A stretch of 64,000 nt of DNA from Candidatus Gottesmanbacteria bacterium RIFCSPLOWO2_01_FULL_43_11b (GTDB taxonomy: Bacteria; Patescibacteriota; Microgenomatia; UBA10105; UBA927). The translations under genes and the position numbers were made by a program. This document shows, one piece after another, positions 1 to 64,000 of this stretch (within the stretch, counting starts at the first letter, position 1; each line of letters begins with the position of its first letter). A model generated the notes under the pieces. The model saw only the letters and a program-made list of their open reading frames with translations. It had not been told where the DNA came from and did not search any database. The stretch is from positions 300,049 through 364,048 of the forward strand of contig MFJV01000001.1 of the NCBI GenBank assembly GCA_001780985.1, written 5' to 3'.

Positions 1-322
1 ATCACTCGAAGCTAAAAAGTGCCAGGTTTAGACTACTCAATAATTATTGACTAATTACTGCCTCCATTCCCCCATATTGATCACTTTATATTCCTCGGTA
101 CTCTTATTTTAAATAATAAAACTATAAGGCCTTAAAATATACTCCTATAGGGTATTACTATAAAATAGCCCGTTTTATCGCTCTTTTCGATTCCCGCATT
201 ATTTACTGAGTTTTTTGTAAAAAAATGGTAAGTAATCATGTTTATCAAACTATATCATACAAAATATATTGATTAATGATATATTTTGATTCTTTAATCA
301 CAGCTAAAATATTTATGCGGTA

Positions 323-970
323 ATGCGTGAAAACTACTCTTTATTTCTTTTATTACCCTACTCACTTTTATCACTAAAGAGAACTCAAGTACATCATTTC
401 CCTCTTGACACCTTTATTAATAATGGTTTTACTGGATATATGGTTAATAAATTTCAAACGAATGCGTCTAATGTGCCGTATTATCTGAATAATCTGGAAA
501 TGTTATTTACCGATTTTTTACAGCAGGCGGGATCATCGGAAAAAACGCGGAAAAACTACAAAAGTGACGCGAATCATTTCTTAGGCTGGTTTATTTTCAA
601 ACTTGAATCCGCGGATCGTCTCCCTCATTCGCATATTGAATTCGTTCAGCGCATCACTCCGCGGTTCGTTGAGCAATATAAAACTTTTTTGCTAGTAAAC
701 AATATTCCAACAGCAACAATCAATCGCAGGCTCTCAACCATTCGAAGTTTTTTCAATTTCTGTCAAACACAAAAGTGGATTTCAGACAGCCCTGCTAAGA
801 ATCTTGCCACTGTTCGATCAAAAAAATTAGAACAGTCACGTTCCCAGGAAGACATACTTTCGTCATTTGCGCGGGATCTCAAAATGGAGGGTGCTTCAAG
901 GGCGACAATAAAAAATTACGTAAGCGACGTCCGGCTTTTTCTCCGTTGGAAAGATATTTATGCCGTTTAA
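323..970 (+). CDS. Protein of tandem phage-integrase-type N-terminal SAM-like (core-binding) repeats with no catalytic recombinase domain; probably joined by a +1 frame junction to the giant gene that follows
   Basis: 215-aa [29 protein letters not shown] ... [12 protein letters not shown] forms one complete core-binding-type helix bundle. A second N-terminal half follows ([28 protein letters not shown]). No R..HxxR..Y catalytic motifs. The stop overlaps the ATG of the 960 ORF, whose first 45 aa are a third copy of the same motif. Confidence 0.55.
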
Positions 971-3900
971 ACCTGCCAATCTCACCCAATACGAAGAACA
1001 CCTTGCTGACCAAGGATACTCTCCTGCAACAATTGCGCGAAAAAAAGCCTCTGTAGGTAAATTTCAACAGTGGGCTGATTCGCGGGAAACGATTACGATA
1101 CCGGCTGAAAACGAACACCCACGGAAAAGTCGCGCATGGATGTATGGAGTTTTGTTAGCACTTGGTGGTATTGGATTGCTAACCATGATCGTCATAGTAC
1201 TGTTGAATCAACAAAGCCGGGTAGCCCCAGCAATTACCAGCCGTGCAGTTGTTGTTGAACCAACACCTGGCACTCGGCCTACCCCGACTGCTACTCCTAC
1301 CCCAGAGGTAAGCACGGTTGCAAAATCTCAAGAGATCCCCTCATCTCAAGCATATACGATCAGCGGAGAGACTGTTACTATCACTACTTCCCCATTTAGC
1401 AACGGCGACATAACGCTCGCACCCGATGGTCAGGGACAGTTCCTCATTCGATCGAGTACAAGCACAGAGAATTCCGTAGATGTTCGCAATGCCAATTTAA
1501 CAACCGGTGCCCTTCTCTACGGGAATGTAGGTAACAGCAATCTTGGGTATGATTTCCTGCGCTTTACCAACGGCCCGGATGAAAAACTCCACTTCTCGGT
1601 CGATGCCTCCGGCAATACCTATATCGGAGGAAATGCAACGATTGAAAATATCCTGCTTGTCGATGAATTAAAGACTAAAGATGCCTCAGCCATACAGCTG
1701 GACAATGCCATCACGTTTAAAGATGCCGGTACGATATCAACAACCAATGGTAATTTGAATCTCCAACCCTCTGGAGTCGTGAATATTCCGGTAATTATCC
1801 AAAATCTCTCAACAAGTAACAGTGGGAGGGTGCAAATCAACGATGATTTACAAATCTATGGATCAGAATGGATTTCAGGGGGGTTAGATGTCAATGGTCG
1901 TACAATTCTCAACAGCAGCCTTCTCATTAAAAATGGTTATGGGCTGCCTGGGTTTGAATTTACTCTTGCCGGCGATGCGACAATTTCCGGAAGTCTTTCT
2001 CTTGCCCCGAACGTGCCGGGTTACGTTGGCACATGCGATTCAAGTAAAGCAGGACTGATCTATTATGATGGAGTTGTAAATATTCTGTACTATTGTAATG
2101 GAACAACATGGGTTTCTGCTGAAAGCGGTGTGGGCGGTCCCACCGGTGCGACTGGGGCGACTGGGGCAACGGGAGCCACCGGAGCGACAGGAACGGCTGG
2201 AGCTTCCGGCCCAACGGGTGCTACCGGAGCGACAGGCGGAGCTGGTCCGACTGGGAGCACCGGAGCAACGGGGGGTGCTGGTGCTTCTGGACCGACCGGG
2301 TCAACTGGTGCAACCGGTGGAGCCGGTATAGGTGGAGCAACGGGGAGCACAGGCTCTACGGGAACAGATGGACCAACCGGACCAACCGGGGCGACAGGGT
2401 CTGCTGGACCAACGGGAGCGACCGGAGCGACAGGAGATGGCGGTCCGACGGGATCCACGGGTGCAACCGGAGCAGATGGACCGACGGGTGCAACAGGCGC
2501 AACCGGAGCTACCGGTACTGCTGGAGCTTCTGGTCCAACCGGAGCGACCGGGCCAACAGGAGGTCCCGGTATTGGAGGGGCTACAGGAAGTACAGGTTCC
2601 ACAGGAGTTGAAGGGCCCACCGGAAGCACGGGGGCGACGGGAGCGAATGGACCCACAGGAAGTACCGGCCCCACTGGGTCAAATGGACCAACGGGGGCGA
2701 CGGGGGCCACGGGTGCAGCCGGAAGCGATGGGCCAACGGGAAGTACGGGGGCCACCGGAGGCGGGGGGCCAACCGGACCAACGGGAACAACCGGTGCTAA
2801 CGGACCAACCGGAAGTACAGGGCCGACGGGGGCCAATGGACCAACGGGAAGTACGGGGGCGACGGGAGCAACGGGAACGGTGGGAGCAAGTGGGCCGACC
2901 GGAAGTACAGGAGCAACAGGGGCTAGTGGGCCGACCGGAAGTACAGGAGCAACAGGAGCTAATGGACCGACGGGATCTACTGGTGCTACAGGCGCAACAG
3001 GGACCGCAGGTGCTTCCGGACCGACGGGAAGTACAGGTGCAACCGGTGGTAACGGACCCACTGGATCGACCGGACCGACGGGATCTGCCGGACCAACCGG
3101 AGCGACTGGTGCGACGGGGGCCACGGGCACTGCTGGTGCGAGTGGACCAACAGGGGCGACTGGGGCAACTGGTTCTAATGGACCAACGGGAAGCACAGGA
3201 ACTACCGGATCAAATGGTCCTACTGGAGCCACAGGCGCAACGGGAGCTACTGGTGCGGCAGGTGCTTCCGGTCCTACAGGAGCAACCGGGTCAACGGGAG
3301 GAGATGGTCCGACGGGAAGTACCGGTGCAACAGGAACAAATGGACCCACCGGTGCAACCGGAGCCACAGGCGCAACAGGTGCAACCGGCGCAAATGGGCC
3401 CACTGGGGCAACCGGAGCGACGGGCGCAACCGGAGCGACGGGAACCGCCGGCGCTTCCGGACCTACCGGCGCAACAGGAGCAACCGGCGCAACGGGAGCA
3501 ACCGGAGACAACGGTCCCACGGGAAGTACCGGCGCAACAGGTGCAACCGGAGGGGATGGTCCGACAGGTCCCACCGGGACAACGGGGGCTAATGGGCCGA
3601 CCGGTGCAACGGGTGCAACGGGTGCAACGGGTGCAAATGGGCCAACAGGATCGACAGGGGCAACTGGCGCAACAGGAACAGATGGGCCGACAGGATCAAC
3701 GGGTGCAACAGGAACGGGTGGCCTCGGTGGTGCAACGGGGGCAACGGGAGGAACAGGAGTTGCTGGTTCTTCCGGACCGACCGGGGCAACTGGCGCAACC
3801 GGGGGAACTGGCGCAACCGGGGTACAGGGACCGACAGGTACGACTGGTTCAACGGGAACAACGGGAGCAAACGGCCCAACTGGGATGACTGGGGCTACCG

Positions 3901-6900
3901 GCGAACGTGGTGCCGCGGGTGAAAATCTCTTTGATCAAACGAATAATCTTATTTACCCCTACCCTGTCGTCAATCGCAGTATTGCTTTGGGAAGCGACAT
4001 ATTTTCTCCCGCCGATGATCCGTCAACAACATCAACTGCGAGTGCCCTTATCATGCTCAATGGCGATAATGGACAGATCTGGGGAGCAGATACTACGATA
4101 GGAAAAAACATCCGGACCGACCTACGAGCACTTAGTAACGTCACCGATGTGTTCGTCTATGATACAAGCAAAGACTCCGACGCCGGATTATGGAGAAATG
4201 ATGATCGGGGCAAAGCAACAAGCTGGTACAACGAAACCATTGATAACCCGGCCGCCACCTGTGTCGTGGATACCGACGATCGCTGTGGCAACAGAGAGTT
4301 TCCAGCCAAAGCCATTATCGTCGTAACTACTACCAAAATGTATATATATGATGCATACGATAACACGCTGTGGATGGATTTCCGCAAAGGCGCGACCACG
4401 ATCGAGCAAATGATCGGGCCGACCGATAATTCCACAGGTTCCAGTGTCTGGGCGTTAAACGGCAAGATTTACTATGCAAATAACGGCTCGGTCGGAGGTC
4501 TCTATGTCATCGATCTTCTCAACGACCGTGCCTACAAATACGACGCCACTAATGATTACGTCGGCGACAAAACCGTGGGAACCAGAAATTCGACGGTCAC
4601 CTGGACGGCCGGACCATCATCACCCATCGTGAATGCAACGATCAATGATATCATGGCACGGGTCATCGGTGGAGACACATACGCTGTCGTAGGAACCGAT
4701 GCAGGTATGTCCGTCATTAACGAAACCGACCGCGCGGTCTTTGATTATGACGATGAGGTGGGAACGGCAGATAACGACTACAATAGCGTCTGGCTCGACC
4801 GTGATGGTAATCTCTGGGACCTCAACGAAACTGCGGGGCAGCTCGATAAATGGACAAACGTCATTGCTGACTCTGCCGATGAAAATCCCGGTAATCCGGA
4901 TACCGTCTGGGACGAATCCTCTACCCCGGCGCTTTTTGACAGCGCGCAAACGATAAACGTGGCACCTTCTGCCCTCACCGTCCGTGAGGGGACGAGTACG
5001 GTGGACGGAAAATCTCCGACCGTTTACGTCGGCCACAATGGCGGACTCACGGCGCTTTCTACCAAGGCAGATGATGAAACCAACGGCTCGGTCAAATATT
5101 ACACCAACTCATATATTACCGAAGAAATGATAGGAGATATCCGCGGCATGTGGCCTTTATACGGCAGTGGTTCCATTGCCGACGGAACCAACAATATCGA
5201 CGATGCCTCAGTCAAATCCGAAGAGCTCACCGCCAAAAATGCCAACGGCACAGGTCTTGCCTACGCCACAGGAGTACGGGGAACGGGAATAAGTTTTGAC
5301 GGAACCGACGATTATCTCTGTTCCGACACGAATGATGACGACACCTGCGACGACACAGCAAATCTTGAATTCGGCGCATCACCCACATTCTCCTACGGGA
5401 CATGGTTCAATGTTAATTCCTCCGGAGGGAATGAATGCGCCGTCAGTGATAAAAATGGGTGTGTAAACTCGACGGCCGGCTACTCCGTGTATAAGGATAC
5501 CACGGACAAGATTGTATGCCGCATCGCAGACGGAAGCAACGCCGCAACGGCCACAACCGTCGGGACACATGCCGACAGCCTTTGGCACCAGGTAACCTGT
5601 ACCGTGGATGGATCAAACATCCGAATCTACATCGATGGGATTCTTGACGCGACATCAAGTATTGCAACCGTGACTGGCTCAACCAACAACACATTACCAT
5701 TTATTATTGGGGGTCAGGGGTCACCAACCACCAATTTTTTCTCGGGATCTATTGACGATGTTTTCGTTACGGCGGAAGCTCTCACTCCGGGTCAGATCAG
5801 AAACCTATACCAAGTTGGCTACCGCGCTTCGCAAAACCATACAGCAGGACGAATTACAAATATCGGAGCGGATGATTATCAGCATCTTTTGGGAAATGCC
5901 TCCGGCGGCACCTCAACCAGTAGCCGTGTGTTTTCTGCCGCAGTCGATGATAGCAATCAATTTATTTATGCCGGAATCAACTCAAGCGGCGATAACACCG
6001 GTGGAGTGACGGTGCTTGGAATTGACAGCGACAGTGCTCTTGATCTTTATGACACAACGGCAAATACCAGTAAAGACGACGATATCGGTACGCAGTTTAA
6101 CGCCAGCGATGCGCTTGCGATATCTGTAGCTGGTGCTCCGTGCCCTGCGTACAACGGCGGCACGACCGCCTGCAACAATAGTGCCACCCTCGCAATCGCC
6201 GGAACTGACGATACGAACTATCGAGTCTGGATGGAGACGTCGGAAATATCACTGTATAACGCGCTTTCTCTTATCAGTAGTCCGTCACTCACGAAAAACA
6301 ATATGACCGTCAACAACATATTCACGATCTACAATACCTATAACAATCTGGATCAATCATCTACAGGAGAAACGATCCAAACCCCGGCGCTTTCCGTCGA
6401 CAGCAACGGGAACCTCGTCTACAACTATCTCGGCACATCAACAAGCGCAACAGCCATGGACTTCAACGATTCCGTACTCACTACAGGAACCATGCTTGAT
6501 CTAACTTCCACGACGCTCACGACGGGAGATGCGCTCAAAATTACCACAAACGCCCTCACGAGCGGCAATGCGCTCGATATTTCCTCAACGAGCACGGCCA
6601 TGACGGGCGATTTGGCGGCGATTACGCTTTCCGGAAGTAACGCTGCCAACACCGGCTCGCTTCTTTCTCTCACTAATAGTGGTACAGCTAATACCGGGGA
6701 GACTCTCTATATCAAACACTATGCTACCGGTACAAATAATCTCGCGATGCGCGTAGACGATGTAAGTAGCGATACGTCACCCTTTGTCATAGACGGCGCA
6801 GGCAACGTCGGCATCGGCCAGTCGGCGCCAGTCAGTCAACTTTATATTGGAAACAATGCCGACAGCTGGACCGATGCGTCCAACTCCCAGGTGACCATAG

Positions 6901-9900
6901 AAGGCGTTGATAATGAAACGACAGTCAAAGCGTTTTCGGTGAAAGATGAAAATGCAAACGAGTACTTCTTCCTTAGCTCCGTTGCCGGCTCTAACAACGG
7001 AATAGCATATTTCAAAGGCAATGTTGGCATTGGCGATACTGGTCCGGATTATCATCTGGAAATCAGCGATACCACCGATACTCCGGTTCTGGCCCTTTCT
7101 GATGATGATATCGCCCAGGGATTCACCACAGATGTAGCAGAGACAGACGTGTTTGCTCACCTTACCTCCCTCTCCACAACTGCAGGAGGAGTCCAGTTCA
7201 CTGCGCTTTCCGATACTGACGCTCAAGCCCTTTCCATCAAGGCCGGTATTGGATCTGCAACCCCTACGGATACGACGCCCGCGATCAAGTTTATCGGTGG
7301 TAAATTAAGTGGTACGACATTCGGCGATCTTGACGTCACCTCTGCAATCACGTCAACTACCGCAGAAACGGTCTTCCAAATTGCCAACAACAATGACACT
7401 GCGGGATTTACTATGTTGGGGAATGGAAATATAGCTATTGGTAATAATGTAAGCCCTTTGGGAAAACTGGTTATTACTTCAAATCCCTTAGGGTCCGACT
7501 ACACAACCGGCCACGCGGCACTCATCGTCGACCAATTTGAAACCCAGGATATTATCGCCGCATCCGCCTCTGGAGTACTTCGCTTCAAAGTAGAAAGCGA
7601 CGGAGATGTTGTTTCGCAACGGTTTATGGATTCGGCAGACAATACTTACCTCATAGATCCGGCGAACGCCAGCACGGCTCTTACCCTAGCAGGAAGTGCC
7701 GGAATCGGCGACACCACACCCGATTATCTTTTGGAATTATATGACGCAACCGCCACACCCGCGTTTGCTCTTTCCGATGATGATATCGGCCATGGGGTTA
7801 CTACCCTGGTCCAAACAGACGTCTTTGGGCATCTGTCCTCGGTCTCCTCGTCCGACGGGGGCCTACAAGTAACCGGACTGGCCGACGCTACGGGAATAGC
7901 GTTGGGGCTCAAAGGGGTTCAGTCTTCCAATCCGACAGACACAACACCTGCAATTTCACTCATCGGAACCAAAGCCAATGGCACGGGGGTTCAGGATTTG
8001 GATTCTGCAGAAACCGTGCTCCAAATAGCCAACAACGATAATACCGCAGCCCTGACAGTTCTAGGAAATGATTATGTCGGAATCGGGACAACCACCCCGT
8101 CAACCCCGCTTGAAGTTGCAATTAATAACGCCACCAATAACGACATTACCAATCTTTTAACCCTGACCCACACCACCTCCGGAACTGCCACAGGTGGCCT
8201 TGATGCTGTCCTTCTCCATATGGACGGAGATGATGCTTCAACGACTTTTACTGACGAATCAGGCAAAACATGGACAGCCAACGCCAATGCCCAGATTGAC
8301 ACGGCTCAAAGCAAGTTCGGCGGAGCATCGGGTTTATTTGACGGCACCGGTGATTACATTAACACCGCAGATCATGACGACTTTTATCTCGGCAGCAGAG
8401 ACTGGACCTTTGATTTCTGGATAAGACATGTATCAAATGCCACAGATGAATATATCTTTACTCAATATGCAGATGCCAACAATTATTTCTACATCCTGGC
8501 AAATGGAGGGGGAAATACGCTAGCTATCGTACAGGCAGATTCAAGCACAACCAGATGGTCATTCACAGCCCCGTGGAATCCGACAAACGCCACCTGGTAT
8601 CATGTCGCAATCGAAAGAGAAGGAAACACTCCAAGAATATTCATAGGCGGTGTAGCTCAAACTGTTACCGAGGTAACCACAATTGCCGGAAAAACGGCGG
8701 CTGACATTGCCGCAAGCCCAAGAATCGGGATAAACGGGGTGGGCAGCGCAGGTCTTAACGGCTGGCTGGATGATTTCAGGTTTACCAACGGCACTGCCCG
8801 CTGGAGCAGCAACTTCACCCCGCCGGCAAGCGCAGTCACCTATCAAGGGGGAACAGTCACCGGAATAGGGACAGGTCTTCTTTTCAGGACGGAAGATTCG
8901 GCCGGCAATACGGAAAACGCCGGCAGGATATATTCTGCTCTAAATAAAACCACCGACGGAGAGGAGACGTCCCAAATGACTTTTGAGACAAGAACCGGCG
9001 GAGCGGCTCTAACTCCCGCGATGAGACTTAACGGAATCGGGAATCTAACCCTAAAAGGTTCGCTAATTCAATCCAGCACACCGGATATTGCCGAAAATGT
9101 GATTGTGACTGACCCGACGGTTGAGGCGGGAGATATCGTGGTAATTGATCCGTCCTATCAACCGCCGGAGGGGGCCAATATTTATAACCGCTTTGCCGCC
9201 AAAAAGGCCGAGACACCCTATTCGCAGCAGCTTCTGGGAGTAATTTCGCAGGACCCGGGAATTATTCTTAATGCCCCTGAAGACGCGGTTGATACCGGCG
9301 AGCAAAGTGCTGCCAACGAGCGGCCTTTGGCTATTGCCGGCCGTGTTCCGGTCAGGGTTTCCACAATTAACGGCAATATTAAAAATGGCGACGCCATTAC
9401 CGCCTCGATGATTCCCGGAGTCGGGATGAAGGCAACCGGCGAAGGCAATATCGTAGGCCGCGCTCTGCAGGCATTTAGCTGTGAATCTCCCGATACTCCC
9501 TGCGAGGGCAAAATCCTTGTCCTTGTGTCCACTTCCTGGCATAAACCCAAAATTTTTGAAGAGGGCGGGATAATAACCACGATCATCCAGGACGCCCAAA
9601 CTTTGGTGTATCAGGTGGTGCAAACGACGGCCGAGGGCATTGACCGGATCGCCGAGGAGATTGGAGTTTACGCCAATTTAATCGCGGCAAACATTAACGC
9701 GGGACTGATTGAAACAAAAGAACTCAAAACCGATACTCTCTCTCCCATTGCTTCGGATAGCGCAGGGATCGCCGTACGCCTAGGGCCGGAACAAACGTTT
9801 ACCATCACCGACAGAGAAGGCACTCCGTCTGCACGCTTTGACAACTTGGGGAACGCTACATTCTCTGGTGAACTAACTGCGAGTGAAGCAAGTATTTCCG

Positions 9901-10658
9901 GCAATTTATATGCTGACCGTGTTCAGACTTCGTTTGGAGATTTAGATGCTCGGCTGATTGGTCTCGAAGCGTCAATTTCAGCTATTGGTTACATTGCTCC
10001 ACCTGATGAGTCAACAAGTTTAGCAACCAATGTTCCTGACCTCACCGTCGCCAATAATCTAACCGTCTACGGACAGACGAGTTTAGGCCCCGTAAGTGTT
10101 GCCGGATCTCTCCTTGTTGATGGCGTCATACAGTTGTCGCAGCAGGGAATCGACTTTCTCGGTGACACGTTAGATTTTCTCAGCGGCGTTCTTCGCCTAA
10201 GTGCAAACAGAATTGAAGTCGGCGCGCCCATTGCTCCCATTCCAGGCCAAGATCTCACGATAGATCTCGAAAAACCGTCATCCGGCTTCGGCACGCTTCT
10301 CGTCAAAGGAAATGTTTACACTGAGGGCAATATCGCTGCCCGAAGTGCCACTGTCTCGGGCGAACTCACCACCCGAAAGCTCATTATAGCTAACGATCAA
10401 GCCTCACCAAGTGCGGAACTATCTGAAATTTCAAGTAACGCGACAGTCGGAGTCGGCACAATACAAGCTGAATCACTCGAAGTAACTATTCCCACTACTG
10501 CAGTAACAGATTCATCATACATCTATATCACACCGACAACTTCTACAAATAACCAAGTACTATATGTAAAGTACAAGATCGCCGGAAGCGGATTCGTTGT
10601 CGGATTTGATCAAATTGTTCCTGCTGATGTGGAGTTTAACTGGTGGGTGATTAATTAA
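960..10658 (+). CDS. Giant membrane-anchored surface protein (3232 aa) with N-terminal SAM-like segment, signal-anchor TM helix, Thr/Pro linker, collagen-like Gly-X-Y region, two LamG/ConA-like lectin domains and tail-fibre-like repeat modules
   Basis: Uninterrupted 9.7-kb ORF. TM helix [23 protein letters not shown] at ~1138-1210. [10 protein letters not shown] linker. About 200 GXY triplets. LamG motifs ([22 protein letters not shown] ... [21 protein letters not shown]; [10 protein letters not shown] ... [20 protein letters not shown] ... [15 protein letters not shown]). Repeated NVGIG(D/Q)(T/S)xP modules. Confidence 0.85.
2130..3920 (+). repeat. Collagen-like Gly-X-Y triplet repeat (about 200 triplets, mostly GPTG(A/S)TGATG) inside the giant gene, highly repetitive at DNA level
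   Basis: Continuous G-x-y periodicity from ...[14 protein letters not shown] to ...[14 protein letters not shown]. Reverse-strand Pro/Val/Ala-rich ORF 2090..3574 and +-strand ORFs 2098..2331 and 2332..3888 are frame shadows of this repeat. Confidence 0.85.
6780..8110 (+). repeat. Three tandem, diverged ~100-150-aa tail-fibre-like modules within the giant protein
   Basis: Module starts [17 protein letters not shown]..., [48 protein letters not shown]..., [47 protein letters not shown].... Each ends in ...QIANN(N/D)(D/N)TA(G/A)(F/L)T(M/V)LGN. Confidence 0.5.
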
Positions 10659-10705
10659 CTTTACAACTTACAACTTTACAACTTATAACTTGATAATTTA
10701 CAACT
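10657..10705 (+). repeat. Imperfect heptamer array (T)TTACAAC x ~6 directly upstream of the four-helix-bundle gene start
   Basis: aactttacaacttacaactttacaacttataacttgataatttacaact, ending 5 nt before ATG 10711. Confidence 0.8.
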
Positions 10706-10710
10706 AGGTA

Positions 10711-11070
10711 ATGAAAAAATTTCGTTTTCTCGAGTGGAAAGTTTACAAAGACGCGAAGAATCTATTCGCTAGACTCCTTACGATTGTTAAAAGACTTCCA
10801 AAAGAATATCGTTTTGAATTGGGAAGTCAGATTATTAGATCGGGACTTTCTGTTGTGCTCAATATAGCCGAGGGAAGTGGGAAAAATTCAGATAAGGAAC
10901 TTAACCGTTATTTCGATATCTCCCTTGGGTCATTACATGAAGTTTTGGCATGCATTGATGTACTGAAAGACAATAAGCTTATAACAGAAAAAGAGTTTAA
11001 TGATATTTTTACTTTAGTAAATGAAATTTCCAACCAATTAGGAGGCTTCAAGAAAGTTGTTAAGTTGTAA
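10711..11070 (+). CDS. Four-helix-bundle protein (TIGR02436 / 23S rRNA intervening-sequence protein family; DGR Avd-like fold)
   Basis: 119 aa. Family-typical LxxA..L...VV.L...I.R.......LNIAEGSG....KE...F..ISLGSL.E....I.V. The last four residues are encoded by the downstream repeat array. Confidence 0.8.
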   Translation: MKKFRFLEWKVYKDAKNLFARLLTIVKRLPKEYRFELGSQIIRSGLSVVLNIAEGSGKNSDKELNRYFDISLGSLHEVLACIDVLKDNKLITEKEFNDIFTLVNEISNQLGGFKKVVKL

Positions 11071-11096
11071 GTTGTAAGTTGTAAGTTGTAAGTTGC
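11056..11096 (+). repeat. Heptamer array (GTTGTAA) x ~5.5, the inverted complement of the array at 10657..10705
   Basis: gttgttaagttgtaagttgtaagttgtaagttgtaagttgc. Overlaps the last codons and stop of 10711..11070 and lies 5 nt from the stop of the pilin gene on the minus strand. Confidence 0.8.
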
Positions 11097-11100
11097 GTAG

Positions 11101-11580
11101 TTAATCCGCACACAATTTATATTCCCCGGGGGTAGGGGTGGGATATCCGCAGCGGGCTTGGCTCGCTCCGATATCTGCGTCTGAGGCGTTCTCAAGAACA
11201 ACTTTTGCCAGAAAATCATCTGTATCAGTCGGTTTAAGAGGATGCCGGTTATACAAATACTCGACCGGTAGATTTTTCATGTACACGGTCTCTCCGCCCG
11301 ACGGCCCTGCTTGAAAAGGACCTGTCTGGGAACAGGCTGACGTCCCCGTAGTCCCACAGCCATTGATGAGAGTGCCTGTGCCGCTCGGGTAACTATTAAA
11401 GTCATTGTAATAGAGCCGAAGAGCACTTTTGAGCTCCCGCAGTTCCGCTTTTCTCTTGGCATCTTTAGCCCGCTGTCTGGCTCCAAGAAAATTTGGAAGT
11501 GCTACACCCACGAGGGCGGCAATAATCGTTATGACAACCAGAAGTTCGATAAGTGAAAAACCTTTCTTACTATTTTTCAT
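11101..11580 (-). CDS. Type IV pilin / pseudopilin-like protein with class III (prepilin peptidase) signal peptide
   Basis: MKNSKKG|FSLIELLVVITIIAALVGVALP. G-1/F+1/E+5 motif and hydrophobic N-terminal helix. Confidence 0.75.
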   Translation of the reverse strand: MKNSKKGFSLIELLVVITIIAALVGVALPNFLGARQRAKDAKRKAELRELKSALRLYYNDFNSYPSGTGTLINGCGTTGTSACSQTGPFQAGPSGGETVYMKNLPVEYLYNRHPLKPTDTDDFLAKVVLENASDADIGASQARCGYPTPTPGEYKLCAD

Positions 11581-12122
11581 GGATCGTTTATGAGTGTTCT
11601 TCCTGTATTTGGTGTTGTATTGGTACTACTCCTTCCATAATTACACAATTTTGTCCCGCAGTACAGGTTTTGGTACGCTTGGGGCGTACTGCCGCTTTTT
11701 TGTACATCTGCATCATCGGTATTTTCCAATCGTGCATAGAGCTGGTAGGAATTATTTCCACCACCGACATCATAATAGTACGAGTGAATTGCAATTGGAT
11801 CTTCGGGAAGTTCTACCATGTAGATCGTGTTGTTTTGATCTTTAAATTCCTCTCCCCATTCGCATACTGTTGCCCCGGCTGACCCGCACGCAGTAATCTT
11901 ACCTCCGCTATTATCATTCGGGTATTTACCGGTGTCGTTAAAATAAAGCTCGAGAGCAGAAGTAACATTTTTTATATCCGTTTTCCTTCGGCTATCACGG
12001 CTTTTGGTTTGGGATGATCGGAATGTCCCAAGTCCGAGGGTAATGAGTATCGCCAAAATCAGAATGACGACGATTAACTCTATGAGTGTAAATCCGCGCG
12101 ATTTCAAAAGTTTATTATTCAT
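11577..12122 (-). CDS. Type IV pilin-like protein (start trimmed to the internal Met; the long upstream extension is judged spurious)
   Basis: MNNKLLKSRG|FTLIELIVVILILAILITLGL prepilin motif. ATGA overlap with the downstream pilin gene. The upstream 96 codons of the track ORF (11577..12410) are Ala/Arg-rich and overlap the neighbouring gene. Confidence 0.7.
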   Translation of the reverse strand: MNNKLLKSRGFTLIELIVVILILAILITLGLGTFRSSQTKSRDSRRKTDIKNVTSALELYFNDTGKYPNDNSGGKITACGSAGATVCEWGEEFKDQNNTIYMVELPEDPIAIHSYYYDVGGGNNSYQLYARLENTDDADVQKSGSTPQAYQNLYCGTKLCNYGRSSTNTTPNTGRTLINDP

Positions 12123-12156
12123 AGTTGTTAGTTGTTCGTTGTTTAGTTGTCGGTTA
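12123..12156 (+). repeat. GTTGT-type heptamer array (agttgtt agttgtt cgttgtt tagttgt cggttat) in the 34-nt gap between two pilin genes, directly upstream of start 12122 on the minus strand
   Basis: Same motif family as the arrays at 10657..10705 and 11056..11096. Confidence 0.6.
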
Positions 12157-12882
12157 TTATGGGCACCAGTTGTCTGGATTCCTGCAAGCCTCGACACAGG
12201 TAGCGACATCGTCAAAAGACGCCGGACAGCCACTCTGCTGCGGGTTAGTGTACGTATTGCAGTCACCTCCCGGCGTGCAAGCCAAACTCCCATAATACCC
12301 ACTCGCCGGCGTTGGCGTTGGGCCGCCGCCGCCATCACCACCACCGTCACCACCCGGTGTGGGCGTTGGCGTTGGGCCGCCGCCGCCATCACCACCACCG
12401 CCAGGAACAAACCCTTCTGCTACAACCGAAACACCTACCGAATTACAAAAATTGTATCCCTCCCCCCACCCACATCCCTCGACGGGGTCACAGCCAAGCG
12501 AGGTAATGGCAGGATCGCTCGTGTCTTTGAGGGAAGCGCAGGCGCGGTACCCCAAACAGGGATTTGCTTCCGGCACGTATAAATAGGGCTGTTTCGTAGA
12601 GGGGTCACAAGGAATTTTATCAAGGTATGGAACCAGTGTTGCTGCGCCGCAACTATCGAGAATTCCAGAGTCGGGGTAACACCCCTTGTCATTGTAGTAC
12701 TCTTCAAATGCAGTACGTATTGCATTAAGGTCGCTTTTTCGCTTCGCATCATAGCCCCTATCAATTTGTCGTTTCCAGTTAAAAAGGGCAACGACGGTAA
12801 ACAGAACCAGGATAATCGCAATTGCGATCAGGAGTTCTGCCATCGTCCACCCCTGCCTGCCGGCAGGCTGGCCTTCTTTCAT
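12157..12882 (-). CDS. Type IV pilin-like protein with Gly/Asp and Pro/Thr low-complexity repeats (start trimmed to Met16 of the track ORF 12157..12927)
   Basis: MKEGQPAGRQG|WTMAELLIAIAIILVLFTVVALF with E+5. Internal GGGGDGGGGPTPTPTPGGDGGGDGGGGPTPTP. Confidence 0.65.
   Translation of the reverse strand: MKEGQPAGRQGWTMAELLIAIAIILVLFTVVALFNWKRQIDRGYDAKRKSDLNAIRTAFEEYYNDKGCYPDSGILDSCGAATLVPYLDKIPCDPSTKQPYLYVPEANPCLGYRACASLKDTSDPAITSLGCDPVEGCGWGEGYNFCNSVGVSVVAEGFVPGGGGDGGGGPTPTPTPGGDGGGDGGGGPTPTPASGYYGSLACTPGGDCNTYTNPQQSGCPASFDDVATCVEACRNPDNWCP
12308..12402 (+). repeat. Direct tandem duplication (~54 nt unit, 1.75 copies) inside the pilin-like gene, encoding GGGG(D)GGGGPTPTPTP
   Basis: ggcgttggcgttgggccgccgccgccatcaccaccaccg occurs twice in tandem. 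Confidence 0.7.
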
Positions 12883-13204
12883 ATAGTTTTTAGTATGACA
12901 TGGATATTGACTCTGTGCAAATATCAATACTACTATAGTATATACAATGCTGCCTCAGAAACGCCTGCTACTTCTGCTATCAGTTATTGTCGTTCTCCTC
13001 TACGTTGGACTCAATGTCGCAATCTATCTCTGAGGCACAACGATCTCTCAAAGCAAATTCGGGAAAGCAGCCACGAATCTTTCCATCATCAAAGAACAAA
13101 AAAAACCACAATCAACACAAACCACTAGGGAAATCCCCTTCACCCCCCAACAAGTTGTCCTCCCAAGTGGCTCTCAAACATACCGTTTTTCCCACGGAAA
13201 AGAC

Positions 13205-13480
13205 GTGATAGGCCCCAAACCTGAAAGTATCACCATCGATCCCCTTACCCCGGAGAAAAACCAGACGCAGACTGTAATCGTTGCAATCAAAGATCCGGTT
13301 GAAAGTGCTGTTGTCGAACTTACCACTGACAATCAAAAAACTCAGCACGATCTTAAAAATAATAACGGAAACTGGGAGGGGGTTTGGACAGTGGACGATA
13401 ATTATGACAACACGAACGCCATGCGGTTAATTTTGAAAAACAAAAGCTATACCTATGATCAAACGTTATACTTTCGATGA
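13205..13480 (+). CDS. Hypothetical small protein (possible beta-sandwich fragment) with a GTG start
   Basis: 91-aa ORF in an otherwise gene-poor ~650-nt stretch. No recognisable family, and it could be a gene remnant. Confidence 0.25.
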   Translation: MIGPKPESITIDPLTPEKNQTQTVIVAIKDPVESAVVELTTDNQKTQHDLKNNNGNWEGVWTVDDNYDNTNAMRLILKNKSYTYDQTLYFR

Positions 13481-13539
13481 GAATTAGGGATTAGGGGGAT
13501 AGTATTTAGTATATAGGGATTAGCATAGAGGAAAACAAT

Positions 13540-13803
13540 ATGCAAAATGAAGATAACGGCAAAATTACAAGCTTTACCCAGCTTATTGCGTGGCAAAGAG
13601 GACACCAGTTAGTACTCAATATCTATAATATGGTGAAGAAATTTCCATCGGAGGAGCGATACGGATTATCGGATCAAATGAGGCGTTGTGCGGTGTCTAT
13701 TACATCGAATCTCGCCGAAGGATTTTCCCGACAGGGCAAAAAAGAAAAAATTCAGTTTTATTTTACTTCACGAGGTTCACTCACACTTCGACGGCACCAT
13801 TGA
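13540..13803 (+). CDS. Four-helix-bundle protein (TIGR02436 family), 3'-truncated relative to the family norm and overlapping the next ORF
   Basis: 87 aa. LIAWQRGHQLVLNIYNMVKKFPSEERYGLSDQMRRCAVSITSNLAEGFSRQGKKEKIQFYFTSRGSL matches helices 1-3 of the family, but the ORF stops about 30-40 aa early (...TLRRHH*). The downstream LamG ORF begins inside it in another frame. Confidence 0.65.
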   Translation: MQNEDNGKITSFTQLIAWQRGHQLVLNIYNMVKKFPSEERYGLSDQMRRCAVSITSNLAEGFSRQGKKEKIQFYFTSRGSLTLRRHH

Positions 13804-15635
13804 CGAGCCTTTCTTTGTTAGAAAATCCCTTGCCTATGAAGAGGCTGCCGAGGCCTACCGCGCCGGGCGCGACCACTACCTAAATAAAACCATTTCCTCA
13901 ACCGATTTATCCGGTAAACAAACGCTACCCTTCTACGTCGCCGCAGACCGGCCGGGAACGTATCTCGAGGCCACCGTCGGCGAGAACGCCTTTGCCAACT
14001 ACCAGCCTGATTCCAACACGGTTGGCTTATGGCACCTTGCCGAGCAATCCGGTTCGGGGGAATACATCAAAGATAGTTCCGGTAATTCCAATCATGGAAC
14101 TCCAACAGGAACTACTTTTACCCAAGGTAAAATTGGCAAAGGGAGAAATTTTGCGGGATCTTCAAGCCACTGGATCGGAATTAATTCTCCAACTTCCGGG
14201 ATTACTGCTGGCGGAGTAAAAACCGTTAGCGCGTGGATAAATACATCGTTGGCTACAGACGAAGTTATATTTAACGCATATGATGGAACGAATGGTTACC
14301 AAATTTATGTAGGCGGAGGGGCTTTTTACAGTTGGAGTAATGGTGGCGCAACTCTAAGTTCTTCTACTGTAGTTAATGATGGAAAATGGCACTATGTAGT
14401 AGCTGTTTTGGGATGGAACAGACGCTTATTTATATGTTGATGGAGTCCAGAGAAACTCGGGAGCCAGAACAATTTCGACAAGCACAACACCTCAAGCCCA
14501 AATAGGTACACAATGTACAGGATCTTGCCCCACCGGCCAAGCGGTTAATTTTAACGGTACTATTGATGAAGTCAGAGTTGACAATACCGCCCGCACTGCA
14601 GATGAAATCCGGCAGGCGTATGAGGTCGGGAAACGAACCCATCCGGTGACGATTGATTTTGGAGCAAAACTCGATAGTGGCGATGATTTAAGCGATCTCT
14701 CATTTACGATTGATGCCACCTATTACGGACTTAACAGTAAAGGCAGTAATTTGTATAAAGGCGATAAAATCATAGTCCGGGAAAACGTCGACGGTACCGA
14801 ATATATCTCCCAGGGAACGGTAACGGCGGTGACGGCCTCAACCGGTGCAGTAACTGTTGCTGCCTGGGATTCAGGATCCACCGTCCCCTCCGGCGGATTT
14901 ACCGTAAACGCATCAGTATTCAAATGGCAGCGGGAATACTTTGATCCCACCGGATCGCTGTCTACCCACCGCGATGCAATAACTAATCTCACATTCAGGT
15001 TAACCGATGGCGCCGAAGGCCGGACCATCTGGCTTGATGATCTCAAAAGCAGCGGCGGGTATCTTACCACACCAGAAGGATCAACGATCGCTTCTTCTTT
15101 AGACAATCAGTATTTCCAGTACCGAATTGTCGAGATGACCAATGACACAGCGGTTTCGGCAAGCCTAACTTCGTTAACGGGTGGCTATGGTTCCTTGGGT
15201 ATACCGATTTCGGGTAATTATATTTATACCACTACTTCGGCTAACACGAGTGATTTTATAACACGCTACGTTGACATCAACGATCCCACTACCCCCCGTT
15301 ATGTTTTGGGGGTAGACAACGGCGCGGACGAGGACGCCGACAATACGGCCAATTTTGAAGTCCAAAGCGGTGCTTTAACCATAAATGCAAGTGACACTTT
15401 AGTGGCGGGGACTATGACTCTGACCGGAGGCTCGGTGGCCATTGCCAACGGCGGCCAGATCGTCATCGGGCAAAAGTTATGGACGGTCGACCAGGATGTC
15501 GACGGCTGGTCGTTGAACCGAAGGTTGGGGTACGGTAGTAAACCAACCAACGGACGGCGTAAAAATTTGATGGCCAGCTTTGGCGCAAATGACTGCGACG
15601 ATACGGTAAACAGTTCAACCAACACCTGTCAGTGA
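13688..15635 (+). pseudogene. LamG/ConA-like lectin-domain protein with C-terminal DxDxDG...CDD metal-binding-type motif, interrupted by a 1-nt frameshift at a GGG run (~14409-14411); the track splits it into ORFs 13688..14440 and 14646..15635
   Basis: Frame A carries GLWHLAEQSGSGEYIKDSSGNSNHGT...KWHYVVAVLG then a stop. Frame B opens at 14403 and continues DGTDAYLYVDGVQRN...FNGTIDEVRVDNTARTADEIRQAYEVG, the canonical end of a LamG_3 domain. Deleting one G restores ...VAVLDGTDAYLYVDGV. No internal Met in the first segment except M1, which lies inside the upstream 4HB gene. Confidence 0.5.
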
Positions 15636-15655
15636 AGTGATGTTATTGAAAAATC

Positions 15656-15814
15656 TCCTGGGCGGTTGACCAGGACGCTGACGGCCACTCTTTAGACCGC
15701 CGGCTCTGGTACGGTGACCAGCCAACAAACGGCAGACGTAAAAACTTGATGACCAGCTTTGCCGTTGCCGACTGCAACGACACGATCTATGATACCTCCA
15801 ACCTCTGCCAGTAG
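15656..15814 (+). repeat. Promoterless, start-less, diverged (~70% identical) duplicate of the last ~50 codons of the LamG gene, including the DQD(A/V)DG(H/W)S...CNDT motif and its own stop
   Basis: Translation AVDQDADGHSLDRRLWYGDQPTNGRRKNLMTSFAVADCNDTIYDTSNLCQ* compares with the gene end TVDQDVDGWSLNRRLGYGSKPTNGRRKNLMASFGANDCDDTVNSSTNTCQ*. It lies in a different frame, with a stop 7 codons upstream and no ATG. Confidence 0.7.
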
Positions 15815-15842
15815 TTCAGGTATGTGATACAATAAATGTACT

Positions 15843-16052
15843 ATGCCGCTTGTTTGGGATTATCCGAAAGCTAAACTCACGAGATCCCGCCGCGGTTCCG
15901 TACTACTTCTTGAGCGATTGATTAATTTTGGACCGGGAAAAGGAGAAAAAATTCACCTGCGGAAAGTAAAAGAACACTGGGGGGCCCTCCGCTTGTTTCC
16001 GAACAAACGGCGGCTCATGGAGCTTTTCTTATGGGGAAAGCCACAATCTTAA
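15843..16052 (+). CDS. Small hypothetical protein directly upstream of and overlapping an AbiEii toxin gene; possibly a truncated or remnant AbiEi-type antitoxin
   Basis: 69 aa. Overlaps 16031 ORF by 22 nt. No confident family match from sequence alone. Confidence 0.3.
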   Translation: MPLVWDYPKAKLTRSRRGSVLLLERLINFGPGKGEKIHLRKVKEHWGALRLFPNKRRLMELFLWGKPQS

Positions 16053-16693
16053 CACCGAGACAAACTGAGCTCATACGGGCACTTTGCGCAGACACATTTT
16101 TCACCGACACGTTTTATTTTACCGGAGGAACTGCGCTTTCAGAGGTGTATCTCAAGCATCGCAAAAGCGAAGATCTGGATTTTTTTTCCGCCCGCACGTA
16201 TGATCCCCAACGAATTCTCCACGCGTTAACGCGGTGGTCCAAAACACAAAGATTTTCTATCAAAACGGACTTTGTCGAGCCTACGCATATCTACGTGCTG
16301 ACATACCCCGATGGCCACGCTGTCAAAGTGGACTTTGCTACATATCCCTACCCAAGCCTCGATACGCCAAGCCGGTATCGGGATACCTTGTCCGTGGACA
16401 GCCTGTTTGATATTGCCGTCAACAAACTCGTAACCATTACCCAACGCACGGAGGTGAAAGATTTTGTAGATCTTTATTTTCTATTCCGGCAGTTTACATT
16501 TTGGACCCTCCGGGACGGCGTTAAAACCAAATTTAATATCGAGATAGATCCATATGGAGTTGCCTCAAATTTCATGGCTGTAGAAGACTTTGATTTCCTT
16601 CCGATCATGCATACCCCATTGACCCTACAGGCGCTCAAAATGTTTTTCCGGACCAAGGCAAAAGATCTGGGGAAAAAGAGCATCGCCCCTTGA
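16031..16693 (+). CDS. abiEii: AbiEii / AbiGii-family nucleotidyltransferase toxin (type IV TA system, DUF1814)
   Basis: FYFTGGTALSEVYLKHRKSEDLDFFS matches the GGTAL...RxSxDLDF nucleotidyltransferase signature of the family. Confidence 0.75.
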   Translation: MGKATILTPRQTELIRALCADTFFTDTFYFTGGTALSEVYLKHRKSEDLDFFSARTYDPQRILHALTRWSKTQRFSIKTDFVEPTHIYVLTYPDGHAVKVDFATYPYPSLDTPSRYRDTLSVDSLFDIAVNKLVTITQRTEVKDFVDLYFLFRQFTFWTLRDGVKTKFNIEIDPYGVASNFMAVEDFDFLPIMHTPLTLQALKMFFRTKAKDLGKKSIAP

Positions 16694-16726
16694 CATACAA
16701 AGAATGTTATATTATCCTGTACATAT

Positions 16727-17263
16727 ATGTACAAGATAGATATACTCCTGAAGCAAAAAAATCGTTTATTTCATACCAGGGACCTCGGCCTTTTGTGGCA
16801 GATACAAAATACAAATACACTCTACACCCAAATCAAACGCTACACAGCCAAAGGCATACTTATTCCGGTCCAAAAAGGACTGTATACCACCGTCCCCGTA
16901 ACCCAACTGCATCCGTTTGCGCTTGGCGCGGCTGCCCTGCACCGTTATTGCTATATAAGTTGTGAGTATGTGTTGGGTCAGGCAGGCATTATATTCCAGG
17001 CCGGTCAATCCGTCACGTTTGTTTCATCTGTTTCACGTAAATTCACGCTTGGTGGTCATGAGTTTTTTGTAAGACAGCTGGCAGATCAATTTCTCTTTAA
17101 TGATGCCGGTATTCAAAAAGATGACGACGGCATATCTATCGCCTCCCCCCAGCGCGCAGTTGCCGATCTTTTATACTTTAATCCTCACGCTCATTTTGAT
17201 AACCGACGCGCATTAGATTGGACAAATGTGCGCGACATACAAAAGAAAGTGGGGTATCTATGA
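16727..17263 (+). CDS. abiEi: AbiEi-family antitoxin / transcriptional regulator (type IV TA system)
   Basis: N-terminal LFHTRDLGLLWQIQNTNTLYTQIKRYTAKGILIPVQKGLYT matches the AbiEi_4 winged-helix pattern (F...DL......N....L.RL...G.L..I.RGLY). Its stop overlaps the next gene as ATGA. Confidence 0.75.
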   Translation: MYKIDILLKQKNRLFHTRDLGLLWQIQNTNTLYTQIKRYTAKGILIPVQKGLYTTVPVTQLHPFALGAAALHRYCYISCEYVLGQAGIIFQAGQSVTFVSSVSRKFTLGGHEFFVRQLADQFLFNDAGIQKDDDGISIASPQRAVADLLYFNPHAHFDNRRALDWTNVRDIQKKVGYL

Positions 17264-18009
17264 TACTTCCGTATCCCAAAGACGCGCTCCATAAAGCCAT
17301 GCTCTACCGGCTCCTCATTGGTCTGTTGGATGCCAAAGATGTGGCAAGAGAGATATTTTTCAAAGGCGGTACCTGTGCTGCTATGCTTGAGTGGCTGGAT
17401 CGGTTCTCCATCGATTTGGACTTTGATCTTTCCCGAAATGCAGACAGGCCCAAGCTGAAACGGCTCCTGAAACGTATATTTAACGCCAATGGATTTCGTG
17501 TTGCCGAAGAAGCCAAAAACGAGCTCTATTTTATTCTGAAATACCAAGCACCACCGGGTACACGAAATAACTTGAAGCTGAGCATTATTGATCTTCCGGT
17601 TCGCGCGAATGTGTACCAGCCACAGTATCTTTCGGATATCGCGCGTTTCGCTGTGTGCCAAACCGTCGAAACCATGTTTGCCAATAAACTCATCGCTGTC
17701 ACCGACCGGTTTAAGAAATATCACACCATCGCTGGAAGAGACATTTATGATATACACTATTTTTTTACCCAAGGATATGGATATAATCAGGAAGTTATTA
17801 CGGAGAGGACGGGAGTGTCGCCAGCCGTATATCTACGTGAGCTTAGCGAATTTATCCGTCAAAAAATAACGGAAAGAATTATTAGTGAGGACCTGAGTTA
17901 CCTCCTGCCGCCTACAAAATTTCAAGTGGCGCGGCGCACACTAAAATCAGAAGTCCTTATCTTTCTTCAGTCCGCAAAATCCCACGCGCCGTTGATACAA
18001 CAAGCCTAA
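17260..18009 (+). CDS. abiEii: AbiEii-family nucleotidyltransferase toxin (start at the internal Met overlapping the AbiEi stop)
   Basis: FFKGGTCAAMLEWLDRFSIDLDFD signature. ATGA overlap with 16727..17263. Confidence 0.75.
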   Translation: MILPYPKDALHKAMLYRLLIGLLDAKDVAREIFFKGGTCAAMLEWLDRFSIDLDFDLSRNADRPKLKRLLKRIFNANGFRVAEEAKNELYFILKYQAPPGTRNNLKLSIIDLPVRANVYQPQYLSDIARFAVCQTVETMFANKLIAVTDRFKKYHTIAGRDIYDIHYFFTQGYGYNQEVITERTGVSPAVYLRELSEFIRQKITERIISEDLSYLLPPTKFQVARRTLKSEVLIFLQSAKSHAPLIQQA

Positions 18010-19102
18010 CGTCCGACTTTGTTAAATCCGGATAAATAGGAAGACGAACGAGTGTCGCCGCAACATCATCGGTCACTGGCAGTTTCCTTTTGTTCCCCCC
18101 AAGCTTTTTTCCCATCGGAGAGCTATGTAAAGGAACAAAATGCGTGCTCACCTCTATTCCCTTTTTTCGCATACCCACAACAAACATTTTTCGATGAGTT
18201 GGATTTTTGAATTTTATTGCGTAAATATGCCAGTTTGGATTTGTCATACCTTTTGGAATACCGGGTAGTTGGATAAAATCACTATATTTATGTAGTTCTT
18301 TTGTATAAAAAGATGCAATACGAGTTCTTTTTTTATTTATGTAATTAATTTGATCAAGTTGTACATTAGCTAATGCTGCAAGAAGATCAGAGAGAAGGTA
18401 ACTACTCCCCTCGCCCACCCAGCGGTAAATCGGCACTTTTCCTGCTAAAAACGCTTGCCGGTCGGTTCCAACTGCGCGGAATATTTCCAGTTTATCGGCA
18501 AGTTTTCTATCATTGGTAACCATTGCTCCTCCCTCTCCTGTTGCTACATTTTTTGTGCCGTGGAAAGAAAATGCGCCGGCATTGCCGAATGTTCCCAGAT
18601 GTCTTCCTTTATAATACGAACCTATACAATGGGCTGCATCTTCAATGATCCAAAGTCTATGAGCACGTGCAAGTTTCAAAAGTTTTTCAAAATTCTCCGA
18701 TGCAAATCCACCATAATGTTCCGTGATGATACCAACGGTTCGCTTTGTAATTACCTTTGCCACATCTATTGGATCTAAACAATACGTTATTGGATCAATG
18801 TCAGCAAAAACCGGTTTGGCGCCCCGGATCATTACTGCTGTTGCAGTTGAGGATAGAGTAAAACTTGGAACAATAACCTCATCGCCGGTTTTTGCCCCCA
18901 GACAGGCGACAGTGGCTTCCATTGCGTGGGTTGCTGATGTTGCCGGCATGGCAAATTTTGCACCGGTAATCCTTTTTAATTTCTCCCGCATTCGGACACT
19001 TTCGGGGCCATCTGCAACACCGGTTCCGGTCCTCATTGCTTTAACAATTGCCCGCTCTGCGGATATTCCCCAATATGGTTTATGAAGTGGAATACGTGTC
19101 AT
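17957..19102 (-). CDS. DegT/DnrJ/EryC1/StrS-family PLP-dependent sugar aminotransferase (WbpE/ArnB/PseC-like)
   Basis: 381 aa. FSFHGTKNVATGEGGAMV (PLP-lysine region). DAAHCIGSYYKG. Confidence 0.9.
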   Translation of the reverse strand: MTRIPLHKPYWGISAERAIVKAMRTGTGVADGPESVRMREKLKRITGAKFAMPATSATHAMEATVACLGAKTGDEVIVPSFTLSSTATAVMIRGAKPVFADIDPITYCLDPIDVAKVITKRTVGIITEHYGGFASENFEKLLKLARAHRLWIIEDAAHCIGSYYKGRHLGTFGNAGAFSFHGTKNVATGEGGAMVTNDRKLADKLEIFRAVGTDRQAFLAGKVPIYRWVGEGSSYLLSDLLAALANVQLDQINYINKKRTRIASFYTKELHKYSDFIQLPGIPKGMTNPNWHIYAIKFKNPTHRKMFVVGMRKKGIEVSTHFVPLHSSPMGKKLGGNKRKLPVTDDVAATLVRLPIYPDLTKSDVRLVVSTARGILRTEER

Positions 19103-19152
19103 AAGCTCAAGTACTCTTGCAAATTATACCTTCTTCCTGTAAGGTTGTCTCG

Positions 19153-20160
19153 ATGACACGCATAGGGCTTATCGGATATGGGTACTGGGGACCAAATCTG
19201 GCGAGAAACTTTAGCGCACACCCGAATGTACAGCTTACATGGATTTGCGACATGCGTAAACATGTACTCTCAAAACTGCCGCTCCTCTACCCAATGACCA
19301 AAACCACAACCCGCGCATCCGATGTTTTTTCAGATCCCGATACCGATGCGGTCGTCGTCGCAACACCGATTTCTACACATGTACCCCTCGCCAGAGCGGC
19401 ACTACGAGCTCGCAAGCACGTACTTGTTGAAAAACCGCTTGCTCCAACCGGAAAAGATGCAAAAATGCTGGTAACACTTGCACGAAAGAAAAGAAAAATC
19501 CTCATGGTTGATCATACATATATCTACACTCCGGCAGTACAGAAAATAAAAGAGATTATCGCCTCCGGAGAACTTGGGAAAGTATTTTTCATAGACTCTG
19601 TTCGAACCAATTTAGGACTTGTTCAAGCCGATAGTAATGTTATCTTCGATCTTGCAACACATGATTTTGCTATTTTGGATTTTCTTTTTGGCAAAAATCC
19701 GACAGTTGTTTCTGCAACCGGATTTTCAGTGGGCGGAACACGTGAAGAGGCAGTTGCATACGTCTCAGCTCGATATGGTAAGGAGCTCTTCCTCCACACA
19801 CATGTCAGCTGGCTATACCCGATAAAGATTCGTACCATGATATTTGTCGGTACGAAAAAAATGCTGGTATTTGATGATGTGGAGCCTTCAGAAAAAATTA
19901 AAATTTACGATAAAGGAATATCAGTAAGTCTTGACCCGAAAAACCGCTACCAAATGCGTGTAGGTTACAGAACAGGCTCTGTTGTTTCTCCCCACCTCCC
20001 TCTCACAGAGGCTCTCTCCGGTATGGCAAAAGAATTTATTCGTGCAATTGAAAAAAACAGGAAACCGACCACCGATGGCACAAGCGGTACGAATGTCGTC
20101 TCTGCAATCGAAGCTGCAACCAAATCTCTTCGTACTGGCGGCAAACACATCCGATTATGA
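19153..20160 (+). CDS. Gfo/Idh/MocA-family NAD-dependent sugar oxidoreductase (WbpB-like UDP-sugar 3-dehydrogenase candidate)
   Basis: MTRIGLIGYGYWGPNLARNF Rossmann N-terminus. Start trimmed to Met13 of the track ORF 19117..20160. Divergent from the aminotransferase gene. Confidence 0.85.
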   Translation: MTRIGLIGYGYWGPNLARNFSAHPNVQLTWICDMRKHVLSKLPLLYPMTKTTTRASDVFSDPDTDAVVVATPISTHVPLARAALRARKHVLVEKPLAPTGKDAKMLVTLARKKRKILMVDHTYIYTPAVQKIKEIIASGELGKVFFIDSVRTNLGLVQADSNVIFDLATHDFAILDFLFGKNPTVVSATGFSVGGTREEAVAYVSARYGKELFLHTHVSWLYPIKIRTMIFVGTKKMLVFDDVEPSEKIKIYDKGISVSLDPKNRYQMRVGYRTGSVVSPHLPLTEALSGMAKEFIRAIEKNRKPTTDGTSGTNVVSAIEAATKSLRTGGKHIRL

Positions 20161-21104
20161 AACTATCCGGACGGAAAATTCTCATTACCGGTGGTGCCGG
20201 ATTTATAGGTTCTCACCTCTCCGAGACTTTGGCAAAAAACAACCGAGTTGTAGTTTATGACAATTTTTCCTCTTCAGTGATTTCTTCAAAAGATATCCCT
20301 GGTGTCCGGTTTATTCGGGGAGATATTCTTGATGAAAAAAAATTGATAAGAGCTATGCGGGGTGTTGATGTGGTGTTTCATCTTGCTGTTGCCTGTGTCC
20401 GCCTATCGCTTTCAGAGGTACAACACGTCCACGAAGTCAATAGCACCGGAACGCTCACCACTCTCCTTTCGGCAACCAAATCGCATGTGAAGCGATTTAT
20501 CTATATTTCCTCAAGCGAGGTTTACGGTGGCACCGACAAATCTAAAATCTCCGAGAATCATCCGATTAAACCTACGACAGTTTATGGCATTAGCAAATAT
20601 CAGGGCGAGCTCTACACAAAACTTCTTCCTTCTATTATTATCCGCCCGTTTAATGCCTATGGTCCGCGGAGTCACTTTGAGGGCGTGTACGGCGAAGTTA
20701 TCCCCCGCTTCGTCATTCGAACGCTTGCAGGGTTACCGCCAATAATATTTGGCGACGGAAAACAAACGAGAGATTTTACCTACGTTTCCGACACGGTATC
20801 CGGCATCATAAAAGCTGCGCAGTCAGATAAACTCCTAGGATCTGTCATAAATATTGCCTATGGGAGGGAAATTTCCATTCGTAGGACTGCCTCAATTATT
20901 TCACCGCTTAAACCTATTCATAGAGCTGCTCGGCCGCTCGATGTCCATAGGCTTGCGGCAGATATCCGTTTGGCTAAAAAAATGATCGGGTATAAACCAC
21001 GTATTGCAATTGACGAAGGACTTGCCCGCTACATTTCTTGGGTGAAAAAAACAGTGCCGAACCCTAAAAAATTACTTTCCAAAATTCCTGACACTAATTG
21101 GTAA
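20157..21104 (+). CDS. NAD-dependent epimerase/dehydratase (extended SDR; UDP-sugar 4-epimerase-like)
   Basis: ILITGGAGFIGSHL glycine motif. YGISKYQGE (YxxxK). ATGA overlap with the upstream gene. Confidence 0.85.
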   Translation: MKLSGRKILITGGAGFIGSHLSETLAKNNRVVVYDNFSSSVISSKDIPGVRFIRGDILDEKKLIRAMRGVDVVFHLAVACVRLSLSEVQHVHEVNSTGTLTTLLSATKSHVKRFIYISSSEVYGGTDKSKISENHPIKPTTVYGISKYQGELYTKLLPSIIIRPFNAYGPRSHFEGVYGEVIPRFVIRTLAGLPPIIFGDGKQTRDFTYVSDTVSGIIKAAQSDKLLGSVINIAYGREISIRRTASIISPLKPIHRAARPLDVHRLAADIRLAKKMIGYKPRIAIDEGLARYISWVKKTVPNPKKLLSKIPDTNW

Positions 21105-21957
21105 GAGCCAGATCAACTGCTTGTCTCCATGTTTTAAAACGAATTCCTAATAGTTTTTGTGTTTTTTTTACGTCTAACGTATTGTGTTTATGAAATCGTA
21201 GTGGTATATCAGACGATCTCATAAGACTATCTATTGATCTTTTCTGTATCGATTTATCACCAATAATGTGCTGTGCAAGATCATACGGAGTCACCCAGTC
21301 GGGGTTGGTAACATGGAAAATACCTTGTTTTGGTTTCTTTATTAGTTTCTCTATTGCTTTTGCTATGTCATCAATCCAGGTTAATTGTATCCGTTGATCC
21401 GTAAACATAGGATAGAGTTTGCCGCGGCGATACAAAGCAGGAGTTGCGTGCACGTAATCGTTTGCAACACGGATTCCACTTTTTTTGATTGGGTGTGCCA
21501 CCCGTAAAACTGCTCCTTTAACATGCTGTTCTGCTCGTGATTTCGTCCAACCATACCAAGAATTGTTTCGAAGAGGTGTTACAGAGTGACTTTCGGAGTA
21601 TGGTCCGGGGTCTTTTGTACTTCCTCGAAATACTGATCCTGTTGAAATGTAAATGAGATAACACCTTGCGGATTTGGCAGCCTTGGCAATATATTTTGTG
21701 CCCTCGACATTTACCCTCCAATACTTACCTTCTTTATCTCCCCTTTCCCGCTCTGCTTCATTCAAATCAATAAGTGCTGCAGCGTGAATTATCACATCAG
21801 GTTTGTGTTTTTTAAAATACGCAAAAACTGCCCTTTTATCTGTAATATCCAATTTTTTATGGGAAGGAACTAGAACCGTATAGTTATTTTTGAGAATCTC
21901 TGCAATCCGCGATCCAACCAGCCCGCTTCCGCCGCTAACAAGAACTGTTTTAGCCAT
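21094..21957 (-). CDS. SDR-family sugar-nucleotide reductase (RmlD / dTDP-4-dehydrorhamnose reductase-like substrate-binding domain)
   Basis: MAKTVLVSGGSGLVGSRI. YGWTKSRAE (YxxxK). Start trimmed to Met11 of the track ORF 21094..21987. Confidence 0.7.
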   Translation of the reverse strand: MAKTVLVSGGSGLVGSRIAEILKNNYTVLVPSHKKLDITDKRAVFAYFKKHKPDVIIHAAALIDLNEAERERGDKEGKYWRVNVEGTKYIAKAAKSARCYLIYISTGSVFRGSTKDPGPYSESHSVTPLRNNSWYGWTKSRAEQHVKGAVLRVAHPIKKSGIRVANDYVHATPALYRRGKLYPMFTDQRIQLTWIDDIAKAIEKLIKKPKQGIFHVTNPDWVTPYDLAQHIIGDKSIQKRSIDSLMRSSDIPLRFHKHNTLDVKKTQKLLGIRFKTWRQAVDLALTN

Positions 21958-22891
21958 ATCTAACCCTCCCCAACACTGCTCCTGCAAAAATAAAGCAGTA
22001 CAGCACTATCCCTACAAAAAATCCTTTTACTGCAAAGATAAGTCCTTTCTCTTTATACATAAAAACGAGAAATTTTCGGATGAAAAAAATGTGGAAAGCG
22101 ACAGCAAAGGCAAAAATACGCGGGTCGATGAATACGCTTAAGACCACAAACACAGCAGAGAATGTTGTCAGAGCCTCCGCCAATGTTGTTGCAACAGGAT
22201 CGAATTTTTTCCGTCTTTGGTACAGTTTTGTCCAGTAATATGCGCGAAGAAAATACTTTTTTGCAATCGGCCAAAATCCTTCAAATTCATGCCGTACCCG
22301 TACATTGGGAGCAAAAATAATCGCGTACCGACGGGCAATTCTATAGGTAAGTTCAATGTCTTCAACCAGCGGCGCCGGGTATTTTTCGTCAAAACCGTGA
22401 AGCCTTGTAAATACGCTCTTTTTAATTGATGCAATACGGGTAGAGAAAAGAAAATAGTAGCCGCTTTTATCCCGTTCGTTAATCCAGTAGCTCCAGTCGC
22501 GTAAGGCTTTAAAATTCGGAAAAAACGCTTTGGATTGCTGCTCCTTTACCCATACGCCTGTGACTGCAACAATATCAGGGTCATTGGTGTATATGTGGGC
22601 AAGATTTTTGAGCGTATCGGGGAAAACCGTGACGTCGCTATCAAGGAATACTATGAATTTCCCTTTGGCAACCTTCACGCCTCTATTTCTGGCAACCGCC
22701 GGACCATGATTTTTTGTGAGTCTGATGATCTTTGCAAGGGGTGGCCTTGGAAATGGCTTTGTGGAGCCGTCATCAACAACGATGACTTCAAAATTTTTGA
22801 ATGTTGACTGTTTTAAAGATCCAACGAGTCTTTTGAGATTATCACCAGGATTGAAGGCAGGAATGACAATAGAAAAAAATGGTTTTTTCAT
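21950..22891 (-). CDS. Family 2 glycosyltransferase (GT-A) with C-terminal transmembrane helices
   Basis: FSIVIPAFNPGDNLKRLVGSL...EVIVVDDGS...VFLDSDVTV (DxD). Hydrophobic C-terminus. Confidence 0.85.
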   Translation of the reverse strand: MKKPFFSIVIPAFNPGDNLKRLVGSLKQSTFKNFEVIVVDDGSTKPFPRPPLAKIIRLTKNHGPAVARNRGVKVAKGKFIVFLDSDVTVFPDTLKNLAHIYTNDPDIVAVTGVWVKEQQSKAFFPNFKALRDWSYWINERDKSGYYFLFSTRIASIKKSVFTRLHGFDEKYPAPLVEDIELTYRIARRYAIIFAPNVRVRHEFEGFWPIAKKYFLRAYYWTKLYQRRKKFDPVATTLAEALTTFSAVFVVLSVFIDPRIFAFAVAFHIFFIRKFLVFMYKEKGLIFAVKGFFVGIVLYCFIFAGAVLGRVRYG

Positions 22892-23430
22892 GATCGAATA
22901 GTTTTTATCACCCTCGCGGGGATTCCGGCAACCAACGTTTTGTCAGCAACATTTTTCACGACGACCGATCCGGCCCCCACGACACACTCCCGGCCAATGG
23001 TGACACCAGGCAGTATTATAACGCCTGTTGCGATGAAGGCGCCGCGTTTGATGGTAACCGACCGCTCCTTTGTCGGATATATTCTTTGCAAAGGGTGGTC
23101 CGGGTAGCCAACATTGATATGGGAGACAATCGTTGTGCGATTTGAGATTGTCACATCATCTTCAAGTTTCACGCCACCTCTGGTGTCTACCATTACTTCA
23201 TCGCCAATAAAGCATCGGCTGCCGATAGCAACCCGGGAAAACCCGTAGTGGTAAAGATTGGTAAAACGAATGTTCTGGACGACCGTGTCGTTGCCAATAC
23301 TCGCCCCGGCAAGTCGCAGCATCATAACGCGAATCTGCGGCACAACGCATACAGAAAGGAGTCCGCCAAAAAGCTCCCAAAGAACAAAACGAGTGGCTTT
23401 CATAATACCGACGGTTCGTATGGCTTTCAT
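22888..23430 (-). CDS. Left-handed beta-helix (hexapeptide-repeat) acetyl/acyltransferase, WcaF-like
   Basis: Hexapeptide repeats VAIGSRCFIGDEVMV...VKLEDDVTISNRTTIV...IKRGAFIATGVIILPGVTIGRECVVGAGSVV. Confidence 0.7.
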   Translation of the reverse strand: MKAIRTVGIMKATRFVLWELFGGLLSVCVVPQIRVMMLRLAGASIGNDTVVQNIRFTNLYHYGFSRVAIGSRCFIGDEVMVDTRGGVKLEDDVTISNRTTIVSHINVGYPDHPLQRIYPTKERSVTIKRGAFIATGVIILPGVTIGRECVVGAGSVVVKNVADKTLVAGIPARVIKTIRS

Positions 23431-24119
23431 CTCCGTAATCTCCACAAGCTTATCAGATAATCAGCAATATCACGAAATGGCCGCACGGTTGAGGTCTTAT
23501 CAAAGCGACGGAGAAAAAGGACCGGGACCTCGACAATATCAAAACCTGCTCCTTTGGCCCGAACCATAATTTCCGTATCCCAAAACCACCCATTATGCTT
23601 TGTTCTTTTCAAAACGGGCAGAATTTTTTTTCTGTTGAAAAACTTATACCCGGTTTCCGTATCCAATCCCCCGGTTCTAACCATACGATCAGCAAGCCAC
23701 CTATAGCCTCGGCTCAAAATCTCACGAATAATCGATTGCGTATTTGTCCGGTAAAATCGCCTGCCGATAACAACATCAGCTTTCCTTTTCATAATAAGGT
23801 CAACCATGTGCGGAATGTATAAAGGAGACACTTCGCAATCAATATCGATAAATCCAGCAACCGTGCCTGTCGCTTCCAGTAACCCATCCCGGACAGCACT
23901 ACCACGGCCCATGTTTCGGGAATGGAAAACAGCTCTCATATGCTTGTTTTTTTTGATTGTGCCGCGAATAAGTTTTGCAGTTTCATCTTCGCTTTTGTCA
24001 TCGACAAAAATAATCTCGTAGGAATACTTTGTTGCCTCGAGTGTATGTACTATGCGGGATACACTTTCCCGAAAAATTTGCGCTTCGTTGTAACAGGGCA
24101 GAATTAAGGAGACATCCAC
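23427..24119 (-). CDS. GT2 polyprenol-phosphate sugar synthase (DPM1/ArnC-like), soluble form
   Basis: VSLILPCYNEAQIF...EIIFVDDKSEDET...FIDIDCEV. About 230 aa with no TM helix. Confidence 0.85.
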   Translation of the reverse strand: MDVSLILPCYNEAQIFRESVSRIVHTLEATKYSYEIIFVDDKSEDETAKLIRGTIKKNKHMRAVFHSRNMGRGSAVRDGLLEATGTVAGFIDIDCEVSPLYIPHMVDLIMKRKADVVIGRRFYRTNTQSIIREILSRGYRWLADRMVRTGGLDTETGYKFFNRKKILPVLKRTKHNGWFWDTEIMVRAKGAGFDIVEVPVLFLRRFDKTSTVRPFRDIADYLISLWRLRR

Positions 24120-25537
24120 AGCAACTCACCTCCCATGGAACTAATCGTATAGTGATCAGTTATATATGCTTGATCAGTTGGCTGAAGCGTTGTCACGCGC
24201 TTGAGTGAACCTTGGAAGATATACTTTGTCTTTGTTGTTTCAAGTGCTTTCGAAAGAGATGGGAGCGGCTGTGAGAGAAATCCCTGCCACTGCCCGAACG
24301 GCAGGCAGCAGGCGTAATATGGATCCGGATAATATAATGTGCTGCCATCCAGATCTAAAATATATTCATTTTTTGGAACGGTCTGCCAAACTTTTTCAAG
24401 GTTACTCAGCATTTCGACATTCGTCCAAGAAAGCTTGGGTTTGTTAACGAGGAGGAATGTTTGGTAGAGACCAATGAGCCCCATTAAAAATAGCGCAAAA
24501 CCTGATACTGCTCCAAGTGGGTGGCGACTAAGTTTCTTCCAAATGAGAAGCAACCCATCGGCCCCGTACAATGCAACAAACAGCGCAATCGGAATGAGGT
24601 ATTGGGCGTGCTTCAAAGGAATATAGAGAACGTAGAGAGCAACGTTGAGGATAAATATCCCTGCCGGCAGCAACTCTTCCCGCGAAAACTGCAAAAGTCT
24701 GTATGCTCCAATTCCTATTCCAAATAACCAAAGGGCGTGATTTACAATCAGCCCCGTGTTCACCCCGCCCTGCCCGTAGTAAATGTTATTTGGATAGAAA
24801 AATAAGTCCGGGCCCATAAAAAATATGTTGGCGAGTTTATTTGCTTCTAATGGTAAATTCACCAAGGAATACCAAATTGTTGAAAAATGGCCCGTCGAAA
24901 TGGCCCAAACTCCAAATACACTAAGAGGAAGTGCTAACCCCAGTAAAAATGAGGGAACACGCCGGCGCTCTAAAAAGAACAAAACCAGGAATGCAAAAAT
25001 TACTGTTGGTGCAATTTTCGTAAGAACGAGGAGGGAAAGACCGTAGCAGACACCTGACCATAAAGCACGTCTTTGCACCTGTAGAATTAAACCCGCTAAC
25101 AGGAGGAGTGTGGCCAGATTATCCGGGCGGATTTCAATGATTTTGTCCATCGGAAGCGGAAGGAAGGCAAAGAGCAACGCCGGAAAAATAGCAAAAGAGT
25201 TTTTTCGTAAAATATAAAAGAGAACGCCAGCGGCAGCGGCATTGCCTAAAAATATAAAAAACATGAGAATTCGGGCCGATAAAATTGGCTGCACCGTCCC
25301 CCACCCCTTTACAAATACGGGTGAAAGAAAGATCCAAAATCCAGGAGGGAAAAACGAGAGAAAATCTATGTACGGACGATTTCCCATGAGCATATGGGAA
25401 GTCCAATGGAGATGAGCAAATTCGTCAACGTCAAAATAGCGTATCAATCCAAGTTTCCAGTGCCACGAAACAAAGAAAATAAAGATTACACCTGCAGTAA
25501 TTATGAGTATGGTTTGCAAAAATTTAGATAGGCTCAT
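24104..25537 (-). CDS. Polytopic membrane GT-C-like glycosyltransferase (PMT/ArnT, GT39/GT83-like)
   Basis: More than 10 predicted TM helices. First-loop YFDVDEFAHLHW (DE motif). Confidence 0.7.
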   Translation of the reverse strand: MSLSKFLQTILIITAGVIFIFFVSWHWKLGLIRYFDVDEFAHLHWTSHMLMGNRPYIDFLSFFPPGFWIFLSPVFVKGWGTVQPILSARILMFFIFLGNAAAAGVLFYILRKNSFAIFPALLFAFLPLPMDKIIEIRPDNLATLLLLAGLILQVQRRALWSGVCYGLSLLVLTKIAPTVIFAFLVLFFLERRRVPSFLLGLALPLSVFGVWAISTGHFSTIWYSLVNLPLEANKLANIFFMGPDLFFYPNNIYYGQGGVNTGLIVNHALWLFGIGIGAYRLLQFSREELLPAGIFILNVALYVLYIPLKHAQYLIPIALFVALYGADGLLLIWKKLSRHPLGAVSGFALFLMGLIGLYQTFLLVNKPKLSWTNVEMLSNLEKVWQTVPKNEYILDLDGSTLYYPDPYYACCLPFGQWQGFLSQPLPSLSKALETTKTKYIFQGSLKRVTTLQPTDQAYITDHYTISSMGGELLWMSP

Positions 25538-26196
25538 AAGCGAAATCGTAGCATATCAAGAATTGTTGGCAACGTTGTAGTTAGTGCCGCTCCGCTTCCT
25601 CGCGAAATCGACGGCCGGTGATCGATGGGCACTTCGAGAATTTTGAACCCCCTTTTCCTTGCTTTTACGCAAAGCTCTGCATCGACAAAAGCGCTCCGAG
25701 ATTCCAAGCGAACAGATTTGAGTAATTTTTTTGATACTAATCGAACGGAATTGACGTCATGAAGGGATAAACCATATATATATTTAAGGAGTGTGTTATA
25801 TGCCCAAGACTGAAAAAGTCGCATTGGTGGATCATTCCTTTTTACCCTCCAACCAACAATCATATCAGCTCTATCTTTGTACGGAAGAAGTTTTAACAAC
25901 TCTTTTGGATGAATCTGGTAATCGCCAGGGAGAGAAAAAATCCAGTCATAGCGGGCTTTTTCATAAAGTTCTTTTATTGTTGCTCCGTAGCCTCTGTTTT
26001 TTTTATGGGTAACGACATGCACATGTTGGTTTTTAATAGTTGCTAGAATTTCACCTGTTTTATCGAAACTTCCGTCGTTAATTACCAATATTTCATAATG
26101 GGAAAACGTATCTCTACCGATCTTATCGGCTTCCGCTATAACATCACGGATAGTTTTCTCATCATTATACGTTGGTATGATAAAAGAAAGTTTCAC
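25534..26196 (-). CDS. GT2 polyprenol-phosphate sugar synthase (DPM1/ArnC-like)
   Basis: LSFIIPTYNDEKTI...EILVINDGSFDKT...PGDYQIHP. Paralogue of 38453..39145. Confidence 0.85.
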   Translation of the reverse strand: MKLSFIIPTYNDEKTIRDVIAEADKIGRDTFSHYEILVINDGSFDKTGEILATIKNQHVHVVTHKKNRGYGATIKELYEKARYDWIFSLPGDYQIHPKELLKLLPYKDRADMIVGWRVKRNDPPMRLFQSWAYNTLLKYIYGLSLHDVNSVRLVSKKLLKSVRLESRSAFVDAELCVKARKRGFKILEVPIDHRPSISRGSGAALTTTLPTILDMLRFRL

Positions 26197-27149
26197 ATCC
26201 GCTCCATAACAATATTGATAAGTCCGCCCGCGTCGGGCATGAATTTTGCAATCACGTCCGTTTTTGAAAGCATTCGTTTTGCCACTTCAACGGAAAATAG
26301 ATTAACAATATGCGGGGGCAAAAATGTATGCGTGGAAACCGAAATCTTGTGTTGTCCATTAAACCACCCTTTTATATCACGCTTTCCAATAAGCGGCATG
26401 CTCCCCGCCCGTTCATACCAAAGAGGGTGAAGTTTTTGCAAAAAATCAAAAAAAATTCGTACTGGTGTTTTATTGTTTTCCAATCCAAAATACGTGCCCC
26501 CTGGTTTGAGCACACGAATGATTTCTTTCACTGTTTTGCGAGGATCTGGCAGATGATGGAGAACACCATATAAAAGTACATAATCAAAGCTTTCACTCTT
26601 TATGGGGAATGATGTTGCGTCGCCAACAAAAAAATACATGTTCGCTCTTCCACGACTCCTCTTGATCGCCTCGACAATCATGTTTTTTGATATATCAAAT
26701 CCCACGATTGAAATGGGAAGATCCGCAAATTGGAATGCGCTCCTTCCTTGTGCGCACCCAACATCCAGAAGCCATGAATCTTTTCGAATTCCCTTTCGCC
26801 ACTTTCCTATGATGAGCTCGTCTGTTGCCCTCCAAAATGAACTTCCTGCATAGTCAGAATAGGACTGCGTTGAGTTTTTTGCGTACCAATCGAAGTATTG
26901 TTGTTGTTCTTTTTCTAATTTAAATCGTTTCTTATGTCGTTTATAAAATATTTTCCGATCTTCCCAATACGCAAGATCGTCGGGAAGAAGTTCCAAAATA
27001 TAATCAAAAATTGGGTAGGTTCTCGTACACCTTGGGCATTTGACAACTCCCTCTTTCACGCCGTATGAATCTTTATCAAAAACTTCAAGTTTTAATTTAT
27101 TTGCTCTGCATGAGGGACAAAGTAGAATACTGACTACATCTTTATTCAT
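26193..27149 (-). CDS. Class I SAM-dependent methyltransferase with N-terminal Trm112-like zinc ribbon
   Basis: MNKDVVSILLCPSCRANKLKLE...CPRCTRTYPIFDYILELL. LLDVGCAQGRSAFQF (motif I). LKPGGTYF. Start trimmed to Met7 of the track ORF 26193..27167. Confidence 0.75.
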   Translation of the reverse strand: MNKDVVSILLCPSCRANKLKLEVFDKDSYGVKEGVVKCPRCTRTYPIFDYILELLPDDLAYWEDRKIFYKRHKKRFKLEKEQQQYFDWYAKNSTQSYSDYAGSSFWRATDELIIGKWRKGIRKDSWLLDVGCAQGRSAFQFADLPISIVGFDISKNMIVEAIKRSRGRANMYFFVGDATSFPIKSESFDYVLLYGVLHHLPDPRKTVKEIIRVLKPGGTYFGLENNKTPVRIFFDFLQKLHPLWYERAGSMPLIGKRDIKGWFNGQHKISVSTHTFLPPHIVNLFSVEVAKRMLSKTDVIAKFMPDAGGLINIVMERM

Positions 27150-27173
27150 AGGAGAATTATAATACAAACACGT

Positions 27174-28631
27174 ATGATTCTGGGCATTGCAATTCTCTTC
27201 TCATTCCTTAATCTCTTTCACGTATTCTATTACCTTTCAAAAGTTCCACCAAATACAATATTTATCGGCATCACCCATTGGTACGAGGATTACTTTTTTT
27301 ACCTTTCGCAGATGACTCAGGGAGCCATGGGGCAATGGAGCTTGATCAATAAATACTCACTTGAAAATATCCCCATTGGCTTTAACTGGGTATTTAATCT
27401 TCTGTTGGGTAAATTATCAAACTCCCCCGTATGGACAACCTATGACATAACGATTTTTATTCTCACATTTATTTATATTCTTCTCATGTATAAAGTTCTC
27501 ACGTCTCTTTTTACTAACAAAATCAAAGCCTACAGCGCTCTTATAGTTGCACTTACAAGCACCAACTGGTTCTTTAACCCGGTTACCTACTTCTATGCGT
27601 ATACATCTGCATTGAATCGCTTGGGAGGAGTAGCGCATCACGTTGCTCAGAATATTTTAAGTTTAGTCTCTGTGTATCTATTCGCAAAACTTCTTGAATC
27701 TTATAAATTAAAAACGGCAATAATTATTGCCCTTACTCTCTCAATTCTTTTTCTTATGTCTTCGTTTTATGTCATGATTAACATTATCGTTTTTGTAGTT
27801 TCGGCAGTTTTATTAAAGAACCGTAAAATAGTAAAAAGCTTTTTAATTATTATCGCTCCGCTTGCAGTTTTAGCATACTTTCAATCTCAAGTAATCAGTC
27901 ACCCGTTTTGGGTACTTGTCAGAGAGTGGGAACAGACCAGAAGTCCGGCGACATTCTCCACATTTATTATCTCCGGCGGTCTCATTATGTTCTTGGTTCC
28001 TTTTGGTCTCACAAAGTTTCTTAAAATTAAATCTCCTCTTCGTGTTGTCGGACTTATGTTTGCCATTTTACCCATTGTTTTATATTTTTCAGGAATAGCC
28101 GGAATACCTGTATTTCGCCTGTTGCAACCAGCCGGATATGTATTCCTTGCCGCAATTGCAACAGAGGCGCTTGCAGGAAAAAAACGGATATTCCTTTTGC
28201 TTGTATCTATCTATGTTCTCCTCCAAATCCCGGGGCTTGGTATGGAAATAAAATCCAGGGTAAATGAATACTACCTCAACTCCCACCTCAATTTCCTCGA
28301 TCGCGACGTCTACGACGGACTCCTTTTTCTCAAAGATCAGCCTCATGATAAAAACGTCCTGGCAGTCCACACACTCGAGTCATTTGTACCGGTTGTAAGC
28401 GGCCACTCTGTATTCGAAGGCCATGCAACATTAACGCTTGATTACAAAGAAAAAATCGACAAAACCATTGCATTTTACACGAACAAAATGTCGGAAATAG
28501 ATGCGTATACGCTTCTCAAAAATAACAATATCGACTATATTCTCTGGGAAAAACGATTCGGAGAAGCTCCCCGTTATTCATTCTTTAGGTTGCTTTATGA
28601 AAATCCAAAACTGGTTATCTTCACGCTCTAA
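27174..28631 (+). CDS. Polytopic membrane protein, member of a paralogous family with loop motif DYxxYxSxxxQGxxG (putative GT-C-like glycosyltransferase)
   Basis: About 12 TM helices. HWYEDYFFYLSQMTQGAMGQW. Confidence 0.65.
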   Translation: MILGIAILFSFLNLFHVFYYLSKVPPNTIFIGITHWYEDYFFYLSQMTQGAMGQWSLINKYSLENIPIGFNWVFNLLLGKLSNSPVWTTYDITIFILTFIYILLMYKVLTSLFTNKIKAYSALIVALTSTNWFFNPVTYFYAYTSALNRLGGVAHHVAQNILSLVSVYLFAKLLESYKLKTAIIIALTLSILFLMSSFYVMINIIVFVVSAVLLKNRKIVKSFLIIIAPLAVLAYFQSQVISHPFWVLVREWEQTRSPATFSTFIISGGLIMFLVPFGLTKFLKIKSPLRVVGLMFAILPIVLYFSGIAGIPVFRLLQPAGYVFLAAIATEALAGKKRIFLLLVSIYVLLQIPGLGMEIKSRVNEYYLNSHLNFLDRDVYDGLLFLKDQPHDKNVLAVHTLESFVPVVSGHSVFEGHATLTLDYKEKIDKTIAFYTNKMSEIDAYTLLKNNNIDYILWEKRFGEAPRYSFFRLLYENPKLVIFTL

Positions 28632-30156
28632 ACAAAGACTCATCGGAGTCGTATTGACACTTTCACTTTTCCTTGTCCACGTGACAATCATCGATGATTA
28701 TGGATTAACCTGGGACTTTCACCACCATTTTTTTGCAGGACTCCATCTCCTCGGTCGACCAATAGACAAAAAACTGACAGAAAATATCCCTTTCACCGAA
28801 CCATCGCCGCTTTTAACTCAAGAGCTTCCCTTCGGTCCGCTCATGAGTATTACTCCTGTGCTCTCCTATCAACTTTTCTATGAAAAACTTAGACTACTTG
28901 CTTTTGACAATGCGTACAATATAGCAATTGTCGCAAGTGGTGTTGCCGGCATCGGAATCTTGTATTTCTTCCTTCTTGAAGCAACAAATTTTCCCACAGC
29001 ACTTATTGCATTTATGTTTCTTGCACTCCTGCCTCGTTATTTCGGTGACCTCCACAACAATATGAAAGACGTTCCTCAAGCTGCCGCATTTGCTCTTGCC
29101 ATCTGGTTATTTTGGAGACTCGTCAAATACAACAAGATTAAGGATCTCGTTATTGCAAGCCTTGGTTTTGCAATTGCATTTAATACCAAAGTAAATACGC
29201 TCGCTATCCCTTTCATTGCCTTCCTGTCCCTACGAAAATTTCACCCTCGCATACTTTCTTACTTTTTTCTTGCACCTCTTTTTGCTCTTTTAATATGGAT
29301 CCCATTCTGGCAAGACCCGTTCGGAGTACTTGCGTATCTACCTAAGTTTTTCCAGATCAATACGCCAAATATTGAAGTCCTTTATATGGACAAGTGGTAT
29401 TGCTCCGGAGTAAACGTCCCCTGGCACTATCCGCTGGGCTACCTGGCCATAACGACACCACTCCCCCTTCTTTTATTTTTCTTCATAGGTCTTTTTCGTC
29501 GCCCTCCATCAATTTTTCTCTTATGGTTTTTCGTTCCCCTTGCTCGTTACCTTATCCCTAAAATCGGCGTCATTGACGGCATTCGTCACTTTGAAGAAGT
29601 GGTCTATCCAATGTCTGCAATTGCAGCAATCGGCGCACAAAGTATATTCCAATGGATTAAACAAAAAACAATTGTTTTGGTATTATATTTCCTTATTCTT
29701 TATTCCTTATCCCTTATTCTCATCACTTATCACCCCTTCCAAATCTCCTACTTTAATGAACTGGTCGGTGGAATCCGAGGAGCCTACGGACGCTACGATA
29801 TTGACTACTGGGGTGGACCACAAAAACAGGCAATTAACTGGATTAATGCCAATGTGCCTCAACAAAGCAGGATCGCTGTTGCCATGGCTGCTGATGTTGC
29901 CGTAAAATACATCCGGCCCGATCTCACCCCTCTTCTCAATACAAGACACTATAACTCGAGCGATTACGTTGTCATCCTTAACCGCCAATCATTCTTTTAC
30001 CGATACCGCGTTGTTGATTATTTGCTCACTCATACCCCTATCTACACCATTGAAAATCAAGGGGTTCCGATTGTGTGGATTTTTGATAATCACGTATCCC
30101 CTGCGCAAAAAAAGAATCCGTGGTGGGAGGGAACAGATCCGTGCATCAGACTATGA
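28597..30156 (+). CDS. Polytopic membrane GT-C-like glycosyltransferase (GT39/PMT_2-like)
   Basis: Multi-TM. TWDFHHHFFAGLHLLG loop. Start trimmed to the internal Met of the track ORF 28501..30156. Confidence 0.7.
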   Translation: MKIQNWLSSRSKQRLIGVVLTLSLFLVHVTIIDDYGLTWDFHHHFFAGLHLLGRPIDKKLTENIPFTEPSPLLTQELPFGPLMSITPVLSYQLFYEKLRLLAFDNAYNIAIVASGVAGIGILYFFLLEATNFPTALIAFMFLALLPRYFGDLHNNMKDVPQAAAFALAIWLFWRLVKYNKIKDLVIASLGFAIAFNTKVNTLAIPFIAFLSLRKFHPRILSYFFLAPLFALLIWIPFWQDPFGVLAYLPKFFQINTPNIEVLYMDKWYCSGVNVPWHYPLGYLAITTPLPLLLFFFIGLFRRPPSIFLLWFFVPLARYLIPKIGVIDGIRHFEEVVYPMSAIAAIGAQSIFQWIKQKTIVLVLYFLILYSLSLILITYHPFQISYFNELVGGIRGAYGRYDIDYWGGPQKQAINWINANVPQQSRIAVAMAADVAVKYIRPDLTPLLNTRHYNSSDYVVILNRQSFFYRYRVVDYLLTHTPIYTIENQGVPIVWIFDNHVSPAQKKNPWWEGTDPCIRL

Positions 30157-31655
30157 AAAAATCTCTCCCTGCGTTCGGAATTATCATTGTCTGGCTTTCT
30201 ATAAGTTTCCTCTATTCCAGAGACTTCGTGTTTATTTCACCAGGAGACGGTCAGCGGGATGCGGCAATAATCACCAATATTCTCTCGGGAAATATCCTCG
30301 GCGACCCTGCCTATGCGGGCGAACATGCCTGGTATCCGTTTCTCATGCATATATATTTTGCTTTTATAAAAACAATAACGAATATCCCCGTTCAGATGTT
30401 ACTCTCGCAATTTGGTTGGCTAGCACCACTCCCCAGTATTCTCCTTATCGCGCTACTTCTTTTAAAAGAGTCTCGTTCCTGGTTGTTTGTGTCGTTAGGT
30501 TTACTTGCCTTCATTCTGTTTATTCCCTGGACACAGGAGATGTTTCTTCTTAGCTCTCATCCTATGGTTTTTAGCCTAGGTATTGTCTGCCTTGCGTTCT
30601 TCACTTTTTCCAAGACAATGAAAACAGGGCGCTGGAAATATTTTTTCTATAGTGCTATTTCGCTTGCGCTACTCGTGTATTCCCACACCATTGCATCTCT
30701 TTCCGTTGCCGCGGGGTTTACGCTCTATACACTTCTCACAAAAAAACATCTGGGAAAATTCATTGTCATGGCCATCCTATCGTTTATCTTAACCCTCCCC
30801 TACCTCTGGCCTATAATCTCGGTCTATAAACTTACCCCGGTGAATTCTTCTGTCTACTCATTTCGCGGAATTTACAACGCGAATTCCTTGCCGGAAATTC
30901 TTAATGCGCATCTCTACGGATTCGGGTGGTTACGGTGGGTAAATACGTTTTTTATAGTAAGCGGAGTTATTCGTGTAAATCCTATTATTCTATCCGTTTA
31001 TTTTGCGAGTTTCATTATGACACTCCCCAGTTTCATTCCCTCCCTCCCCTCCTTTGCCCCGCACGACTTTCAAGTATTTAACCATTTTGTTGCGATTTTC
31101 CTCTACGTTAGTGGTGTGGCGTTCTGGCTGAAAAAAGTAAAAAAATCTCTCAGACCGTTGGTATTTTTCTCATTTCTTGCACTCAATATCATGCTTGTTT
31201 GGCCGACCTACACAGCTAATTTAGAAAAACGACATTTGCAATTAATTACTGGCAATATCAAAGAACCGGATTGGCTCGCGGCAAGTAACTGGATAAACGA
31301 CAATACAAAAATTACTGATGTTATTGCAGCAACGCCGGATCGATCCTATTTTTATGTTTCGGGATTTACCGGCCGTAAAGTTGTTGCAACACACAATAAC
31401 TTTGCCAATGCGTTCGTTAACCAAAACAAACGACTCAGAGACCTTTATGAACTGTATAGCACCCAAGATCAGGAAGTATTTATACAAATAGCGCGGTACT
31501 ACAACATTTCCTATATCATCGCTTCACCATACGAAGCTTCGTACGTTGGACTTTCAAACCTTAATAAATTCGATTCCTATACAAATCTCCGGAAGGTTTT
31601 TACATCGGTTTCAGTCAGTATTTATAAATTTATAGAGTCGGACGCTGCCAAATGA
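30153..31655 (+). CDS. Polytopic membrane protein (putative GT-C-like)
   Basis: ATGA overlap with the upstream gene. More than 10 TM helices. MKKSLPAFGIIIVWLSISFLY start trimmed from the track ORF 30120..31655. Confidence 0.65.
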   Translation: MKKSLPAFGIIIVWLSISFLYSRDFVFISPGDGQRDAAIITNILSGNILGDPAYAGEHAWYPFLMHIYFAFIKTITNIPVQMLLSQFGWLAPLPSILLIALLLLKESRSWLFVSLGLLAFILFIPWTQEMFLLSSHPMVFSLGIVCLAFFTFSKTMKTGRWKYFFYSAISLALLVYSHTIASLSVAAGFTLYTLLTKKHLGKFIVMAILSFILTLPYLWPIISVYKLTPVNSSVYSFRGIYNANSLPEILNAHLYGFGWLRWVNTFFIVSGVIRVNPIILSVYFASFIMTLPSFIPSLPSFAPHDFQVFNHFVAIFLYVSGVAFWLKKVKKSLRPLVFFSFLALNIMLVWPTYTANLEKRHLQLITGNIKEPDWLAASNWINDNTKITDVIAATPDRSYFYVSGFTGRKVVATHNNFANAFVNQNKRLRDLYELYSTQDQEVFIQIARYYNISYIIASPYEASYVGLSNLNKFDSYTNLRKVFTSVSVSIYKFIESDAAK

Positions 31656-33125
31656 TGCCGTAAGCGAAAGATCTGGATACGTTAGACCTTTTCCACTCTC
31701 CTGTTCTCCAACAAGTACGTAGGCCATGTTGTAGTTACGAAGAAACGCCCGTGCTTCGTTCTCGTTCATCGATCCTTCATAAAATTGTTTTGACATAGCG
31801 TCAAGTTTTGTAAATAGTGATTCATCCATTATGCGAAGCCAAAAACTCGTATAAACGCGGTTATTAGAAAATGCAGGAATGATCGCTCCCGCGTATGGTC
31901 CGGACAACACGCCGTCGCTCTCCGTTGTGTTGTCGCGCAGCCAAAAAATGGCGTCCATAAGATCCTTCTTCGGGTAACCATAGTCGGAAAACTGGACGTT
32001 GCAGAAACAAACTCTCGTGTAATTGATGCTTGCACCGTAGGAAATAAAACTGCTTCCCAATGCGAGAATTGCAAATAATAGTATTATTAGAGGTTTAAAA
32101 CGTCGAATTCCCATATACGCAAGAATTCCAAAAACCACAAAATACGGTCCGAAGAAAAATCTGGAGGCATTGACGGAGAGAATGTTTGACAAAATGAGGG
32201 CGCCAAGCGGATGAACGATAATCCACGGTAAAAACAGTAGGTGGAGCGGATTTTTTTTCTTGAGAATCTCCGGAATTGAGAACAGTGAGAAGATAAATAT
32301 GGATCCTACTGCAAAAAAATACTGGAAAATATTCAATCTAAACGGAACTATGTTTTCGGTTTTCACAAAGAGATTAAGGTCCCAAAATTGAGAAACGTAT
32401 CGGATGTATACAATAGGAAGTAAACTTATTATTGAATACAAAATGAGTGCACCTCGGGATTGTTTTTTATAGAAAAATAAGAGCCAAAGTGAGCCAATAA
32501 CCAGGATCATCGACGGTGTGTAGACGAAAGTTCCGACAAATCCGAAGACTGTTGCGATAACAAATCGCGACCGAGACAAAAAGTACATGGATAAAAGCGG
32601 CAAAATAATGCCGAGGAGGTAATGCGGAGCTGCTGTTGTAAGCCGTTGAAAAACCAATGTATCGCCCGGCATTGAATCCATAATTCTCATCGGCCACGTA
32701 TTCCACGGCTCCGTGATTCCTGTTGCGAAAAAAATAAAAAGAAGAGGAAGTAGAGAAAAATTTGCCATCCGCAGTATTATTCCGATTGCTGCAATCGACA
32801 AGATAGCCCGTATTACATAATAAGTAACGATCGGATCGGTATGTATAACTCGTGCAATGTGTCCGATGAGGATATATTCAAATTTTAAGAATGTTGATTT
32901 TCCGGAAACCGCAGTTGTTTTGTTTGGACTCCTGGTCCAGCGCCCCGCAAAGCCCTGTCTCACTGTATCAAAATTTCCCAACACATCAATAGCGTTATCA
33001 ACCGATCCGAAATAGTAGCGATCCGGTGGTGTATTTTTGAAATTCTGAAATAAACCGTAGTAGGGAATAAAAAAAAGAACGAATATCAAAGCTAGATATT
33101 TATATTTTCCCATAAATAATGACAT
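31611..33125 (-). CDS. Polytopic membrane protein of the DYxxYxSxxxQG-type paralogous family (putative GT-C-like)
   Basis: 504 aa, multi-TM. Loop motif NFDTVRQGFAGRW...KFEYILIGHIARV. Confidence 0.65.
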   Translation of the reverse strand: MSLFMGKYKYLALIFVLFFIPYYGLFQNFKNTPPDRYYFGSVDNAIDVLGNFDTVRQGFAGRWTRSPNKTTAVSGKSTFLKFEYILIGHIARVIHTDPIVTYYVIRAILSIAAIGIILRMANFSLLPLLFIFFATGITEPWNTWPMRIMDSMPGDTLVFQRLTTAAPHYLLGIILPLLSMYFLSRSRFVIATVFGFVGTFVYTPSMILVIGSLWLLFFYKKQSRGALILYSIISLLPIVYIRYVSQFWDLNLFVKTENIVPFRLNIFQYFFAVGSIFIFSLFSIPEILKKKNPLHLLFLPWIIVHPLGALILSNILSVNASRFFFGPYFVVFGILAYMGIRRFKPLIILLFAILALGSSFISYGASINYTRVCFCNVQFSDYGYPKKDLMDAIFWLRDNTTESDGVLSGPYAGAIIPAFSNNRVYTSFWLRIMDESLFTKLDAMSKQFYEGSMNENEARAFLRNYNMAYVLVGEQESGKGLTYPDLSLTASFGSVRLYKFINTD

Positions 33126-34626
33126 GAATTTTTAATTCATCGAAGAGTTTTTCAGTAATCTTCATGAGTGTTTTATCCTGACTCCTGTAACGGATATTAG
33201 AGAGCTGCCATGTGTTGTGTTTGATGTAATCGGCCGTATAGTAACGGGATTGCGGCAGGACTTCAATAGTTACCGTGTATGACGAGTATGGTGAGGGTAA
33301 CTGAGTGTTCTTTTCCCTTTCTAATGCCAACACCATATCCAAATAGCCCGGAGATAATTCGTTGAAGTATCCATCGACCCAGACAGGTTTGCCTAAATCA
33401 ATCGACCGGGCGATGAAATCGGCAACATCCTGCGGTTTTTCTTCATTGGGAAGGGCTAGAGGCATCTGCCAGCGCCTCACGTCGTATACATAAAACGTCT
33501 CTTCATACGCCCGCTGGTTAAAAAGAGGTGTCCGAAATGCATGAACTCCTAGAGCGTACACAAAATTCGGAAGATTGAAGAGGTCTATGAAAATTTTAAT
33601 TCCCAAGACTCCGAAGAGCACTCTTTTCCACGTAATTTTTAGTTTGTACGAAACCAGGAATTTGCTTGTCAGAAGAAACAATAACGGCACAGTCGATGCA
33701 ATGTAGCGTTCCTGAAGATTGTTGTGGTGAATAGTTGCCAGAATTATATTGCCTATAAAAATAAACCATACCACCCGCACTTTGTAGTCCTTGAAATATA
33801 AAAGTGATCCCACAATGGAAAAGAGCAGGACCATTCCGATAATCAGTGAGACGCTGTACGTTAAAAGAATCGCCATCGGGTAGTACGTTAATGCCTGCCC
33901 TACCGTGGCAATGGAATACGGAACTGGATCTGTTACAGCGCGGATAAATCCGGGTATTTTATATGCCGGGTATGACATCCACAATGCAAACATAACCCCT
34001 GTGACTCCAAAAATTAGAACGTGAGATTTCAACAAGCGCGAATACAGTGCTTCGAGCATAAAACCCGCCACAACAAGAATTCCCAGATTATATTTGGCTA
34101 TAAGCACACCAAAAAGTGCAAGCCCAACGATTACATAACTTCGTACAGTTCTCTTATCGCGCGCCTGATAATACAGAAGTATAGAAAGTAACGTCATTGT
34201 TATAGATATTCCCTCCCGCATAAAAAGCATATGAAGAAGGAGAAGAAGTGGACTGAAAATAAAAAGAAATGAACTAAGCAATCCTCCACGAGTCGAGCGC
34301 GTTAGTTGTCTGCCGAGGAGATACATCAAAACGCTCGACAGAACAAACCAGATAAGGTTCACGCGGCGCGCCATTTCAAAAGAAAAGCCAGTGAGAAGAA
34401 AAAGAAGACTCGACACCATAGGTAAAAGCGGTGGGTACCCTGTTTGATTAATCGCAAACCTAACGTACGACCCAAAATCTCCATCGCGAAGGTACGTATA
34501 CATAGTATACGCATGGCTCATGTGCGTCCCCTCATCCCACACAACAATCGCCTTAGGTAGGTACTCGTAGGAAAGAAAGAAAGACACAAGGAGAGAAAAA
34601 ATGATGACAAAAACGATGTTTCTCAT
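33100..34626 (-). CDS. Polytopic membrane GT-C-like glycosyltransferase (ArnT/PMT-like)
   Basis: IVVWDEGTHMSHAYTMY (DE motif in the first extracytoplasmic loop). Multi-TM. Confidence 0.7.
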   Translation of the reverse strand: MRNIVFVIIFSLLVSFFLSYEYLPKAIVVWDEGTHMSHAYTMYTYLRDGDFGSYVRFAINQTGYPPLLPMVSSLLFLLTGFSFEMARRVNLIWFVLSSVLMYLLGRQLTRSTRGGLLSSFLFIFSPLLLLLHMLFMREGISITMTLLSILLYYQARDKRTVRSYVIVGLALFGVLIAKYNLGILVVAGFMLEALYSRLLKSHVLIFGVTGVMFALWMSYPAYKIPGFIRAVTDPVPYSIATVGQALTYYPMAILLTYSVSLIIGMVLLFSIVGSLLYFKDYKVRVVWFIFIGNIILATIHHNNLQERYIASTVPLLFLLTSKFLVSYKLKITWKRVLFGVLGIKIFIDLFNLPNFVYALGVHAFRTPLFNQRAYEETFYVYDVRRWQMPLALPNEEKPQDVADFIARSIDLGKPVWVDGYFNELSPGYLDMVLALEREKNTQLPSPYSSYTVTIEVLPQSRYYTADYIKHNTWQLSNIRYRSQDKTLMKITEKLFDELKIHVIIYGKI

Positions 34627-34658
34627 ACACTATTTGATATAATGCTTCCGATTGATAT

Positions 34659-35399
34659 ATGCAAATGTACGATCTTTTTCTCACTCATGAACATTCCCGG
34701 CTCATTGCCTCTATTCTGACCCGTTTTAACAGTAACATACTCTCCTACCTCCTTACGTATTTTCGGAAAAACCAAAGCCTCTCAATATTGGAAATCGGAC
34801 CGGGAAAAGGATATTTCTATCGGGCAACACGCAAATACCCGCGTATTACGTATTATGCATTTGACCGAAATATCACAATACTTAAAAATCTTCACATTAC
34901 AAGAATTTATCTTGGAGAGGCGCCAAAGCTTATTAACTTTAAGAAAAAGTTTCATGTCATCTACATTGCATACGTCATTGAACATCTCCAAGATGGTGTT
35001 GCAGTCTATGAGCTTATTAAAAACTGTAAAAAATACCTCTACCCAGGCAGCATTATCGTTATGCTTGCGCCCAATACAATGAGTCAGGGAATGGAATTTT
35101 GGAATGAAGATTACACACATACCTACCCCACGACCAAACGAAATGTTGCAATGGCATTTGCTGATAATGGCATGACAGACCTCACTGTCCTCGACTTTAA
35201 CGACATGGCGTTATGGCTTGCGAGCAACCCCGTTTTGTGGAAATGGATTGCGGTAACCTGTAAAATAATTTTTTACTTCTTCAATTACCGCGCTTTTCAC
35301 CTGCTCACAAACCAAAAGGAATATGATCTTAACAGCTTTTTCTATCGTCTCTACCTCTTTTGTAAAGCGCAGAATATCCTCTTTGTCGCCCGATCATGA
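34659..35399 (+). CDS. Class I SAM-dependent methyltransferase
   Basis: ILEIGPGKGYFY (motif I). IAYVIEHL. YPGSIIVM. Confidence 0.7.
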   Translation: MQMYDLFLTHEHSRLIASILTRFNSNILSYLLTYFRKNQSLSILEIGPGKGYFYRATRKYPRITYYAFDRNITILKNLHITRIYLGEAPKLINFKKKFHVIYIAYVIEHLQDGVAVYELIKNCKKYLYPGSIIVMLAPNTMSQGMEFWNEDYTHTYPTTKRNVAMAFADNGMTDLTVLDFNDMALWLASNPVLWKWIAVTCKIIFYFFNYRAFHLLTNQKEYDLNSFFYRLYLFCKAQNILFVARS

Positions 35400-36358
35400 C
35401 TAAAAAAACACTCGTCTCTGTTATCCTCCCCTGCCTCAATGAGAAAAAAACCATTGAACGGTGTATTACATGGGCAAAACAAGGGCTTCGAAAATTAGCG
35501 CAACGCTATAAAAGCGAAATCATTGTCGTTGATAATGGTTCGACTGATCGATCCCGAAGTTTGGCCAGACGAGCCGGAGCAAAAGTAGTAGTTGAAAAAA
35601 GAAGGGGGTATGGAAGTGCATATAAAGCCGGTCTTGCTGCTTCTCATGGGACGTACATAATCATTGGAGATAGCGACGGAACGTACGATTTTCGCCAAAT
35701 ACCCAGATTTATTCGGGAACTAGAAAAGGGAGCAGACTTGGTGCTCGGATCAAGACTCACAGGTACGGTCTCTCCCGGTGCAATGCCCTTTACACATCGC
35801 TATTTGGGTAATCCCATTCTCACATCACTTCTTAATATATTTTATGCACGGCGCTTATCTGATTCGCAAACAGGTTTTCGAGCATTTACAAAAAGAGTTT
35901 CAAAAATTCTCAACCTTCAAAGTAATGGCATGGAATTTGCATCGGAAATGATCGTTAAGGCAATCTATCATCAGCTCAATATTTCTGAAGTTCCCATTCG
36001 CTATTTCCGCCGTAGCGGAAATTCAAAACTCCTCCCCCTCTCCGATGCATGGCGCCATATAAAGTTTTTGATTCTCTACACCCCTACCTACGCATTCATC
36101 ATCCCAGGTCTGGTTTTTCTCGTTATAGACCCATACATTGGCATCCAGCTTGTCATGCTGGGAGTATTTGCAAAAGTGTACACGAATAAACAATTGAACC
36201 TCCCAAGTGGACCGCTGGCTCGTTTTCTCATCTCGCACTTAACTGTTGAACGATTGTTTATTGCAGGCGTTATTCTTCTTCTTGTCCCGGAATTTCGACT
36301 CATTGGCGTACAACTCATATTCACATCTTTTTTCTATGGCCTCCTCAAAGAGTCGTAA
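35396..36358 (+). CDS. GT2 polyprenol-phosphate glycosyltransferase (GtrB/ArnC-like) with two C-terminal TM helices
   Basis: VSVILPCLNEKKTI...IIVVDNGSTDRS...IIGDSDGTYD. Hydrophobic tail. Confidence 0.85.
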   Translation: MTKKTLVSVILPCLNEKKTIERCITWAKQGLRKLAQRYKSEIIVVDNGSTDRSRSLARRAGAKVVVEKRRGYGSAYKAGLAASHGTYIIIGDSDGTYDFRQIPRFIRELEKGADLVLGSRLTGTVSPGAMPFTHRYLGNPILTSLLNIFYARRLSDSQTGFRAFTKRVSKILNLQSNGMEFASEMIVKAIYHQLNISEVPIRYFRRSGNSKLLPLSDAWRHIKFLILYTPTYAFIIPGLVFLVIDPYIGIQLVMLGVFAKVYTNKQLNLPSGPLARFLISHLTVERLFIAGVILLLVPEFRLIGVQLIFTSFFYGLLKES

Positions 36359-37361
36359 ATTAAATATTCTCATTGTGATTGAATATTTTGCTCCGCATAT
36401 TGGGGGTGTCGAGCGAGTGATGGAAGAAGTGGGAAAAAGGCTCGTCAAATACGGCCACAACGTATATGTGTTGACAACAAAAGAAAAAACTTCAGTTCCG
36501 TACCATGGGATGAACGTTACGCGCCTTGCCCTTCAAAACCGGTATCTTTTTGCTCTCGCTATCCTGCCGGTGCTTTTTTTGAAATTTCGTAATGTCGATA
36601 TTGTCCATAGTGCCAATAATTATTCTGTCGCCTTACCCGCCTGGATATTCGCGCGAGTAACCGGCAAAAAAATCACGATGTCCGTTTGGGAGATATGGGG
36701 AAACATGTGGTTTCGACTTCTCCCAACGACCGGATTTTTACATCTTTTATACGAGCGCCTCATTGTCAATCTCCCATTCAATGCGCTCTTTGTCCCATCG
36801 AAATTTGTTGTTCATCAACTTCCTAAAAAACCAGCTATTTTCGCACCTTTAGCCGGTAAAAATCTGAGGTTTTCTGCTACGGGGAGAACAAATCTTCGAA
36901 AACGATTGGGGTATGCAAAAAATTACGTTTTCTTGTATTTCGGCCGACTTGGGCTGTCAAAAGGAGTTGATATTCTAGAGACTGTATTTAATAAAATTCA
37001 TAATAAATATCCTCATACCAGACTTTACGTGGCAAAAAATATACCTGAAGATCAACTTGCAAACTATCTTTCAATGAGCGACTGCGTTGTTATCCCCGAT
37101 ATAAGAGCCTCCTTCGGTCTCAACGCTCTGGAGGCATCTGAAATAGGAAGACCAATTGTCACAACAACAGCCGGAGCACTGCCGGAAGTTGTTTTTGGAC
37201 GGGTTGTTTTTGCTAAACCCGGATCAGTACTAAGCCTCGTTAAGGCAATGGAGCAATCAATTCAAAAAAAGTTCTTGATTATTCCGAGGAAACGGTTTTC
37301 TTGGGAAAAAACCGCGCGTATCTATGAAAACGTTCTAGCCCGTACGCCGCCCACAATATAA
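36336..37361 (+). CDS. GT-B fold glycosyltransferase (GT1/GT4 family)
   Basis: LNILIVIEYFAPHIGGVERV...ALEASEIGRPIVTTTAGALPEVV. Start trimmed to the internal Met of the track ORF 36246..37361. Confidence 0.8.
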   Translation: MASSKSRKLNILIVIEYFAPHIGGVERVMEEVGKRLVKYGHNVYVLTTKEKTSVPYHGMNVTRLALQNRYLFALAILPVLFLKFRNVDIVHSANNYSVALPAWIFARVTGKKITMSVWEIWGNMWFRLLPTTGFLHLLYERLIVNLPFNALFVPSKFVVHQLPKKPAIFAPLAGKNLRFSATGRTNLRKRLGYAKNYVFLYFGRLGLSKGVDILETVFNKIHNKYPHTRLYVAKNIPEDQLANYLSMSDCVVIPDIRASFGLNALEASEIGRPIVTTTAGALPEVVFGRVVFAKPGSVLSLVKAMEQSIQKKFLIIPRKRFSWEKTARIYENVLARTPPTI

Positions 37362-38463
37362 TGATCGGGTAGGCCGGAATCGTCAACCGCGATTCGCTAA
37401 TCACAAGACCGAACACAAGAGAAAGCGCCGTAAAATAAATGAGTGAAAAAACCACAATTGGTTTTCGTGCAAAACGTGCGATACCAATGATAAATAGTGC
37501 AATCAGCGAGATATTTATTATACGAAGAAATTGGGTATCCTTCGGATAGAATGGGTCGATAAAGAGTAAGAGAAATCGTTTGTCCCATAAATAGATAATA
37601 TTTTGTATAGTGTTTTGGATAAAAATAGGCCACTCCCCCTTCATACGCTCTTTGAATTTCTCCGTATATTTTTGATCGTATTCATGCATGAGTTCCGGTT
37701 TTGTATCAACATATCGATAGTATTCATCTGTGGCGTTGCGCCATTCGTCCGAAAGCGTTGAAAAATCACTCACAAGCTCCGGATAGCGGCCGACGGAAAA
37801 ACTTGCGTAGAGCATGCCACCTGCCGTGCGGTACGGCGGGATCACGCTCACTTTTTGGAATACGGCGTAATTAGCAAACAACGCATACAAAGACACTATA
37901 AAAAAACCAAGAAACGCTAAGACGAGTCGTTTCGGTCGTAAGCCAATGGTAACAAGTGCCACAATGGGAATGAAAAAAACGTACGCAATTTTTATTTGAA
38001 TCAAATACCCAAATAAAGCGCCAAAAAGAAGCCAATGCCACCACGCCGGGCGGCTAACAAGGAGATATGCAATGAGACTAACAACAAAAACAAGAAGCGT
38101 TTCTCCTAAAAGAAGCCCTGTGTAGGCACTCGTAAATGGATTGAGCATGTAGAGAATAAAAGCGATGCGGGATACTTTTGCTCCAAATAGGTTTTTGGCA
38201 CAAGCCGCGATAAGAAGCCCGCTGACGAGATCTAAAAGTACCTGAATCAGTCTCACGGCAAAAAAATTATCCATGCCGAATATGCTGTAGATAAGGGAAA
38301 GAAACAGCGGATAACCGGCTCCGTGATTACAACAGTGCGCAGCCCACTCCCCTCTCAAAATGGCGTGTGCAAGCTCATTGTAGGCGGCCATATCCCAAAA
38401 AACCCTGTATTGGGGTATACTTGCTAGAAATAGCCGCCAAAGGAAACCGATAATGAAAAACAT
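37279..38463 (-). CDS. Polytopic membrane GT-C-like glycosyltransferase
   Basis: Multi-TM. Start trimmed to [12 protein letters not shown] from the track ORF 37279..38679, because the upstream 72 codons overlap the divergent GT2 gene. Confidence 0.6.
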   Translation of the reverse strand: MFFIIGFLWRLFLASIPQYRVFWDMAAYNELAHAILRGEWAAHCCNHGAGYPLFLSLIYSIFGMDNFFAVRLIQVLLDLVSGLLIAACAKNLFGAKVSRIAFILYMLNPFTSAYTGLLLGETLLVFVVSLIAYLLVSRPAWWHWLLFGALFGYLIQIKIAYVFFIPIVALVTIGLRPKRLVLAFLGFFIVSLYALFANYAVFQKVSVIPPYRTAGGMLYASFSVGRYPELVSDFSTLSDEWRNATDEYYRYVDTKPELMHEYDQKYTEKFKERMKGEWPIFIQNTIQNIIYLWDKRFLLLFIDPFYPKDTQFLRIINISLIALFIIGIARFARKPIVVFSLIYFTALSLVFGLVISESRLTIPAYPIIILWAAYGLERFHRYARFFPKKTVSSE

Positions 38464-39145
38464 CTCAATGGTGATTCCCTTATATAATAACGACACCACC
38501 CTCGTCAAAGAGATACGTGCGTGTCTTTCGATTCTCAAAAAACACACCTCTCGACATGAAATTGTCGTGTGTGATGATGGAAGTACGGACCGATCTGCGA
38601 ATTTACTAAAAAAACATTTTGGTAAAAATCCACGCGTCCGACTCCTCTTCCATAAAAAGAATCTTGGGATCGCACCCACCCTGCGACAACTCTACCGAGA
38701 GGCACGGTATGACTACATTTTTCTTTATAGTGTCGATGGTGACTGGAAAACAGAAGACATCGTCAGAATGCTCTCTACTCTTGATAAAACACGTGCTGAC
38801 ATCGTCACCGGAGTCCGTTCACAAACAAATTACACCGCTTACCGAAGAATTGTTTCGTTTTTCTATAACCTCCTCCCCTGGCTTCTTTTTGGCGTCAAAA
38901 CGTACGATGCCGGAAGCATAAAAATAATAAAGAAATCCGTTTTCGAAAGCATCAAACTCTCATCCAAGAGTGTCTTTTTTGAAGCAGAGCTCATCATAAA
39001 AGCAGTAAAAAAGGGAGCAAACATTGCGACAGTTCATAATATCCATTACCATAAGCAAAATCCCGCGGCAGGACGCGGAGGAAGGCTAACAAGCGTTGTA
39101 CAGTCATTTTCTGATATGATCCGCTTGAGACTGACTCAACTATGA
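38453..39145 (+). CDS. GT2 polyprenol-phosphate sugar synthase (DPM1/ArnC-like)
   Basis: [12 protein letters not shown]...[13 protein letters not shown]...SVDGDW. Paralogue of 25534..26196. Confidence 0.8.
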
Positions 39146-39630
39146 AACGCGTAAAAATTTACCATCCAGAACTGGTGTCGATTACCGGCGCTCATATTGG
39201 CGCAGGCACAAAAATTCATCCATTTGTTGTCATACAACCAGGTGTACGAATTGGCAAAAATTGTAAAATAGAGCCATTTGCGTTTATCCCCGAGGGAATT
39301 ACGATAGAAGACGAAGTCTTCATAGGCCCACACGTCTGTTTTATCAACGACAAATACCCCAGAGCAACTAGCCCTGACGGAAGCCTCAAAAAATCAGGTG
39401 ACTGGAAAAATCTGCCAACTCGAGTTAAAAAGGGCGCTTCTATCGGGTCAAATGCCACCCTCCTCTGCGGTATAACTATTGGCGAGTATGCCATGGTCGG
39501 AGCCGGATCGGTCGTAACCCGTGATGTTCCGGGTTATACAGTGGTTGTCGGTAACCCCGCCCGCGCAATTAAAACTATTGATGAACCAATGGGAAAACGG
39601 AACCGCAGAAAAAAAGGTAATTCCAGGTAA
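39142..39630 (+). CDS. Hexapeptide-repeat (LbH) sugar N-acetyltransferase (WbpD/PglD-like)
   Basis: [37 protein letters not shown]...[33 protein letters not shown]. Confidence 0.8.
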
Positions 39631-40280
39631 GAGAGAAAGAGAAAAAAAGAATTTATAATTTTGGGGGGAACGGACAGATACTCTGAAAGCTTCTTCTTCC
39701 TTGATCTAAAAATAATAAAAAACGGCAATGTGAACATTTGCCAATAATTCCAATACAAAACATTAAACCCTGCCTTGTTTACGACGTCTAATAGTTTTGA
39801 TATTTCATATCTTCGCTTGTGACCGGCATATTCATCGAGACTGTTCCAAAGCCACATACCAGAGGGAGCCGTGAGAAAAAGTAGACCATTAGGTTTAAGA
39901 AGCTGATAGCATTTCGCAAGAAATTTACGATCATCGCTTTGATGTTCAAGCACATCGAATGCGCCAATGGCATCATATTGCTTGCCCGGAATAAATGAGT
40001 AGAGTGAGCTTCGGTAAAACTTTGCGTGTACGCGTCGTTTTGCAATACTAACCGCTTCGGCGTTCACGTCTACACCCTCAACGTTTAAACCTAATGAAGC
40101 AAGTTGGGCAAGCACCACTCCTGTTCCAAAACCAACCTCTAAAAACGTTTTCCCGGCTCTTTTTGGTATAAAACGATCTACGATGTGTGCGAGAAGACGG
40201 TTCCTGCTTTGAAACCAAAAATGCTCTCTCTCCATTTTGACGATGAGATCATAGTGACTTGTTTTATACGTTTTTGACAT
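39534..40280 (-). CDS. Class I SAM-dependent methyltransferase
   Basis: [19 protein letters not shown] (motif I). [13 protein letters not shown]. Confidence 0.75.
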
Positions 40281-42192
40281 ATACTAAACAGGCAAGCAGG
40301 CTCAATACGGATATCAATCCTCCAATAAGAAAGATTTTAGGAATATAGTAAATTCTTACTGTGTGCTTTCCATAGGGAATAAAAAGTGTCCTGAACGCTA
40401 GGTTTCCTTCGACGAGACTTGTTTTTGTTCCGTCAATTGTGGCTTCCCATCCGGGATACATAACCTCACTTGAAACAAGATATCCATCACACGGCGCTTC
40501 AACAGAAACAATGATTTCATTAGGGTTATATTTCTCAACACCCACTTTCCCGGTACACGTTTTATCCGGAGAAGGTAATGCATCCTGTATATATACCGTT
40601 GTCTTAAGATCTGCTACCCCACTCCGAATAAGAGAAGCAACATCGGAGCGAGGAAGAACCACTACTTTTGAAACAAAGAAAAAACGGGGAAGAAAACCGT
40701 CGTTTTTGCGAAACCCCGATGAATCAAAAACGTATTTTACATTTAAGAAATCGAGATAAGGTGAGGAAATATTTAGGTAAGGTACCTGCACATCGTGCTC
40801 GAGAATGCTCGGCGTCACATTTCCGTTGACTGCATCAATAAATTCATAGTAATTACGAAGTAACGTCGAGTCGTATCCTGTTGCATTATAAAACTTGTAG
40901 ATCATGCTGCTATCGAAATCCAAATCTTCGCGCGGAGGGACCCAGACGCCGAAATTGGGTAACATCCGAGTGAGTGTTTTTTCTTTTTGGAGTAGTTCGA
41001 CAAGCTCACTGCTATGGCGTGCTTCCGGTTGTTCTTTTACCTCAATAAAGTGACGACTAAAAACAATCATTTCAAAAACCGCAAAAAGCACAATAAGTTG
41101 TCGCAACCAACGATTCTTCACTAAAGAAAACCCAATTCCTGCAAGCAAACTTCCCCCAAAAGAAACGAGGATGAGATGGCGGGCCGGAATCCGAAGATAA
41201 TGATAGGCTGGTATGATCTCCCAGACGAGTTTATACAAGGGAGTAGCAAGGCTCATAAGTATCCCGAAGACTAAAATTATTAATGCAACTATTCCTTCTG
41301 TTTTACGCTTACTATTTAAAAGCACATACGCTCCACCTATCATGGCAAGAACAAATCCAATTCGTCCGAAAAAGAATGCATGCTCCCAGTAGTTAGGTGG
41401 TGCCCCACTATACGTATACTGATCACCTTGGAGATAGGGATTTACAACCTGCAGCAAATCAACCGGGGTTATTGCGCCGAAACTGCTCCAACTGTAAGGC
41501 TTTTCAAATGTGCGGATGCTTCGCCTCACAAATTCCTGCGTCGGGATAAGAGTGAATGCGGTTAGTCCCAGCGCCAAAAGAATACTAAGAATCAAGTGGA
41601 AGATATTCGTTTTTTTAATACAGGCGAAAATAAGCACTGCCTCAAGAGTTAGTATTGTCATCGTCTGGTAACCGGCTAACAGTTGCAGGGCAAGAATTAC
41701 CGAGGCGCAAACCCAGCTTGATGCGCGTTTCTTTTCCATCGCACGCACAAACATGTAGACGACAAGCGGCATGTAGGATGCGGAAGAAATAAGATCGATG
41801 TGCCCAGCATATATTCGACTTACAAAAAATCCCGACAATCCAAACAGCAAGCCGGCAAACCAAGACCTACTGAGTAAGTACATTCCGCTCATGGCTAGGA
41901 TGAGATGGAGTACAAAACTCACTGGATAGACGACGTTTGCCGGTAGTATGAAAAAGAGCCAGTTGATAGGATAAAACGCATTGGTAATCGGATTTGCCAA
42001 AAAGGGAGTTCCTGCAAAATTGTACGGATTCCACCACGGAATAAATCCTGATTTGATTGACGCTGTTAGATACTGGCTGAAAAAGTAGTAGGACCTGTGA
42101 ATGTCGTCCCCAAAAATAAGAGTACCGTTTGGAGCCGTAAATACCGTCCAAAATATAGTAACGACAATGATGATATACCCTAGAATGCCCAT
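40264..42192 (-). CDS. YfhO-like polytopic membrane protein (glycopolymer glycosylation family)
   Basis: 642 aa. N-terminus FIPWWNPYNFAGTPFLANPITNAFYPINW. Many TM helices plus a C-terminal extracytoplasmic domain and terminal TM helix. Confidence 0.65.
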   Translation of the reverse strand: MGILGYIIIVVTIFWTVFTAPNGTLIFGDDIHRSYYFFSQYLTASIKSGFIPWWNPYNFAGTPFLANPITNAFYPINWLFFILPANVVYPVSFVLHLILAMSGMYLLSRSWFAGLLFGLSGFFVSRIYAGHIDLISSASYMPLVVYMFVRAMEKKRASSWVCASVILALQLLAGYQTMTILTLEAVLIFACIKKTNIFHLILSILLALGLTAFTLIPTQEFVRRSIRTFEKPYSWSSFGAITPVDLLQVVNPYLQGDQYTYSGAPPNYWEHAFFFGRIGFVLAMIGGAYVLLNSKRKTEGIVALIILVFGILMSLATPLYKLVWEIIPAYHYLRIPARHLILVSFGGSLLAGIGFSLVKNRWLRQLIVLFAVFEMIVFSRHFIEVKEQPEARHSSELVELLQKEKTLTRMLPNFGVWVPPREDLDFDSSMIYKFYNATGYDSTLLRNYYEFIDAVNGNVTPSILEHDVQVPYLNISSPYLDFLNVKYVFDSSGFRKNDGFLPRFFFVSKVVVLPRSDVASLIRSGVADLKTTVYIQDALPSPDKTCTGKVGVEKYNPNEIIVSVEAPCDGYLVSSEVMYPGWEATIDGTKTSLVEGNLAFRTLFIPYGKHTVRIYYIPKIFLIGGLISVLSLLACLVYVKNV

Positions 42193-43334
42193 GATGCAGC
42201 GATAACGAGCAATGGATAGAATGGTATAGTCAGTCGATACTCTGCGTGCGTTATACTAAACACTAAGGTTCCGTAAATAACTGTTCCTATAATAGTCCAC
42301 CAGAGCCAATTTCTTCGTGCCCTCCAAAGCCCAAATGCTGCCAGCACTAAAATCGCTAAGTTTAGGGCATATGTATATGCTTTGTGTTGATTAAATCCAG
42401 GTTCTTCGTAGAAAAATACGTTTTCCTTCTGCCACATGTACCACATTTTATCAAGCCGTACTTTAATGTAATCAATCGGATCGTTTTTGATAATTGAAAA
42501 CGCCGAATTCATATATTTTTTTGCGATAGCTTTCCTTTCGTCACTCGTTCTACCTGGATTACGCTCTGAATAAAACTCCATGTACATCTCCCGTAGTCCG
42601 GCAATGTTGAGGTCGTGGGCAAACGGCGGAAGAGTTTTTAGAATAGCTCCGTTCCACAGTTCCCTGGCAAATATGCTATCGACTGTCGTTATGGAAATTT
42701 CTTTATAATCGCGCCAATTTACATATAGCGGATAGATAATGGTGACGATAACTCCCAATAAAATTGCAAAAAAATACTTTTTCGATCGAATAAATAAATA
42801 TGCCAAACCGATCGGAATTGCTGCCCATAAAAACGCAGCATTTCTGGTTTCTGCGGCAAGTCCTGCGGCCAATCCAAAGAGAAATCCAGTGGCAAATTTC
42901 GGTTTTTTAACAAAAAATGCTCCAAACAGAATCGTCGCAGTAATAAAAAATATTGAAAGCACCTCGGAAAGGATCACGCCCACGTAGCCGGAGGTGAAAG
43001 GATTTATTTGGTAGAGAATAAAGGCGATCCAACTGCCGGTCATTAAAAATACCATAACTCCACTAAACGCATCGAGAATTGCCTGCAGGAAAAAGATAGC
43101 TTCGTGATTGCCGAAACCCACGAATTTATACACTGTGGCAAGGAACAGTGGGTATGGATAGGAACGAAAGCTGAAAGATTCTAACATCTGCGGATGAAGG
43201 AAAATTTTAGCTGCGTACCATTCATATTCCGTCTGATCACCCATAAAAGGTTGCGGCGCAAGGCTTATAAACCATAAGCGAAATAGCACACCGGCAACAA
43301 ATATGAGAAAAATAAGCAACACATTATGCTTCAT
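42180..43334 (-). CDS. Polytopic membrane GT-C-like glycosyltransferase (GT39-like), tandem paralogue 1
   Basis: MKHNVLLIFLIFVAGVLFRLWFISLAPQPFMGDQTEYEWYAAKI. PFTSGYVGV motif. Start trimmed by analogy to its paralogue (track ORF 42180..43367). Confidence 0.7.
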   Translation of the reverse strand: MKHNVLLIFLIFVAGVLFRLWFISLAPQPFMGDQTEYEWYAAKIFLHPQMLESFSFRSYPYPLFLATVYKFVGFGNHEAIFFLQAILDAFSGVMVFLMTGSWIAFILYQINPFTSGYVGVILSEVLSIFFITATILFGAFFVKKPKFATGFLFGLAAGLAAETRNAAFLWAAIPIGLAYLFIRSKKYFFAILLGVIVTIIYPLYVNWRDYKEISITTVDSIFARELWNGAILKTLPPFAHDLNIAGLREMYMEFYSERNPGRTSDERKAIAKKYMNSAFSIIKNDPIDYIKVRLDKMWYMWQKENVFFYEEPGFNQHKAYTYALNLAILVLAAFGLWRARRNWLWWTIIGTVIYGTLVFSITHAEYRLTIPFYPLLVIAASWAF

Positions 43335-44550
43335 ATCGAGTAATTCGCCCAATGCCGATTGCCGCAAAAGCGATAATTATTGGGTAAAACGGTATAGTAA
43401 TGCGATATTCAGCGTGACTAATGCTAAAAACAAGCGTCGCATAGACAAGCGATCCGACCATTATCGTATAAATCCAAGTGGCTATGGCACTCCGTTTCCT
43501 CTTCCAAGAAGCAGCTATACCCAAAATAGCCAATACTAAAAGAGAGAGATTGCCTACATATGTCCATCGCCAATGTGAAGAAAATCCCGGCTCTACATAA
43601 AAAAATATGTTCTCCTTCTGCCACATATACCACATCTTATCGAACCTCACTTTTAGATAATCAATAGGGTCACGGAGAATTATATCCCATGTTTTTTTAA
43701 CATATTTTGCTGCCATCTGACGGCGCTCTTGAGTGGTACGTCCCGGGTGTTGCCCCGAGTAATACTCCCAAAACATATACTCTACCTCGTATGGGTAACG
43801 GTAGGTAAACGGAGGTAATCGTTTAAGTACTGCTCCGTTAAAGAACTCTTTTGCAAAAAAACTATCAACGGTCATAATGTTTATTTCTCGGTATTCGCGC
43901 CAATTAGTAATAAGTGGGTATATAAATGACATAAGTAGTCCTATGGTAATTGCTGCAACAAAACGTTTGATGTTGGCAGTACGTAACCAAAAGAGCGCAA
44001 AACCGATGGGAATTACCGCCCAAATGAGAGCCGCGTTTCTTGTTTCTGCCGCAAGACCGGCAATTAATCCAAATACAACGGCCCAAATAATACTTCGAGT
44101 TTTCAAAAGAATCATCCCCGTGCCAATCGTTACTATGATAAAAAAAGCTGACAAAATCTCGGCGAGTAATACCCCAACATATCCTGATGTAAACGGATTT
44201 AATGTATAAAGAAGCTGCCCAATAAATGCCTCTTTTGGTTTTTTCAGTCCATAGTAAACAATGGCATAAATGATAAGGCCGATTGATGCGTCTAGAACTG
44301 CTTGAACGGTAAAAACAGCAAAGTTATTCCAATACCCAAATAGTTTATACATGCCTGCTAAAAAAAGTGGGTATGGGTACGTTCTATAGCTATGTGGTGC
44401 AAGAAACCACTCCGCGCTATAGATTTTAGTTGCATACATTCCATATTCCATTTGGTCATTTATGATTGGCTGTGGAGCAAGGGATATTAACCAGAGGCGA
44501 AACAGGACTCCGGCCAAAAATATGAGCAGGACGAGCATGTTTTTTTTCAT
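43324..44550 (-). CDS. Polytopic membrane GT-C-like glycosyltransferase (GT39-like), tandem paralogue 2
   Basis: MKKNMLVLLIFLAGVLFRLWLISLAPQPIINDQMEYGMYATKI. PFTSGYVGV. Confidence 0.7.
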   Translation of the reverse strand: MKKNMLVLLIFLAGVLFRLWLISLAPQPIINDQMEYGMYATKIYSAEWFLAPHSYRTYPYPLFLAGMYKLFGYWNNFAVFTVQAVLDASIGLIIYAIVYYGLKKPKEAFIGQLLYTLNPFTSGYVGVLLAEILSAFFIIVTIGTGMILLKTRSIIWAVVFGLIAGLAAETRNAALIWAVIPIGFALFWLRTANIKRFVAAITIGLLMSFIYPLITNWREYREINIMTVDSFFAKEFFNGAVLKRLPPFTYRYPYEVEYMFWEYYSGQHPGRTTQERRQMAAKYVKKTWDIILRDPIDYLKVRFDKMWYMWQKENIFFYVEPGFSSHWRWTYVGNLSLLVLAILGIAASWKRKRSAIATWIYTIMVGSLVYATLVFSISHAEYRITIPFYPIIIAFAAIGIGRITRYEA

Positions 44551-46115
44551 TGCCGTCGCAATACCGTAACGTAGGTATTTCGATATACTGGCGTTAAGAA
44601 CGGATAGACTTTTTCAAGCTCTTTCACTCCCCCGTCTTCCCGCTCTTGCGGACCGAAAAAGATCACCTTGAGATTATTTTCTTGCATCCAATTTTTTGCC
44701 TGCTCAACTTTCATTTTCCCGCTGAAAAATTGCTTGACTGTTTCCTTTTTCTCTTCGAAATTAACCGTGTTATCGTGACCGATGTAGACTGTGTTGCCGC
44801 TATAAACCGGCATGTAATTCCCTGCCGTGGTTTCCGAAAGAATAATGTCGTTTCTTTTTGTATTATCCTGAATAAATTTCATTGCTGAAAGAAAGTCTTT
44901 GAGTGGGTACATTACGTATGCACCTGTTGGCACCAGGGGCAGTGTGGCGCGAATTTTATGATCTACAAAATCCCGTTGCCAAAGCCAACTCGAGTACATA
45001 TGAAAAAGACCGATTCCGATTAAGAATATAGGAACTATTTTTACATATTTTAGACGAGTAAAAAGGTAGGCAGCCAAAATTGCAAGAGGTACATGCGGAA
45101 TCATCTCACTAAAACGAAGAGGGCTTTGAGACGGGATAAAACGGAATATCGCAAGGAGCGATATCCATGCAAAAACCCAAGAAATTGCGAGGTTCATTGA
45201 TTTTTCTTTTTTAACCAGTGCCATGATCAGCCCCAAAAGCCCGAGGGGGAGAATTGGGCCGACCGCTTTGATATATTCTGTGTAATCAAATGGTAGAGGG
45301 CGGATAATATCAACCTGCGCGAGTCTATTCCACGGCATAAACGTTGTCATAAGCTGCAGGTAGATAAGTGATGGAATACTTAAGAGAAAAAAGTTTATTA
45401 ATGGTTTTACGTATTTGCGATCAAAAACCGCCATGATACCAAGAGTTGCGTAGACAAAAATGAGGCCCGGCGGGAATATCATCCCTAAGAGAAATCCCAT
45501 GACAGCCGGAAAAACCCAGTTTCTGCCAAAGAACATGGGGAGAGTTAAAATGAGAGCTTGACCTGCAAGAAGGTGCGGAATAAAGGTAATCCGCTGCAAA
45601 CTATCCATGACACTCCACCATGCCATGTACCCTCCGAATCGCCAGCCTCCAGCCTCAAAGACTACCTTCGGCCACGTACTTGCAGTAACTGCGAGCAAAA
45701 ATGCAATCACTTGCCAAGGGAACGATTTAAACGATCTCCGTGCAAATTGAGCAATGAGAAATAACACGGTGGCGCCCAGTACGACTCGTGCCATGTGGTA
45801 AACATCTCCTCCCCGCTCCCACGGCACTCTCACCCACCGGCCTACACGGCCCAGAATAAGATAAAATGCATGAATAAACGATCCCTTATGGGGTTCACTT
45901 GTGTACTGTTCAATGATAGTTATTCTCCCTTCTATCCCCTGCCTTATACGTGAGAGGTAGAAATTATAGTCTGTGGGGAAATTATGAACCAGTTCAAACG
46001 AGCGGTCGGGGCGGAGATTGCTGCGTCGGGATATTTCGTATCCCGTGGGAAGAAGTGAAAAAATGAGAAATGAGAAACCAAGCAGATAAAAAATCCATGT
46101 GTGTTTCCCAGTCAT
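44547..46115 (-). CDS. Polytopic membrane protein of the DYxxYxSxxxQG-type family (putative GT-C-like)
   Basis: PTDYNFYLSRIRQGIEGRITIIEQYTSEPHKGSFIHAFYLILGRV. Confidence 0.65.
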   Translation of the reverse strand: MTGKHTWIFYLLGFSFLIFSLLPTGYEISRRSNLRPDRSFELVHNFPTDYNFYLSRIRQGIEGRITIIEQYTSEPHKGSFIHAFYLILGRVGRWVRVPWERGGDVYHMARVVLGATVLFLIAQFARRSFKSFPWQVIAFLLAVTASTWPKVVFEAGGWRFGGYMAWWSVMDSLQRITFIPHLLAGQALILTLPMFFGRNWVFPAVMGFLLGMIFPPGLIFVYATLGIMAVFDRKYVKPLINFFLLSIPSLIYLQLMTTFMPWNRLAQVDIIRPLPFDYTEYIKAVGPILPLGLLGLIMALVKKEKSMNLAISWVFAWISLLAIFRFIPSQSPLRFSEMIPHVPLAILAAYLFTRLKYVKIVPIFLIGIGLFHMYSSWLWQRDFVDHKIRATLPLVPTGAYVMYPLKDFLSAMKFIQDNTKRNDIILSETTAGNYMPVYSGNTVYIGHDNTVNFEEKKETVKQFFSGKMKVEQAKNWMQENNLKVIFFGPQEREDGGVKELEKVYPFLTPVYRNTYVTVLRRQ

Positions 46116-46140
46116 AAGAAACAGTATACTCTAAAAGTAT

Positions 46141-47244
46141 ATGATTCCAATCCTTGTTGCCATTGCGCTCATTCCCCGACTCCTCTACGCGTGGTACCAC
46201 CCAGGCATCATATTTACTCCGGATAGTGCTATCTATTACGATTTTGGACGGCAACTTTTGTCGAATTTCACCGTTAAATTTATTTTTAACCCGTTCAAAG
46301 CGCCGCTTTACGGAATTGCCAATTTCTTTTCGACACCCGATATCCTTGTAATTCTCCAAATGGGAATAGGCATACTCACAACGATCCTCGTGTACCGGCT
46401 ATCAAAAAATTTTCTTGTCGCCACACTTGCATCATGGAATATGCTGGTGATTCCGTGGGAACGGGCTATTCTCTCTGAGGCTTTCGCAACCGTCTGGGTA
46501 CTCATCTTTTCGTATCTGTTTATCAAGAAAACCAATTGGGGACTCTTTTTCGTCGTGTGTGTTACGGGCCTGTTCCTCCGTACTGCGCTCATGTTCTTAC
46601 CAATTGTTGCATTGATTCTACTTCGCAAGAACAAAATGGCAATTATTTCTCTGTTATGTTACCTTGCTATCATTGTAGGGCTCATAGCACTCAATGCCGT
46701 CAATTGGGGCTACCGGGGACTACAAATAACCAGCGACATTAACTTATTTGGAAAAATTCTACAGTACAATCTGCCCATAGAATCGGCAAAATCTCATACA
46801 TACTTCTATACGATAGTTTCTGACTACCGCACAAAAAATCTTGAACTCCATCCCTATAAACTCCTCGACTACTACGATCCGGATATCTATGTTAATGGTC
46901 AAAAGCTTCAAGAGCTTCGCGCATTTACCATACAAGTTTTAGTTAACTCCCTCCCCCGGTATATCGCCGGCTCACTTTTTGACATTCCGAAAGCGCTCAT
47001 GGAGATTGATCCGTACATTGAAAGTCAACCGCTGGGTTTTTTGCAGAAAATATATGCCATACTTCAAACTATCGCATTTTTTGTCATGCTGGGGGGTCGA
47101 AAATCAGTGACGTGGCTTTTTGCACTCACCCAAGTTCTTGTTGCGGTATTCCTCTCTTATGGGGAATACGGGAGGCTCATTTCCGTTGTTTCACCGCTTA
47201 TATTCGTAAATGGTTACCTGGCTATTTTCAAAAACAGGTCGTAG
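46141..47244 (+). CDS. Polytopic membrane protein (putative glycosyltransferase-associated)
   Basis: 367 aa, about 9 TM helices. It is the only plus-strand gene in a minus-strand block. Confidence 0.6.
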   Translation: MIPILVAIALIPRLLYAWYHPGIIFTPDSAIYYDFGRQLLSNFTVKFIFNPFKAPLYGIANFFSTPDILVILQMGIGILTTILVYRLSKNFLVATLASWNMLVIPWERAILSEAFATVWVLIFSYLFIKKTNWGLFFVVCVTGLFLRTALMFLPIVALILLRKNKMAIISLLCYLAIIVGLIALNAVNWGYRGLQITSDINLFGKILQYNLPIESAKSHTYFYTIVSDYRTKNLELHPYKLLDYYDPDIYVNGQKLQELRAFTIQVLVNSLPRYIAGSLFDIPKALMEIDPYIESQPLGFLQKIYAILQTIAFFVMLGGRKSVTWLFALTQVLVAVFLSYGEYGRLISVVSPLIFVNGYLAIFKNRS

Positions 47245-48630
47245 GAACGGGTATTTTGGACCGTTGTAGACAAAACTGACATTATTGTTTTGAAGATATT
47301 GTTTTGCTTCTTCTTCACTTAATATCCCTGCGAAGAATTTATCGCGGTCAGCAAGCATCTTTTTGCCTTCTTCTTTCGACCACCCCTGATCATTTCCAAG
47401 AGTATAGTTGTGACTATAGAGAAGGAGATTATTTGCAATTTCATAGCTCCCAATAATCAAACTTTCCGTCGGTGTATTTTTGTCAAGGTATTCGAATGAT
47501 TCCATTTGTGCTTTCGTCGGGAAAACAAACGTTGAGTAATTCTTATAGTCAGTGAGAAAATACAGACTTTTATTTAAATCCGAAATATAGACGGGTAACG
47601 AAACGAGAATGGTGGCAAAAACGCCAACCGGAAGCATCCAATGGGATATTTTTTGACTGATATATTTCCAAAAAAGCACTGTGCCATAGGCCATTGGGAT
47701 AAAATACAACCCCTGGAGAAATCGCACCCTATCAGCATGGAAAAATCTGTATCCGAAAAGAAACAGGCCGAGTTGAATGAGAAGCCAATAAAAAATCTTC
47801 CGATGCGTTGGTTTTCGATCAAGAATAAACCCGACCATTCCGAGCCATAACGTAGGTCCGAACGATACAATGTCCCGTAATATCCCCAAAAGGGTGATTG
47901 ATCCTGAGTAAATATATGAATCGAGCCAAATTTCCGGAACAAGCGTATACTTCCTAATAAAAATGTACGTCACGCCGAGTGCGACAGATGAACCTAAAGC
48001 AACCGGAACGGATCGGAGAAAAAGACTTAACACAAAAAGGAGTATGCCGGTTGACACATGTACCATTGCGGTAAGTATTGAGAAAATGAAAAGTAAAGCG
48101 GGTTTTCGTAGGAGGAGGATTGCGAGAAACAAAACCGCGCCAAACACATAGTGCGGCCGGTCAGTGATACGTTCCGGATGAATAATCGAAAAATTAAAAA
48201 ATGAGAGATTCGGGAGAGGTGCTGAGATAAAGGCAAGGAGTGTCGCAAGAAACGTGAGTTGCGGTGAGAATACTCTCGAAAAAAGTTTATAGGTAAAAAG
48301 TACGTATAAAGAGCCAAGGATAACCCTGGTGAGGTGAAACATGAATGGGGCGTTTGCACCTATCCAATCGCCCACTATCCCGGTTGCAATATAGATAAAA
48401 TGAATAGGTGTTATCGGCTGGAAAAACGGAAATGAGCGGAAAATCATTTGGTAACGGCCGTACATACCTTCTTTAATGTAGGAAACGTATTGTATGTAAT
48501 CACTCGAGTACCCGTTCATGCCGGTAAAAAATCGGTCATTCGGCTTTGAAAAATACGGAATAATCGTCGAGAGCATCCCAAGACCGACAAGGATAACAAT
48601 GCAAAGAATAAGAGGTATGTGTTTCTTCAT
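47191..48630 (-). CDS. Polytopic membrane protein of the DYxxYxSxxxQG-type family (putative GT-C-like)
   Basis: SSDYIQYVSYIKEGMYGRYQMIFRSFPFF. Confidence 0.65.
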   Translation of the reverse strand: MKKHIPLILCIVILVGLGMLSTIIPYFSKPNDRFFTGMNGYSSDYIQYVSYIKEGMYGRYQMIFRSFPFFQPITPIHFIYIATGIVGDWIGANAPFMFHLTRVILGSLYVLFTYKLFSRVFSPQLTFLATLLAFISAPLPNLSFFNFSIIHPERITDRPHYVFGAVLFLAILLLRKPALLFIFSILTAMVHVSTGILLFVLSLFLRSVPVALGSSVALGVTYIFIRKYTLVPEIWLDSYIYSGSITLLGILRDIVSFGPTLWLGMVGFILDRKPTHRKIFYWLLIQLGLFLFGYRFFHADRVRFLQGLYFIPMAYGTVLFWKYISQKISHWMLPVGVFATILVSLPVYISDLNKSLYFLTDYKNYSTFVFPTKAQMESFEYLDKNTPTESLIIGSYEIANNLLLYSHNYTLGNDQGWSKEEGKKMLADRDKFFAGILSEEEAKQYLQNNNVSFVYNGPKYPFLRPVFENSQVTIYEYKR

Positions 48631-50111
48631 GGAATTTTTGTTACCTGGTAATAGGTAACCTGCGCATTGGTAAATACCGGCGTAAACTTGAATCCTGCAA
48701 ATGTTTCAGGCATTTTAAGCGTCCAATCGGTCCAAATGAGAGATACGTGGTGATCGCTAATTACCCGAGCAACTTCTTTTTCATCACCAAATGCATAAAG
48801 CGCGTTCATGTCTATTTGTTTTTTGTCGCGTTGATACGTGAGTGTCGGGTGCCCGAGCATCACTCGTTTATTTGAAAGTGCTGGAATAATTGAAGAAATC
48901 CACTCCGGCGCAACCACAAGATCATCAGGATTTCCATACGAATTTAACCAATCTATTGAAGTAACGAGGTCTTTAGTAGGATAGGTAGCAAGCTTCTGGC
49001 TGCTTTCAGAAACCATACTTTCATTAAATTTTATATTAGCGTAGAACGAAGGGATTGAAGTTGCGGCCAAAAGAATGAGCCAAAAAAATATTGATTTTTT
49101 CCGGGATAGCCAGACGACAGCCAAAAATGCAGTCGGAATATAGTAGGCGGCTTGTATATACCGGCTATTACTCATGGGAATGAAATACTGCAAAAATCCT
49201 ATGCCAACAATTGGCCAAAAAAACCAGCCTACAATAAGATCCCACATGATTGATCGTTTCTTTAAAACCCAAGGAACACTAATGAGGGCAATGACACCGC
49301 CTATATTCATGATTTTAAAATATGTAAAAAGATCCAGTGGATAGCGCCACAACGGTTCAATCCGTTTATACTCAGTCCAGGGGAAAAAATTATTTTGATA
49401 CCAGGAAAAAATGAGAAGCGGAATCCCTGCTGCTACAAAAATAAGAAGCGGAAATTTGCGCCGAAGCGTACTGTAAAAAGTGAGCGTAAAAAGAAGCGCG
49501 AGACCGCTTGCAGGATTGGTCCAGCTGGTGAGAAACGCAAAAAAAACTGATGGCCAAAGAGGAAACAAAAGTATTGCTCCGATGAAAAATGTGTTCGCTG
49601 CCAGGTGATGGGGAAGGAAGGTAATTCTTCCCAATGGTTCAAGACCCCGCCAGAAATTGCCGGCGGTCCAAATATTGCCGTCTTGAATGAACCAGAGCGG
49701 CACTCCAATTATCATGAGAGTAAAGGCGAAAAGCTGCAGTGAGGATTTTTGAAAAAGTTTAGTCGCAAGCATAAAACCAAAAATAAGAAGCAGAAAACCA
49801 AAAACTATACGGGCTCCTAAATATACTGTTGGAGTCCAAACACCGGGCGTAAAAAATCCTAAAACTGGGTAAAACGTTTGAACGAAAAGCCGGGGAAATT
49901 GTTCACTCGTAAAGCGCGTCGTGACAAAAAAATTTCCCTCTCTCCCTTGTTCAATGAGGGAAAGATAGTAATAGTAATCAGGTGTGTAACCATGAATGAA
50001 TGGATAAATAGCATGGAGTGGAGTACGCAGAGATAAGAGCCATGTTTCGTGAAGTGAAAGGGTGACTATAAGAAGCGATACGCATACCACTAAAAACCAT
50101 ACATGCTTCAT
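48627..50111 (-). CDS. Polytopic membrane protein of the DYxxYxSxxxQG-type family (putative GT-C-like)
   Basis: TPDYYYYLSLIEQGREGNFFVTTRFTSEQFPRLFVQTFYPVLGFF. Confidence 0.65.
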   Translation of the reverse strand: MKHVWFLVVCVSLLIVTLSLHETWLLSLRTPLHAIYPFIHGYTPDYYYYLSLIEQGREGNFFVTTRFTSEQFPRLFVQTFYPVLGFFTPGVWTPTVYLGARIVFGFLLLIFGFMLATKLFQKSSLQLFAFTLMIIGVPLWFIQDGNIWTAGNFWRGLEPLGRITFLPHHLAANTFFIGAILLFPLWPSVFFAFLTSWTNPASGLALLFTLTFYSTLRRKFPLLIFVAAGIPLLIFSWYQNNFFPWTEYKRIEPLWRYPLDLFTYFKIMNIGGVIALISVPWVLKKRSIMWDLIVGWFFWPIVGIGFLQYFIPMSNSRYIQAAYYIPTAFLAVVWLSRKKSIFFWLILLAATSIPSFYANIKFNESMVSESSQKLATYPTKDLVTSIDWLNSYGNPDDLVVAPEWISSIIPALSNKRVMLGHPTLTYQRDKKQIDMNALYAFGDEKEVARVISDHHVSLIWTDWTLKMPETFAGFKFTPVFTNAQVTYYQVTKIP

Positions 50112-50317
50112 TTCTCTTATGCTACACTAGACTCTGGTGAAACAACAAATACTCCTCTCAATCGGCATATTCGTTCTTCTGGTTCTTACGACATTTGTGA
50201 TTGTCGAATGGTCCCGCCCGCGTGTTGGCAATATCATTCTTCCCGCCGGCGGCACCTACCTCGGCCCCTCTCCAAAACCATAAATTTCTCCTTGAAATGT
50301 GGTATACTTATATTCGT

Positions 50318-50566
50318 ATGAGCCGAACATATCGAACAATTATTACTAAGGATGATGCTGGTTATCATGGGTGGGTGCCCGCACTGCCGGGTTGTCACAC
50401 GTATGGTAAAACAATCGAAGATACACAAAAAAATCTGAAGGAAGCAATTGAAGGTTGGCTTTTAACACGCGAGGCTCGCCATTGGCCAATACCAGAGGAT
50501 ACTCTGATAGAAACTTTACAAACAGTAACTCTTCCGCCTGGATCCTCTCTTTCGACGTATGCCTAA
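50318..50566 (+). CDS. hicB: HicB-family antitoxin (UPF0150)
   Basis: MSRTYRTIITKDDAGYHGWVPALPGCHTYGKTIEDTQKNLKEAIEGWL. Start trimmed to Met40 of the track ORF 50201..50566. Overlaps hicA by 8 nt. Confidence 0.8.
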   Translation: MSRTYRTIITKDDAGYHGWVPALPGCHTYGKTIEDTQKNLKEAIEGWLLTREARHWPIPEDTLIETLQTVTLPPGSSLSTYA

Positions 50567-50786
50567 ATTGCCCGTCGTTACTGCTCAAAAACTCATCAAA
50601 GTTCTCAAAAAGAAAGGGTTTGTGCTCGACCGCATCCATGGAAGCCACCATATATTCGTCCGAACGCGTGATCGAGTCACTGTGTCCGTACCTGTACATC
50701 GAAGTAAAGACTTAGGTCGAGGCATCACCCGATCAATTCTCGACGACGCGCATATTACCCTAGAAGAACTCCTCAAATTTCTTTAA
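50559..50786 (+). CDS. hicA: HicA-family mRNA-interferase toxin (YcfA-like)
   Basis: LIKVLKKKGFVLDRIHGSHHIFV...VPVHRSKDLGRGITRSIL. Confidence 0.85.
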   Translation: MPKLPVVTAQKLIKVLKKKGFVLDRIHGSHHIFVRTRDRVTVSVPVHRSKDLGRGITRSILDDAHITLEELLKFL

Positions 50787-50824
50787 ATAGAGTCCCTAGA
50801 CGCCCTTTTCCTCTCCGGCCCGAT

Positions 50825-50852
50825 TTGACAAGAAAAAAAGAAGTTGTATACT
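50825..50852 (+). promoter_or_regulatory. Sigma70-type promoter: -35 TTGACA, 16-nt spacer, -10 TATACT
   Basis: ttgacaagaaaaaaagaagttgtatact, with an ATG 10 nt downstream of the -10 hexamer, implying a leaderless or near-leaderless transcript. Confidence 0.45.
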
Positions 50853-50862
50853 CTTTGCATAA

Positions 50863-51084
50863 ATGAGAACACCTTCAATTGAAGCTCCTCGAATATCTGT
50901 TGGCACCTGTAGTACTTGTTCTGTACCCAAAGACGGGGACTGTGCCTTAGCAAAATTACAGATTAAATTACAAAGAGTTCCTACTACCACTGATACAAAG
51001 GCTGCTCGAATTGACGTATCAGGCATTCCTGCGTTGTTCTGTCCAAATGGGTATACAAATTCATCGAACGACCGCATTTTTTAA
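50863..51084 (+). CDS. Small Cys-containing hypothetical protein (73 aa); alternatively the locus may encode a small RNA
   Basis: The ORF begins just after the promoter and ends at a T-run (gcatttttt). Contains CSTCS and CPNGY. No family recognised. Confidence 0.3.
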   Translation: MRTPSIEAPRISVGTCSTCSVPKDGDCALAKLQIKLQRVPTTTDTKAARIDVSGIPALFCPNGYTNSSNDRIF

Positions 51085-51119
51085 TATTCACAACCTCAAT
51101 TTCCCCGTAGAGAAATTTC

Positions 51120-52844
51120 TTGTATGATGAGTTCATGTCTTCAAAATTTTTGATCTCATTCCTCTTTGTCATTGCCTTTCTCCTCCGCCTTCTCCTTGTT
51201 CCCAATCCTGGTTTTGAGGCGGATGTATCATTCTGGAAGTCGTGGGGGCTTGCAACGAGAGATTTTGGCATTGTCGAGGGTATCAAGCAAACGAACAATA
51301 ACTACCCTACTCCCTTTGCCTACACATTGGGGCTCATGGTGAAGCTCTATAGTCTGTTTGCCGATCCGCATAATTTTAACGAATTTTGGCAAAATACCAA
51401 TCTCACGTTTTTAGCCATAAGTAAACTCTTTCCAATTCTTGCTGATCTGGGTATCGCGGCGATTATTTTATACATGGGCCAAAATACCCTCTCTTTGCTT
51501 TTGGCAGTTTTCTACTTATTCAATCCCGTTTCTTTAATTGATGGCGCCTGGTGGGGACAAGTTGACTCCCTCGGCGTATTTATATTTCTTATCGCACTTC
51601 TTCTGTCGCTCAAACGGCAGCCTTTTTGGGCTGGCGCTGTTTTCATGTTATCGATGATGACGAAATTACAGAACATGATTTACGGCCCACTTTTCTTCCT
51701 CTTCATCTGGCAATCTCTTGGATTTGACGGGTTAAGAAAAGCGATACTTGGTGCAACGGTTGGATTTTTTGGGTTGAATATTGAGTTCTTTTTGTCAAAA
51801 AATATGGACCGGGTGATCGCGTCATTAACGTCTAACTACGACTACTTCCCTTGGATGAGCCTCAATGCGTTTAACGTTTGGTGGATTGTTTCAGGAGGCC
51901 ATGGCATGCAGGTATCCGATAAACTACTGGCAATCGGGATTGTCAACGCCAAAACCGTTGGGCTTCTTATGTTTTCCAGCTTTTATCTTTTCGCATTAGT
52001 CCGACAACGGAAAAATCTGCAGAGTTTTTTGGAAAGTTTAATCATTGTCAATGCATCGTTTTTCCTGTTCATGACCGAATCCCATGACCGATATCTCTTC
52101 CCTACATCCGTATTTCTTCTTCTCTGGGCGCCATTTTATAAAAATTTCCGCGTGTTCTCTGTCTTTTATATTCTTTTTTCTCTCGTCTATTTCTACAACC
52201 TCCATAGCGCCCTCGTCTTTAACTACCCAAATAACGGTCTACCGGGGCTTTCCCAATTAATACAACCCACCGTAACAATCACCGCATCGGTCTTACTTAT
52301 CGCGCTATTTGTTATATTTCTTCTCTTTCTCACTCGTTATTCTCTTGCTGTCTTTGCTGTAATTGTTTTAGGAATCACTGCCCTCAACTTTCCTTTATAC
52401 GCCAAACAGCCTATGTCTTTAACAAAATTCACTCCCTACATTAGCACTCAGGATTTTGGTAGCAGGCAAACCAACAAATCAGTCAACAGCAGTTACGGCA
52501 TCAACAGTTGGAATCGTCTTTCCGTCCAGTACATGTTCTATAAGAAAGGCATAGGAACGCACACAAACTCCCGTCATGTCTTTGCTATAAACAGCAAATT
52601 TAAGCGTTTCTCAACTGATTTCGGCGTCGATACGGAATCAGGACCTCAGGCTTCCGTTATTTTTGAAATCTATGGGGACGACAAACTTCTCTTTCGATCC
52701 GAAACAATGAAAAAATACGATTATCCCCGTCATACGGAAGTCAATATCGAAGGGATTAAGTTTCTATCGCTTGTTACAACAGATGCGGGAGATGGAAATA
52801 TCGATGATCATACTGATTGGTTGAACCCAATGCTGTATCCATGA
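51120..52844 (+). CDS. Polytopic membrane glycosyltransferase-like protein with C-terminal NPCBM/NEW2 carbohydrate-binding domain
   Basis: N-terminal ~450 aa multi-TM. C-terminal GIGTHTNSRHVFAINSKFKRFSTDFGVDTESGPQASVIFEIYGDDKLLFRSETM...IEGIKFLSLVTTDAGDGNIDDHTDWLNPML matches the NPCBM pattern (GIG.HA.S...F.L......F...VG.DD.......V.F.V.GDG..L..S..M......V.V...L.L.V.DAGDG...DHADW). Confidence 0.7.
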   Translation: MYDEFMSSKFLISFLFVIAFLLRLLLVPNPGFEADVSFWKSWGLATRDFGIVEGIKQTNNNYPTPFAYTLGLMVKLYSLFADPHNFNEFWQNTNLTFLAISKLFPILADLGIAAIILYMGQNTLSLLLAVFYLFNPVSLIDGAWWGQVDSLGVFIFLIALLLSLKRQPFWAGAVFMLSMMTKLQNMIYGPLFFLFIWQSLGFDGLRKAILGATVGFFGLNIEFFLSKNMDRVIASLTSNYDYFPWMSLNAFNVWWIVSGGHGMQVSDKLLAIGIVNAKTVGLLMFSSFYLFALVRQRKNLQSFLESLIIVNASFFLFMTESHDRYLFPTSVFLLLWAPFYKNFRVFSVFYILFSLVYFYNLHSALVFNYPNNGLPGLSQLIQPTVTITASVLLIALFVIFLLFLTRYSLAVFAVIVLGITALNFPLYAKQPMSLTKFTPYISTQDFGSRQTNKSVNSSYGINSWNRLSVQYMFYKKGIGTHTNSRHVFAINSKFKRFSTDFGVDTESGPQASVIFEIYGDDKLLFRSETMKKYDYPRHTEVNIEGIKFLSLVTTDAGDGNIDDHTDWLNPMLYP

Positions 52845-55054
52845 AAGATAATAAACGAAAAGTGAGTCAAAATTTTTCGCGCGCAATCATCCGAGTCAGC
52901 GAGGGCGTGAGCACGAAAAAATTTTGGGCGAACTTTGTGGGATTCGCACTCCTTCTTTTTTCCATAGGCTTTAACCTGTGGATCTACCGCCTCGAACCCA
53001 CTGCAAAAGTAGATCCGAATGATAATCATTTTCAATTTGCATTAGTTGATCGGACGAACCAAATCTTTGATTTTGCACCTAAAAATTGTTCAAAAAAATT
53101 GTCATTTGTCATTTGTCATTTGTCATTTCTTATTGATCACTGGGTGCCCAATTGGGCTGAAGGCTATAACCTCCCCTACTACTATTCCCACATCCCTCAA
53201 ATTGCTATCGTCGCTTTCTGGCGTTCGTTACATATCGGATCTTTATTTCAGTTTTATCATTGGGTTATTTATTTTCTTCTCTCTCTATTTCCACTTTCTT
53301 TATTTCTTGCACTTCGTATCACAGGACTTTCCTGGATAACAGCCGGGGTCGGAGCATTAATAGGATCTCAAATCTCTACCGACGGCTTCTACGGCCTGGA
53401 TCCAGCTTCATTCCTCTGGCGCGGGTACGGGCTTTCAAGCCAACTCTTTGCCATGGTTTTCTTACCGCTTGCAATTGCATTTGCTCTACGAGGCAAAGTG
53501 ATTCCAACGATCCTCACACTTGCCGCTACCACCGCCGGACATCTTGGAATCGGTATTATTGCATTCATAAGTGTTGGTATTGTAGGATTCCGAAAAGTTT
53601 TGTGGATTTGGGTGGGCGCGGGACTGCTCCTTGCCTACTGGATTATTCCGGCATATCTTCACAATAATTACCATAATTTCTCTGTCTGGGATCCTATCTG
53701 GAAATTTGATTCGTATGGTGCAAAAGAGGTCATCACAAGACTCTTTAACGGCAACCTATTCGACTTCGGAAGATTCCCAATTTTGACAATACTTGTATTG
53801 GTGGGATTGTTTGTAAACCGAAATTTTGCCATTCTATTTATTTTTTGGGTGCTCATGTATTTCGGAAGAACAACGTGGGGGTCACTCATCGACCTTGTTC
53901 CCTTTTTGAAAGAATTTCACCAATCTCGCTTTATCGTCGGAATTCACCTAGCCGGATTGTTTCTTATTCCGATTGGTTTCCAATTTCTCTTTCAAAAATT
54001 AAAAAATATCTTTCTTGTTATCCCTATAATTATTTTATTTATTTTCATGATTTATCCCCAAACGACGCGCTATGCTAAACATAACGATTTTTTGATTAAC
54101 CGCGGCAATGCGGACTATCAAAAAGTGGAAGATGACGTGGATTCTTTATTCTTAAATCTTAAATCTTACCTCTCTGCCCGCCCGGGGAGGGTATTTGCAG
54201 GGAGAGGAGGATCTTGGGGACGTGATTTTCGCGTTGCTGAAACCCCCTATTACATGTTCCTTTCTACACATGGAATTTCAACAGTTTTATGGATGCCGGA
54301 AACATGGTCACCAAGCTCTGATACCGAACAGTTCTTCAGTGAAAATCAACCGAAAGATTACGTTCTATTTAATATTAGATACGTAGTAGCGCCACCCAAT
54401 CAACAACCGCAATCATTCTGGAAATTACTCAAAGAGTCACCCACCTGGAAACTCTATGAAGTTGAAACGGAAGGCTACATATCCTCCGGAGTTCGTCCGG
54501 CTATTGTCAGCAGTTCGAAAGAAAACTTTATTAATCTTGTCCACTTATGGATCCAATCAGACTATCACAAGCAAGGTCTTTACCCGCAGTTAATCTTTGA
54601 CAAAGACTATCCAAAAAATTACGGCCTGCCGAATTTCAGAATGCTCGACGAAGTTACCTATAAAGTTCCGGACGGAAGCACCCACAATCTCTTTTCCGAA
54701 GTTCCCAGTTATATGTTGTCAGTTGACAGTTATCAGTTACCAAAAATTCTTTCTCAGGAATCGGACTCTGATATGGTCTTTAAAGCCAAAGTTGAGGTCA
54801 AAGAAGACTGTAAAGAATGTATTGTCATCCTCAAGCAAACCTTCCACCCGTCCTGGCGTGCCACCATCGATGGTAAGCCTGTCGAACCCATCACCGCCTT
54901 CCCCTTCTTTACCGCGGTCAAACTGGAATCAGCGGGAACACACGAAGTCATCTTTTCCTACCAACCATCGGGGATCAAAATAGCGCTCCTTATCGTTTCC
55001 GTCATCAGTCTGGGCGCTCTCTTCGCCCTCACTTCTACTGGCCAGAACCAGTGA
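52841..55054 (+). CDS. Large polytopic membrane protein (putative GT-C-like) containing a heptamer tandem repeat
   Basis: ATGA overlap with the upstream gene (MKDNKRK start, trimmed from the track ORF 52817..55054). More than 12 TM helices and a C-terminal soluble domain. Its 3' end overlaps the convergent giant gene by 20 nt. Confidence 0.65.
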   Translation: MKDNKRKVSQNFSRAIIRVSEGVSTKKFWANFVGFALLLFSIGFNLWIYRLEPTAKVDPNDNHFQFALVDRTNQIFDFAPKNCSKKLSFVICHLSFLIDHWVPNWAEGYNLPYYYSHIPQIAIVAFWRSLHIGSLFQFYHWVIYFLLSLFPLSLFLALRITGLSWITAGVGALIGSQISTDGFYGLDPASFLWRGYGLSSQLFAMVFLPLAIAFALRGKVIPTILTLAATTAGHLGIGIIAFISVGIVGFRKVLWIWVGAGLLLAYWIIPAYLHNNYHNFSVWDPIWKFDSYGAKEVITRLFNGNLFDFGRFPILTILVLVGLFVNRNFAILFIFWVLMYFGRTTWGSLIDLVPFLKEFHQSRFIVGIHLAGLFLIPIGFQFLFQKLKNIFLVIPIIILFIFMIYPQTTRYAKHNDFLINRGNADYQKVEDDVDSLFLNLKSYLSARPGRVFAGRGGSWGRDFRVAETPYYMFLSTHGISTVLWMPETWSPSSDTEQFFSENQPKDYVLFNIRYVVAPPNQQPQSFWKLLKESPTWKLYEVETEGYISSGVRPAIVSSSKENFINLVHLWIQSDYHKQGLYPQLIFDKDYPKNYGLPNFRMLDEVTYKVPDGSTHNLFSEVPSYMLSVDSYQLPKILSQESDSDMVFKAKVEVKEDCKECIVILKQTFHPSWRATIDGKPVEPITAFPFFTAVKLESAGTHEVIFSYQPSGIKIALLIVSVISLGALFALTSTGQNQ
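53092..53126 (+). repeat. A7 homopolymer followed by (TTGTCAT)x4 heptanucleotide tandem repeat inside a coding sequence
   Basis: caaaaaaattgtcatttgtcatttgtcatttgtcatttc, encoding ...KKLSFVICHLSFL.... Confidence 0.8.
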
Positions 55055-58000
55055 GGCTTTCTATCCATTCAAGCTGCAAGAAAGTCCGAATCAGAATCGG
55101 CGGCTCGATATAGCCGATCCCCCATAATACCAATCCGATGCTCAGAACAGATAAGATCGCCGGAACAAGAAATTTGTAAAAAAAGCCGTTTACGTTTACT
55201 TCAAATATTGCTTCGAGCATTTTTTGATATCCTCGAAACCATGCATCAAGTTTCTGTTGTAACCGCAACATTCTTTCTGCTTGTCTTTTTTGATGCAATT
55301 CAATATTTGATATTCCTTCCATCCAATTACCTAATTTCACTCCAAGCTTATTAAGCATTGGTCTAATATGGGGGGCGACATAATGAGCTGCAATGAGTCC
55401 GAGAGCGGCTACCCCTTGCCCAAATAACATATCCGGGTATGGATGCCCACTATAATCATAAACGGAAGTCCCTGGCAGAAAACTCACTGTATAGGCTATA
55501 TAACCCAAGGAGTGTAATGCCTGTATTACCACAATTGTCCCTAAAGACGACCAAAAACTAACGTTATCCGGAATCTGCTTTCCTGTAATCTTCTTAAGAA
55601 CCTCGTTTGCTGCAAAAAACAACAGTCGAAGAGCAATAAACCCTACTGAAACTTCCAACATATCTCCAATATTACTCACCGCCCATGCGAGTGTTGGATT
55701 TGTAGACAACTGTTGAGCCTGGCTAAATGTCAGTCCATCTTCCCTTACAATCGCAGGATTTATTGGTAGCTGATAAGGCATATTCATTTCCACTGGATAT
55801 AACCTCATATAGCGAAAAAGCTCGAGCGTAATCATGGTGAGCCCAATCAAAAACTCAACAGCTCTTGTCGGGATCAAAATATTGTCTAGCAAAGTTGTTA
55901 TAAAATCGGACTTAATTTTATGGTTCTCGAGGATTTTGGAAACAACCGAGGATATTATCGAGACTTTTTCTTGCTCCGTAAATGGTGGTGCACGGTCCTG
56001 GTATTGGCGAGTGAATGCTTCTTCAACGATCGCAGTAACTGTTTCCCGTGCTACTCCCTCCTCCTTCCAGTTTACTTTTGCAAGCACATCAGCAAAATCC
56101 CGCTCAACGACGGCTTGAAGTTGGGTGATTTGGACTTGGAAATTCGGTTGTCGTGATTGTTTTTGGAACAAACCTTTCACCCTCTCCCACGTCCCCTGTA
56201 TGGCATCCCCGATTGCCAGCATCATTTCGGTAGTACGCGGATTGAAAGCATAGATGGATTCGGAAGAGGGTTTTGATACGGATTGCGTTTTCTTGGTTAT
56301 TACAACACCAACCGCAGGAGCACCCATCGATGTCATATGAAATTGACTCCTACTCATGTCAACTGCAAGATCTGTTCCAAGCAGGTATTTCTCATAACTT
56401 CTCGATGACAAAAATTGTGTTTTGTGAAGTTCTTGCGCTTCTGACAATATTTGTCGAAAATCACGTACCCACTGCAACTTCTTTCCTGTTTTTTTCTCTA
56501 GATATTCTTTTGCAACACCAATGGTAAAAATTCCTTTCAGCGGCTCTGCCGGTACAACTGCAATAAATTCGCCGTTTTCAGCAAGTACCTCATCAAGATT
56601 ATGGAAAAATGCCGATAATTCTGTTTCTGAAAGGTGCTCTAGCGTGTGAGATGCAAAGCCTAGGGTAATCTTTCTATCACCCAGAGTCGAAAGAAGCGGA
56701 TTCGTCGCTGACTCGGCAACATTGGCAGTGATAAAGCGAATGTCTTTTCCTTCACGATTAACGCGGGTTTGTGCTTCGGTAATAGAATTTACATTGATGT
56801 CAAACCCTATCAGACTGATATTTAAAGGCAATTTTACAGCCAGTCTGCTTGTCGGATTTGCAAGATCAAATAGGAAATCTCCTTTGTTGGTACCAAACTC
56901 CGCCACCACATCACCGGACGCAAGAGCTGAAAGTTTCCCCCTCTCCACCATCCATAACTCGCTTTTTCCCCAGGAGCCTGCTTTACTCTGGCCGGGGCGA
57001 CGAGATACTGCTACATCAGCATAATCGCTATCATAGTTAGGTGATTCAGTCGATGTCTCTAATGAAGAGGTTCCAGGGCGATAATCGGTTAAAATTTGAA
57101 GAAGCAATGGTTTAAGAGATTCGGGGTTATCGAAGTTCTTCTTGAGCTCTTCAACAAGAGGAGTGCCGAGACGAGCGAGACGATTCATTCCCCGTCGCTC
57201 GAACGGACTCAAATAGTGAGCAAGGAAATCCCAATCGCTATCTGTTGGATTTTGACTATAAAAATCACGAAGTGCAGTAACCGTTCCGCTCCAAACATCT
57301 TGTGCTAATTGTTGTTGAGCAATTGAGAGATTTACTTCATTGTCAGGATCTACTTCCAGTGAAGTGGTATTGGCTTTGAGCGTAAGATCTGTTTTTGCAA
57401 TGACAGAAATTACCGGTGCAATCGGCAAACTTTCACCGGTAAATGTGTAATGCCCTGACCCACCTGCGATAGCGGTTTTTATTGCGGCAATAATCTCATC
57501 CGTTATTTCGATGTTTCTCGGAAGTTCAATGTAGAAATCGCTCCCACTCGGTCGCCAAAAACCGATGTGTGTTTCTTTTCCGATAATATCTGCAATTGCC
57601 GGTACAGACCGATTCAAAATATATCGTAAGAAATCATTTCCGGAAGCATAACCATACTTGTCGTTAATCCATTTGAGTACTCCCGGAACTTCTATTCGTA
57701 ATAAGTTAAAATTCCCTCCTGATTGATTTTCATCTTCAAGGTGGCTAAGTAAATCGGTCCTATCATGGAAGACTTCAATATTGATGTTTTGTTGGATTCT
57801 TAATATATCGACGTCATTGGATAGTACCGGATCAAACAATATCTCTGAGAAGAACTGCAACAAACCCTGATCCCCTTGGACGCTATCAACAATGTCAACC
57901 ATTTCACGGTGATACGTTTTGAGCCTGTTTGCGAGAAGTCCGGCGGAAAGCACAGGTTGAAGTCCGACATCAACAGTATCTGGCACCTCGCGGGTTATGT

Positions 58001-61000
58001 GCACGGATGCAGGTCGATAGACAATGGCGTCCCCTTCTTTGTAAAGGCTTTTGACTTGGTTTGCGGCAGCCTGAACGCGACTAACCAACGCATCATCAAC
58101 TAAGCTTTGTGTGAGAATGCTGAATTCATCACCACCAGTTCGGACTACAATGTAGTCTTCTCCTAATTCTTTTTCAATTGCCGCAATGACGTCATAAATG
58201 AGGTAATCTCCCACAATATTCGAGGGCTGCCCGCCAACATCGTTTGCGCCGCGGATATTCGTGAAGTCAATCGTCAAGGCGTTGTAGCTATTACCAAGGA
58301 GATACCGAAGCACGAATGATCGGAAGACCGGGATAGCTGACCTGTTATTTTTATATTGGGCTTGAACTTCTTCTGTTATAGCAGGGTCTTGCGGCAAGAT
58401 GGCAGAGGGTAAAACTTTCTGGAAACCAGGATCGATTAATCGGCGCTTAATGAACGAGGTAATTTGATCTGCATTTGGGAGGACGCTGAGCTTATCAAAA
58501 TCAATAGAAAGGTTTTCCAGGACTTTTTCTGTCATAGCATCAACCGATGGTGGCGATCGACCGGTCGGCTGAGGAGTTTGCGGTGTCGCTGGAGGCAGAA
58601 GGCTCGGGAAGAATCGCCCGAGAAACTGCCGAATCGGCGCAATCCATCCTTCCCCTACTTTCTGCAATTCCAAAAGCGGCACGGAAAATTCATAGCGTCG
58701 GGTATTACTTCTTTCAATCCAGTCCTCTTTTGTCCCGACCTTTGCGTAATTCCAAAAGACATAACTATCGCTATATCCAAATTCTGCTGAATCACCACCT
58801 TCTGTTTCTATAATCCCGTCGACCCCAATTTCTCGCATAAAAGTCGTAAGCGCGAGATTCGATGGACTTCCTAACCACTGCAGATAGGAATACCCTTGAA
58901 TATACATTGTGCCAAGGAGATATCGAGGGTCAATTTCTGTAAGTTCACCTGACTCAATCCGGTTATAGATCGAATTCAACAAGCGAGTATATTCAGTTTC
59001 ATGATTGGTGTATAAAGCATGAGTCATTCCGGTTAATGATTTAATATGCTCTAAACGCTCTGGCTTGCGCCCAAACCACCAAGAAATGTACGCTTTCACA
59101 AGGGCCGGAGGAACTCTATTTCGGGCATCGAGTAGGGATGCTCGGTAAGGAATAACTGCAGTTACGAAACCTTCGCCCTCCCCTCGTGTTCTTCCGTATA
59201 ATTTTGCTTGCGTTTGATCATCTGTAGTGTATAGACCCACTCCAAGAGTCTGTCCTGCATCTGCATCGTCGTCTAATTCCTCGTCATAGTTTAAACGCAC
59301 TGAAAGCGGCTTTTTTGACCCGTGCCAAAGTACAATCTCGTCAGGCCGTGGAGAATTAATATCAACCGTCAGTGGATCTGTTTGCCCCAAAACAAGAAGG
59401 GGAACAGCTGCATCATTAATGACAATCTCGCTTACTGTGTTTGTGTTATCAAGTTTCTTTCGTATGGTAAAGGTTTTAAAATCAGGAACATTCGTAATAG
59501 GTGCAGTGGTACTCCCCGTGTCTACTCCCTTCTTGCCAAACAAAGATCTGACTCTATTTGCCGCCTCCGCCTTGATAACTCCCTCTAGCTCCCACAGCGC
59601 CTTCCACCAAAACCCAATAAACTCTCGAGTAAGCGAGCGAGATTTCGCTGGCCCCTGGAAATATTCTTCATATACGGCATCGTATGGCCTCAGCGTATCT
59701 CCCGGAAGAATACCTTGGTTTCGTAAACTCAACTCTTTTTCATAATCAGCATTGTGAGCCTGAATCAAACGTAATCTTGTCTGCCACAAATCTACTTTTC
59801 TCTGTGCAGTAGCAGTAAATGGTATAAGAGCTGGCTGAACCTTGACTGCCCCAGAGTTGCTTTGACCACTTGGGTAGTAGTACTCTATTACATTCTTTCC
59901 TATCGTACTTACAACTGGTCTGCCAGACATATACTCACTGTCACTTTGAAAAGAAGTCAAAACTACTACAACAACTATTTTGTCATTCGGCAGTTTCACT
60001 AAAGCAAAATCGTGCGCAACAAATATTTTATCGGCCGGACTGCGAATATTACCAATCATGTTTGCAACAGCATCTTGGTCAACACCTAGGTCAGTACCGC
60101 TTAGCGTCCATTCTGCATCGTCTATAGAAGACGGTGCGGACATGAAAGACCACAAAAGGTTGGTACTTTCATCTGAAAGTCCTAATCGGTCGGAGGCAAA
60201 AAGTTCCAAGAGTTCGCCGAGTGATTTTGCGGTTACTAATCTGGGAGATACGCTAATGTCTGTGATCCCCCAAGAGGAAAAATTATCCTTGAACGTATAT
60301 CCCTGATGAGATTCTACGAATTCTGTAAGAATTTGTGTGGCTTCTTCGTCGTGATTTACAACCATGGCTGATAGTAATTCACGAATATTTTTCGTACTAT
60401 TTTCTGGAATTGCCGCCATAGCTTCTTCAAAAGGCATTCTTTGATTGTCCACCCACCGCAAAACGCTCATGGCAATTGGTATTTTTACGGTAGAAGCAGC
60501 ATGCACCGGAATATCTTCATTTATTTTTATTGTTTTTGATATATTGTCGTCGAGTTCATACACATACACAGACACCAATCCATCTGTCTGAGAAACGGCA
60601 TCTTGAATAGTTGCCGTTAAAGACTGAAAAGCTTGTTGTTCTGCTATTTCTTGAGCATTTTCTACCTCGAGATTGGTTTCATAAATATCTGTTGAAACAA
60701 TATCTCGAACATATTGATAGTATGCAACTGAATCTTCAACATCTTTTTGTTCGTATGTCCATTCACCCTGTCTATATCGCCCATCCCACGTTGGCAAAGC
60801 TCCTTTACCAAGAAGCACGCTATATGTTTTGAGAAACGGTAAATCGACATCAAGTTTTGTATCGACAGGTAGGAAGGTTATACCCTGAATGCCGGCAGTC
60901 AGATGTGCTAGAAGACCGCTAAGCTCGTTGGCATAGCCTACTCGTCTTTTATCTTTCACTATCTGATCACGAACAAGCATTTCGTAGAGAATCCCCTGAT

Positions 61001-63986
61001 TCAGTTCGCCGTTCGGACCAATCCAAGGTGTATCTGTCATAAAGCTCGAACTATTTTCTAGTTCGAGCATTATGTTTTGAAAATCAGTTAATACGCTAGT
61101 AAACCCACCTTGCGCTACTCCCCGCGCCGCCTGATCAAGGCCAATTATTACAGCAACTTGCCCCATTCGTATTGTTCTTCCAAAATGGCTATTGCCCAAA
61201 AGTCCACTACCTGTTCTTAAACGAACGTACCACTGGAGCTGTTCACCATCCATCGTCTCTGTTTTTCCTTTTTCAAATGCGGTAACCCAAATTGGATTTT
61301 CCTCAGTTCCATAGTTATATTTCAGATCAGCAATCGATGTTATTTCAATTCCATTCGGATACAAACTATCAATCAAATTAATAAATCCATAAAACCCCCC
61401 TAAATTAACTGAGTCAACGGGTCTTCCCAAAAACCACTCATACCGATAGCGGACATTTGTTAGGGGCGCACGCGGATCAGTTTTATCAACTCCCGGTAAC
61501 GCATTGTTTTCATCTATATCAAGCGTATCAGGATCATCGATAGGCTCTGTCCACGTTGATTCATTTATCCATTTCCCATCGGCCATGATGACTCTCCGAG
61601 GAACAAGCATTAGTGATATTTTTCCGGTCTTAGTATTAATAAACAAAACAATATTCTGATCAGTTCGACTCTTGCTAAAGGGCAACTCATTGCCTTCTGT
61701 CCCCATAGCGCTATAGGGACTATCTGCGCTTCGTGCGTCCATACCGAGAATTAATACGGTAACTATGGGATCCTCAAGCATTTTCCTTTTTTCTTCTTCA
61801 GATGGGTTTGGTTTTCCGTCTTTTGAAACCCTTTGCCAAAAACGATCTCCTTCTTCTGCGGCTAATTCAGTTCGGTGACGCACTGCATAGGAATGTAAAG
61901 GTTTAGAAATAAATGCAATGAATGGATTTTGAGCATTACTCGTCTGGTCAAATTCTTGCACAACTGTTTCTTCATATAAAGACTGTGCAGCAGGGACATC
62001 ATAATTAATTGTTTGTACTATGGCCGTCGGCTCTTTTACTGGCATTTGTGGTGTCGGTGTAAATACAACGTTGAGCCAAATGACGGCGCTCAAGAGGCCG
62101 TAAGCAAAAGTAGGGACGCCTATTGTCAAACCGGTGGCCCATTTAATGACATTGATAAATGTCTTACGATTTACAAATTTTTCACGAATCCCATTAACAA
62201 ACGCCTGCGCCCTGTCTCTTAACGACCTGCTTTGGATTTCTTTTAACTCTATTGTTTCTTCTGGTTGCTGCGTCTCAACAATTGTTAATTCCGTTGCTGC
62301 ACGGGTAATAATGTCTTCTCGAAGAGCAGTTAATTCTGCAGTTCTGGCTTCCGCTTCAAGTCTTCTTTGGATTGCTGCCTGTTCTGCAAGACCTTCTGTT
62401 TCAAAAATTTCCTGCCTGGATAATTGACCAAAAATCTGCAATCCTTGTTCTCGCGTCATGGTGGGAAGCTCGGCAACAATCGTTGCAAAATCTATTTCAT
62501 CTGCTTCTTTGAGCATTGCAGCGACAATTTTTCGACGCTCAATTTCAGCTTTTCTATCAGGATACAAAAGACCACGAAGTTCACTTCGAAGAGATGAAGC
62601 TAAACTATTGAGCGTCATACCAAGGGGCGCAATCTGTTCGTTGGTGAACCCGTGACCCTCAAGCGATCTAAGAATAATTACATTGAGTTCTGTTGTTGAT
62701 GCGCCGCGGATGTAAGCTTGCGGATATGCATTATCTTCTGATGCGTAAAGATCAAGGAGTACTTGGCCATAGCGATTTTTCACGTCTTCACTCAAACTTG
62801 CGAGTGCTTCAGTTCTTTTTTGTAATGCTTCAATAAGTAACAATCTATTGTTAACTAAATCTTTCTGTCTCTGCGCTTCTTGAGCTAGTTCAAGAGCTTC
62901 AGCCTCCTGTTTTTGGGTAAACCAGGTGTCCAAATTCGCAGAAAACTCTTCGAGAGCGTTGTTGGTATTCTCAAGCCGATCAACGCTGCGGACTCTGGAC
63001 AGTAACGATCGCTCGGCGAGCATGGAGTTAAGCGCATTCATGAATGAGGCAGGAGTTCGGGGAATTTGCCCGCCGGACGTACGCACATCAATGCCGTTTG
63101 CAACTAAATCCGCATGTACTTTTGTGAGCGCCTCTGAAACTCCTTGCATACCAGAAATCGCTCCTATCTCCTGCAGACGATCAGTGACACCAGAAAGTAG
63201 CAAAACGATTTGATCTCGCAATCCTCCTCTCGCTTGCGCTTGCTCTGCCCTTCGAGCAAGTTCTTCAGCAGAAGGCTCTGTGGAAACAGGAGCAGCAGGT
63301 GGTTTCGGCTCGCTCGAGGGTTCTGTTGATTCTGCTAGTTTTTTCGCCGTGTTGACAACATCAATTTTCACCTGAATTTCATTAATCAAGTCCTGAATTT
63401 CTTTACCCATGCGGAATGCTTTGAAGGCCGGTAAAACGCCGGATTCCAGCGCGTCCTGAAGAGCTTCGAGGGAGGCGGGGCTCCGGAGACGATTGGCTTT
63501 TTGTTGAATTACAGGTAACACTACTTTTTGAGCAATATCTTGTGCCTGGTCAATCGTTTGAGCGGTAAATCGAATTCTCCCAAGGTTTACACCAGCATTC
63601 CTCACGCTCTCAACCAGAGTTTTAAGTTGTTCGCGCAGTTGAATACCCAGATTTTTCGGCACGGGCGGCGCAATTGGTGGTGGTAGAGCTGGGGGAATGA
63701 TATCACTGCTTTGTTTAGCCTGAACAAGTGCGTTAACTGCTTCCGTTTGCTGCTTAATCTCTTCGGTAGTTGTTAATCCGTTGAGCAGTAAAGGATTTTG
63801 ATAATGCTCTTTGAAGTACAAATTATACTCTCTCAACGCGACCCCATATTTGAAAAATTCAACCATCTTTTCTTTCCATTGTGTATTGTCCAAATCAGTA
63901 TCAGATGGAATAACCCGAAGGGAATTTGCGTGAGCATACGGTCCATTACTCCTTATGAGATTATTGATTTTATTGTTCATCGACAC
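55035..63986 (-). CDS. Giant multidomain membrane protein (2983 aa): coiled-coil N-terminal region, TM helix, LCP (LytR-CpsA-Psr) domain, beta-lactamase-like serine-hydrolase domain, GGDEF domain, degenerate GGDEF domain, class-I methyltransferase-like domain, C-terminal TM bundle
   Basis: Uninterrupted 8.95-kb ORF. TM helix at ~62040-62140. LCP motifs VTVLILGMDARS...SRTDQNIVLFINTKTGKISLMLVPRRVIM...VDSVNLGGFYGFINLIDSL (~61290-61770). HAASTVKIPIA SxxK with ADKIF (KTG-like) (~59790-60600). IDFTNIRGANDVGGQPSNIVGDYL...YIVVRTGGDEFSIL (GGDEF at ~58123-58137). WINDKYGYASGNDFL...IGFWRPSGSDFYIEL (~57525-57570). LNISLIGFDIN...LEHL (~56780-56840). Confidence 0.85.
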   Translation of the reverse strand: MSMNNKINNLIRSNGPYAHANSLRVIPSDTDLDNTQWKEKMVEFFKYGVALREYNLYFKEHYQNPLLLNGLTTTEEIKQQTEAVNALVQAKQSSDIIPPALPPPIAPPVPKNLGIQLREQLKTLVESVRNAGVNLGRIRFTAQTIDQAQDIAQKVVLPVIQQKANRLRSPASLEALQDALESGVLPAFKAFRMGKEIQDLINEIQVKIDVVNTAKKLAESTEPSSEPKPPAAPVSTEPSAEELARRAEQAQARGGLRDQIVLLLSGVTDRLQEIGAISGMQGVSEALTKVHADLVANGIDVRTSGGQIPRTPASFMNALNSMLAERSLLSRVRSVDRLENTNNALEEFSANLDTWFTQKQEAEALELAQEAQRQKDLVNNRLLLIEALQKRTEALASLSEDVKNRYGQVLLDLYASEDNAYPQAYIRGASTTELNVIILRSLEGHGFTNEQIAPLGMTLNSLASSLRSELRGLLYPDRKAEIERRKIVAAMLKEADEIDFATIVAELPTMTREQGLQIFGQLSRQEIFETEGLAEQAAIQRRLEAEARTAELTALREDIITRAATELTIVETQQPEETIELKEIQSRSLRDRAQAFVNGIREKFVNRKTFINVIKWATGLTIGVPTFAYGLLSAVIWLNVVFTPTPQMPVKEPTAIVQTINYDVPAAQSLYEETVVQEFDQTSNAQNPFIAFISKPLHSYAVRHRTELAAEEGDRFWQRVSKDGKPNPSEEEKRKMLEDPIVTVLILGMDARSADSPYSAMGTEGNELPFSKSRTDQNIVLFINTKTGKISLMLVPRRVIMADGKWINESTWTEPIDDPDTLDIDENNALPGVDKTDPRAPLTNVRYRYEWFLGRPVDSVNLGGFYGFINLIDSLYPNGIEITSIADLKYNYGTEENPIWVTAFEKGKTETMDGEQLQWYVRLRTGSGLLGNSHFGRTIRMGQVAVIIGLDQAARGVAQGGFTSVLTDFQNIMLELENSSSFMTDTPWIGPNGELNQGILYEMLVRDQIVKDKRRVGYANELSGLLAHLTAGIQGITFLPVDTKLDVDLPFLKTYSVLLGKGALPTWDGRYRQGEWTYEQKDVEDSVAYYQYVRDIVSTDIYETNLEVENAQEIAEQQAFQSLTATIQDAVSQTDGLVSVYVYELDDNISKTIKINEDIPVHAASTVKIPIAMSVLRWVDNQRMPFEEAMAAIPENSTKNIRELLSAMVVNHDEEATQILTEFVESHQGYTFKDNFSSWGITDISVSPRLVTAKSLGELLELFASDRLGLSDESTNLLWSFMSAPSSIDDAEWTLSGTDLGVDQDAVANMIGNIRSPADKIFVAHDFALVKLPNDKIVVVVVLTSFQSDSEYMSGRPVVSTIGKNVIEYYYPSGQSNSGAVKVQPALIPFTATAQRKVDLWQTRLRLIQAHNADYEKELSLRNQGILPGDTLRPYDAVYEEYFQGPAKSRSLTREFIGFWWKALWELEGVIKAEAANRVRSLFGKKGVDTGSTTAPITNVPDFKTFTIRKKLDNTNTVSEIVINDAAVPLLVLGQTDPLTVDINSPRPDEIVLWHGSKKPLSVRLNYDEELDDDADAGQTLGVGLYTTDDQTQAKLYGRTRGEGEGFVTAVIPYRASLLDARNRVPPALVKAYISWWFGRKPERLEHIKSLTGMTHALYTNHETEYTRLLNSIYNRIESGELTEIDPRYLLGTMYIQGYSYLQWLGSPSNLALTTFMREIGVDGIIETEGGDSAEFGYSDSYVFWNYAKVGTKEDWIERSNTRRYEFSVPLLELQKVGEGWIAPIRQFLGRFFPSLLPPATPQTPQPTGRSPPSVDAMTEKVLENLSIDFDKLSVLPNADQITSFIKRRLIDPGFQKVLPSAILPQDPAITEEVQAQYKNNRSAIPVFRSFVLRYLLGNSYNALTIDFTNIRGANDVGGQPSNIVGDYLIYDVIAAIEKELGEDYIVVRTGGDEFSILTQSLVDDALVSRVQAAANQVKSLYKEGDAIVYRPASVHITREVPDTVDVGLQPVLSAGLLANRLKTYHREMVDIVDSVQGDQGLLQFFSEILFDPVLSNDVDILRIQQNINIEVFHDRTDLLSHLEDENQSGGNFNLLRIEVPGVLKWINDKYGYASGNDFLRYILNRSVPAIADIIGKETHIGFWRPSGSDFYIELPRNIEITDEIIAAIKTAIAGGSGHYTFTGESLPIAPVISVIAKTDLTLKANTTSLEVDPDNEVNLSIAQQQLAQDVWSGTVTALRDFYSQNPTDSDWDFLAHYLSPFERRGMNRLARLGTPLVEELKKNFDNPESLKPLLLQILTDYRPGTSSLETSTESPNYDSDYADVAVSRRPGQSKAGSWGKSELWMVERGKLSALASGDVVAEFGTNKGDFLFDLANPTSRLAVKLPLNISLIGFDINVNSITEAQTRVNREGKDIRFITANVAESATNPLLSTLGDRKITLGFASHTLEHLSETELSAFFHNLDEVLAENGEFIAVVPAEPLKGIFTIGVAKEYLEKKTGKKLQWVRDFRQILSEAQELHKTQFLSSRSYEKYLLGTDLAVDMSRSQFHMTSMGAPAVGVVITKKTQSVSKPSSESIYAFNPRTTEMMLAIGDAIQGTWERVKGLFQKQSRQPNFQVQITQLQAVVERDFADVLAKVNWKEEGVARETVTAIVEEAFTRQYQDRAPPFTEQEKVSIISSVVSKILENHKIKSDFITTLLDNILIPTRAVEFLIGLTMITLELFRYMRLYPVEMNMPYQLPINPAIVREDGLTFSQAQQLSTNPTLAWAVSNIGDMLEVSVGFIALRLLFFAANEVLKKITGKQIPDNVSFWSSLGTIVVIQALHSLGYIAYTVSFLPGTSVYDYSGHPYPDMLFGQGVAALGLIAAHYVAPHIRPMLNKLGVKLGNWMEGISNIELHQKRQAERMLRLQQKLDAWFRGYQKMLEAIFEVNVNGFFYKFLVPAILSVLSIGLVLWGIGYIEPPILIRTFLQLEWIESLTGSGQ

Positions 63987-64000
63987 TACTCCTCTATTAT

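Follow-up and report, generated by a model that had tools for sequence, protein, structure and literature searches.

ToxR and CadC are bitopic, membrane-anchored DNA-binding proteins with an N-terminal cytoplasmic fold, a single transmembrane helix and an extracytoplasmic C-terminal part. Bacillus BclA and the streptococcal proteins Scl1 and Scl2 are collagen-like surface fibres, and the GPT repeats of BclA are O-glycosylated. Split genes for one protein or domain are known from reduced genomes, and split inteins are an established case of fragment complementation. In tyrosine recombinases, including phage integrases, the core-binding (CB, SAM-like) domain lies N-terminal to the catalytic (CAT) domain and binds the recombination site, and the CAT domain carries the RKHRH pentad and the tyrosine nucleophile (PMC8138268).

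Here we describe a pair of overlapping genes in a 64,000-nt stretch of DNA (hereafter the window) from Candidatus Gottesmanbacteria bacterium RIFCSPLOWO2_01_FULL_43_11b (GCA_001780985.1, contig MFJV01000001.1, positions 300,049-364,048 of the forward strand). The organism belongs to the Microgenomates (CPR) and its source habitat is groundwater; source samples include JGI 3300025317, ENA ERZ4903055 and SRR3989342. The setting of the pair is chromosomal, with leuS upstream and pilin-like and glycosylation genes downstream, and a big glycosylation gene cluster lies close to the larger, giant gene. In some relatives competence genes adjoin the pair. The features, in window coordinates, are as follows, A and B standing for the first and second halves of a CB domain.

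323-439, forward strand: 5' extension of the small ORF, spanning and preceding the promoter-like block; probably non-coding
405-433, forward strand: promoter-like block (TTGACA at 405-410, 17-nt spacer, TTTACT at 428-433)
440-970, forward strand: small gene from its most likely start, 176 aa, stop TAA at 968-970 (Pfam, half-domain HMMs, AF2, Foldseek)
491-604, forward strand: A1, first half of CB domain 1 (half-domain HMM match)
653-802, forward strand: B1, second half of CB domain 1 (half-domain HMM match)
851-961, forward strand: A2, orphan first half of CB domain 2 (half-domain HMM match)
960-970, forward strand: 11-nt gene overlap, small-gene end GCC GTT TAA over giant-gene start ATG CCG TTT AA
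960-10658, forward strand: giant gene, 3,232 aa
966-1115, forward strand: B2, helices 3-4 of CB-like domain 2, giant residues ~3-52 (Pfam and B-half HMM)
1140-1205, forward strand: single transmembrane helix, residues 61-82, with RKSRAW just ahead (hydropathy)
~2130-3990, forward strand: collagen-like Gly-X-Thr repeats, residues ~390-1010 (Pfam Collagen)
5367-5798, forward strand: best stretch of two Laminin_G_3 domains, residues 1470-1613 (Pfam, E 2e-29)

The pair resembles the CB domains of tyrosine recombinases (Pfam Phage_int_SAM_1/4/5; XerC/XerD, lambda Int, Cre, IntI, XerA) in its predicted fold and in its motifs, T.KNY..D...F..W in the A half and TINRRLS.LR.F in the B half. Unlike those enzymes, it has no catalytic domain, tyrosine nucleophile or RKHRH pentad, and its CB domains stand in tandem; in relatives they are fused to a transmembrane helix and a giant extracellular protein, and here the last of them is divided between two polypeptides. 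Like ToxR and CadC, it combines a probably cytoplasmic N-terminal nucleic-acid-binding fold, one transmembrane helix and an extracytoplasmic C-terminal part, but with a putatively DNA-binding helical domain of CB type in place of a winged helix, a cytoplasmic module partly on a separate protein, and a 3,000-residue collagen-like fibre in place of a small sensor domain. Long Gly-X-Thr repeats in a surface protein, here with a glycosylation cluster nearby, recall BclA and Scl1/Scl2, from which the giant protein differs in its N-terminal membrane anchor and putatively cytoplasmic CB-like half-domain, its far larger size and its extra LamG and fibre domains. As with split genes and split inteins, two genes supply complementary fragments in an evolutionarily stable arrangement, with association of the fragments into one fold proposed here; the cut, however, falls inside a small domain of four or five helices, with a soluble protein on one side and a giant membrane protein on the other, and no splicing chemistry is implied. 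We found no description of this architecture in the literature searched.

The two ORFs and the stop/ATG overlap reported by the first-pass annotation are real. As called mechanically, the small ORF runs from 323 to 970 (215 aa) and matches Phage_int_SAM_1 (PF02899) at 51.7 bits (E 1e-13; cut-off 22.3), with one full domain at residues 62-148 of the 215-aa numbering, where the match is full length (profile 4-80 of 83) and above the gathering score, and a second, partial match at the C-terminus. Pfam detected no Phage_integrase catalytic domain in this ORF, in the 3,232-aa ORF or in the other window ORFs scanned. NCBIfam models for XerC, XerD and XerA aligned only over positions 3-101 of ~295, at 37-47 bits against cut-offs of 220-335. 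The CB domain of a tyrosine recombinase is thus present, by profile and by AF2 matches, and the CAT domain is not, which upholds the earlier view that neither gene is an integrase or a marker of mobile elements.

ATG 440 is the most likely start of the small gene, because its homologues begin 3-20 residues ahead of A1 and a conserved ATG aligns with window position 440. The upstream part of the mechanical ORF is probably non-coding, because it covers the promoter-like block and the sequence ahead of it. In an alignment of the window with four other diverged loci (L001, L009, L010, L011), CCYCTTGACA-N17-TTTACT-N6-ATG is invariant or nearly so, with TTTACT ending 6 nt ahead of ATG 440, and we regard the block as a putative promoter. 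This spacing suggests an mRNA that is leaderless or nearly so. A generic sigma-70 scan did not list the block because its second hexamer has no A at position 2.

The small protein is cytoplasmic and basic (pI 9.9, net charge +10), and small proteins are basic across the family (median pI 9.6). Its AF2 model (pLDDT 89.7) has helices at residues 12-29, 34-57, 65-70, 74-86 and 91-110, then at 128-149 and 154-174. The sequence gave no match among PDB chains at E<=1, and a fold search was therefore needed. All top Foldseek matches in the PDB were CB domains of tyrosine recombinases, including 3nrw (TM 0.79, rmsd 2.5), lambda Int, XerA, XerD, Cre and IntI, with E-values that were weak (0.06-0.5) and matches that were consistent; the modelled fold is that of the tyrosine recombinase CB domain.

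The giant protein begins with the B2 half-domain, followed by the membrane anchor, a Thr/Pro linker, a conserved N-proximal surface domain, the collagen-like repeats, the two Laminin_G_3 domains and fibre-like repeats, and it closes with a conserved C-terminal ...FNWWVIN. Pfam Collagen matches five stretches (E 2.2e-65), and the long Gly-X-Y repeats that mark a bacterial collagen-like protein are visible in the translation; GC content at 2001-4000 is 0.64. The N-proximal surface domain is common to P0001, P0003 and 35 GTDB loci, and the C-terminal end recurs in L003 and L004. Its architecture argues for an N-in topology, with the N-terminus in the cytoplasm. The window's second giant ORF (55035..63986, minus strand) has no SAM-like N-terminus.

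At the junction, the small ORF ends with approximately profile positions 1-40 of Phage_int_SAM_1 and the giant, in the +1 frame with its ATG at 960-962, opens with positions 45-81 of 83. The match in the giant is weak (residues 5-41, E 0.004); B2 alone scores 17.8 bits, under the cut-off, and 59.9 bits with a B-half HMM. As the earlier reading had it, this SAM-like stretch sits just ahead of the membrane anchor, but it completes domain 2 as its second half and is not the third copy of a repeat. An artificial join of ...FLRWKDIY to MPFKPANL... yields one full-length domain (profile 3-81 of 83, 37.1 bits, E 4e-9), and domain 2 is full length only with A2 and B2 so joined. By this restored match, the pair encodes two CB domains made of four helical-hairpin halves, A1-B1-A2 on the small protein and B2 on the giant. 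The motif that had been taken as common to all copies is real between halves, which are weakly alike (the B-half HMM matches A2 at 14.7 bits), and it makes no third domain.

Relatives encode the same halves without interruption. In P0002, P0005, P0006, L018, L039, L040 and L042, one or two CB-like domains, a transmembrane helix and a surface region lie in one frame, which supports the earlier proposal that a DNA-binding-like module was taken over as the cytoplasmic part of a surface protein. The AF2 model of the natural fusion P0002 has two equal helical domains (4-99 and 125-211, pLDDT >90) and a long helix (247-273) after the second; the split point falls at a lower-confidence linker (~162-168), and in such fused relatives A2 and B2 are modelled as one domain. 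In a tree built from the surface domain, the 19 split loci sampled all group together. Because the fused A-B-A-B-TM relatives fall outside this clade, the tree points to a single old fission of a continuous gene.

The boundary between A2 and B2 is kept in 84 related loci, 83 with A-B-A followed by B and one with A-B-A-B-A followed by B; at 90% they reduce to 65 non-redundant loci, among which protein identity is 30-50% and both halves are well conserved. The downstream gene always opens with M and 1-12 residues, then B, and a transmembrane segment follows shortly after B2 in nearly all loci (hydropathy scan). A profile of the small protein found 1,608 protein clusters at E<=1e-5. Of the best 120, 116 are A-B-A (151-224 aa, with a median of one residue after A2) and 3 are A-B-A-B-A, and all of these end in an A half. 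The A2 motif SxxTIKNYLSDxRxFLxW is among the best-kept parts of the small protein, and its invariant or near-invariant hydrophobics F143, L147, Y160, F167, L168 and W170 match F23, L27, Y40, F47 and W50 of A1. B2 keeps Y..L..S..T..RK.S..KF..W, a consensus conserved over 23 giants. We conclude from this conservation that selection acts on both orphan halves. A giant with B first lies downstream of the small gene in 61 of 80 metagenome loci, and 16 of the other 19 end too early, leaving three exceptions among 64 informative loci. The halves are thus separately coded, co-occur and together give one known fold, as a split pair would.

Mutual information between A2 and B2 was no different from that of A1-B1, a positive control that itself failed, or of the negative controls A1-B2 and A2-B1, so that this comparison had no power. 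A 62-aa profile of 23 B2 N-termini, a query too short for the index and database size, matched one of 5.8 billion proteins.

Our favoured reading, which we hold at somewhat better than even confidence, is that the pair forms a two-gene module conserved in Patescibacteria of the Microgenomates type, born of an old fission, in which docking of A2 onto B2 tethers the small protein to the fibre. An ancestral gene would have encoded two CB domains, a transmembrane helix and a giant surface fibre, and would later have been cut. The two genes would now be translated separately, coupled through the 11-nt overlap, and A2 and B2 would pack non-covalently in trans, rebuilding one CB-like domain. The small protein, with its intact DNA-binding-type domain, probably docks onto the fibre in this way and would be held at its cytoplasmic tail. 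As collagen-like fibres are trimers, about three copies might be tethered per fibre. The module would connect the surface fibre with a partner in the cytoplasm; DNA is the most plausible one, because CB motifs and basic charge are retained. The link could be separable, unlike that of the covalently fused relatives. Sequence-specific DNA binding by the small protein is putative, and its fold, motif retention, charge and architecture are consistent with it.

A second reading, less probable but to be taken seriously, accepts that the genes are real and co-inherited and denies that the halves are complementary. The small protein would then act on its own as a DNA-binding regulator, whose target might be, for instance, the giant gene or its upstream spacer, and A2 and B2 would each make other contacts, such as homo-oligomerization or packing onto domain 1. 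The DNA-binding fold and the basic charge fit such a role, and the A2 hairpin is confident on its own in the AF2 monomer model (pLDDT ~96). In three loci with 1.9 kb or more of downstream sequence (L058, L088, L100), an intact A-B-A gene is followed by a giant without a recognizable B half, so A2 can persist without an adjacent B2; in L088 and L100 B2 is truncated. Additionally, many relatives have a conserved spacer, rich in inverted repeats, just upstream of the giant gene, at 1230-1350 in L099 for instance, which could be an operator; the window has no spacer between the two genes. A per-sequence search found a covarying closing stem in these spacers, and RNAalifold on a MAFFT alignment, in which the arms were out of register, gave no consensus. 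No Rfam family matched the spacers at gathering score or at E<=1, and an intron or ribozyme there was rejected. If the small protein were a free regulator, there would be no evident reason for every boundary to fall inside one domain, between A2 and B2, for each small protein to end in A and each giant to start with B, or for both orphan halves to keep the core hydrophobics of an intact domain.

Programmed +1 ribosomal frameshifting, or other recoding at ~955-970, would yield one fused polypeptide, and we consider it very unlikely. It draws on the window and its closest relatives (L001, L002, L009, L010, L011), in which the giant occupies the +1 frame, with its start -14 to +7 nt from the small-gene stop. 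Across the family, however, frame relations of 0, +1 and +2 occur in similar numbers (7, 8 and 8 in the first set; 20, 28 and 13 in the metagenome set), gaps between the genes range from -14 to +1464 nt, and in some loci whole genes of the NYN-domain or 23S_rRNA_IVP families are inserted. Each downstream gene carries an ATG of its own, 1-12 codons ahead of B2, and no common slippery motif is visible at the junctions. A programmed frameshift is marked by a fixed frame and a conserved slippery or stimulatory site, a pattern that the family does not show, and this mechanism is largely refuted for the family.

An indel from sequencing or assembly, or a recent inactivating frameshift in one real gene, is still less credible. 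One domain does span both ORFs and fused homologues exist, but four independent assemblies (JGI, two ENA and Logan) give the same junction sequence, and two of them carry 1-2 SNPs relative to the window at other sites. Neither error nor decay would account for a boundary kept over the 65 non-redundant loci at such divergence with the halves well conserved, or for small proteins that stand alone in 1,608 clusters and vary little in length. The suggestion that a frameshift at ~955-970 broke up one longer gene therefore fails, whether the break is read as an error, as the sign of a recent pseudogene or as programmed, given the identical junction, the 84 loci, the three frame relations and the inserted genes, and survives only as history, in the old fission. 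A continuous frame does exist in relatives, in the fused forms, but the 84 loci share one gene boundary.

The chance landing of a tyrosine recombinase or mobile-element remnant beside a surface-protein gene, a reading that public names such as 'site-specific integrase' or 'XerD' for some family members (most of those seen had no name) might encourage, has a negligible likelihood in view of the absence of a catalytic domain from both genes and from the other window ORFs scanned, the chromosomal setting and the covalent fusion of the domain to a membrane-anchored surface protein in relatives.

Returning to the docked module, we can offer a more speculative extension, to which we assign a low probability. 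The split CB-like domain may be a reversible latch, whereby A2-B2 complementation lets the fibre keep a DNA-binding protein at the membrane and release or re-orient it upon contact with a host cell, and the structured spacer of relatives could belong to the same circuit. If true, this would be a contact-to-chromosome signalling or DNA-tethering device in episymbiotic CPR bacteria, made from a domesticated recombinase DNA-binding domain.

These findings have implications for annotation. The family comprises over 1,600 clusters of proteins from CPR genomes and metagenomes; these lack a catalytic domain, and some are labelled 'site-specific integrase' or 'XerD'; counting them as markers of mobile elements thus inflates such counts for Patescibacteria. 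For protein evolution, the family offers a clear natural example, widely sampled, of a small domain that was cut in two and has stayed so. A soluble protein carries one half and a giant membrane protein the other, which makes the split domain a tractable system for studying fragment complementation in vivo. For CPR biology, the module provides a handle on how the giant fibres of ultra-small, probably host-attached bacteria connect to the cytoplasm, and possibly to DNA.

Two separately encoded proteins jointly hold two core-binding (CB, SAM-like) domains of the tyrosine-recombinase type, with the second domain divided between them. The underlying pair of overlapping ORFs is present as the first-pass annotation described it:

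323-970, small ORF, 215 aa, TAA at 968-970
960-10658, giant ORF, 3232 aa, in the +1 frame, ATG (960-962) within the last codons of the small ORF

The SAM-like matches that had been proposed are strong in the small ORF, where Pfam recognises one complete Phage_int_SAM_1 domain (residues 62-148, 51.7 bits, E 1e-13) and a further, incomplete stretch at the C-terminus, and only partial in the giant, whose residues 5-41 match profile positions 45-81 of 83 alone (E 0.004). Artificially joining the end of the small ORF (...FLRWKDIY) to the start of the giant (MPFKPANL...) yields a full-length match (profile positions 3-81 of 83, 37.1 bits, E 4e-9). The layout is thus A1-B1-A2 on the small protein and B2, transmembrane (TM) helix and fibre on the giant, A and B being the first and second helical-hairpin halves of a CB domain. 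The giant N-terminus was misread as a third SAM-like copy, and is the complementary half (B2) of the domain begun by A2. The halves weakly resemble each other (the B-half HMM matches A2 at 14.7 bits), which explains the single recurring motif noticed earlier in both ORFs. In the giant, a hydrophobic helix (residues 61-82) immediately follows RKSRAW, and the rest comprises collagen-like repeats (E 2e-65) and two Laminin_G_3 domains (Pfam). The GC-rich repeat region (GC 0.64) also holds two long alternative-frame ORFs, which are by-products of the Gly-X-Thr codon repeat and not genes:

2090-3574, - strand, 494 aa
2332-3888, + strand, 518 aa

The absence of a recombinase catalytic domain had been noted; Pfam found none among the window ORFs scanned, and alignments to the NCBIfam XerC/XerD/XerA models cover no more than their first ~100 positions and score far under cut-off. 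In tyrosine recombinases the CB domain contacts the recombination site, and the tyrosine and RKHRH pentad are on a separate CAT domain (PMC8138268), which is missing from the pair described here. By fold these proteins are members of the CB/SAM-like family. They are not tyrosine recombinases, since a search for the catalytic domain that defines those enzymes found none. Some small proteins are labelled 'site-specific integrase' or 'XerD' in source databases.

The likeliest start of the small gene is 440 (176 aa), with a transcript that is leaderless or nearly so; 323-439 would then be non-coding. This start is suggested by homologous small proteins, which begin 3-20 residues ahead of A1, and by a CCYCTTGACA-N17-TTTACT-N6-ATG block that is invariant upstream of the small gene in five diverged loci:

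405-442, + strand, promoter-like block from the five-locus alignment (TTGACA 405-410, TTTACT 428-433, ATG 440)

Additionally, the end of the small gene overlaps the giant ATG by 11 nt, which suggests that the giant is translationally coupled to it.

The AF2 model of the 176-aa protein (116-sequence alignment, pLDDT 89.7) has a first domain of five helices (12-29, 34-57, 65-70, 74-86, 91-110) and then a hairpin of two (128-149, 154-174). In Foldseek, the top PDB matches are without exception tyrosine-recombinase CB domains (2kd1, lambda Int, 3nrw with TM 0.79 and rmsd 2.5, XerA, Cre, IntI), with probability ~1 and weak E-values (0.06-0.5). The natural fusion P0002 is modelled as two equivalent helical domains (4-99 and 125-211, pLDDT mostly >90) with a TM helix at 247-273; in the PDB it too matches CB domains, XerD 1a0p among them, and the split point maps to a lower-confidence linker (~162-168) that separates helix 2 from helix 3 in domain 2. 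Both orphan halves are under selection: A2 has five invariant and seven near-invariant positions in the 116-sequence alignment, and its conserved hydrophobics (F143, L147, Y160, F167, L168, W170) have counterparts in A1 (F23, L27, Y40, F47, W50). The B2 consensus of 23 giants is i.......Y...l......s..t..Rk.ssl.kF..w..a...gyl..NPf. An exposed A2 hairpin with a conserved hydrophobic face would need a partner, and we infer that this is B2, because homologous fused proteins have A2 and B2 in one domain.

We scanned stop-to-stop segments with A-half and B-half HMMs in three locus sets: 35 loci from GTDB species representatives, retrieved via the giant's surface domain; three retrieved via small proteins; and 80 metagenome loci retrieved via the small protein. 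The A1-B1-A2, then B2, arrangement recurs in 83 loci and in L003 as A-B-A-B-A, then B (65 non-redundant at 90%). Fused relatives, with the repeats in one frame as envisaged earlier, do exist (A-B-A-B in P0002 and P0018, A-B-TM-surface in P0005 and P0006, and fused loci L018, L039, L040 and L042). In split loci the gene break falls without exception between the last A and the last B, and the giant-side gene always has its own ATG 1-12 codons ahead of B. The frame relation (0/+1/+2) is 7/8/8 for the first set and 20/28/13 for the metagenome loci, and the small-gene stop lies -14 to +1464 nt from the giant ATG. P0001 and P0003, found by the artificial-fusion search, start with a B half, and their upstream SAM-like ORFs end 4 nt and 1 nt before the ATG, respectively; 6 nt after P0004, which is A-B-A-B-A, a collagen-like giant with B first and then a TM segment begins in the same frame, and it shares the C-terminal end of the window giant. 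Several loci have a whole additional gene, of the NYN-domain or 23S_rRNA_IVP kind, between the two, as in the first four below, and genes of this sort apparently come and go at the locus:

L034 2044-2880
L035 4612-5190
L045 6575-7147
L046 6636-7349
Window 10711-11070, + strand, 3' of the giant, 23S_rRNA_IVP/bAvd-like four-helix-bundle gene

A B-first giant was seen in 61 of the 80 metagenome loci, a small-gene-first sample; in 16 of the other 19 the sequence runs out no more than 741 nt past the small-gene stop. In the remaining three, each with at least 1.9 kb of downstream sequence, the B half was not recognisable and the small A-B-A gene is intact:

L088 3335-4124
L100 788-2605
L058 4190-7483

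The L088 and L100 giants start MEINKGKILAF with a TM helix directly after, B2 being truncated. L088 also has an apparent frameshifted B2 remnant just upstream.

These three loci favour the main rival explanation, that the small protein is a free regulator whose half-hairpins have other partners. So does a conserved, structured element in the 82-146-nt spacer between the two genes of many relatives, absent from the window:

L099 1230-1350
L073 2608-2734
L019 5212-5331
L104 3546-3669
L012 2181-2377
~30 further loci

Present once per locus, it has a 9-16-bp closing stem whose sequence differs between lineages while complementarity is kept (arm pairs AATGCGGGCTGCC/GGTAGCCCGCATT, ACGGTGGACCGCCTT/GAGGTGGTCCACCGT and CGGGTAGCC/GGCTACCCG), an internal hairpin whose loop is G-rich and SD-like (TGGGGGGAGCC or TGGAGGGGAGCC), and ATTTTnATTATA(A/C)CAC after the stem. 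No Rfam family was found for it; candidate roles are those of a terminator plus promoter, an attenuator or an operator. However, the strict A/B boundary rule and the conserved core positions of the half-domains argue against a free regulator with other hairpin partners. A mutual-information test of A2-B2 covariation had no power, since the A1-B1 positive control, like A2-B2 itself, could not be told apart from the A1-B2 and A2-B1 negative controls.

The exact small protein is present on seven contigs, and in the four compared at the junction (one JGI, two ENA and one Logan assembly) positions 900-1000 are identical, two of them carrying 1-2 SNPs relative to the window elsewhere. These identical junctions, together with the variable frames and gaps and the inserted genes, rule out a misassembly, an intron, a pseudogene of recent origin and a programmed frameshift common to the loci; the suggestion of one gene broken by a frameshift at ~955-970 therefore fails as an account of the present junction.

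A profile of 19 small proteins retrieved 1,608 clusters at E ≤ 1e-5 from 5.8 billion proteins. Among the best 120, 116 are A-B-A (151-224 aa, median 1 residue after A2) and three are A-B-A-B-A; the general form of the small proteins is therefore (AB)n-A, with giants beginning with B. Taxa named are Gottesman-, Blackburn-, Woese-, Shapiro-, Collier- and Levybacteria and 'Microgenomates group'. Many of the GTDB records in which this Microgenomates-type locus occurs bear the title 'uncultured Gammaproteobacteria/Pseudomonadales bacterium' (binchicken MAGs; L009, L012, L016, L019-L021, L023, L024 and others) and one the title 'Bathyarchaeia archaeon' (L022); these look like placeholder names or mis-binned contigs, not true hosts. 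In a rough NJ tree of the shared surface domain (98 columns), all 19 split loci included group together, with only A-B-fused L016 and L022 nested among them and the A-B-A-B fused forms outside. The simplest reading is one old fission of a fused gene.

Upstream, the source contigs, L002 and L003 have a divergent leuS; in L002 and L003, comEA and comEC lie further out on that side. Pilin-like genes follow the giant:

Window 11101-12410, - strand, two type IV pilin-like genes (N_methyl, T2SSG) just downstream of the giant
L003 14243-16147, distant L003/L004 locus, type IV pilin-like genes, strand opposite to the giant
L004 9040-10944, same locus and genes

Together with comEA/comEC, these may mark a conserved surface or DNA-uptake neighbourhood. 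The remainder of the window is a large glycosylation/envelope cluster, with these further features:

16031-16693 and 17218-18009, + strand, two AbiEii-type nucleotidyltransferase toxin-like genes, close together (type IV toxin-antitoxin/abortive infection)
17957-50111, glycosylation/envelope cluster: DegT aminotransferase, GFO/IDH/MocA oxidoreductase, epimerases including an RmlD-like one, several GT2 and GT4 glycosyltransferases, three PMT_2-type membrane glycosyltransferases, YfhO-like protein, methyltransferases, hexapeptide transferases
55035-63986, - strand, second giant ORF, 2983 aa, GTG start 14 nt from the window end

The second giant has an unusual mixture of Pfam matches (LytR_cpsA_psr, Beta-lactamase2, GGDEF, methyltransferase) and lacks a SAM-like N-terminus. 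The collagen-like repeats of BclA are glycosylated, and by analogy the cluster might glycosylate the Thr-rich collagen-like repeats of the first giant.

Both half-domains are conserved, as is the boundary between the genes. In the giant, B2 leads into a TM helix and the C-terminal portion is fibre-like. The giant N-terminus is probably cytoplasmic (N-in), because the protein has no signal peptide, a folded helical N-terminus before a single TM helix, and large collagen/LamG parts. We suggest that A2 and B2 rebuild one domain non-covalently, which would dock the basic small protein (pI 9.9; family median 9.6) on the fibre tail; the fibre would be trimeric, and thus roughly three copies would be docked. 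The cytoplasmic partner would probably be DNA. A literature search of incomplete coverage, which gives absence of evidence only, found no account from CPR bacteria of CB proteins that are CB-only, membrane-anchored or split. The nearest functional analogues of this arrangement are DNA binders anchored in the membrane, of the ToxR/CadC type, collagen-like surface fibres such as BclA, and split genes relying on fragment complementation.

Follow-up and report, generated by a model that had tools for sequence, protein, structure and literature searches.

A 200-triplet collagen-like tract as the probable stalk of a giant membrane-anchored surface fibre, apparently from Patescibacteria/CPR

Introduction

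What does a 600-residue collagen-like tract do within a bacterial protein of more than 3,000 residues, and is it the tract or its setting that distinguishes the locus? The window considered here (the whole stretch of DNA analysed, 64,000 nucleotides) contains only one Gly-X-Y run of this kind when all six frames are scanned, and this run lies within a single giant ORF. We argue below that it probably forms the stalk of a cell-anchored, homotrimeric surface fibre, in which a Thr-rich and probably O-glycosylated triple helix would keep the distal binding domains at a distance as a rigid spacer. By itself the repeat adds little, as its composition and length range have already been described for bacterial collagen-like proteins; in contrast, the fibre architecture and the lineage carrying it appear to be undescribed in the literature searched, where we found no description of collagen-like proteins in Patescibacteria/CPR. 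The features of the giant ORF and of the ORF that overlaps its start are as follows.

323..970 (+): upstream ORF of 215 aa with phage-integrase-type SAM-like domains (Pfam PF02899, E=1e-13)
960..10658 (+): giant ORF of 3,232 aa, predicted collagen-stalked surface fibre protein
1134..1205 (+): single N-terminal transmembrane anchor, aa 59-82 (Kyte-Doolittle 19-residue mean 2.87)
1212..2126 (+): Pro/Thr linker and pre-collagen domain of ~300 aa, predicted extracellular from sequence
2127..3926 (+): collagen-like region, 200 Gly-X-Y triplets, aa 390-989 (frame scan, Pfam PF01391)
3927..3998 (+): post-collagen junction of 24 residues, conserved in all collagen-bearing relatives examined
4116..5105 (+): beta-propeller-like domain, aa ~1053-1382 (AF2 model, Foldseek)
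5367..5798 (+): LamG/concanavalin-A-like lectin domain 1, aa 1470-1613 (Pfam PF13385, E=1.8e-29)
8202..8846 (+): second LamG-like domain, ~aa 2415-2629 (second PF13385 stretch, coordinates from PHROG matches)
10440..10655 (+): C-terminal 72-aa beta-sandwich ending NWWVIN (AF2 pLDDT 96-98)

Results

The collagen-like tract

A sequence-only reading of this locus had proposed a Gly-X-Y region of about 600 residues, and that region is real: exactly 200 consecutive triplets run uninterrupted in one frame, and the Pfam Collagen profile PF01391, suggested at the time as a check, matches them at 216.8 bits (E=2.2e-65; cut-off 27.2). The X position holds Ala in 87 triplets, Pro in 45 (22.5%) and Ser in 31, and the Y position holds Thr in 143 (71.5%), Asn in 15, Ala in 14, and Pro in only 1, bearing out the placement of Pro in X and Thr in Y. 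Published surveys report this as the typical bacterial pattern, giving all-bacteria values of 19% Pro in X and 31.6% Thr in Y, with Thr dominant in Y, TGA and TGP triplets over-represented, and glycosylated Thr proposed as a substitute for hydroxyproline. Glycine periodicity, profile score and X/Y bias all place the tract among the bacterial collagen-like proteins of PF01391, and the repeat is of the ordinary threonine-rich bacterial type. Overall, the tract contains 7.7% Pro, 26% Thr and 2% charged residues, with Lys, Cys and aromatic residues all absent. The GIGG and GLGG motifs had been taken for breaks, a description that does not survive inspection, as they stay in register (GIG-GAT) with Gly kept at each third residue. 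Of the 200 triplets, 16 (8.0%) carry Gly at X or Y (X in 10 cases, Y in 7), and these motifs become "G2G interruptions" only by the convention described in PMC11923368, under which a Gly at either position is scored as an interruption. The tract most likely forms a triple-helical stalk, which at 0.286 nm per residue would be ~172 nm long.

The underlying DNA had been described as a series of near-identical 9-nt units, whereas we find 140 of the 200 in-frame 9-mers to be distinct and the commonest to occur 6 times. All four codons of Gly, Thr and Ala are in use across the tract, the longest exact repeat within it is 32 nt (2889/2925), and TRF reports short local arrays only (periods 18-90 nt, mostly 64-89% matches). 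Recombination-prone identical units are thus ruled out by the k-mer counts taken together with a synonymous-codon shuffle. The same shuffle reveals an excess of repetition (longest repeat 32 nt observed vs 20 +/- 2.6 expected; 66 repeated 15-mers observed vs 25), which points to remnants of ancient block duplications in register. The two ORFs that overlap the tract, 2090..3574 (-) and 2332..3888 (+), were correctly recognized as shadows of the repeat: they translate to low-complexity PVAPVAP or QEQ-rich strings, and are open because the (GGN-NCN-ACN)n pattern leaves shifted frames nearly without T-initial codons. Alternative frames are likewise open in the homologue L001.

From the membrane to the stalk

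A lone N-terminal hydrophobic helix, preceded by the basic stretch PRKSR, suggests an N-in, C-out orientation with the remainder of the chain predicted to be extracellular, which supports the earlier assignment to the bacterial surface. The cytoplasmic side is composite: one complete SAM-like domain is assembled from the C-terminus of ORF 323..970 and the start of the giant ORF (PF02899 profile positions 3-81 of 83, 36.5 bits across the joined 323..970/960 junction), and no catalytic (recombinase) domain was found in ORF 323..970 with Pfam. The SAM-like domain is split likewise in the orthologue L005, in the +1 frame; this shared +1 overlap rules out a sequencing frameshift at 960/970. Across the family, the predicted cytoplasmic N-terminus before the membrane helix is a DNA-binding-type module of one of two unrelated folds, either an integrase-type SAM-like domain or a MerR/HTH_17 domain.

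The pre-collagen domain ends in a conserved 26-residue two-Cys loop (nt 2034..2111); domain and loop are both present in L005, and the domain has no sequence match in Pfam, PDB or NCBIfam. Sequence searches of the PDB gave 0 matches for aa 1-389 and 0 for aa 2181-3232, with only a marginal neurexin LamG match among the other non-collagen parts, and a search of the non-collagen parts against NCBIfam returned nothing. At the far end of the stalk, the collagen terminus GERGAAGEN and the 24 residues that follow are conserved in 15 of the 15 junctions compared, which fits the C-to-N nucleated folding described for collagens. The junction may be a nucleation or registration element, and it and the predicted tailspike-like C-terminal beta-sandwich are our candidates for the flanks that would trimerise or nucleate the helix.

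Distal domains

Beyond the stalk, each chain continues for ~2,240 residues. The propeller domain carries the motif FVYDTSxDxDGGxW...SWYNET; its AF2 model (pTM 0.68, core pLDDT ~85-93) retrieves beta-propellers as its top Foldseek matches in the PDB. We found 216 relatives of this domain in IMG/VR contigs, and in the contig examined (L063) the match falls in the tail-fibre gene of a tail-fibre cluster. A collagen run adjoins the propeller in only 1 of 80 viral loci, where it comprises 10 triplets just upstream. PHROG matches to phage structural proteins (aa ~2417-2629) cover the second LamG-like region only. The C-terminal beta-sandwich has 7eea as its best PDB fold match, which is marginal (E=2e-3, rmsd 2.3 A; none at E<=0.001), and the folds that it resembles are the ends of obligate trimers: the Pam1 tailspike, the K64-1 depolymerase, and the pyocin and AP22 tail fibres. 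A profile of this domain matches 3,886 cluster representatives, and in all 150 matches listed of these the domain sits at or a few residues from the C-terminus. Judged by sequence, the beta-sandwich with its NWW(I/V)IN end is the signature of a large, unnamed family of putative giant fibre proteins, which we define here.

Relatives and stalk length

Comparison of repeat number among related genomes, another check proposed at the outset, gave stalks of 72, 118, 231, 298, 321, 377 and at least 397 triplets, all with the same collagen-to-globular junction; the closest orthologue of the same architecture has 118. With 200 triplets, the present stalk is mid-range within its own family. It exceeds the usual model collagen-like proteins, so that the description "long for a prokaryote" is right in this respect, but published ranges also go longer (collagen regions of up to 1,158 residues in Bcl proteins of Bacillus, and polypeptides of ~6,000 aa). 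Variation in repeat number, which had been predicted between strains, is seen between species, but does not follow from near-identical DNA, as the codons are strongly diversified. In 15 related loci the Gly register persists through hundreds of triplets, with a stable composition (Pro at ~20% of X, Thr at 67-90% of Y, ~2% charged); constancy of register and composition despite varying length argues for selection on helix packing rather than for a loose linker.

The relatives are MAGs bearing labels of Patescibacteria/CPR lineages, several of these labels being contradictory placeholders, and the source bacterium is probably an ultra-small one of Patescibacteria type. Searches of a protein collection, GTDB species genomes and JGI metagenome contigs did not recover the fibre gene from the same species, the top matches being 60%, 70% and 59% identical, respectively. 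Separately, a 2.6-kb ENA contig encodes a protein 100% identical to the DegT aminotransferase of the window.

Gene neighbourhood

Two features downstream of the fibre gene bear on its setting. Neither Rfam nor a tRNA scan gave a match in the window, which leaves it with no direct taxonomic marker.

11101..12410 (-): pair of convergent prepilin-like genes immediately after the fibre gene (Pfam N_methyl and T2SSG)
17957..42192 (no single strand): sugar-modification/glycosylation cluster (domain scan of ORFs)

The prepilin pair is also found downstream at 8 distinct relative loci (L013, L003, L005, L011, L015, L016, L019 and L022, L013 being the same contig as L001/L002); most collagen-bearing relatives share this gene order, which is kept across species. 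The glycosylation cluster, which is 7-31 kb downstream of the fibre gene and not adjacent to it, encodes both sugar-modification functions (DegT aminotransferase, GFO/IDH oxidoreductase, epimerase, RmlD-like reductase, acetyltransferase and methyltransferases) and transfer functions (four GT2, one GT1/GT4, three PMT_2 (GT-C) and a YfhO-like protein), making it a candidate source of Thr O-glycans. A scan of the 30-odd ORFs nearby also identified a toxin-antitoxin component, and no phage structural or replication genes.

Alternative explanations

Several observations could be read against a triple helix. Post-stalk folds such as beta-propellers and LamG domains are usually monomeric, which counts against a trimer. 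The tract is low in imino acids and charge relative to Scl2 and EPclA, collagens whose stability is established in the literature, and with its few charged residues and no Lys it is missing the salt-bridge clamps reported to be general in collagens; moreover, (Gly-Pro-Thr)10 is reported to fold only with glycosylated Thr, the unglycosylated peptide being a random coil. One could therefore picture the Gly-X-Thr tract of a monomeric surface protein as a flexible mucin-like spacer with heavy O-glycosylation or as an intramolecular polyproline-II/polyglycine-II bundle. We consider this unlikely: a disordered linker needs no register, and the Pro/Thr linker of this same protein (aa 100-116) has none, whereas the tract keeps Gly periodicity over 600 residues and its relatives do so for up to 377 uninterrupted triplets at conserved composition. 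In addition, turn motifs that could split the tract into short polyproline-II strands are absent, and the C-terminal domain resembles trimeric fibre ends. Quite improbable, too, is that the count of 200 is an artefact of a collapsed or expanded repeat, the feature being real and its true length different. The collagen region is certainly an assembly weak point among relatives, with 100-N scaffold gaps inside it in L007, L011, L012, L013, L014 and L016 and contigs that stop within it in L002, L003 and L015. The window, however, has zero N, its frame stays open over 1.8 kb and joins 389 aa encoded before the tract to 2,243 aa encoded after it, exact repeats reach no more than 32 nt, well under usual read lengths, so that reads can be placed uniquely, and relatives free of gaps reach 118, 231, 298, 321 and 377 triplets.

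The phage-like parts of the protein, namely the propeller with its viral relatives and tail-fibre match, the tailspike-like C-terminal fold and the integrase-type SAM-like domain upstream, might instead mark a prophage or phage tail-fibre gene, particularly as collagen-like phage tail fibres have been reported. That the gene is not a cellular one nevertheless seems very improbable to us. It encodes an N-terminal membrane anchor, the SAM-like ORF is without a recombinase catalytic domain, and no phage or prophage tail module surrounds the gene among the ORFs scanned; around it lie genes for pilins and glycosylation enzymes and for a toxin-antitoxin component, the two-pilin synteny is conserved across species, and only 1 of 80 viral loci has even a short collagen run beside the propeller.

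Comparison with known systems

BclA/Bcl proteins of Bacillus (and BclA1-3 of Clostridioides difficile) are reported to have a Thr-rich Gly-X-Thr region of widely variable length (27-1,158 residues), to form surface filaments, to carry Thr-linked glycans thought to stabilise the helix, and to end in a trimeric beta-sandwich, traits that resemble those observed or predicted here. Unlike them, the giant ORF has an N-terminal membrane helix with no exosporium-targeting motif, and ~2,240 residues of other domains where the Bcl C-terminal domain would directly follow the collagen; Bcl terminal domains had no Pfam match in it, and its relatives bear labels of non-sporulating candidate-phyla lineages. 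EPclA/EPclB of EHEC prophages are described as trimeric fibres combining a collagen segment, phage tail-fibre modules and a C-terminal trimerisation domain; the giant ORF has in common with phage fibres a beta-propeller known from tail-fibre genes and a tailspike-like end, but the collagen segments reported for phages are short, with abundant Pro and charged residues, in contrast to 200 Thr-rich triplets that are membrane-anchored and encoded in a cellular neighbourhood.

The Scl proteins have a C-terminal anchor, a polarity opposite to that proposed here. The streptococcal Scl1/Scl2 "lollipop" adhesins are otherwise similar in outline to the proposed fibre, being surface-anchored homotrimers with a collagen stalk and a globular head, and differ in that many charged residues stabilise their stalk, against 2% charged residues and no Lys here. 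Animal type II membrane collagens and class A scavenger receptors have a short cytoplasmic N-terminus, one TM helix, a collagenous stalk and globular C-terminal domains that bind ligands, a topology that the giant ORF would share by analogy only; they use hydroxyproline and coiled-coil nucleation and are not homologous to it. The Pcl fibre adhesins of Pasteuria are likewise collagen-like surface proteins of a parasite, here an endospore-forming one of Daphnia, and are proposed in PMC10987987 to mediate host attachment and drive host-parasite coevolution.

Discussion

In the surface fibre that we propose, each chain would be fixed in the cytoplasmic membrane by its single N-terminal helix, leaving a short SAM-like tail in the cytoplasm. 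Outside the cell, a 300-aa base domain would be followed by the 200 triplets, wound with two sister chains into a helix of ~170 nm, and this rigid spacer would bear the beta-propeller, the two LamG lectin-like domains, fibre repeats, and the tailspike-like beta-sandwich. Folding may begin C-terminally, at the conserved junction and at the end domain, which would be trimeric, and zip toward the membrane. In view of the low Pro and charge content, the absence of Lys and the abundance of Thr, we propose that the helix is stabilised by hydration and by Thr O-glycosylation, possibly by the GT-C/GT2 enzymes encoded nearby, and stalk length may evolve through in-register block duplication and loss. 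By analogy with known systems, an adhesive role is likely: sugar- or cell-binding heads could be held far from a very small cell, for instance to reach a host cell. A more speculative extension, prompted by the DNA-binding-type N-termini of the family but in our view improbable, is that the fibre acts as a contact sensor besides being a tether, with a head derived from phage tail fibres that, on a stalk of 60 to >300 nm, captures the host and signals inward to the ultra-small episymbiont; capture might then be passed on by tension or tail release to DNA or gene expression, and stalk length would set the capture radius.

The anchored adhesive fibre remains our preferred reading. Of more use than the repeat is its context, which delimits a family of giant fibres with a membrane anchor, apparently of Patescibacteria/CPR, that combine phage tail-fibre modules with collagen stalks. 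In practical terms, the stalk is a recurrent break point in MAG assembly that yields truncated gene calls. The family would also represent natural triple helices that are hydroxyproline-free and almost charge-free, and its graded lengths could be used for testing how Thr and its glycosylation stabilise collagen. Typical Patescibacteria/CPR cells measure 200-300 nm, and the family's stalks, at ~60 to >340 nm, would be comparable to or longer than the cells that bear them. Host attachment is the mode of life of the cultivated members of these lineages and requires several adhesins, which makes fibres of this kind candidates for capturing a host.

Sequence and architecture of the collagen-like stalk

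The fibre protein of the window contains an uninterrupted collagen-like stretch, which is positioned within its gene as follows:

960..10658 (+), fibre gene, encoding 3,232 aa
2127..3926 (+), Gly-X-Y stalk, aa 390–989
3927..3998 (+), 24-residue junction directly after the last triplet

The sequence-only reading had put the run at about 200 triplets and had pointed to the PF01391 profile, and both points are borne out: the stalk consists of exactly 200 consecutive Gly-X-Y triplets and matches Pfam Collagen (PF01391) at E=2.2e-65. There are no other runs of such triplets in any of the six frames over the whole window. The X position is occupied mainly by Ala (87 of the 200 triplets) and Pro (45), followed by Ser (31), Thr (15), and Gly (10), and the Y position by Thr (143), with Asn (15), Ala (14), Ser (10), and Gly (7) making smaller contributions. 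Overall, the 600 residues include 46 Pro (7.7%), 158 Thr (26%), and 12 charged residues (2%), and no Lys, Cys, or aromatic residue. The GIGG and GLGG segments that had been described as breaks are in register (GIG-GAT), and count as interruptions solely where, by convention, any Gly at X or Y is classed as one ("G2G"; PMC11923368). Judged from its sequence, the stalk has the features that define bacterial collagen-like proteins.

Upstream of the stalk, the protein carries one strongly hydrophobic segment (aa 59–82), preceded by a basic stretch; after it come a Pro/Thr linker and a domain of 300 aa, which closes with a two-Cys loop immediately before the first triplet. The domain after the junction is modelled as a beta-propeller (AF2 pTM 0.68, core pLDDT about 85–93), and beta-propellers are the top Foldseek PDB matches for this model; beyond it lie two LamG/concanavalin-like domains and then long repeat-rich stretches. 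The last 72 aa are predicted to form a beta-sandwich (AF2 pLDDT 96–98) whose nearest structures come from trimeric tailspikes and tail fibres of phages, in each case from the C-terminal domain, although every match is marginal in E-value: the best is the Pam1 tailspike (E=2e-3, rmsd 2.3 A), and further marginal matches are the K64-1 depolymerase, the R2 pyocin fibre, and the AP22 fibre. Sequence searches of PDB and NCBIfam with the flanks of the stalk gave no informative matches.

Stalk length varies among relatives

For the homologue search, we used the fibre protein minus its collagen part as query, so that matches reflect true homology. This query returned 24 proteins, few of them named ("Candidatus Microgenomates", "Candidatus Levyibacteriota"), and a profile of the post-collagen domain returned 44 loci in GTDB species genomes. 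Many of the 44 bear placeholder labels ("uncultured Gammaproteobacteria") that we deemed untrustworthy; the informative titles are Gottesmanbacteria, Patescibacteria group, Parcubacteria, Saccharibacteria, and Moraniibacteriota. In 15 related loci or paralogues, a collagen run lies directly upstream of the same junction, and the junction and last triplets are conserved in these 15, one form of the end being …G(L/Q)(M/I)GANGE(N/V).

Table. Stalk lengths in related loci (Gly-X-Y triplets).
L017, two paralogues: 72 and 79, ungapped
L005: 118, ungapped
L022: 130, ungapped
L019: 231, two runs (108 + 123) with 2 residues between, no N gap
L128: 298, no Ns
L012, second gene: 321, no Ns
L015: at least 124, contig end within the repeat
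L011: at least 282, N gap
L014: at least 297, N gap
L007: at least 298, N gaps
L012: at least 345, N gap
L013: at least 350, N gap
L016: at least 397, N gaps

Another family member, protein P0124, has 377 uninterrupted triplets. Given this range, the 200 triplets of the window are mid-range within the family. Composition is kept across relatives, with Pro at 18–29% of X, Thr at 67–90% of Y, and 1–3% charged residues. The collagen triple helix rises 0.286 nm per residue; at this rise, family stalks would span about 62 to >340 nm, and that of the window about 172 nm, if helical.

In three loci, a second collagen-stalked giant gene is seen a few kb downstream on the same strand:

L012 17528..20416, 321 triplets
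L017 16333..17043, 79 triplets
L007 18414..20234, about 201 triplets, seen as a collagen run only

The second genes of L012 and L017 each encode a membrane anchor and share the junction motif, which indicates tandem paralogues.

Repeat DNA and assembly

The stalk DNA had been read as a series of near-identical 9-nt units, a description that does not hold: 140 of the 200 in-frame 9-mers are distinct, no exact repeat exceeds 32 nt, and Gly, Thr, and Ala are each encoded by all four codons. TRF detects local arrays only, with periods of 18–90 nt that are all multiples of 9, mostly 64–89% matching. Relative to a null in which synonymous codons were permuted with the protein sequence held fixed, repeats are in modest excess (longest, 32 vs 20 +/- 2.6; repeated 15-mers, 66 vs 25). 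This combination of codon-diverse DNA and modest repeat excess points to old in-register block duplications as the way in which the array grew, with later divergence of the copies. The shortness of the exact repeats weakens the argument that had been built on near-identical DNA, and likewise makes gross misassembly less likely. The two ORFs regarded as shadows of the repeat are both real, lie inside it, and have low-complexity translations; such frames stay open because (GGN-NCN-ACN)n leaves almost no T-initial codons in shifted frames, and open alternative frames across the repeat are also present in a homologue.

Among public MAGs of relatives, assemblies break systematically within the collagen stalk. 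Gaps of 100 Ns fall inside the repeat in six loci (L007, L011, L012, L014, L016, and L013, the last being the same contig as L001), and contigs end inside it in three (L002, L003, and L015). The stalk is there called as a separate ORF, and the entries in protein databases are cut off at the junction, several starting exactly at that point because the gaps or contig ends lie within the stalk. The window sequence has no N characters, and distortion of its triplet count by assembly is improbable in view of the short exact repeats and the intact frame. Searches of the protein collection, GTDB species genomes, and JGI metagenome contigs found no same-species copy of the fibre gene.

N-terminal sub-architectures

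Most relatives have a 230–290-aa cytoplasmic region before the membrane helix, with collagen beginning about 40 aa past the helix. This region holds integrase-type SAM-like domains or MerR/HTH_17 domains and is always of a DNA-binding type, with two unrelated folds; one fold group comprises P0010, P0018, and the L017 second gene, and the other P0005, P0007, P0012, P0019, and L013. The presence of two unrelated DNA-binding-type folds at one place hints that the tail may be selected for DNA binding or for some shared partner. The window protein and L005, its closest same-architecture orthologue, have a short tail, the helix, the extra 300-aa domain, and then collagen. In either case the fibre gene begins, in the +1 frame, before the ORF upstream of it has ended, and a SAM-like domain is split between these two separate ORFs:

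Window, 323..970 and 960..1140, 11-nt overlap (ATGCCGTTTAA)
L005, 2757..3299 and 3292 onwards, 8-nt overlap; orthologue 61% identical

The joined ends rebuild one complete SAM-like domain (PF02899 positions 3–81 of 83, 36.5 bits in the window; 32.8 bits in L005). SAM-like domains are fused in a single ORF in most other family members. A sequencing error at the split is ruled out because the same split is conserved in L005; possible explanations are a +1 frameshift and translational coupling combined with domain complementation.

Gene neighbourhood

The surroundings of the fibre gene include:

11101..11580 (−) and 11577..12410 (−), prepilin-type genes (N_methyl / T2SSG), directly downstream of and convergent to the fibre gene
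16031..16693 (+), AbiEii-type nucleotidyltransferase toxin (type IV toxin-antitoxin / abortive infection), located past the pilin genes and before the sugar cluster
17957..42192, sugar-modification/glycosylation cluster
17957..19099 (−), DegT protein
51120..52844 (+), 574-aa protein with a C-terminal NPCBM/NEW2 glycan-binding domain (E=4e-32)
55035..63986 (−), second giant ORF, 2,983 aa

The prepilin pair is also found downstream of the fibre gene in eight other distinct collagen-bearing loci. The cluster encodes a DegT aminotransferase, a GFO/IDH oxidoreductase, an epimerase/dehydratase, an RmlD-like reductase, a hexapeptide acetyltransferase, and several methyltransferases, together with four GT2, one GT1/GT4, and three PMT_2 (GT-C) membrane glycosyltransferases and a YfhO-like protein. 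Named relatives of the DegT protein include "Patescibacteria group", which together with the labels of the fibre relatives makes a CPR/Patescibacteria source probable. A 100% identical DegT protein occurs on a 2.6-kb contig of an ENA metagenome assembly; the same or a near-identical organism was therefore sampled there, in fragments only. The ORF next to that of the NPCBM/NEW2 protein, on its far side, encodes 745 aa and matches nothing in Pfam. The 2,983-aa ORF matches Pfam LytR_cpsA_psr, Beta-lactamase2, GGDEF, and methyltransferase, and may represent several fused or mis-joined functions.

A proposed collagen-shafted fibre and its alternatives

We propose that the protein would form a homotrimeric fibre anchored in the membrane, in which a collagen triple-helix shaft would project the lectin-like and propeller domains. 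The strict Gly register, maintained over thousands of triplets family-wide while length drifts, argues for such a shaft, as do the conserved C-terminal junction, the tailspike-like end domain, and the single N-terminal anchor; the stalk is probably a trimeric collagen. The shaft is without the Pro and charge stabilisation typical of Scl2 or EPclA, and without the Lys-Glu/Asp clamps that are reported as general for collagens. By composition, it is one of the Thr-rich stalks, which glycosylation has been proposed to stabilise; (GPT)10 is reported to fold solely with glycosylated Thr.

The weak intrinsic stability of the stalk would also fit a glycosylated spacer that is not helical, or a PPII bundle, a reading that we consider unlikely since it is at odds with the conserved Gly register. 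That the gene encodes a prophage tail fibre is much less probable again, being contradicted by the membrane anchor and by the gene neighbourhood, where the ORFs scanned included none for phage structural proteins.

For the proposed trimeric collagen stalk, PMT-type GT-C enzymes use Ser/Thr of exported chains as substrates, which makes the nearby cluster a plausible candidate source of stalk Thr glycans. By analogy, the fibre may serve in host adhesion, a role that we rate at or just below an even call. Epibiotic growth of cultivated Patescibacteria requires several adhesins, and the filaments seen by cryo-ET in Patescibacteria have to date been attributed to type IV pili.

In its working, the window protein would most resemble BclA-type Thr-rich glycoprotein filaments and phage tail fibres containing collagen; it is a member of neither family, because terminal domains, anchoring, and context all differ. 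The stalk had been called long for a prokaryote and close to animal fibrillar collagens. The former holds only in part: the stalk exceeds the usual model collagen-like proteins in length, and its 600 residues lie within published bacterial ranges, which for Bcl proteins reach 1,158 collagen residues and for polypeptides about 6,000 aa. Human fibrillar chains have about 330 triplets. The family-level architecture is apparently undescribed, as we found no account of it in the literature on collagen-like proteins of Patescibacteria/CPR.

A wider family of giant fibres

At E<=1e-3, a profile of the C-terminal 150 aa matches 3,886 cluster representatives, and at 1e-10 it still matches 2,021. Among the matches listed, the domain lies at or a few residues from the C-terminus in 150 of 150; these proteins reach 6,346 aa. 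Collagen stalks were present in only 2 or 3 of the 40 long members inspected; the collagen helix is thus one option among several for the shaft of these giant fibres, which form a large family.

Relatives of the beta-propeller number 216 on viral contigs of IMG/VR, and gene content was checked for two of these contigs. L063 carries several tail-fibre and virion structural genes, and its propeller gene itself matches a tail-fibre PHROG; L099 carries terminase, portal, and scaffold genes, and in this one phage among loci L048–L127, 10 Gly-X-Y triplets (9689..9778) lie immediately upstream of the propeller domain. The occurrence of the propeller on phage contigs, and in a tail-fibre gene, means that these cellular fibres have modules in common with phage receptor-binding proteins.

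Follow-up and report, generated by a model that had tools for sequence, protein, structure and literature searches.

This locus raises the question of what is encoded by the single intact open reading frame (ORF) at 960-10658 (+), which was read as a 3,232-aa protein in the window (the whole 64-kb stretch of DNA that was analysed). A sequence-only reading had described it as a long fibrillar adhesin. The architecture was supported by LamG domains and by tail-fibre-like segments (a Pfam LamG match, a match to MAT fibres and matches in BFVD), and the result that would have refuted that reading, a lack of both LamG and tail-fibre-like resemblance, was not obtained. The adhesive function remains a suggestion. 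We favour, with moderate confidence, a membrane-anchored homotrimeric fibre of more than 170 nm, of CPR/Patescibacteria type and built like phage tail fibres and the MAT adhesins of Bdellovibrio; the collagen and the homologies point to the trimeric state. Giant surface fibres form a large, unstudied family in ultra-small (CPR) bacteria, and the protein is a member of it. The CPR affiliation is based on the names of relatives and on exact gene matches in metagenomes from groundwater. Relatives were located on Mb-scale CPR chromosomes, and modules were found to be shuffled among them in mosaic fashion.

The N-terminus and the membrane anchor

The N-terminal part comprises the following features:

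323..970, + strand: upstream ORF of 215 aa with integrase SAM-like units (Phage_int_SAM_1, E 1e-13)
972..1082, + strand: second half of a SAM-like domain (integrase N-terminal type), aa 5-41, predicted cytoplasmic (weak Pfam match, profile positions 45-81 only)
1134..1214, + strand: single transmembrane signal-anchor helix, aa ~59-85 (Kyte-Doolittle)
1257..2126, + strand: membrane-proximal Ser/Thr/Asn/Gly-rich region, aa 100-389 (composition)

Conceptual fusion of the two ORFs gave a complete SAM-like domain spanning the junction (37.7 bits, profile positions 3-81 of 83). The giant gene probably started with the upstream ORF originally, and a frameshift of 1 nt in the T-run 957-959 separated the two. 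Since the N-terminus is apparently split in this way, expression of the intact product is uncertain. Phage_int_SAM_1 was found at the N-terminus in 30 of 45 long family members (this protein counted); together, SAM-like or HTH domains occupied this place in 33 of the 45, with a MerR/excisionase HTH in three. Such a predicted cytoplasmic domain ahead of the membrane helix is an odd trait common to most long relatives.

When the whole protein was scanned, the Kyte-Doolittle mean over 19 residues exceeded 1.6 only in windows starting at aa 59-67, with basic residues upstream. This single hydrophobic helix bears out the N-terminal anchor that had been proposed. The region at aa 100-389 gave no Pfam match besides the collagen edge.

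The collagen stalk and the modules beyond it

The stalk and the modules that follow it are arranged as listed below:

2127..3926, + strand: collagen triple-helix stalk, aa 390-989 (Pfam Collagen PF01391, E 2e-65)
3927..5279, + strand: conserved domain, aa 990-1440, co-occurring with LamG (55 relatives, many with PF13385 downstream)
5367..5798, + strand: LamG/ConA-like domain 1 (LamG1), aa 1470-1613 (Laminin_G_3, 76 bits, E 4.4e-21; Laminin_G_2, 27 bits)
5832..6449, + strand: uncharacterised beta-rich region, aa 1625-1830 (weak similarity to aa 1144-1380, BLAST E 0.002-0.003)
6456..6872, + strand: conserved fibre segment, aa 1833-1971, with capping-loop motif 1 at its end (aa 1950, 6807-6842) (homology, motif)
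7011..7439, + strand: module A, aa 2018-2160, with capping-loop motif 2 at its start (7023-7058) (duplicate of module B)
7440..7685, + strand: spacer segment, aa 2161-2242, a different fibre unit unlike modules A and B
7686..8111, + strand: module B, aa 2243-2375, with motif 4 (7698-7733) and motif 5 (8076-8111) (duplicate of module A)
8340..8792, + strand: LamG/ConA-like domain 2 (LamG2), aa 2461-2611 (Laminin_G_3, 47 bits, E 3.6e-12)
8793..9083, + strand: last fibre segment ahead of the C-terminal cassette, aa 2612-2708, with GIG-type motifs (sequence; similar to segments of relative P0073)

The stalk that had been noted before was confirmed as 200 G-X-Y triplets without interruption, with Thr at Y in 143 of them; if fully helical, it would be about 172 nm long. 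NCBIfam collagen-adhesin models scored 183-255 bits on the repeat, all under the family cut-offs (325-500). Bacterial collagen-like proteins (BclA of Bacillus anthracis, Scl1/Scl2 of Streptococcus, Lcl of Legionella) likewise combine a Gly-X-Thr-rich stalk with a globular distal part. Compared with these, the stalk of the giant protein is several times longer, and the protein has neither an LPXTG or exosporium anchor nor a C1q/TNF-like head.

Two LamG/ConA-like domains had been claimed at 5270-5830 and 8310-8810. Both were detected within these intervals by Laminin_G_3 (PF13385), above its gathering cut-off of 27.6 bits. The ending 'W..V....DG....Y.DG' given as diagnostic was found in LamG1, where a stretch of 19 residues fits it, but the corresponding 19 residues of LamG2 fit only loosely. 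PDB relatives of the LamG domains were remote (neurexin, E 0.015; S-layer-domain protein 4qvs, E 0.002) and no sugar site was identifiable in either domain; Laminin_G_3 denotes a fold and is no proof of sugar binding; glycan binding is a putative function. LamG2 matched PHROGs 24074 (E 1e-48), 3545 and 8510 ('virion structural protein'). As here, a LamG domain lies ~50-65 aa ahead of the cassette in relatives P0077, P0078, P0086, P0021, P0117 and P0150. No Pfam match was obtained for aa 1625-1830, and neither a Pfam nor a PDB sequence match for aa 990-1440.

The NVGIG(D/T)TxP motif reported between the LamG domains was confirmed and is more frequent than chance allows. Matches to [VIA]G[IV]G.{2,3}P.{2,4}[LVI] occurred at aa 1950, 2022, 2247 and 2373, and a degenerate copy was found at aa 2156 (7425-7475), the end of module A, giving four (or five) copies against 0.02 expected from 2,000 shuffles. 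Three diverged tandem modules had been proposed for this region; only two ~140-aa duplicates could be demonstrated (A and B, 53% identity, E 1e-39), and in self-comparison the stretches between motifs, aa 1950-2020 and 2161-2242, differed in content. Fibre segments recur in relatives: aa 1833-1971 were 59-69% identical to segments of P0015, P0024, P0026, P0027, P0031 and P0033, and aa 2131-2245 were 61% identical to P0009. The core of module B (aa ~2269-2389) was predicted as a compact beta domain (AlphaFold pLDDT ~90), while aa 2612-2708 were modelled with low confidence (pLDDT <50).

The tail-fibre-like character attributed to the motif region was supported by several searches. A profile of aa 2010-2445 matched MAT fibres of Bdellovibrio in the PDB (Bd2133 8ond, E 2.6e-13; 8oml, 8e-8; 8ojn, 1.4e-4; also 8ol4 and 8on4), and the Bd2133 match falls on the motif-bearing strands. 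Relatives of the fibre modules bear Peptidase_S74, mtd_2nd or Phage_depo_C. The AlphaFold model of the module region, one of a set of monomers of mediocre confidence (pLDDT 63-69), gave nine matches in BFVD at E<=1e-3 (best 3.5e-7) to viral fibre, S74 and IMC proteins. Foldseek searches of the module models against the PDB gave nothing significant. Peptidase_S74 and BppU had been suggested as profiles to search; in Pfam scans neither matched the giant protein, nor did any other named phage receptor-binding family. Among PHROGs no family matched the modules or the cassette, matches being confined to LamG2.

In MAT fibres three chains intertwine into a beta-helix that bears capping loops (PMC10769870). 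Those of Bd2133 and Bd3182 (Caulton et al. 2024, PMC10769870) carry a GNVGIGTxxPxxKL-type capping-loop motif on beta-helical segments, as does the giant protein, and share with it the mosaic exchange of modules or tips, lectin-type tips in some members and kinship to phage S74 fibres. [quoted passage not shown] In contrast, the giant protein has 3,232 aa and starts with a predicted cytoplasmic SAM-like domain and a TM anchor; its collagen stalk spans 600 aa, it carries LamG twice, and its terminal cassette is of G2 type rather than S74 type. S74 fibres (phage T5 pb1, K1F endosialidase; MyRF) follow the same logic, in which a C-terminal, trimer-dependent folding module comes after a triple beta-helix. 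S74 was found at the equivalent place in relatives P0070, P0204, P0007, P0011 and P0036, whereas the giant protein showed no PF13884 match (E<=10, any segment) and no SDxxxK-type match.

The C-terminal cassette

The C-terminal region had been described as rich in Ser/Thr/Asn repeats. Self-comparison revealed no repeats, and the region turned out to be a conserved multi-domain cassette with the following parts:

9084..9095, + strand: D-I-A-E, aa 2709-2712, predicted autocleavage/catalytic motif (alignment to phi29 gp12)
9084..9551, + strand: Peptidase_G2-like beta-barrel body, aa 2709-2864 (pLDDT 84-97)
9552..10433, + strand: middle of the cassette, aa 2865-3158, helices and beta-helix-like strands (predicted secondary structure)
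10434..10655, + strand: terminal beta-sandwich, aa 3159-3232, tailspike C-terminal-like (pLDDT 84-96; Foldseek)

This gp12-like and putatively auto-processing cassette, overlooked by the sequence-only reading, is the most informative part of the protein. Relatives of the ~525-aa cassette numbered 6,884 at E<=1e-3 and 151 at E<=1e-30, and in all 70 best-covered relatives inspected it ended 0-36 residues from the C-terminus. The cassette start matched the C-terminal chain of phi29 gp12 (3gqh_A) from its first residue (hmmsearch, E 0.0025). With hhalign (93.9%, E 1.6e-7, 76 columns), P-D-I-A-E was aligned with S691 and D692-F-A-E695 at the gp12 junction, and a cut is predicted between P2708 and D2709. 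D-x-A-E was near-invariant in the family (D in 32/34, A in 34/35 and E in 32/35 non-gap rows), and the residue preceding the Asp was not conserved.

Mature gp12* of phi29 consists of residues 1-691 (PMC6542822), and the gp12 chaperone has a beta-stranded body that is released by auto-proteolysis (PMC4690869). The cleavage junction and the ~75 residues that follow it in gp12 (Peptidase_G2; 3gqh/3gqk, 3suc) align with the cassette start, and both chaperone and cassette have a beta-stranded body and are strictly C-terminal. They differ in length (~525 aa against a 163-aa chain) and in the site of assembly, extracellular here and cytoplasmic for gp12; cleavage of the giant protein is a prediction. 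The gp12 alignment was limited to the first ~76 columns. Pfam Peptidase_G2 (PF11962) did not match the giant protein itself, while it was found in 3 of 43 family members (best 4.4e-9) and in relative P0068 (1.2e-4). Foldseek with the cassette did not retrieve the gp12 chaperone; its matches to the barrel were capsid decoration proteins of phages, with weak scores. In relative P0070, S74 at 529-582 is followed by a homologue of aa 2857-3232, S74 replacing the G2-like barrel.

Bactofilin-type matches were obtained for the middle of the cassette in 4 of 43 family members. The terminal sandwich matched the Pam1 tailspike 7eea (Foldseek E 5.5e-3, prob 1.0), K1 lyase 7w1c/d (prob 0.94-0.99), K64-1 depolymerase and the Sf6 tailspike. 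K1-lyase_C (PF24146) reached 25.2 and 23.9 bits on the giant protein, against a cut-off of 27, and matched 10 of 43 members (best 6e-8). The last ~74 residues are predicted, with high model confidence, to resemble the sandwich of tailspikes and depolymerases (PF24146; cyanophage Pam1 7eea; Sf6), but the beta-helix lyase or hydrolase domain of such proteins was not found in the giant protein.

Proposed assembly and alternative explanations

The computed part of the case consists of the domain identities, the motif statistics, the homologies to MAT fibres and to the gp12 cleavage region, the family-wide conservation and the strict C-terminal position of the cassette. In the fibre that we favour, the cytoplasmic integrase-SAM-like domain and the single signal-anchor helix would hold the N-terminus in the membrane, with the remainder outside (a putative N-in/C-out topology). 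Going outward, the 200-triplet collagen (~170 nm) would be followed by the aa 990-1440 domain with LamG1, by beta-helical segments punctuated by capping-loop motifs and including two duplicated ~110-aa knob domains, by LamG2 and by the cassette. The cassette may act as an intramolecular chaperone: after export, three cassettes would associate, fix the register of the chains and start the folding of both the intertwined beta-helix and the collagen, which would proceed toward the membrane. Cleavage at the gp12-type D-x-A-E motif would probably follow and release the cassette, so that LamG2 and a short stub of beta-helix would form the distal tip; the position of LamG ahead of the cassette in the six relatives agrees with this. 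As candidate elements for binding a ligand, probably a glycan, in contact with another cell, we consider the LamG domains and the knob modules; a role in episymbiosis is conceivable.

The cassette might instead be retained as the functional tip, capping and trimerising the fibre in the manner of a tailspike and perhaps binding or even degrading a polysaccharide, with the LamG domains as lateral accessory binders. The resemblance of the terminal sandwich to C-terminal domains that are not cleaved (Pam1, K1 lyase, Sf6), the K1-lyase_C and Bactofilin-like beta-helix matches and a length three times that of the gp12 chaperone are in keeping with this. Moreover, cleavage of gp12 is reportedly ATP-dependent, and ATP would be absent outside the cell. 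However, one would expect variation to be greatest in a receptor-binding tip, and no part of the protein is more conserved or widespread than the cassette; the cassette also bears a near-invariant motif at the gp12 cleavage position, its barrel can be exchanged for the self-cleaving S74 module, and Pfam scans found no catalytic depolymerase domain. We regard retention as unlikely. It is distinctly unlikely that the protein is a non-adhesive coat or spacer fibre like the hair-like BclA nap of the Bacillus exosporium, where a glycosylated Gly-X-Thr brush would shield the cell or act as a spacer and LamG would bind the cell's own envelope glycans. The BclA/Scl-like Thr content at Y and the adjoining sugar-modifying and glycosyltransferase genes (DegT, epimerase, GFO/IDH, PMT_2, YfhO) agree with such a coat, but the distal 1,800 aa consist of modules common to fibres that recognise prey or hosts (MAT, S74 fibres, Mtd-type proteins), and mosaic shuffling is typical of recognition proteins.

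The neighbouring genes are envelope glycan genes and pilins, and no phage genes were found within the 64-kb window, so the context is cellular rather than viral. A phage or prophage tail-fibre gene would account for the tail-fibre-like motifs, the G2-type IMC, the C-terminus resembling tailspikes and the matches between LamG and structural families of PHROGs. We consider such a gene extremely improbable given the context, the membrane anchor preceded by a cytoplasmic domain and conserved in the family, the chromosomal location of relatives and the lack of a PHROGs family for modules or cassette. There is equally little to expect from reading the locus as a decaying pseudogene whose first ~212 codons were cut off by the frameshift at 957-960. 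That a complete SAM-like domain requires a 1-nt correction speaks for inactivation, but no stop interrupts the 9.7-kb frame downstream, which has an ATG of its own at the junction. This is unlikely for a decaying gene, and the frameshift may stem from an error of assembly or be a split that the cell tolerates.

A further idea, to which we attach little credence, is a class of contact-sensing fibres in which tip binding, tension or loss of the cassette is relayed to the cytoplasmic DNA- or protein-binding domain, or in which that domain tethers DNA at the site of host contact. If true, prokaryotes would have an equivalent of MyRF and other membrane-tethered regulators that works from the outside in. 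The conserved combination concerned joins a cytoplasmic domain of DNA-binding type (SAM-like in 30 of 45 long relatives, HTH in three) and one TM helix to an extracellular trimeric fibre of giant size that ends in a putatively self-processing cassette.

The idea of a diversity-generating retroelement target, prompted by a bAvd-like gene downstream, was not borne out: no TR/VR-like direct repeat was found in 8800-16000 and no RT among the neighbours scanned, and the four-helix protein encoded downstream matched 23S_rRNA_IVP better (97 bits) than bAvd (35 bits, cut-off 40).

Gene structure, stalk and lectin-fold domains

The giant protein has 3,232 aa and is encoded by a single unbroken ORF at window positions 960-10658 (+), with nt = 960 + 3(aa-1). 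The interval 5270-10658, to which the sequence-only reading had assigned a lectin and tail-fibre architecture, spans aa 1437-3232, which is 56% of the protein at its distal end. The N-terminal anchor of that reading was found as one strongly hydrophobic helix (aa ~59-85). An integrase SAM-like domain is divided between two ORFs: its first half closes an upstream ORF (323-970), and its second half opens the giant ORF (ATG at 960, +1 frame), one base off frame. When one T was conceptually removed from the run at 957-959, a complete Phage_int_SAM_1 domain was matched across the junction (37.7 bits, profile positions 3-81 of 83); the giant protein's own N-terminus scored 17 bits only. The N-terminus of the gene appears to be split by a 1-nt frameshift (region 323-1082, junction at 957-970). 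Because the one-T deletion completes the SAM-like domain, the ancestral or true gene probably comprises ~3,444 codons and encodes a pair of SAM-like domains ahead of the TM helix. In 45 long sequences (the giant protein and 44 relatives) the N-terminal domain was Phage_int_SAM_1 in 30 and MerR/HTH in three, and in the long relatives the hydrophobic stretch comes after it. A SAM-like/HTH domain, predicted to be cytoplasmic, throughout the family may point to signalling.

The collagen stalk was borne out as 200 uninterrupted G-X-Y triplets at aa 390-989 (Pfam E 2e-65), 143 of them with Thr at Y; folded as a triple helix, the stalk would measure about 172 nm. Within the collagen-coding repeat (window 2090-3888, GC 0.64 vs ~0.43 elsewhere) there are two long ORFs, 2090-3574 (-) and 2332-3888 (+), almost certainly artefacts of this GC-rich triplet repeat.

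Both proposed LamG/ConA-like domains were matched by Pfam Laminin_G_3 above its cut-off of 27.6 bits. LamG1 (aa 1470-1613) scored 76 bits (E 4.4e-21), with Laminin_G_2 also above threshold, and LamG2 (aa 2461-2611) scored 47 bits (E 3.6e-12). When module-region chunks were compared with the whole giant protein by BLAST, no similarity of the two LamG regions to each other became apparent, and at the level of sequence they are not recent duplicates of one another. A PHROGs search of aa 1181-3232 matched LamG2 alone (families including phrog_24074 'virion structural protein', E 1e-48), and an NCBIfam search of the giant protein returned sub-threshold collagen-adhesin models only.

Between stalk and LamG1, neither Pfam nor the PDB yielded a match for aa 990-1440 (window 3927-5279), although a 29-sequence profile was used as well. 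This region is a conserved domain, found together with Laminin_G_3 in many relatives of 600-790 aa, some of which carry the JGI name 'trimeric autotransporter adhesin'. Weak similarity (E 0.002) links it to the sequence that follows LamG1 (window 5832-6449), so LamG1 may be embedded within a repeated beta-rich domain.

Tail-fibre-like modules

The capping-loop motif (NVGIG..P) was found in strict form at aa 1950, 2022, 2247 and 2373, with 0.02 occurrences expected from shuffles, and as a degenerate copy at aa 2156. Three diverged tandem modules had been described in this region. Self-BLAST retained two clear duplicates, module A (aa 2018-2160) and module B (aa 2243-2375), at 53% identity (E 1e-39), and did not recover the third; the units between A and B are unrelated fibre units. 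A search with aa 1901-2445 collected 62 relatives, mostly unnamed metagenome or Patescibacteria proteins, in which single segments were up to 77% identical and other parts different, which in sequence terms is a mosaic pattern. Phage-fibre domains were found downstream of the module in several relatives: Peptidase_S74 (P0007, P0011, P0036), the second domain of Mtd (P0022) and Phage_depo_C (P0060).

Phmmer with the distal 2,252 aa against the PDB gave nothing useful, and matches to solved fibres came with profiles. A profile of aa 2010-2445 and 31 segments from relatives matched the Bdellovibrio fibres Bd2133 (8ond, E 2.6e-13), 8oml (8e-8), 8ojn, 8ol4 and 8on4, the aligned parts being the GNVGIGTxxPxxKL motifs and flanking strands. 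The AlphaFold monomer of aa 2010-2445 was confident in the module B core only (aa ~2269-2389, pLDDT ~90). Foldseek of this model against the PDB was not significant, the top matches nonetheless being T4 gp34, Bd2133 and HylP fibres; against viral predicted structures it gave nine matches at E<=1e-3 (best 3.5e-7), a list rich in 'intramolecular chaperone auto-processing', 'Peptidase S74' and 'tail fiber' proteins. A tail-fibre-like reading of the motif-bearing region is supported by motif and profile homology and by the domain architectures of relatives. It does not extend to the profiles named with it, as neither Peptidase_S74 nor BppU was found on the giant protein in the Pfam scan, and the protein falls outside the Peptidase_S74 fibres.

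The matched Bdellovibrio fibres have been described as mosaic adhesive trimers (MATs), which are intertwined trimeric beta-helices (Caulton et al. 2024, PMC10769870). Their beta-helix edges are shut by 'capping loops' with exactly the GNVGIGTxxPxxKL consensus, and they are akin to S74 phage fibres (T5 pb1, K1F), with variable adhesive tips (PMC10769870). The giant protein carries the MAT motif and is homologous to MATs, and we propose that it functions in the manner of trimeric fibres of MAT or phage type that have an intramolecular chaperone, but it differs from MATs in anchor, size, collagen stalk and type of terminal module.

The C-terminal cassette and a proposed assembly pathway

The C-terminal region had been described as Ser/Thr/Asn-rich repeats, which self-comparison contradicted, showing no internal repeats. 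It is a conserved part of ~525 aa (the cassette, aa ~2709-3232). When aa 2680-3232 served as query in an exhaustive HMMER search, 6,884 proteins were matched at E<=1e-3, of which 151 also passed E<=1e-30. They form a very large family, with many members of 2,000-4,000 aa, that could be mined for host-range determinants. Among the best 150 relatives, 34 had at least 2,000 aa, and in all 70 best-covered relatives inspected the match ended 0-36 residues from the C-terminus.

Against the PDB, a 43-member cassette profile matched the C-terminal fragment of the phi29 tail spike gp12 (3gqh, E 0.0025), starting at the first residue of that fragment. Hhalign of the cassette with gp12 residues 672-854 gave 93.9% probability (E 1.6e-7) over 76 columns and placed P2708-D2709-I-A-E2712 opposite S691-D692-F-A-E695. 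Mature gp12* consists of residues 1-691 (PMC6542822), and in phi29 the C-terminal domain acts as an intramolecular chaperone, has a beta-stranded body and is freed by auto-proteolysis (PMC4690869). The D-x-A-E residues are conserved in the cassette family (D in 32/34, A in 34/35 and E in 32/35 sequences). Pfam Peptidase_G2 was reached by three of the 43 members (best 4.4e-9), K1-lyase_C by ten and Bactofilin-type beta-helix models by four; one relative (P0068) has a weak G2 match immediately upstream of the region shared with the cassette. On the giant protein Pfam Peptidase_G2 gave no match, and the gp12 alignment was limited to the first 76 columns. By sequence the protein is only partly a Peptidase_G2 member, homologous at the junction and below the model threshold.

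In the AlphaFold model of aa 2620-3232, confidence was high for a beta-barrel (aa 2709-2864), for a terminal sandwich (aa 3159-3232) and for a small unit between them. Foldseek of the barrel did not retrieve the gp12 chaperone and gave weak capsid-decoration-protein matches instead. In one relative (P0070) an S74 module (529-582) stands in place of the G2-like barrel and is followed by a homologue of aa 2857-3232, and another (P0204) has both S74 and G2-type modules. Since S74 occupies the barrel position in the former and both types occur in the latter, two different predicted self-cleaving modules are interchangeable ahead of the same downstream part.

The domain identities and homologies of the giant protein are computed results; for its trimeric state, topology, chaperone role, cleavage, ligand and ecological role we infer the following. 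The protein would be inserted N-in through its signal-anchor helix, the exported chain terminating in the cassette. Three cassettes would join and set the chain register, and folding of both the trimeric beta-helix and the collagen helix would be nucleated there and run back toward the membrane. The P2708-D2709 bond would then probably be cut by the predicted D-x-A-E site, leaving LamG2 and a short beta-helical stub as the exposed tip. Candidate binding surfaces are LamG1, LamG2 and the two knob modules. One caveat to the proposed cleavage is that autocleavage of gp12 reportedly needs ATP, which is absent outside the cell.

Foldseek of the terminal sandwich retrieved tailspike C-terminal domains (cyanophage Pam1, 7eea, E 5.5e-3, prob 1.0), with K64-1 depolymerase, K1 lyase and Sf6 as further partners. 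Retention of the cassette as a tailspike-like tip is nonetheless unlikely in our estimate: the S74/G2 exchange ahead of a shared downstream part is more in keeping with an assembly cassette than with a receptor-binding tip. We consider it improbable that the fibre is a BclA-like glycosylated coat and not an adhesin. The N-terminal anchor and the gene context speak against a phage gene, and no phage genes were found around the giant gene when the window was scanned; we give this origin hardly any credence, and just as little to a pseudogene.

Type IV pili aside, little is understood of how ultra-small CPR/Patescibacteria locate other cells and stay attached to them. In published CPR work, 'giant surface proteins' appear in generic terms only (PMC8080830, PMC13059738), and no description of the cassette fibre family was found in the literature searched. 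Read as an adhesin with an assembly cassette, the locus supplies a concrete and testable anatomy for a giant CPR surface protein. The length of its collagen stalk equals the width of the cell, and the protein further has beta-helix segments of the trimeric phage/MAT type, domains of lectin fold and a folding cassette, predicted to cleave itself, for which a cut site is defined. The locus would carry the phage-fibre-derived adhesin principle, which experiments have so far demonstrated in Bdellovibrio, to a major uncultured radiation.

Relatives and gene neighbourhood

Homologues of similar length, for which the sequence-only reading had suggested a check, are present in CPR genomes. P0204 has 3,870 aa and the NCBI title 'tail fiber domain-containing protein [Candidatus Microgenomates bacterium]', and P0079 (3,060 aa, on a 1.2-Mb contig) combines MerR/HTH, collagen, LamG_3 and the cassette. 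As judged from domain content, the overall plan of the giant protein is repeated in long relatives. LamG lies ~50-65 aa ahead of the cassette in six relatives, as in the giant protein, and is present in 17 of 217 collected proteins; the pre-cassette domain is therefore variable. Inside its fibre, P0204 also contains an intein (aa ~1757-2009, Intein_splicing E 8e-32).

A scan of species-representative genomes with the single protein found 38 cassette loci. They lie in Gottesmanbacteria, Pacebacteria/Paceibacterota, Microgenomatus, Woesebacteria, Peregrinibacteria, Parcubacteria and TM6, together with MAGs labelled Gammaproteobacteria or Pseudomonadales. Open frames that contain the cassette are longer than 4,000 aa in three loci; in TM6 the length is up to 3,296 aa. 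The Gammaproteobacteria/Pseudomonadales labels look doubtful: they may be wrong, or the family may reach beyond CPR (a TM6 genome has the cassette too). Many of the MAG records with the cassette (loci L005, L007-L009, L011, L013, L032 etc.) are titled 'uncultured Gammaproteobacteria/Pseudomonadales', and one isolate name among them, HK-STAS-PATE-16, contains 'PATE'.

Around the giant gene, the window holds type IV pilin-like and toxin genes as well as sugar-modifying and glycosyltransferase genes (DegT, GFO/IDH, epimerase, PMT_2, YfhO), the DegT gene being identical to genes in Rifle-type groundwater metagenomes. For the giant protein itself, an exact search of public assemblies gave no entry.

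Selected neighbouring features in the window
10654-11105 (including repeat arrays): four-helix-bundle gene, 119 aa, directly after the giant gene; 23S_rRNA_IVP, 97 bits
11101-12410 (-): two adjacent type IV pilin-like genes (N_methyl and T2SSG), directly downstream of the fibre gene
16031-16693: AbiEii-type toxin gene, within the envelope-glycan gene neighbourhood
51120-52844: 574-aa protein with C-terminal NPCBM (glycan-binding) domain, within the envelope-glycan gene neighbourhood
55035-63986 (-): second giant ORF, 2,983 aa, hydrophobic helices at the C-terminus

The second giant ORF was rejected as a paralogue: it lacks capping-loop motifs and in sequence is not similar to the giant protein. 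The four-helix-bundle gene scored 35 bits against a bAvd-like model, below the cut-off. This neighbour prompted us to consider the giant protein as a DGR target, which was rejected as there was no TR/VR repeat nearby (8800-16000) and no RT among the neighbours scanned. The gene is flanked by inverted TTACAAC(TT) repeat arrays (10654-10705, 11054-11105) and resembles a small inserted cassette. The second pilin-like gene contains a near-perfect 42-nt repeat with a spacing of 54 nt (12308-12403) in a Gly/Pro-coding stretch.

Follow-up and report, generated by a model that had tools for sequence, protein, structure and literature searches.

A four-helix-bundle gene bracketed by inverted heptamer arrays: a candidate intervening-sequence-type cassette outside rRNA in Candidatus Gottesmanbacteria

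In the 64,000-nucleotide stretch of Candidatus Gottesmanbacteria DNA analysed here (the window), a gene for a 119-aa four-helix-bundle (4HB) protein is bracketed by a tandem heptamer array and its inverse complement, and comparison with 75 non-redundant homologous loci makes such bracketing a trait of the family, not an oddity of one locus. The same bracketed cassette is present in hundreds of bacterial genomes, where it sits in rRNA genes, tRNA clusters and highly expressed operons. On balance it is probably a promoterless cassette of the intervening-sequence (IVS) type located outside rRNA, whose stem would form in the host transcript and be processed, most likely by RNase III; we infer both the formation of the stem in RNA rather than DNA and the RNase III cleavage.

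The initial annotation had placed a (TTACAAC)n array 5 nt before the ATG and an inverse array over the last codons and stop of the gene, and both features are as described. The upstream array (10657-10705) reads aac-tttacaac-ttacaac-tttacaac-ttataac-ttgataa-tttacaac, then taggt, and is scored by TRF as 6.5 copies of period 7 or alternatively as period 15. The 5 nt between its end and the ATG at 10711 offer at most a weak AGG Shine-Dalgarno-like core. The downstream array (11054-11095; unit AAGTTGT, period 7, 5.9 copies, 97% matches) begins inside the gene, and the last 5 codons, stop included, lie within the 3′ arm; GTT GTT AAG TTG TAA at 11056-11070 supplies the VVKL of the C-terminus, GGFKKVVKL, together with the stop, which are thus encoded by the repeat itself. 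Allowing up to 2 mismatches, TTACAACTTACAAC has 5 matches in the window, every one of them in the two arrays bracketing the 4HB gene, where shuffles lead to an expectation of 0.48 and none of 100 shuffles reached 5. The arms are inverted repeats of 16 nt at 100% and of 24 nt at 96%, with a third pair, 23 nt at 87%, reaching beyond the arrays to ATTAAC...GTTAAT. Together with the gene they occupy the entire interval separating two convergent neighbours: the 5′ arm includes the TAA stop (10656-10658) of the upstream ORF and the 3′ arm includes, at 11101-11103, the complement of the TAA stop of the pilin-like gene. The identical cassette was recovered in 7 independent metagenome assemblies, and an assembly artefact is therefore excluded; among these 7 assemblies, which are from the same population, no copy-number polymorphism of the arrays was found.

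Table 1. Features of the cassette and its neighbours (positions are those of the window)
Feature	Position	Strand	Basis
5′ arm: A/C-rich 7/8-nt units (T)TTACAAC, class NNAYRAC, plus outer ATTAAC	10654..10705	+	sequence, TRF, inverted repeats, fold
Spacer TAGGT, 5 nt, arm to ATG	10706..10710	+	sequence reading
119-aa four-helix-bundle gene (PF05635 23S_rRNA_IVP / TIGR02436)	10711..11070	+	ORF and profile matches
3′ arm: G/T-rich AAGTTGT x5.9 plus outer GTTAAT	11054..11105	+	sequence, TRF, inverted repeats, duplex energy
Upstream co-oriented ORF, 3232 aa	960..10658	+	ORF listing, promoter/terminator scan
Convergent pilin-like gene (N_methyl motif), ending at the 3′ arm's outer edge	11101..11580	-	ORF and profile match

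The prediction that the arrays could pair into a long stem is borne out by RNA folding. The MFE fold of 10645-11110 pairs them (z = -6.1, with 0 of 100 shuffles equally stable), the arm-arm RNA duplex amounts to about 50 bp and -51.3 kcal/mol, and apart from the arms at 10654-11105 the window has no inverted repeat of 20 nt or more within a 700-nt span. At this locus the sense duplex is stronger than its antisense counterpart (-44.4 kcal/mol). Across the homologous loci the comparison of sense with antisense duplex energies is not significant (35 versus 24 loci, p = 0.15), and G·U and A·C mismatches in the arms (90 versus 80) show no RNA-strand asymmetry; the two tests thus cannot demonstrate selection for the sense RNA helix as such and, in giving no RNA-strand signal, count against the IVS-type reading. 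Transversion mismatches, likewise unfavourable to it, make up about 10% of aligned arm positions in these loci. A Rho-independent terminator, in the form of a short GC-rich hairpin with a U tract, is absent at the arms, the 3′ arm being followed by GTTAATCCGCACAC.

The protein itself is matched by PF05635 at 97.2 bits (cut-off 33.8) and by TIGR02436 at 93.5 bits (cut-off 24), and by sequence similarity its closest match in the PDB is 2GSC (XCC0516; E = 3e-6), a crystallised four-helix bundle that assembles as a homopentamer, with 2RLD also found (E = 3e-4). Synonymous to non-synonymous codon differences among relatives (10:0, 25:12, 15:5 and 52:23) show purifying selection on the protein and, at the level of sequence comparison, mark the gene as conserved and functional. 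There are weak matches to PF22296 and NF033474, but identity with the Avd of DGRs was rejected, as the NF033474 match reaches 37 bits where the cut-off is 80 and no reverse transcriptase is nearby (none of 12 further ORFs scanned, from 323 to 20160, has an RT domain). PADLOC models of anti-phage defence gave no match at E <= 0.01, and a phage origin was set aside with just 1 viral contig encoding a relative. At the gathering threshold Rfam finds no rRNA or other family in the window. We know of no function assigned to IVS-encoded S23p proteins since the early 1990s.

Inverted period-7 arms whose complementarity exceeds the 99th percentile of shuffles flank the gene in 63 of the 75 homologous loci, the arm sequence itself varying by locus. 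The median complementarity score is 34, versus 15 for shuffled arms, 15 in direct orientation and 17 for arms paired across loci, and in 25 loci none of the 75 candidate partners scores better than the native one. Both flanks have a lag-7 identity of 0.46 against a background of about 0.28. The 5′ arm ends at a median of 15 nt ahead of the start codon, and within 0-10 nt of it in 27 of the 63 loci; the 3′ arm starts at a median of +3 nt relative to the stop, and in 26 of the 63 it overlaps the end of the ORF. Many bacteria have an excess of heptamer SSRs, which vary through slippage (PMC4692102, PMC4990558), so the arrays might be imagined to be functionless microsatellites that flank the gene by chance, but that is hardly credible given an excess of complementarity confined to the inverted orientation, a placement that is precise relative to start and stop codons, and an arrangement that is conserved across phyla.

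Within the CPR clade the polarity of the arms is fixed, with AYRACnnAYRAC placed upstream at 42 of the 75 loci and GTYRTnnGTYRT placed downstream at 43, the reverse occurring in 1 and 0. This polarity, the abutment of so many 5′ arms on start codons and the overlap of 3′ arms with ORF ends would all suit a leader and anti-leader, in which the A/C-rich array, of the TAACTGA class, serves as an unstructured, SD-independent leader for ribosome loading and the 3′ array sequesters it when transcription has finished, or does so except where ribosomes at the ORF end keep it open. The pair would then tune translation of the 4HB gene instead of directing cleavage. Heptamer arrays beside start codons are a general and already described phenomenon (PMC4679880, PMC4692102): arrays of TAACTGA (= TGATAAC) in Beggiatoaceae, cyanobacteria and Bacteroidetes were documented by MacGregor in 2015 just upstream of start codons where SD sequences are scarce (PMC4679880). 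In the window too a solo array of the NNAYRAC class abuts the ATG of a pilin-like gene at 12122. This alternative, which the initial annotation had also raised, is a live rival, if an unlikely one. The 4-nt SD core is present in 7% of the homologous 4HB genes versus 11% of control ORFs on the same contigs; being equally rare in the controls, it is not an otherwise needed motif that the arrays replace, and the A/C-rich arm as a Shine-Dalgarno substitute was dropped, the comparison being uninformative on that point. Furthermore, the 5′ arms of distant relatives in Omnitrophota, Planctomycetota and Bacteroidota are G/T-rich or mixed, and a leader leaves unexplained both the cassettes inside rRNA and the ORF-less hairpins of tRNA spacers.

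The contexts of the cassettes favour transcription from the host. Of the upstream neighbours, 62 run in the direction of the cassette gene and 4 are divergent, and the upstream spacers, about 30-60 nt long, are filled by the array. At three loci (L062 and L073 by Rfam, L066 by eye) a cassette with inverted heptamer arms is situated within a 16S rRNA gene, and others lie between tRNA genes, all of these being in sense orientation; Pfam-confirmed junctions elsewhere include pilB|pilC, groES|groEL, atpD|atpC and gap|rpiB. For the window cassette a promoter or intrinsic terminator of its own was considered and rejected, a consensus scan revealing no promoter- or terminator-like site between the 3232-aa ORF and the 4HB gene, and that ORF is the likely source of its transcription.

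The suggestion of an insertable module is supported by the many unrelated operon junctions and by two syntenic Nitrospirota tRNA clusters (L041 and L044) that hold the cassette in different spacers. Grouping by host junction reveals weak clustering (within-junction identity 55-70% versus a background of 52%), and some cassettes that share a junction are nearest neighbours; vertical inheritance and re-insertion both seem to occur. An element acting purely at the DNA level, with the arms as terminal inverted repeats of a small transposable or site-specifically inserted unit and RNA pairing irrelevant, would fit this distribution and the presence/absence difference between the tRNA clusters, as well as arms that lack sense/antisense asymmetry and end in symmetric outer ATTAAC/GTTAAT. 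It is nevertheless very improbable: the cassette has no transposase or recombinase, only the 119-aa helical protein; its arms are highly variable in length and sequence, with no target-site duplication seen; the 'empty' tRNA spacers are not clean empty sites but contain different hairpins; and the 62:4 bias points to dependence on host transcription.

For the IVS-type reading the proposed sequence of events would start with read-through from the giant upstream gene. Once the 3′ arm has been made the arms would form an imperfect stem, about 50 bp long, that begins at the stop codons of both neighbours. This stem would most likely be a substrate for RNase III, as it is in rRNA IVSs, and on cleavage the cassette RNA would come free of the host RNA, which would keep a structured end. 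Having no start codon, the A/C-rich 5′ arm may double as the leader of the 4HB gene while the G/T-rich 3′ arm provides its stop. Some features sit less easily with IVS-type processing. In operons the next gene often begins 4-45 nt past the 3′ arm, and cleavage would leave it almost leaderless. The window cassette is at the 3′ end of a transcription unit, between convergent genes, and its host needs no excision.

The arrays are not confined to 4HB genes, as the initial annotation had implied they might be. Among the matches listed for exact (TTACAAC)x3 in metagenomes, some of them eukaryote-like microsatellites, none of 80 sites has a 4HB gene within 150 nt, and the window has solo arrays of the NNAYRAC class at other places. 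Heptamer hairpins without an ORF are common, as are solo arrays, and arrays of this class also precede other genes and lie inside ORFs, so that heptamer arrays have roles that are independent of pairing, a point against the IVS-type reading. The 384 kb around the cassettes contain 34 period-7 arrays versus 0-2 for each of the periods 5, 6, 8, 9 and 10. These extra arrays share hexamers more with the arms of their own cassette than with those of other cassettes (0.32 versus 0.15, p = 0.003), and the NNAYRAC unit is conserved from CPR to Coxiella.

Avd proteins bind nucleic acid, and the heptamers could be multivalent RNA or DNA sites for a pentameric, Avd-like 4HB protein, permitting autoregulation and a genome-wide partnership of 4HB protein and heptamer hairpins analogous to that of RAYTs with REPs. 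The period-7 excess, the hexamer sharing and the conserved unit are all in keeping with such binding, as is the Xanthomonas case, where a GGGAATC array overlaps the start of the gene for XCC0516 in a genome with 186 such arrays and 70 close pairs of arrays in convergent (inverted) orientation (PMC4692102). We consider it distinctly unlikely, however, as about half of the extra arrays per contig are of unrelated heptamer types, the ORF-less hairpins that occupy the remaining spacers of cassette-bearing tRNA operons use three different heptamers within one operon, close relatives at about 70% identity differ in their units, and the exact arrays listed lack adjoining 4HB genes.

A broader proposal, for which we see a similarly small chance, is that PF05635 4HB genes and heptamer-repeat hairpins are two halves of a single widespread system. 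The bracketed gene would then be its 'autonomous' form, with the many ORF-less hairpins and solo arrays of operon spacers, tRNA clusters and rRNA (there the classical short IVSs) as non-autonomous derivatives, and the protein, as a pentamer, would bind the arrays, maintain or spread them, or modulate their RNase III processing. If true, this would account together for the function of the IVS protein, for the long-noted surplus of heptamer SSRs in bacterial genomes and for the presence of 'four helix bundle protein' genes in multiple copies in CPR, cyanobacteria and Bacteroidota. No literature linking heptamer arrays to 4HB genes was found in a search whose coverage was incomplete.

The excess of heptamer repeats in bacteria has been noted repeatedly, without explanation. 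The bracketed cassettes tie these enigmatic repeats to the equally enigmatic IVS-type 4HB genes, and both puzzles come down to a single question: whether the stem directs RNA processing and the 4HB protein acts on heptamer arrays. The architecture of heptamer arms and 4HB gene is, at any rate, not peculiar to rRNA; it is that of a general sense-oriented cassette, which CPR and other phyla carry in highly expressed operons, in tRNA clusters and in rRNA. In practice it should be kept in mind that the PF05635 genes of such cassettes are not DGR avd genes, that contigs break within heptamer arrays, and that repeat-based screens, such as those for CRISPR arrays, may pick these arrays up; an association of 23S_rRNA_IVP with CRISPR arrays has been reported (PMC10910872).

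Several known systems invite comparison. The stem-loops of selective RNA processing and stabilisation (SRPS) are likewise strong intergenic hairpins between cistrons of complexes with unequal stoichiometry (groES/EL, atpD/C), but their loops contain no ORF and their stems are not heptamer arrays. REP/REPIN sequences with their RAYT resemble the cassette in that one gene has inverted copies of a repeat on its two sides, and the repeat is also scattered through the genome as ORF-less hairpins in operon spacers. In contrast to the Y1 (IS200/IS605-like) transposase of that system, the window protein is a small helical bundle, PF05635 being the only ORF between the arms, and its repeats are tandem heptamers of variable sequence rather than a fixed palindrome. 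The DGR protein bAvd belongs to the same superfamily as the window protein, which has no reverse transcriptase or template/variable repeat close by.

Heptamer SSRs (TAACTGA, GGGAATC of Xanthomonas, GGGGAYT and the STRR of Nostoc) have the period of 7, lie a few nt from starts or overlap stops, and are often inverted hairpin pairs at junctions such as groES|groEL (PMC4679880, PMC4692102). The window arrays, with period 7 and at least 2 units abutting start and stop, fall within this class, and TGATAAC fits their NNAYRAC consensus. The published studies make no connection to four-helix-bundle genes (PMC4679880, PMC4692102), whereas the window arrays bracket a single gene as a matched inverted pair; moreover, TTACAAC is not G-rich, and no G-quadruplex is therefore expected.

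The likeness to rRNA IVSs noted at the outset holds up well, and is strengthened by the 16S cassettes with the same type of arms. In the IVSs of Coxiella burnetii 23S helix-45, of Leptospira and of CPR 16S and 23S genes, as in the window, a PF05635 ORF is looped out by a long terminal stem, promoterless and sense within the host transcript, with heptamers directly upstream of its start in the Coxiella case; 23S_rRNA_IVP ORFs are known from CPR rRNA insertions (PMC11270868). The Coxiella 23S IVS has 3-4 tandem GACAGAT heptamers directly before the S23p ATG, within a 28-bp terminal stem that RNase III cuts in vitro, with cleavage sites on it mapped by RACE (PMC4990558), and its heptamer, as AGATGAC, recurs in one of the homologous loci (L016). 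The window cassette shares the terminal inverted repeats that make a stem and the S23p ORF with upstream heptamers; instead of being inserted in a 16S or 23S rRNA helix, it lies between convergent protein-coding genes, and its stem, of about 50 bp, consists almost entirely of heptamer units. The ORF of the Coxiella IVS is decaying and seems not to be translated, whereas that of the window cassette is intact and under purifying selection.

Between a 3232-aa ORF and a convergent pilin-like gene, the window carries a four-helix-bundle (4HB) gene set between an A/C-rich heptamer array upstream (the 5′ arm) and its G/T-rich inverse downstream (the 3′ arm). The 5′ array ends 5 nt before the ATG, and the final five codons of the ORF, GTT GTT AAG TTG TAA, lie within the 3′ array. 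With up to 2 mismatches allowed, the 14-mer TTACAACTTACAAC has 5 matches in the window, in these two arrays only, where 0.48 would be expected. The arms are complementary and their pairing extends beyond the arrays, out to ATTAAC...GTTAAT. The first of these outer ends includes the stop codon of the upstream ORF and the second, on the opposite strand, that of the pilin-like gene, so that the cassette occupies the entire 442-nt gap between the convergent genes. The arrays, their spacing and the encoding of the residues VVKL by the repeat had been described in the initial annotation, correctly in all details. The arms pair in the minimum-free-energy fold (z = -6.1). The arm-arm duplex is at -51.3 kcal/mol for the sense RNA versus -44.4 for the antisense, owing to four G·U pairs. 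There is no other long inverted repeat across the 64-kb window, and the cassette sequence is unchanged across seven independent assemblies. A consensus scan upstream of the 4HB gene gave no promoter-like or terminator-like site.

Positions of the cassette and of other features in the window
Feature	Position	Strand	Remarks
215-aa ORF	323-970		solely an N-terminal SAM-like domain of phage integrases; overlaps the giant ORF's start
3232-aa giant ORF	960-10658		Laminin_G_3 domain close to C-terminus
N-terminus of giant ORF	960-1100		looks similar to 215-aa ORF (by eye)
Collagen-like repeats of giant ORF	2090-3900		G-x-T/G-P-T-G triplets; GC 0.64 versus ~0.43 elsewhere
TAA stop of giant ORF	10656-10658
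5′ arm array	10657-10705		degenerate 7/8-nt units: tttacaac, ttacaac, tttacaac, ttataac, ttgataa, tttacaac
4HB gene	10711-11070	+	119 aa
3′ arm array	11054-11095		(AAGTTGT)x5.9, 97% identity
TAA stop of convergent pilin-like gene	11101-11103	-
Solo NNAYRAC-class array	12122-12150	-	ATAACCG ACAACTA AACAACG AACAACT AACAACT; abuts a pilin-like gene's ATG (MNNKLLKSRGFTLIEL...); no inverted partner
Third pilin-like ORF	12157-12927	-	Gly/Asp/Pro/Thr-rich low-complexity tail (GGGGDGGGGPTPTPTPGGDGGG...); no Pfam match
AbiEii-family nucleotidyltransferase toxin gene	16031-16693		type IV toxin-antitoxin
745-aa membrane-protein ORF	52817-55054
Array in 745-aa ORF	53099-53128		(TTGTCAT)x4.3; encodes LSFVICHLSF
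Array in 745-aa ORF	54706-54739		GTTRYCA x5; encodes SYMLSVDSYQL
Second giant ORF	55035-63986	-	2983 aa; end of window

The 4HB protein scores far above the cut-offs of PF05635 (23S_rRNA_IVP) and TIGR02436, and its nearest solved structures are 2GSC (Xanthomonas campestris XCC0516) and 2RLD. In sequence it is 100% identical to a protein assigned to Candidatus Gottesmanbacteria RIFCSPLOWO2_01_FULL_43, of the Candidate Phyla Radiation (CPR). PADLOC models gave no match for it. Identity with the Avd protein of DGRs was rejected (37 bits versus the 80-bit Avd equivalog cut-off), and the 12 other ORFs scanned at 323-20160 include no reverse-transcriptase domain. The subfamily comprises 919 protein clusters at E ≤ 1e-3, with at least 477 loci in GTDB contigs (one genome per species), and has the invariant motifs NIAEGSGK and QLGGFKK. 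Codon differences between close pairs are mostly synonymous (10:0, 32:20, 25:12, 15:5 and 10:3 synonymous to non-synonymous; 52:23 for the window gene and its homologue L208), so the protein is under purifying selection.

Inspection of the flanks of 80 homologous loci revealed a 7-nt-unit array upstream and its inverse downstream in nearly all, with a unit that varies by locus (TAACAAC/GTTGTTA, TGACCTA/TAGGTCA, ACGACTA, ATGACAG, GCAGCTT/AAGCTGC, AACGTGT/ACACGTT, GGTCTAG and others). When the 90 nt ahead of the gene were locally aligned to the reverse-complemented downstream flank, the median score was 34 for native pairs, against 15 with the downstream flank shuffled, 15 in direct orientation and 17 for arms of different loci. 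Complementarity exceeds the 99th percentile of shuffles in 63 of 75 non-redundant loci, and the native arm is the top-scoring partner in 25 of the 75 (median rank 4 of 74). That arrays flank the gene by chance is thus a reading to which we give almost no credence. Identity in both flanks at lag 7 is 0.46 and at lag 14 is 0.42, versus a background of ~0.28. The arms keep close to the ORF: the 5′ arm ends a median of 15 nt ahead of the start codon (≤10 nt in 27/63 loci), and the 3′ arm begins at a median of +3 nt relative to the stop, with overlap of the ORF end in 26/63. Relatives have C-terminal tails (VVKL, VVSCKL, VVKLLSCKL and LLSCKLLSCKL) that are translations of (GTTGTAA)n and so independent evidence of array conservation. 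The association of a 4HB gene with inverted arrays is strong. Two contigs, L001 and L007, have a terminus within an array; arrays therefore break assemblies.

The converse does not hold. An exact scan of metagenome contigs for (TTACAAC)x3 gave 80 readable loci among the matches listed, and a 4HB gene is within 150 nt of none of these. The 80 divide into 8 ORF-less hairpins, 30 arrays within long open frames, 39 solo or other sites, and 3 arrays that are joined by an inverted partner array 150-900 nt downstream without a 4HB gene. Some solo sites look eukaryotic. Perfect in-frame arrays are present in conserved protein-coding genes (L091 at ~826, L098 at ~808, L104, L107, L115, L123), by eye from flanking translation an enolase-like and a KsgA/RsmA-like ORF among them, where they encode TYNLQLTTYN-like loops. 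In ORF-less hairpins (L099, L100, L112, L116, L121, L122, L128) the inverse follows an A/C-rich heptamer array by at most 60 nt; two of these are, by eye from flanking peptides, in ribosomal-protein or ssb-rpsR-type operon spacers. The window itself has 9 matches to NNAYRAC x3 (≤1 mismatch) versus 0.29 expected, among them the solo array at 12122-12150 and the two arrays of the 745-aa ORF. The arrays as such are thus not tied to 4HB genes, an outcome that the initial annotation had counted against its reading; that interpretation, of an RNase-III-type processed cassette or small insertable module, is supported in part.

The 384 kb that flank homologous cassettes contain 34 arrays of period 7, versus 0, 2, 2, 0 and 0 of periods 5, 6, 8, 9 and 10. 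These have more hexamers in common with their own cassette's arms than with those of other cassettes (0.32 versus 0.15, p = 0.003), though about half are of unrelated types. This excess on 4HB-bearing contigs leaves room for a putative partnership in which the arrays are binding sites for the 4HB protein, a reading that we consider doubtful. Sense-strand units of the CPR clade read NNAYRAC upstream and GTYRTNN downstream, and polarity is fixed (upstream in 42/75 and downstream in 43/75 loci, reversed in 1 and 0); more distant relatives in Omnitrophota, Planctomycetota and Bacteroidota have other units and polarities. The A/C-rich-upstream polarity in CPR, and solo arrays ahead of other start codons, are compatible with a translational role of the arrays as leader and anti-leader, which is possible but unlikely to be the main explanation.

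As to setting, 62 loci have an upstream neighbor (≤400 nt) in the orientation of the cassette and 4 a divergent one; downstream, the neighbor shares the orientation in 61 loci and is convergent in 12. The spacers, of ~30-60 nt, consist essentially of arrays. Recurrent Pfam-confirmed host junctions are pilB|pilC, groES|groEL, atpD|atpC, gap|rpiB and DUF4015|scpA. The homologues closest to the window protein, at 77-81% identity, are in further operons, ino1|4HB|orf and fabK-like|4HB|acyltransferase, with gaps down to 14 and 4 nt and ACAAC-type units as in the window. Two cassettes (L062, L073) are within 16S rRNA genes in sense orientation according to Rfam, and a third, L066, is so placed judging from its flanks (...GGCATGCAAGTCG / GACGGGTGAGTA...). 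Co-oriented tRNA genes flank the cassette in six loci. Two Nitrospirota contigs, L041 (2863-5031) and L044 (1745-3502), have in common a tRNA cluster, Ser-Ser-Arg-Ser-Ser, that also contains, by eye, a deaminase-like ORF. The cassette occupies different spacers in the two, so there has been gain or loss at the DNA level. That the arms are transposon ends acting at this level is judged improbable. Every other spacer, the corresponding ‘empty’ ones included, contains an ORF-less inverted-heptamer hairpin of another unit type, which differs spacer by spacer (GGTGAAT/ATTCACC, AGTTYGN, GCAACNN). Heptamer hairpins thus occur generally in the spacers of polycistronic transcripts, and some hold a 4HB gene in the loop.

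The cassette gene is promoterless, in sense orientation inside host transcription units and enclosed by a strong stem; the same design is present inside rRNA, where an insert needs removal or tolerance at the RNA level, and ORF-less versions exist in tRNA spacers. By analogy with Coxiella, the stem would form in the transcript and be cut by RNase III, freeing the cassette RNA and leaving host RNAs with structured ends. Where two convergent units end, as in the window, it could additionally cap both 3′ ends, as it forms on either strand. An RNase III-processed cassette of intervening-sequence (IVS) type is, by a modest measure, the probable reading. Against a pure RNA helix are the lack of asymmetry between G·U and A·C mismatches in the arms (90 versus 80), sense and antisense duplex energies that are not significantly different, transversion mismatches at ~10% of aligned arm positions, and downstream genes beginning a few nt past the 3′ arm.

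The window element very probably belongs to this widespread class of bracketed cassettes. Being outside rRNA it is not a strict rRNA IVS, yet every other testable feature of one is present, and we class it as a non-rRNA variant of IVS-type 4HB cassettes. What is new, more than the locus itself, is that PF05635 genes are systematically coupled with inverted heptamer arrays, and that such cassettes reside in operons and tRNA clusters as well as in rRNA. The link was not found in a literature search of incomplete coverage, and is in none of four relevant papers (PMC4990558, PMC11270868, PMC4679880, PMC4692102). A large clustering study (PMC10910872) counts the 23S rRNA IVP among genes associated with CRISPR arrays; repeat finders might there have picked up the flanking heptamers as CRISPR arrays.

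In the Coxiella 23S IVS, a 28-bp terminal stem encloses the S23p ORF in its loop; 3-4 tandem GACAGAT heptamers, their number strain-dependent, directly precede the ATG, and RNase III cleaves at the first repeat's start (PMC4990558). Read as AGATGAC, this unit fits NNAYRAC, and it recurs in one homologous locus (L016); the Coxiella ORF is decaying, while that of the window is under selection. 23S_rRNA_IVP ORFs are reported from CPR 16S and 23S rRNA insertions (PMC11270868). In Beggiatoaceae, cyanobacteria and Bacteroidetes, TAACTGA (= TGATAAC) arrays, with stops in all three frames, precede start codons by a few nt (PMC4679880). The window's solo array, of the same class as the cassette 5′ arm, is like the ‘forward’ arrays of that type (MacGregor 2015), and the second peptide encoded by the 745-aa ORF arrays resembles the LSVISYQ repeats reported for ‘reverse’ ones inside ORFs. 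Xanthomonas GGGAATC arrays include 70-75 close convergent (inverted) pairs per genome, and arrays of this type are also present at groES|groEL (PMC4692102). One array overlaps the start codon of XCC0516 (supplementary table, PMC4692102), the crystallized 4HB protein to which the window protein has its best PDB match, which ties the family directly to these arrays.
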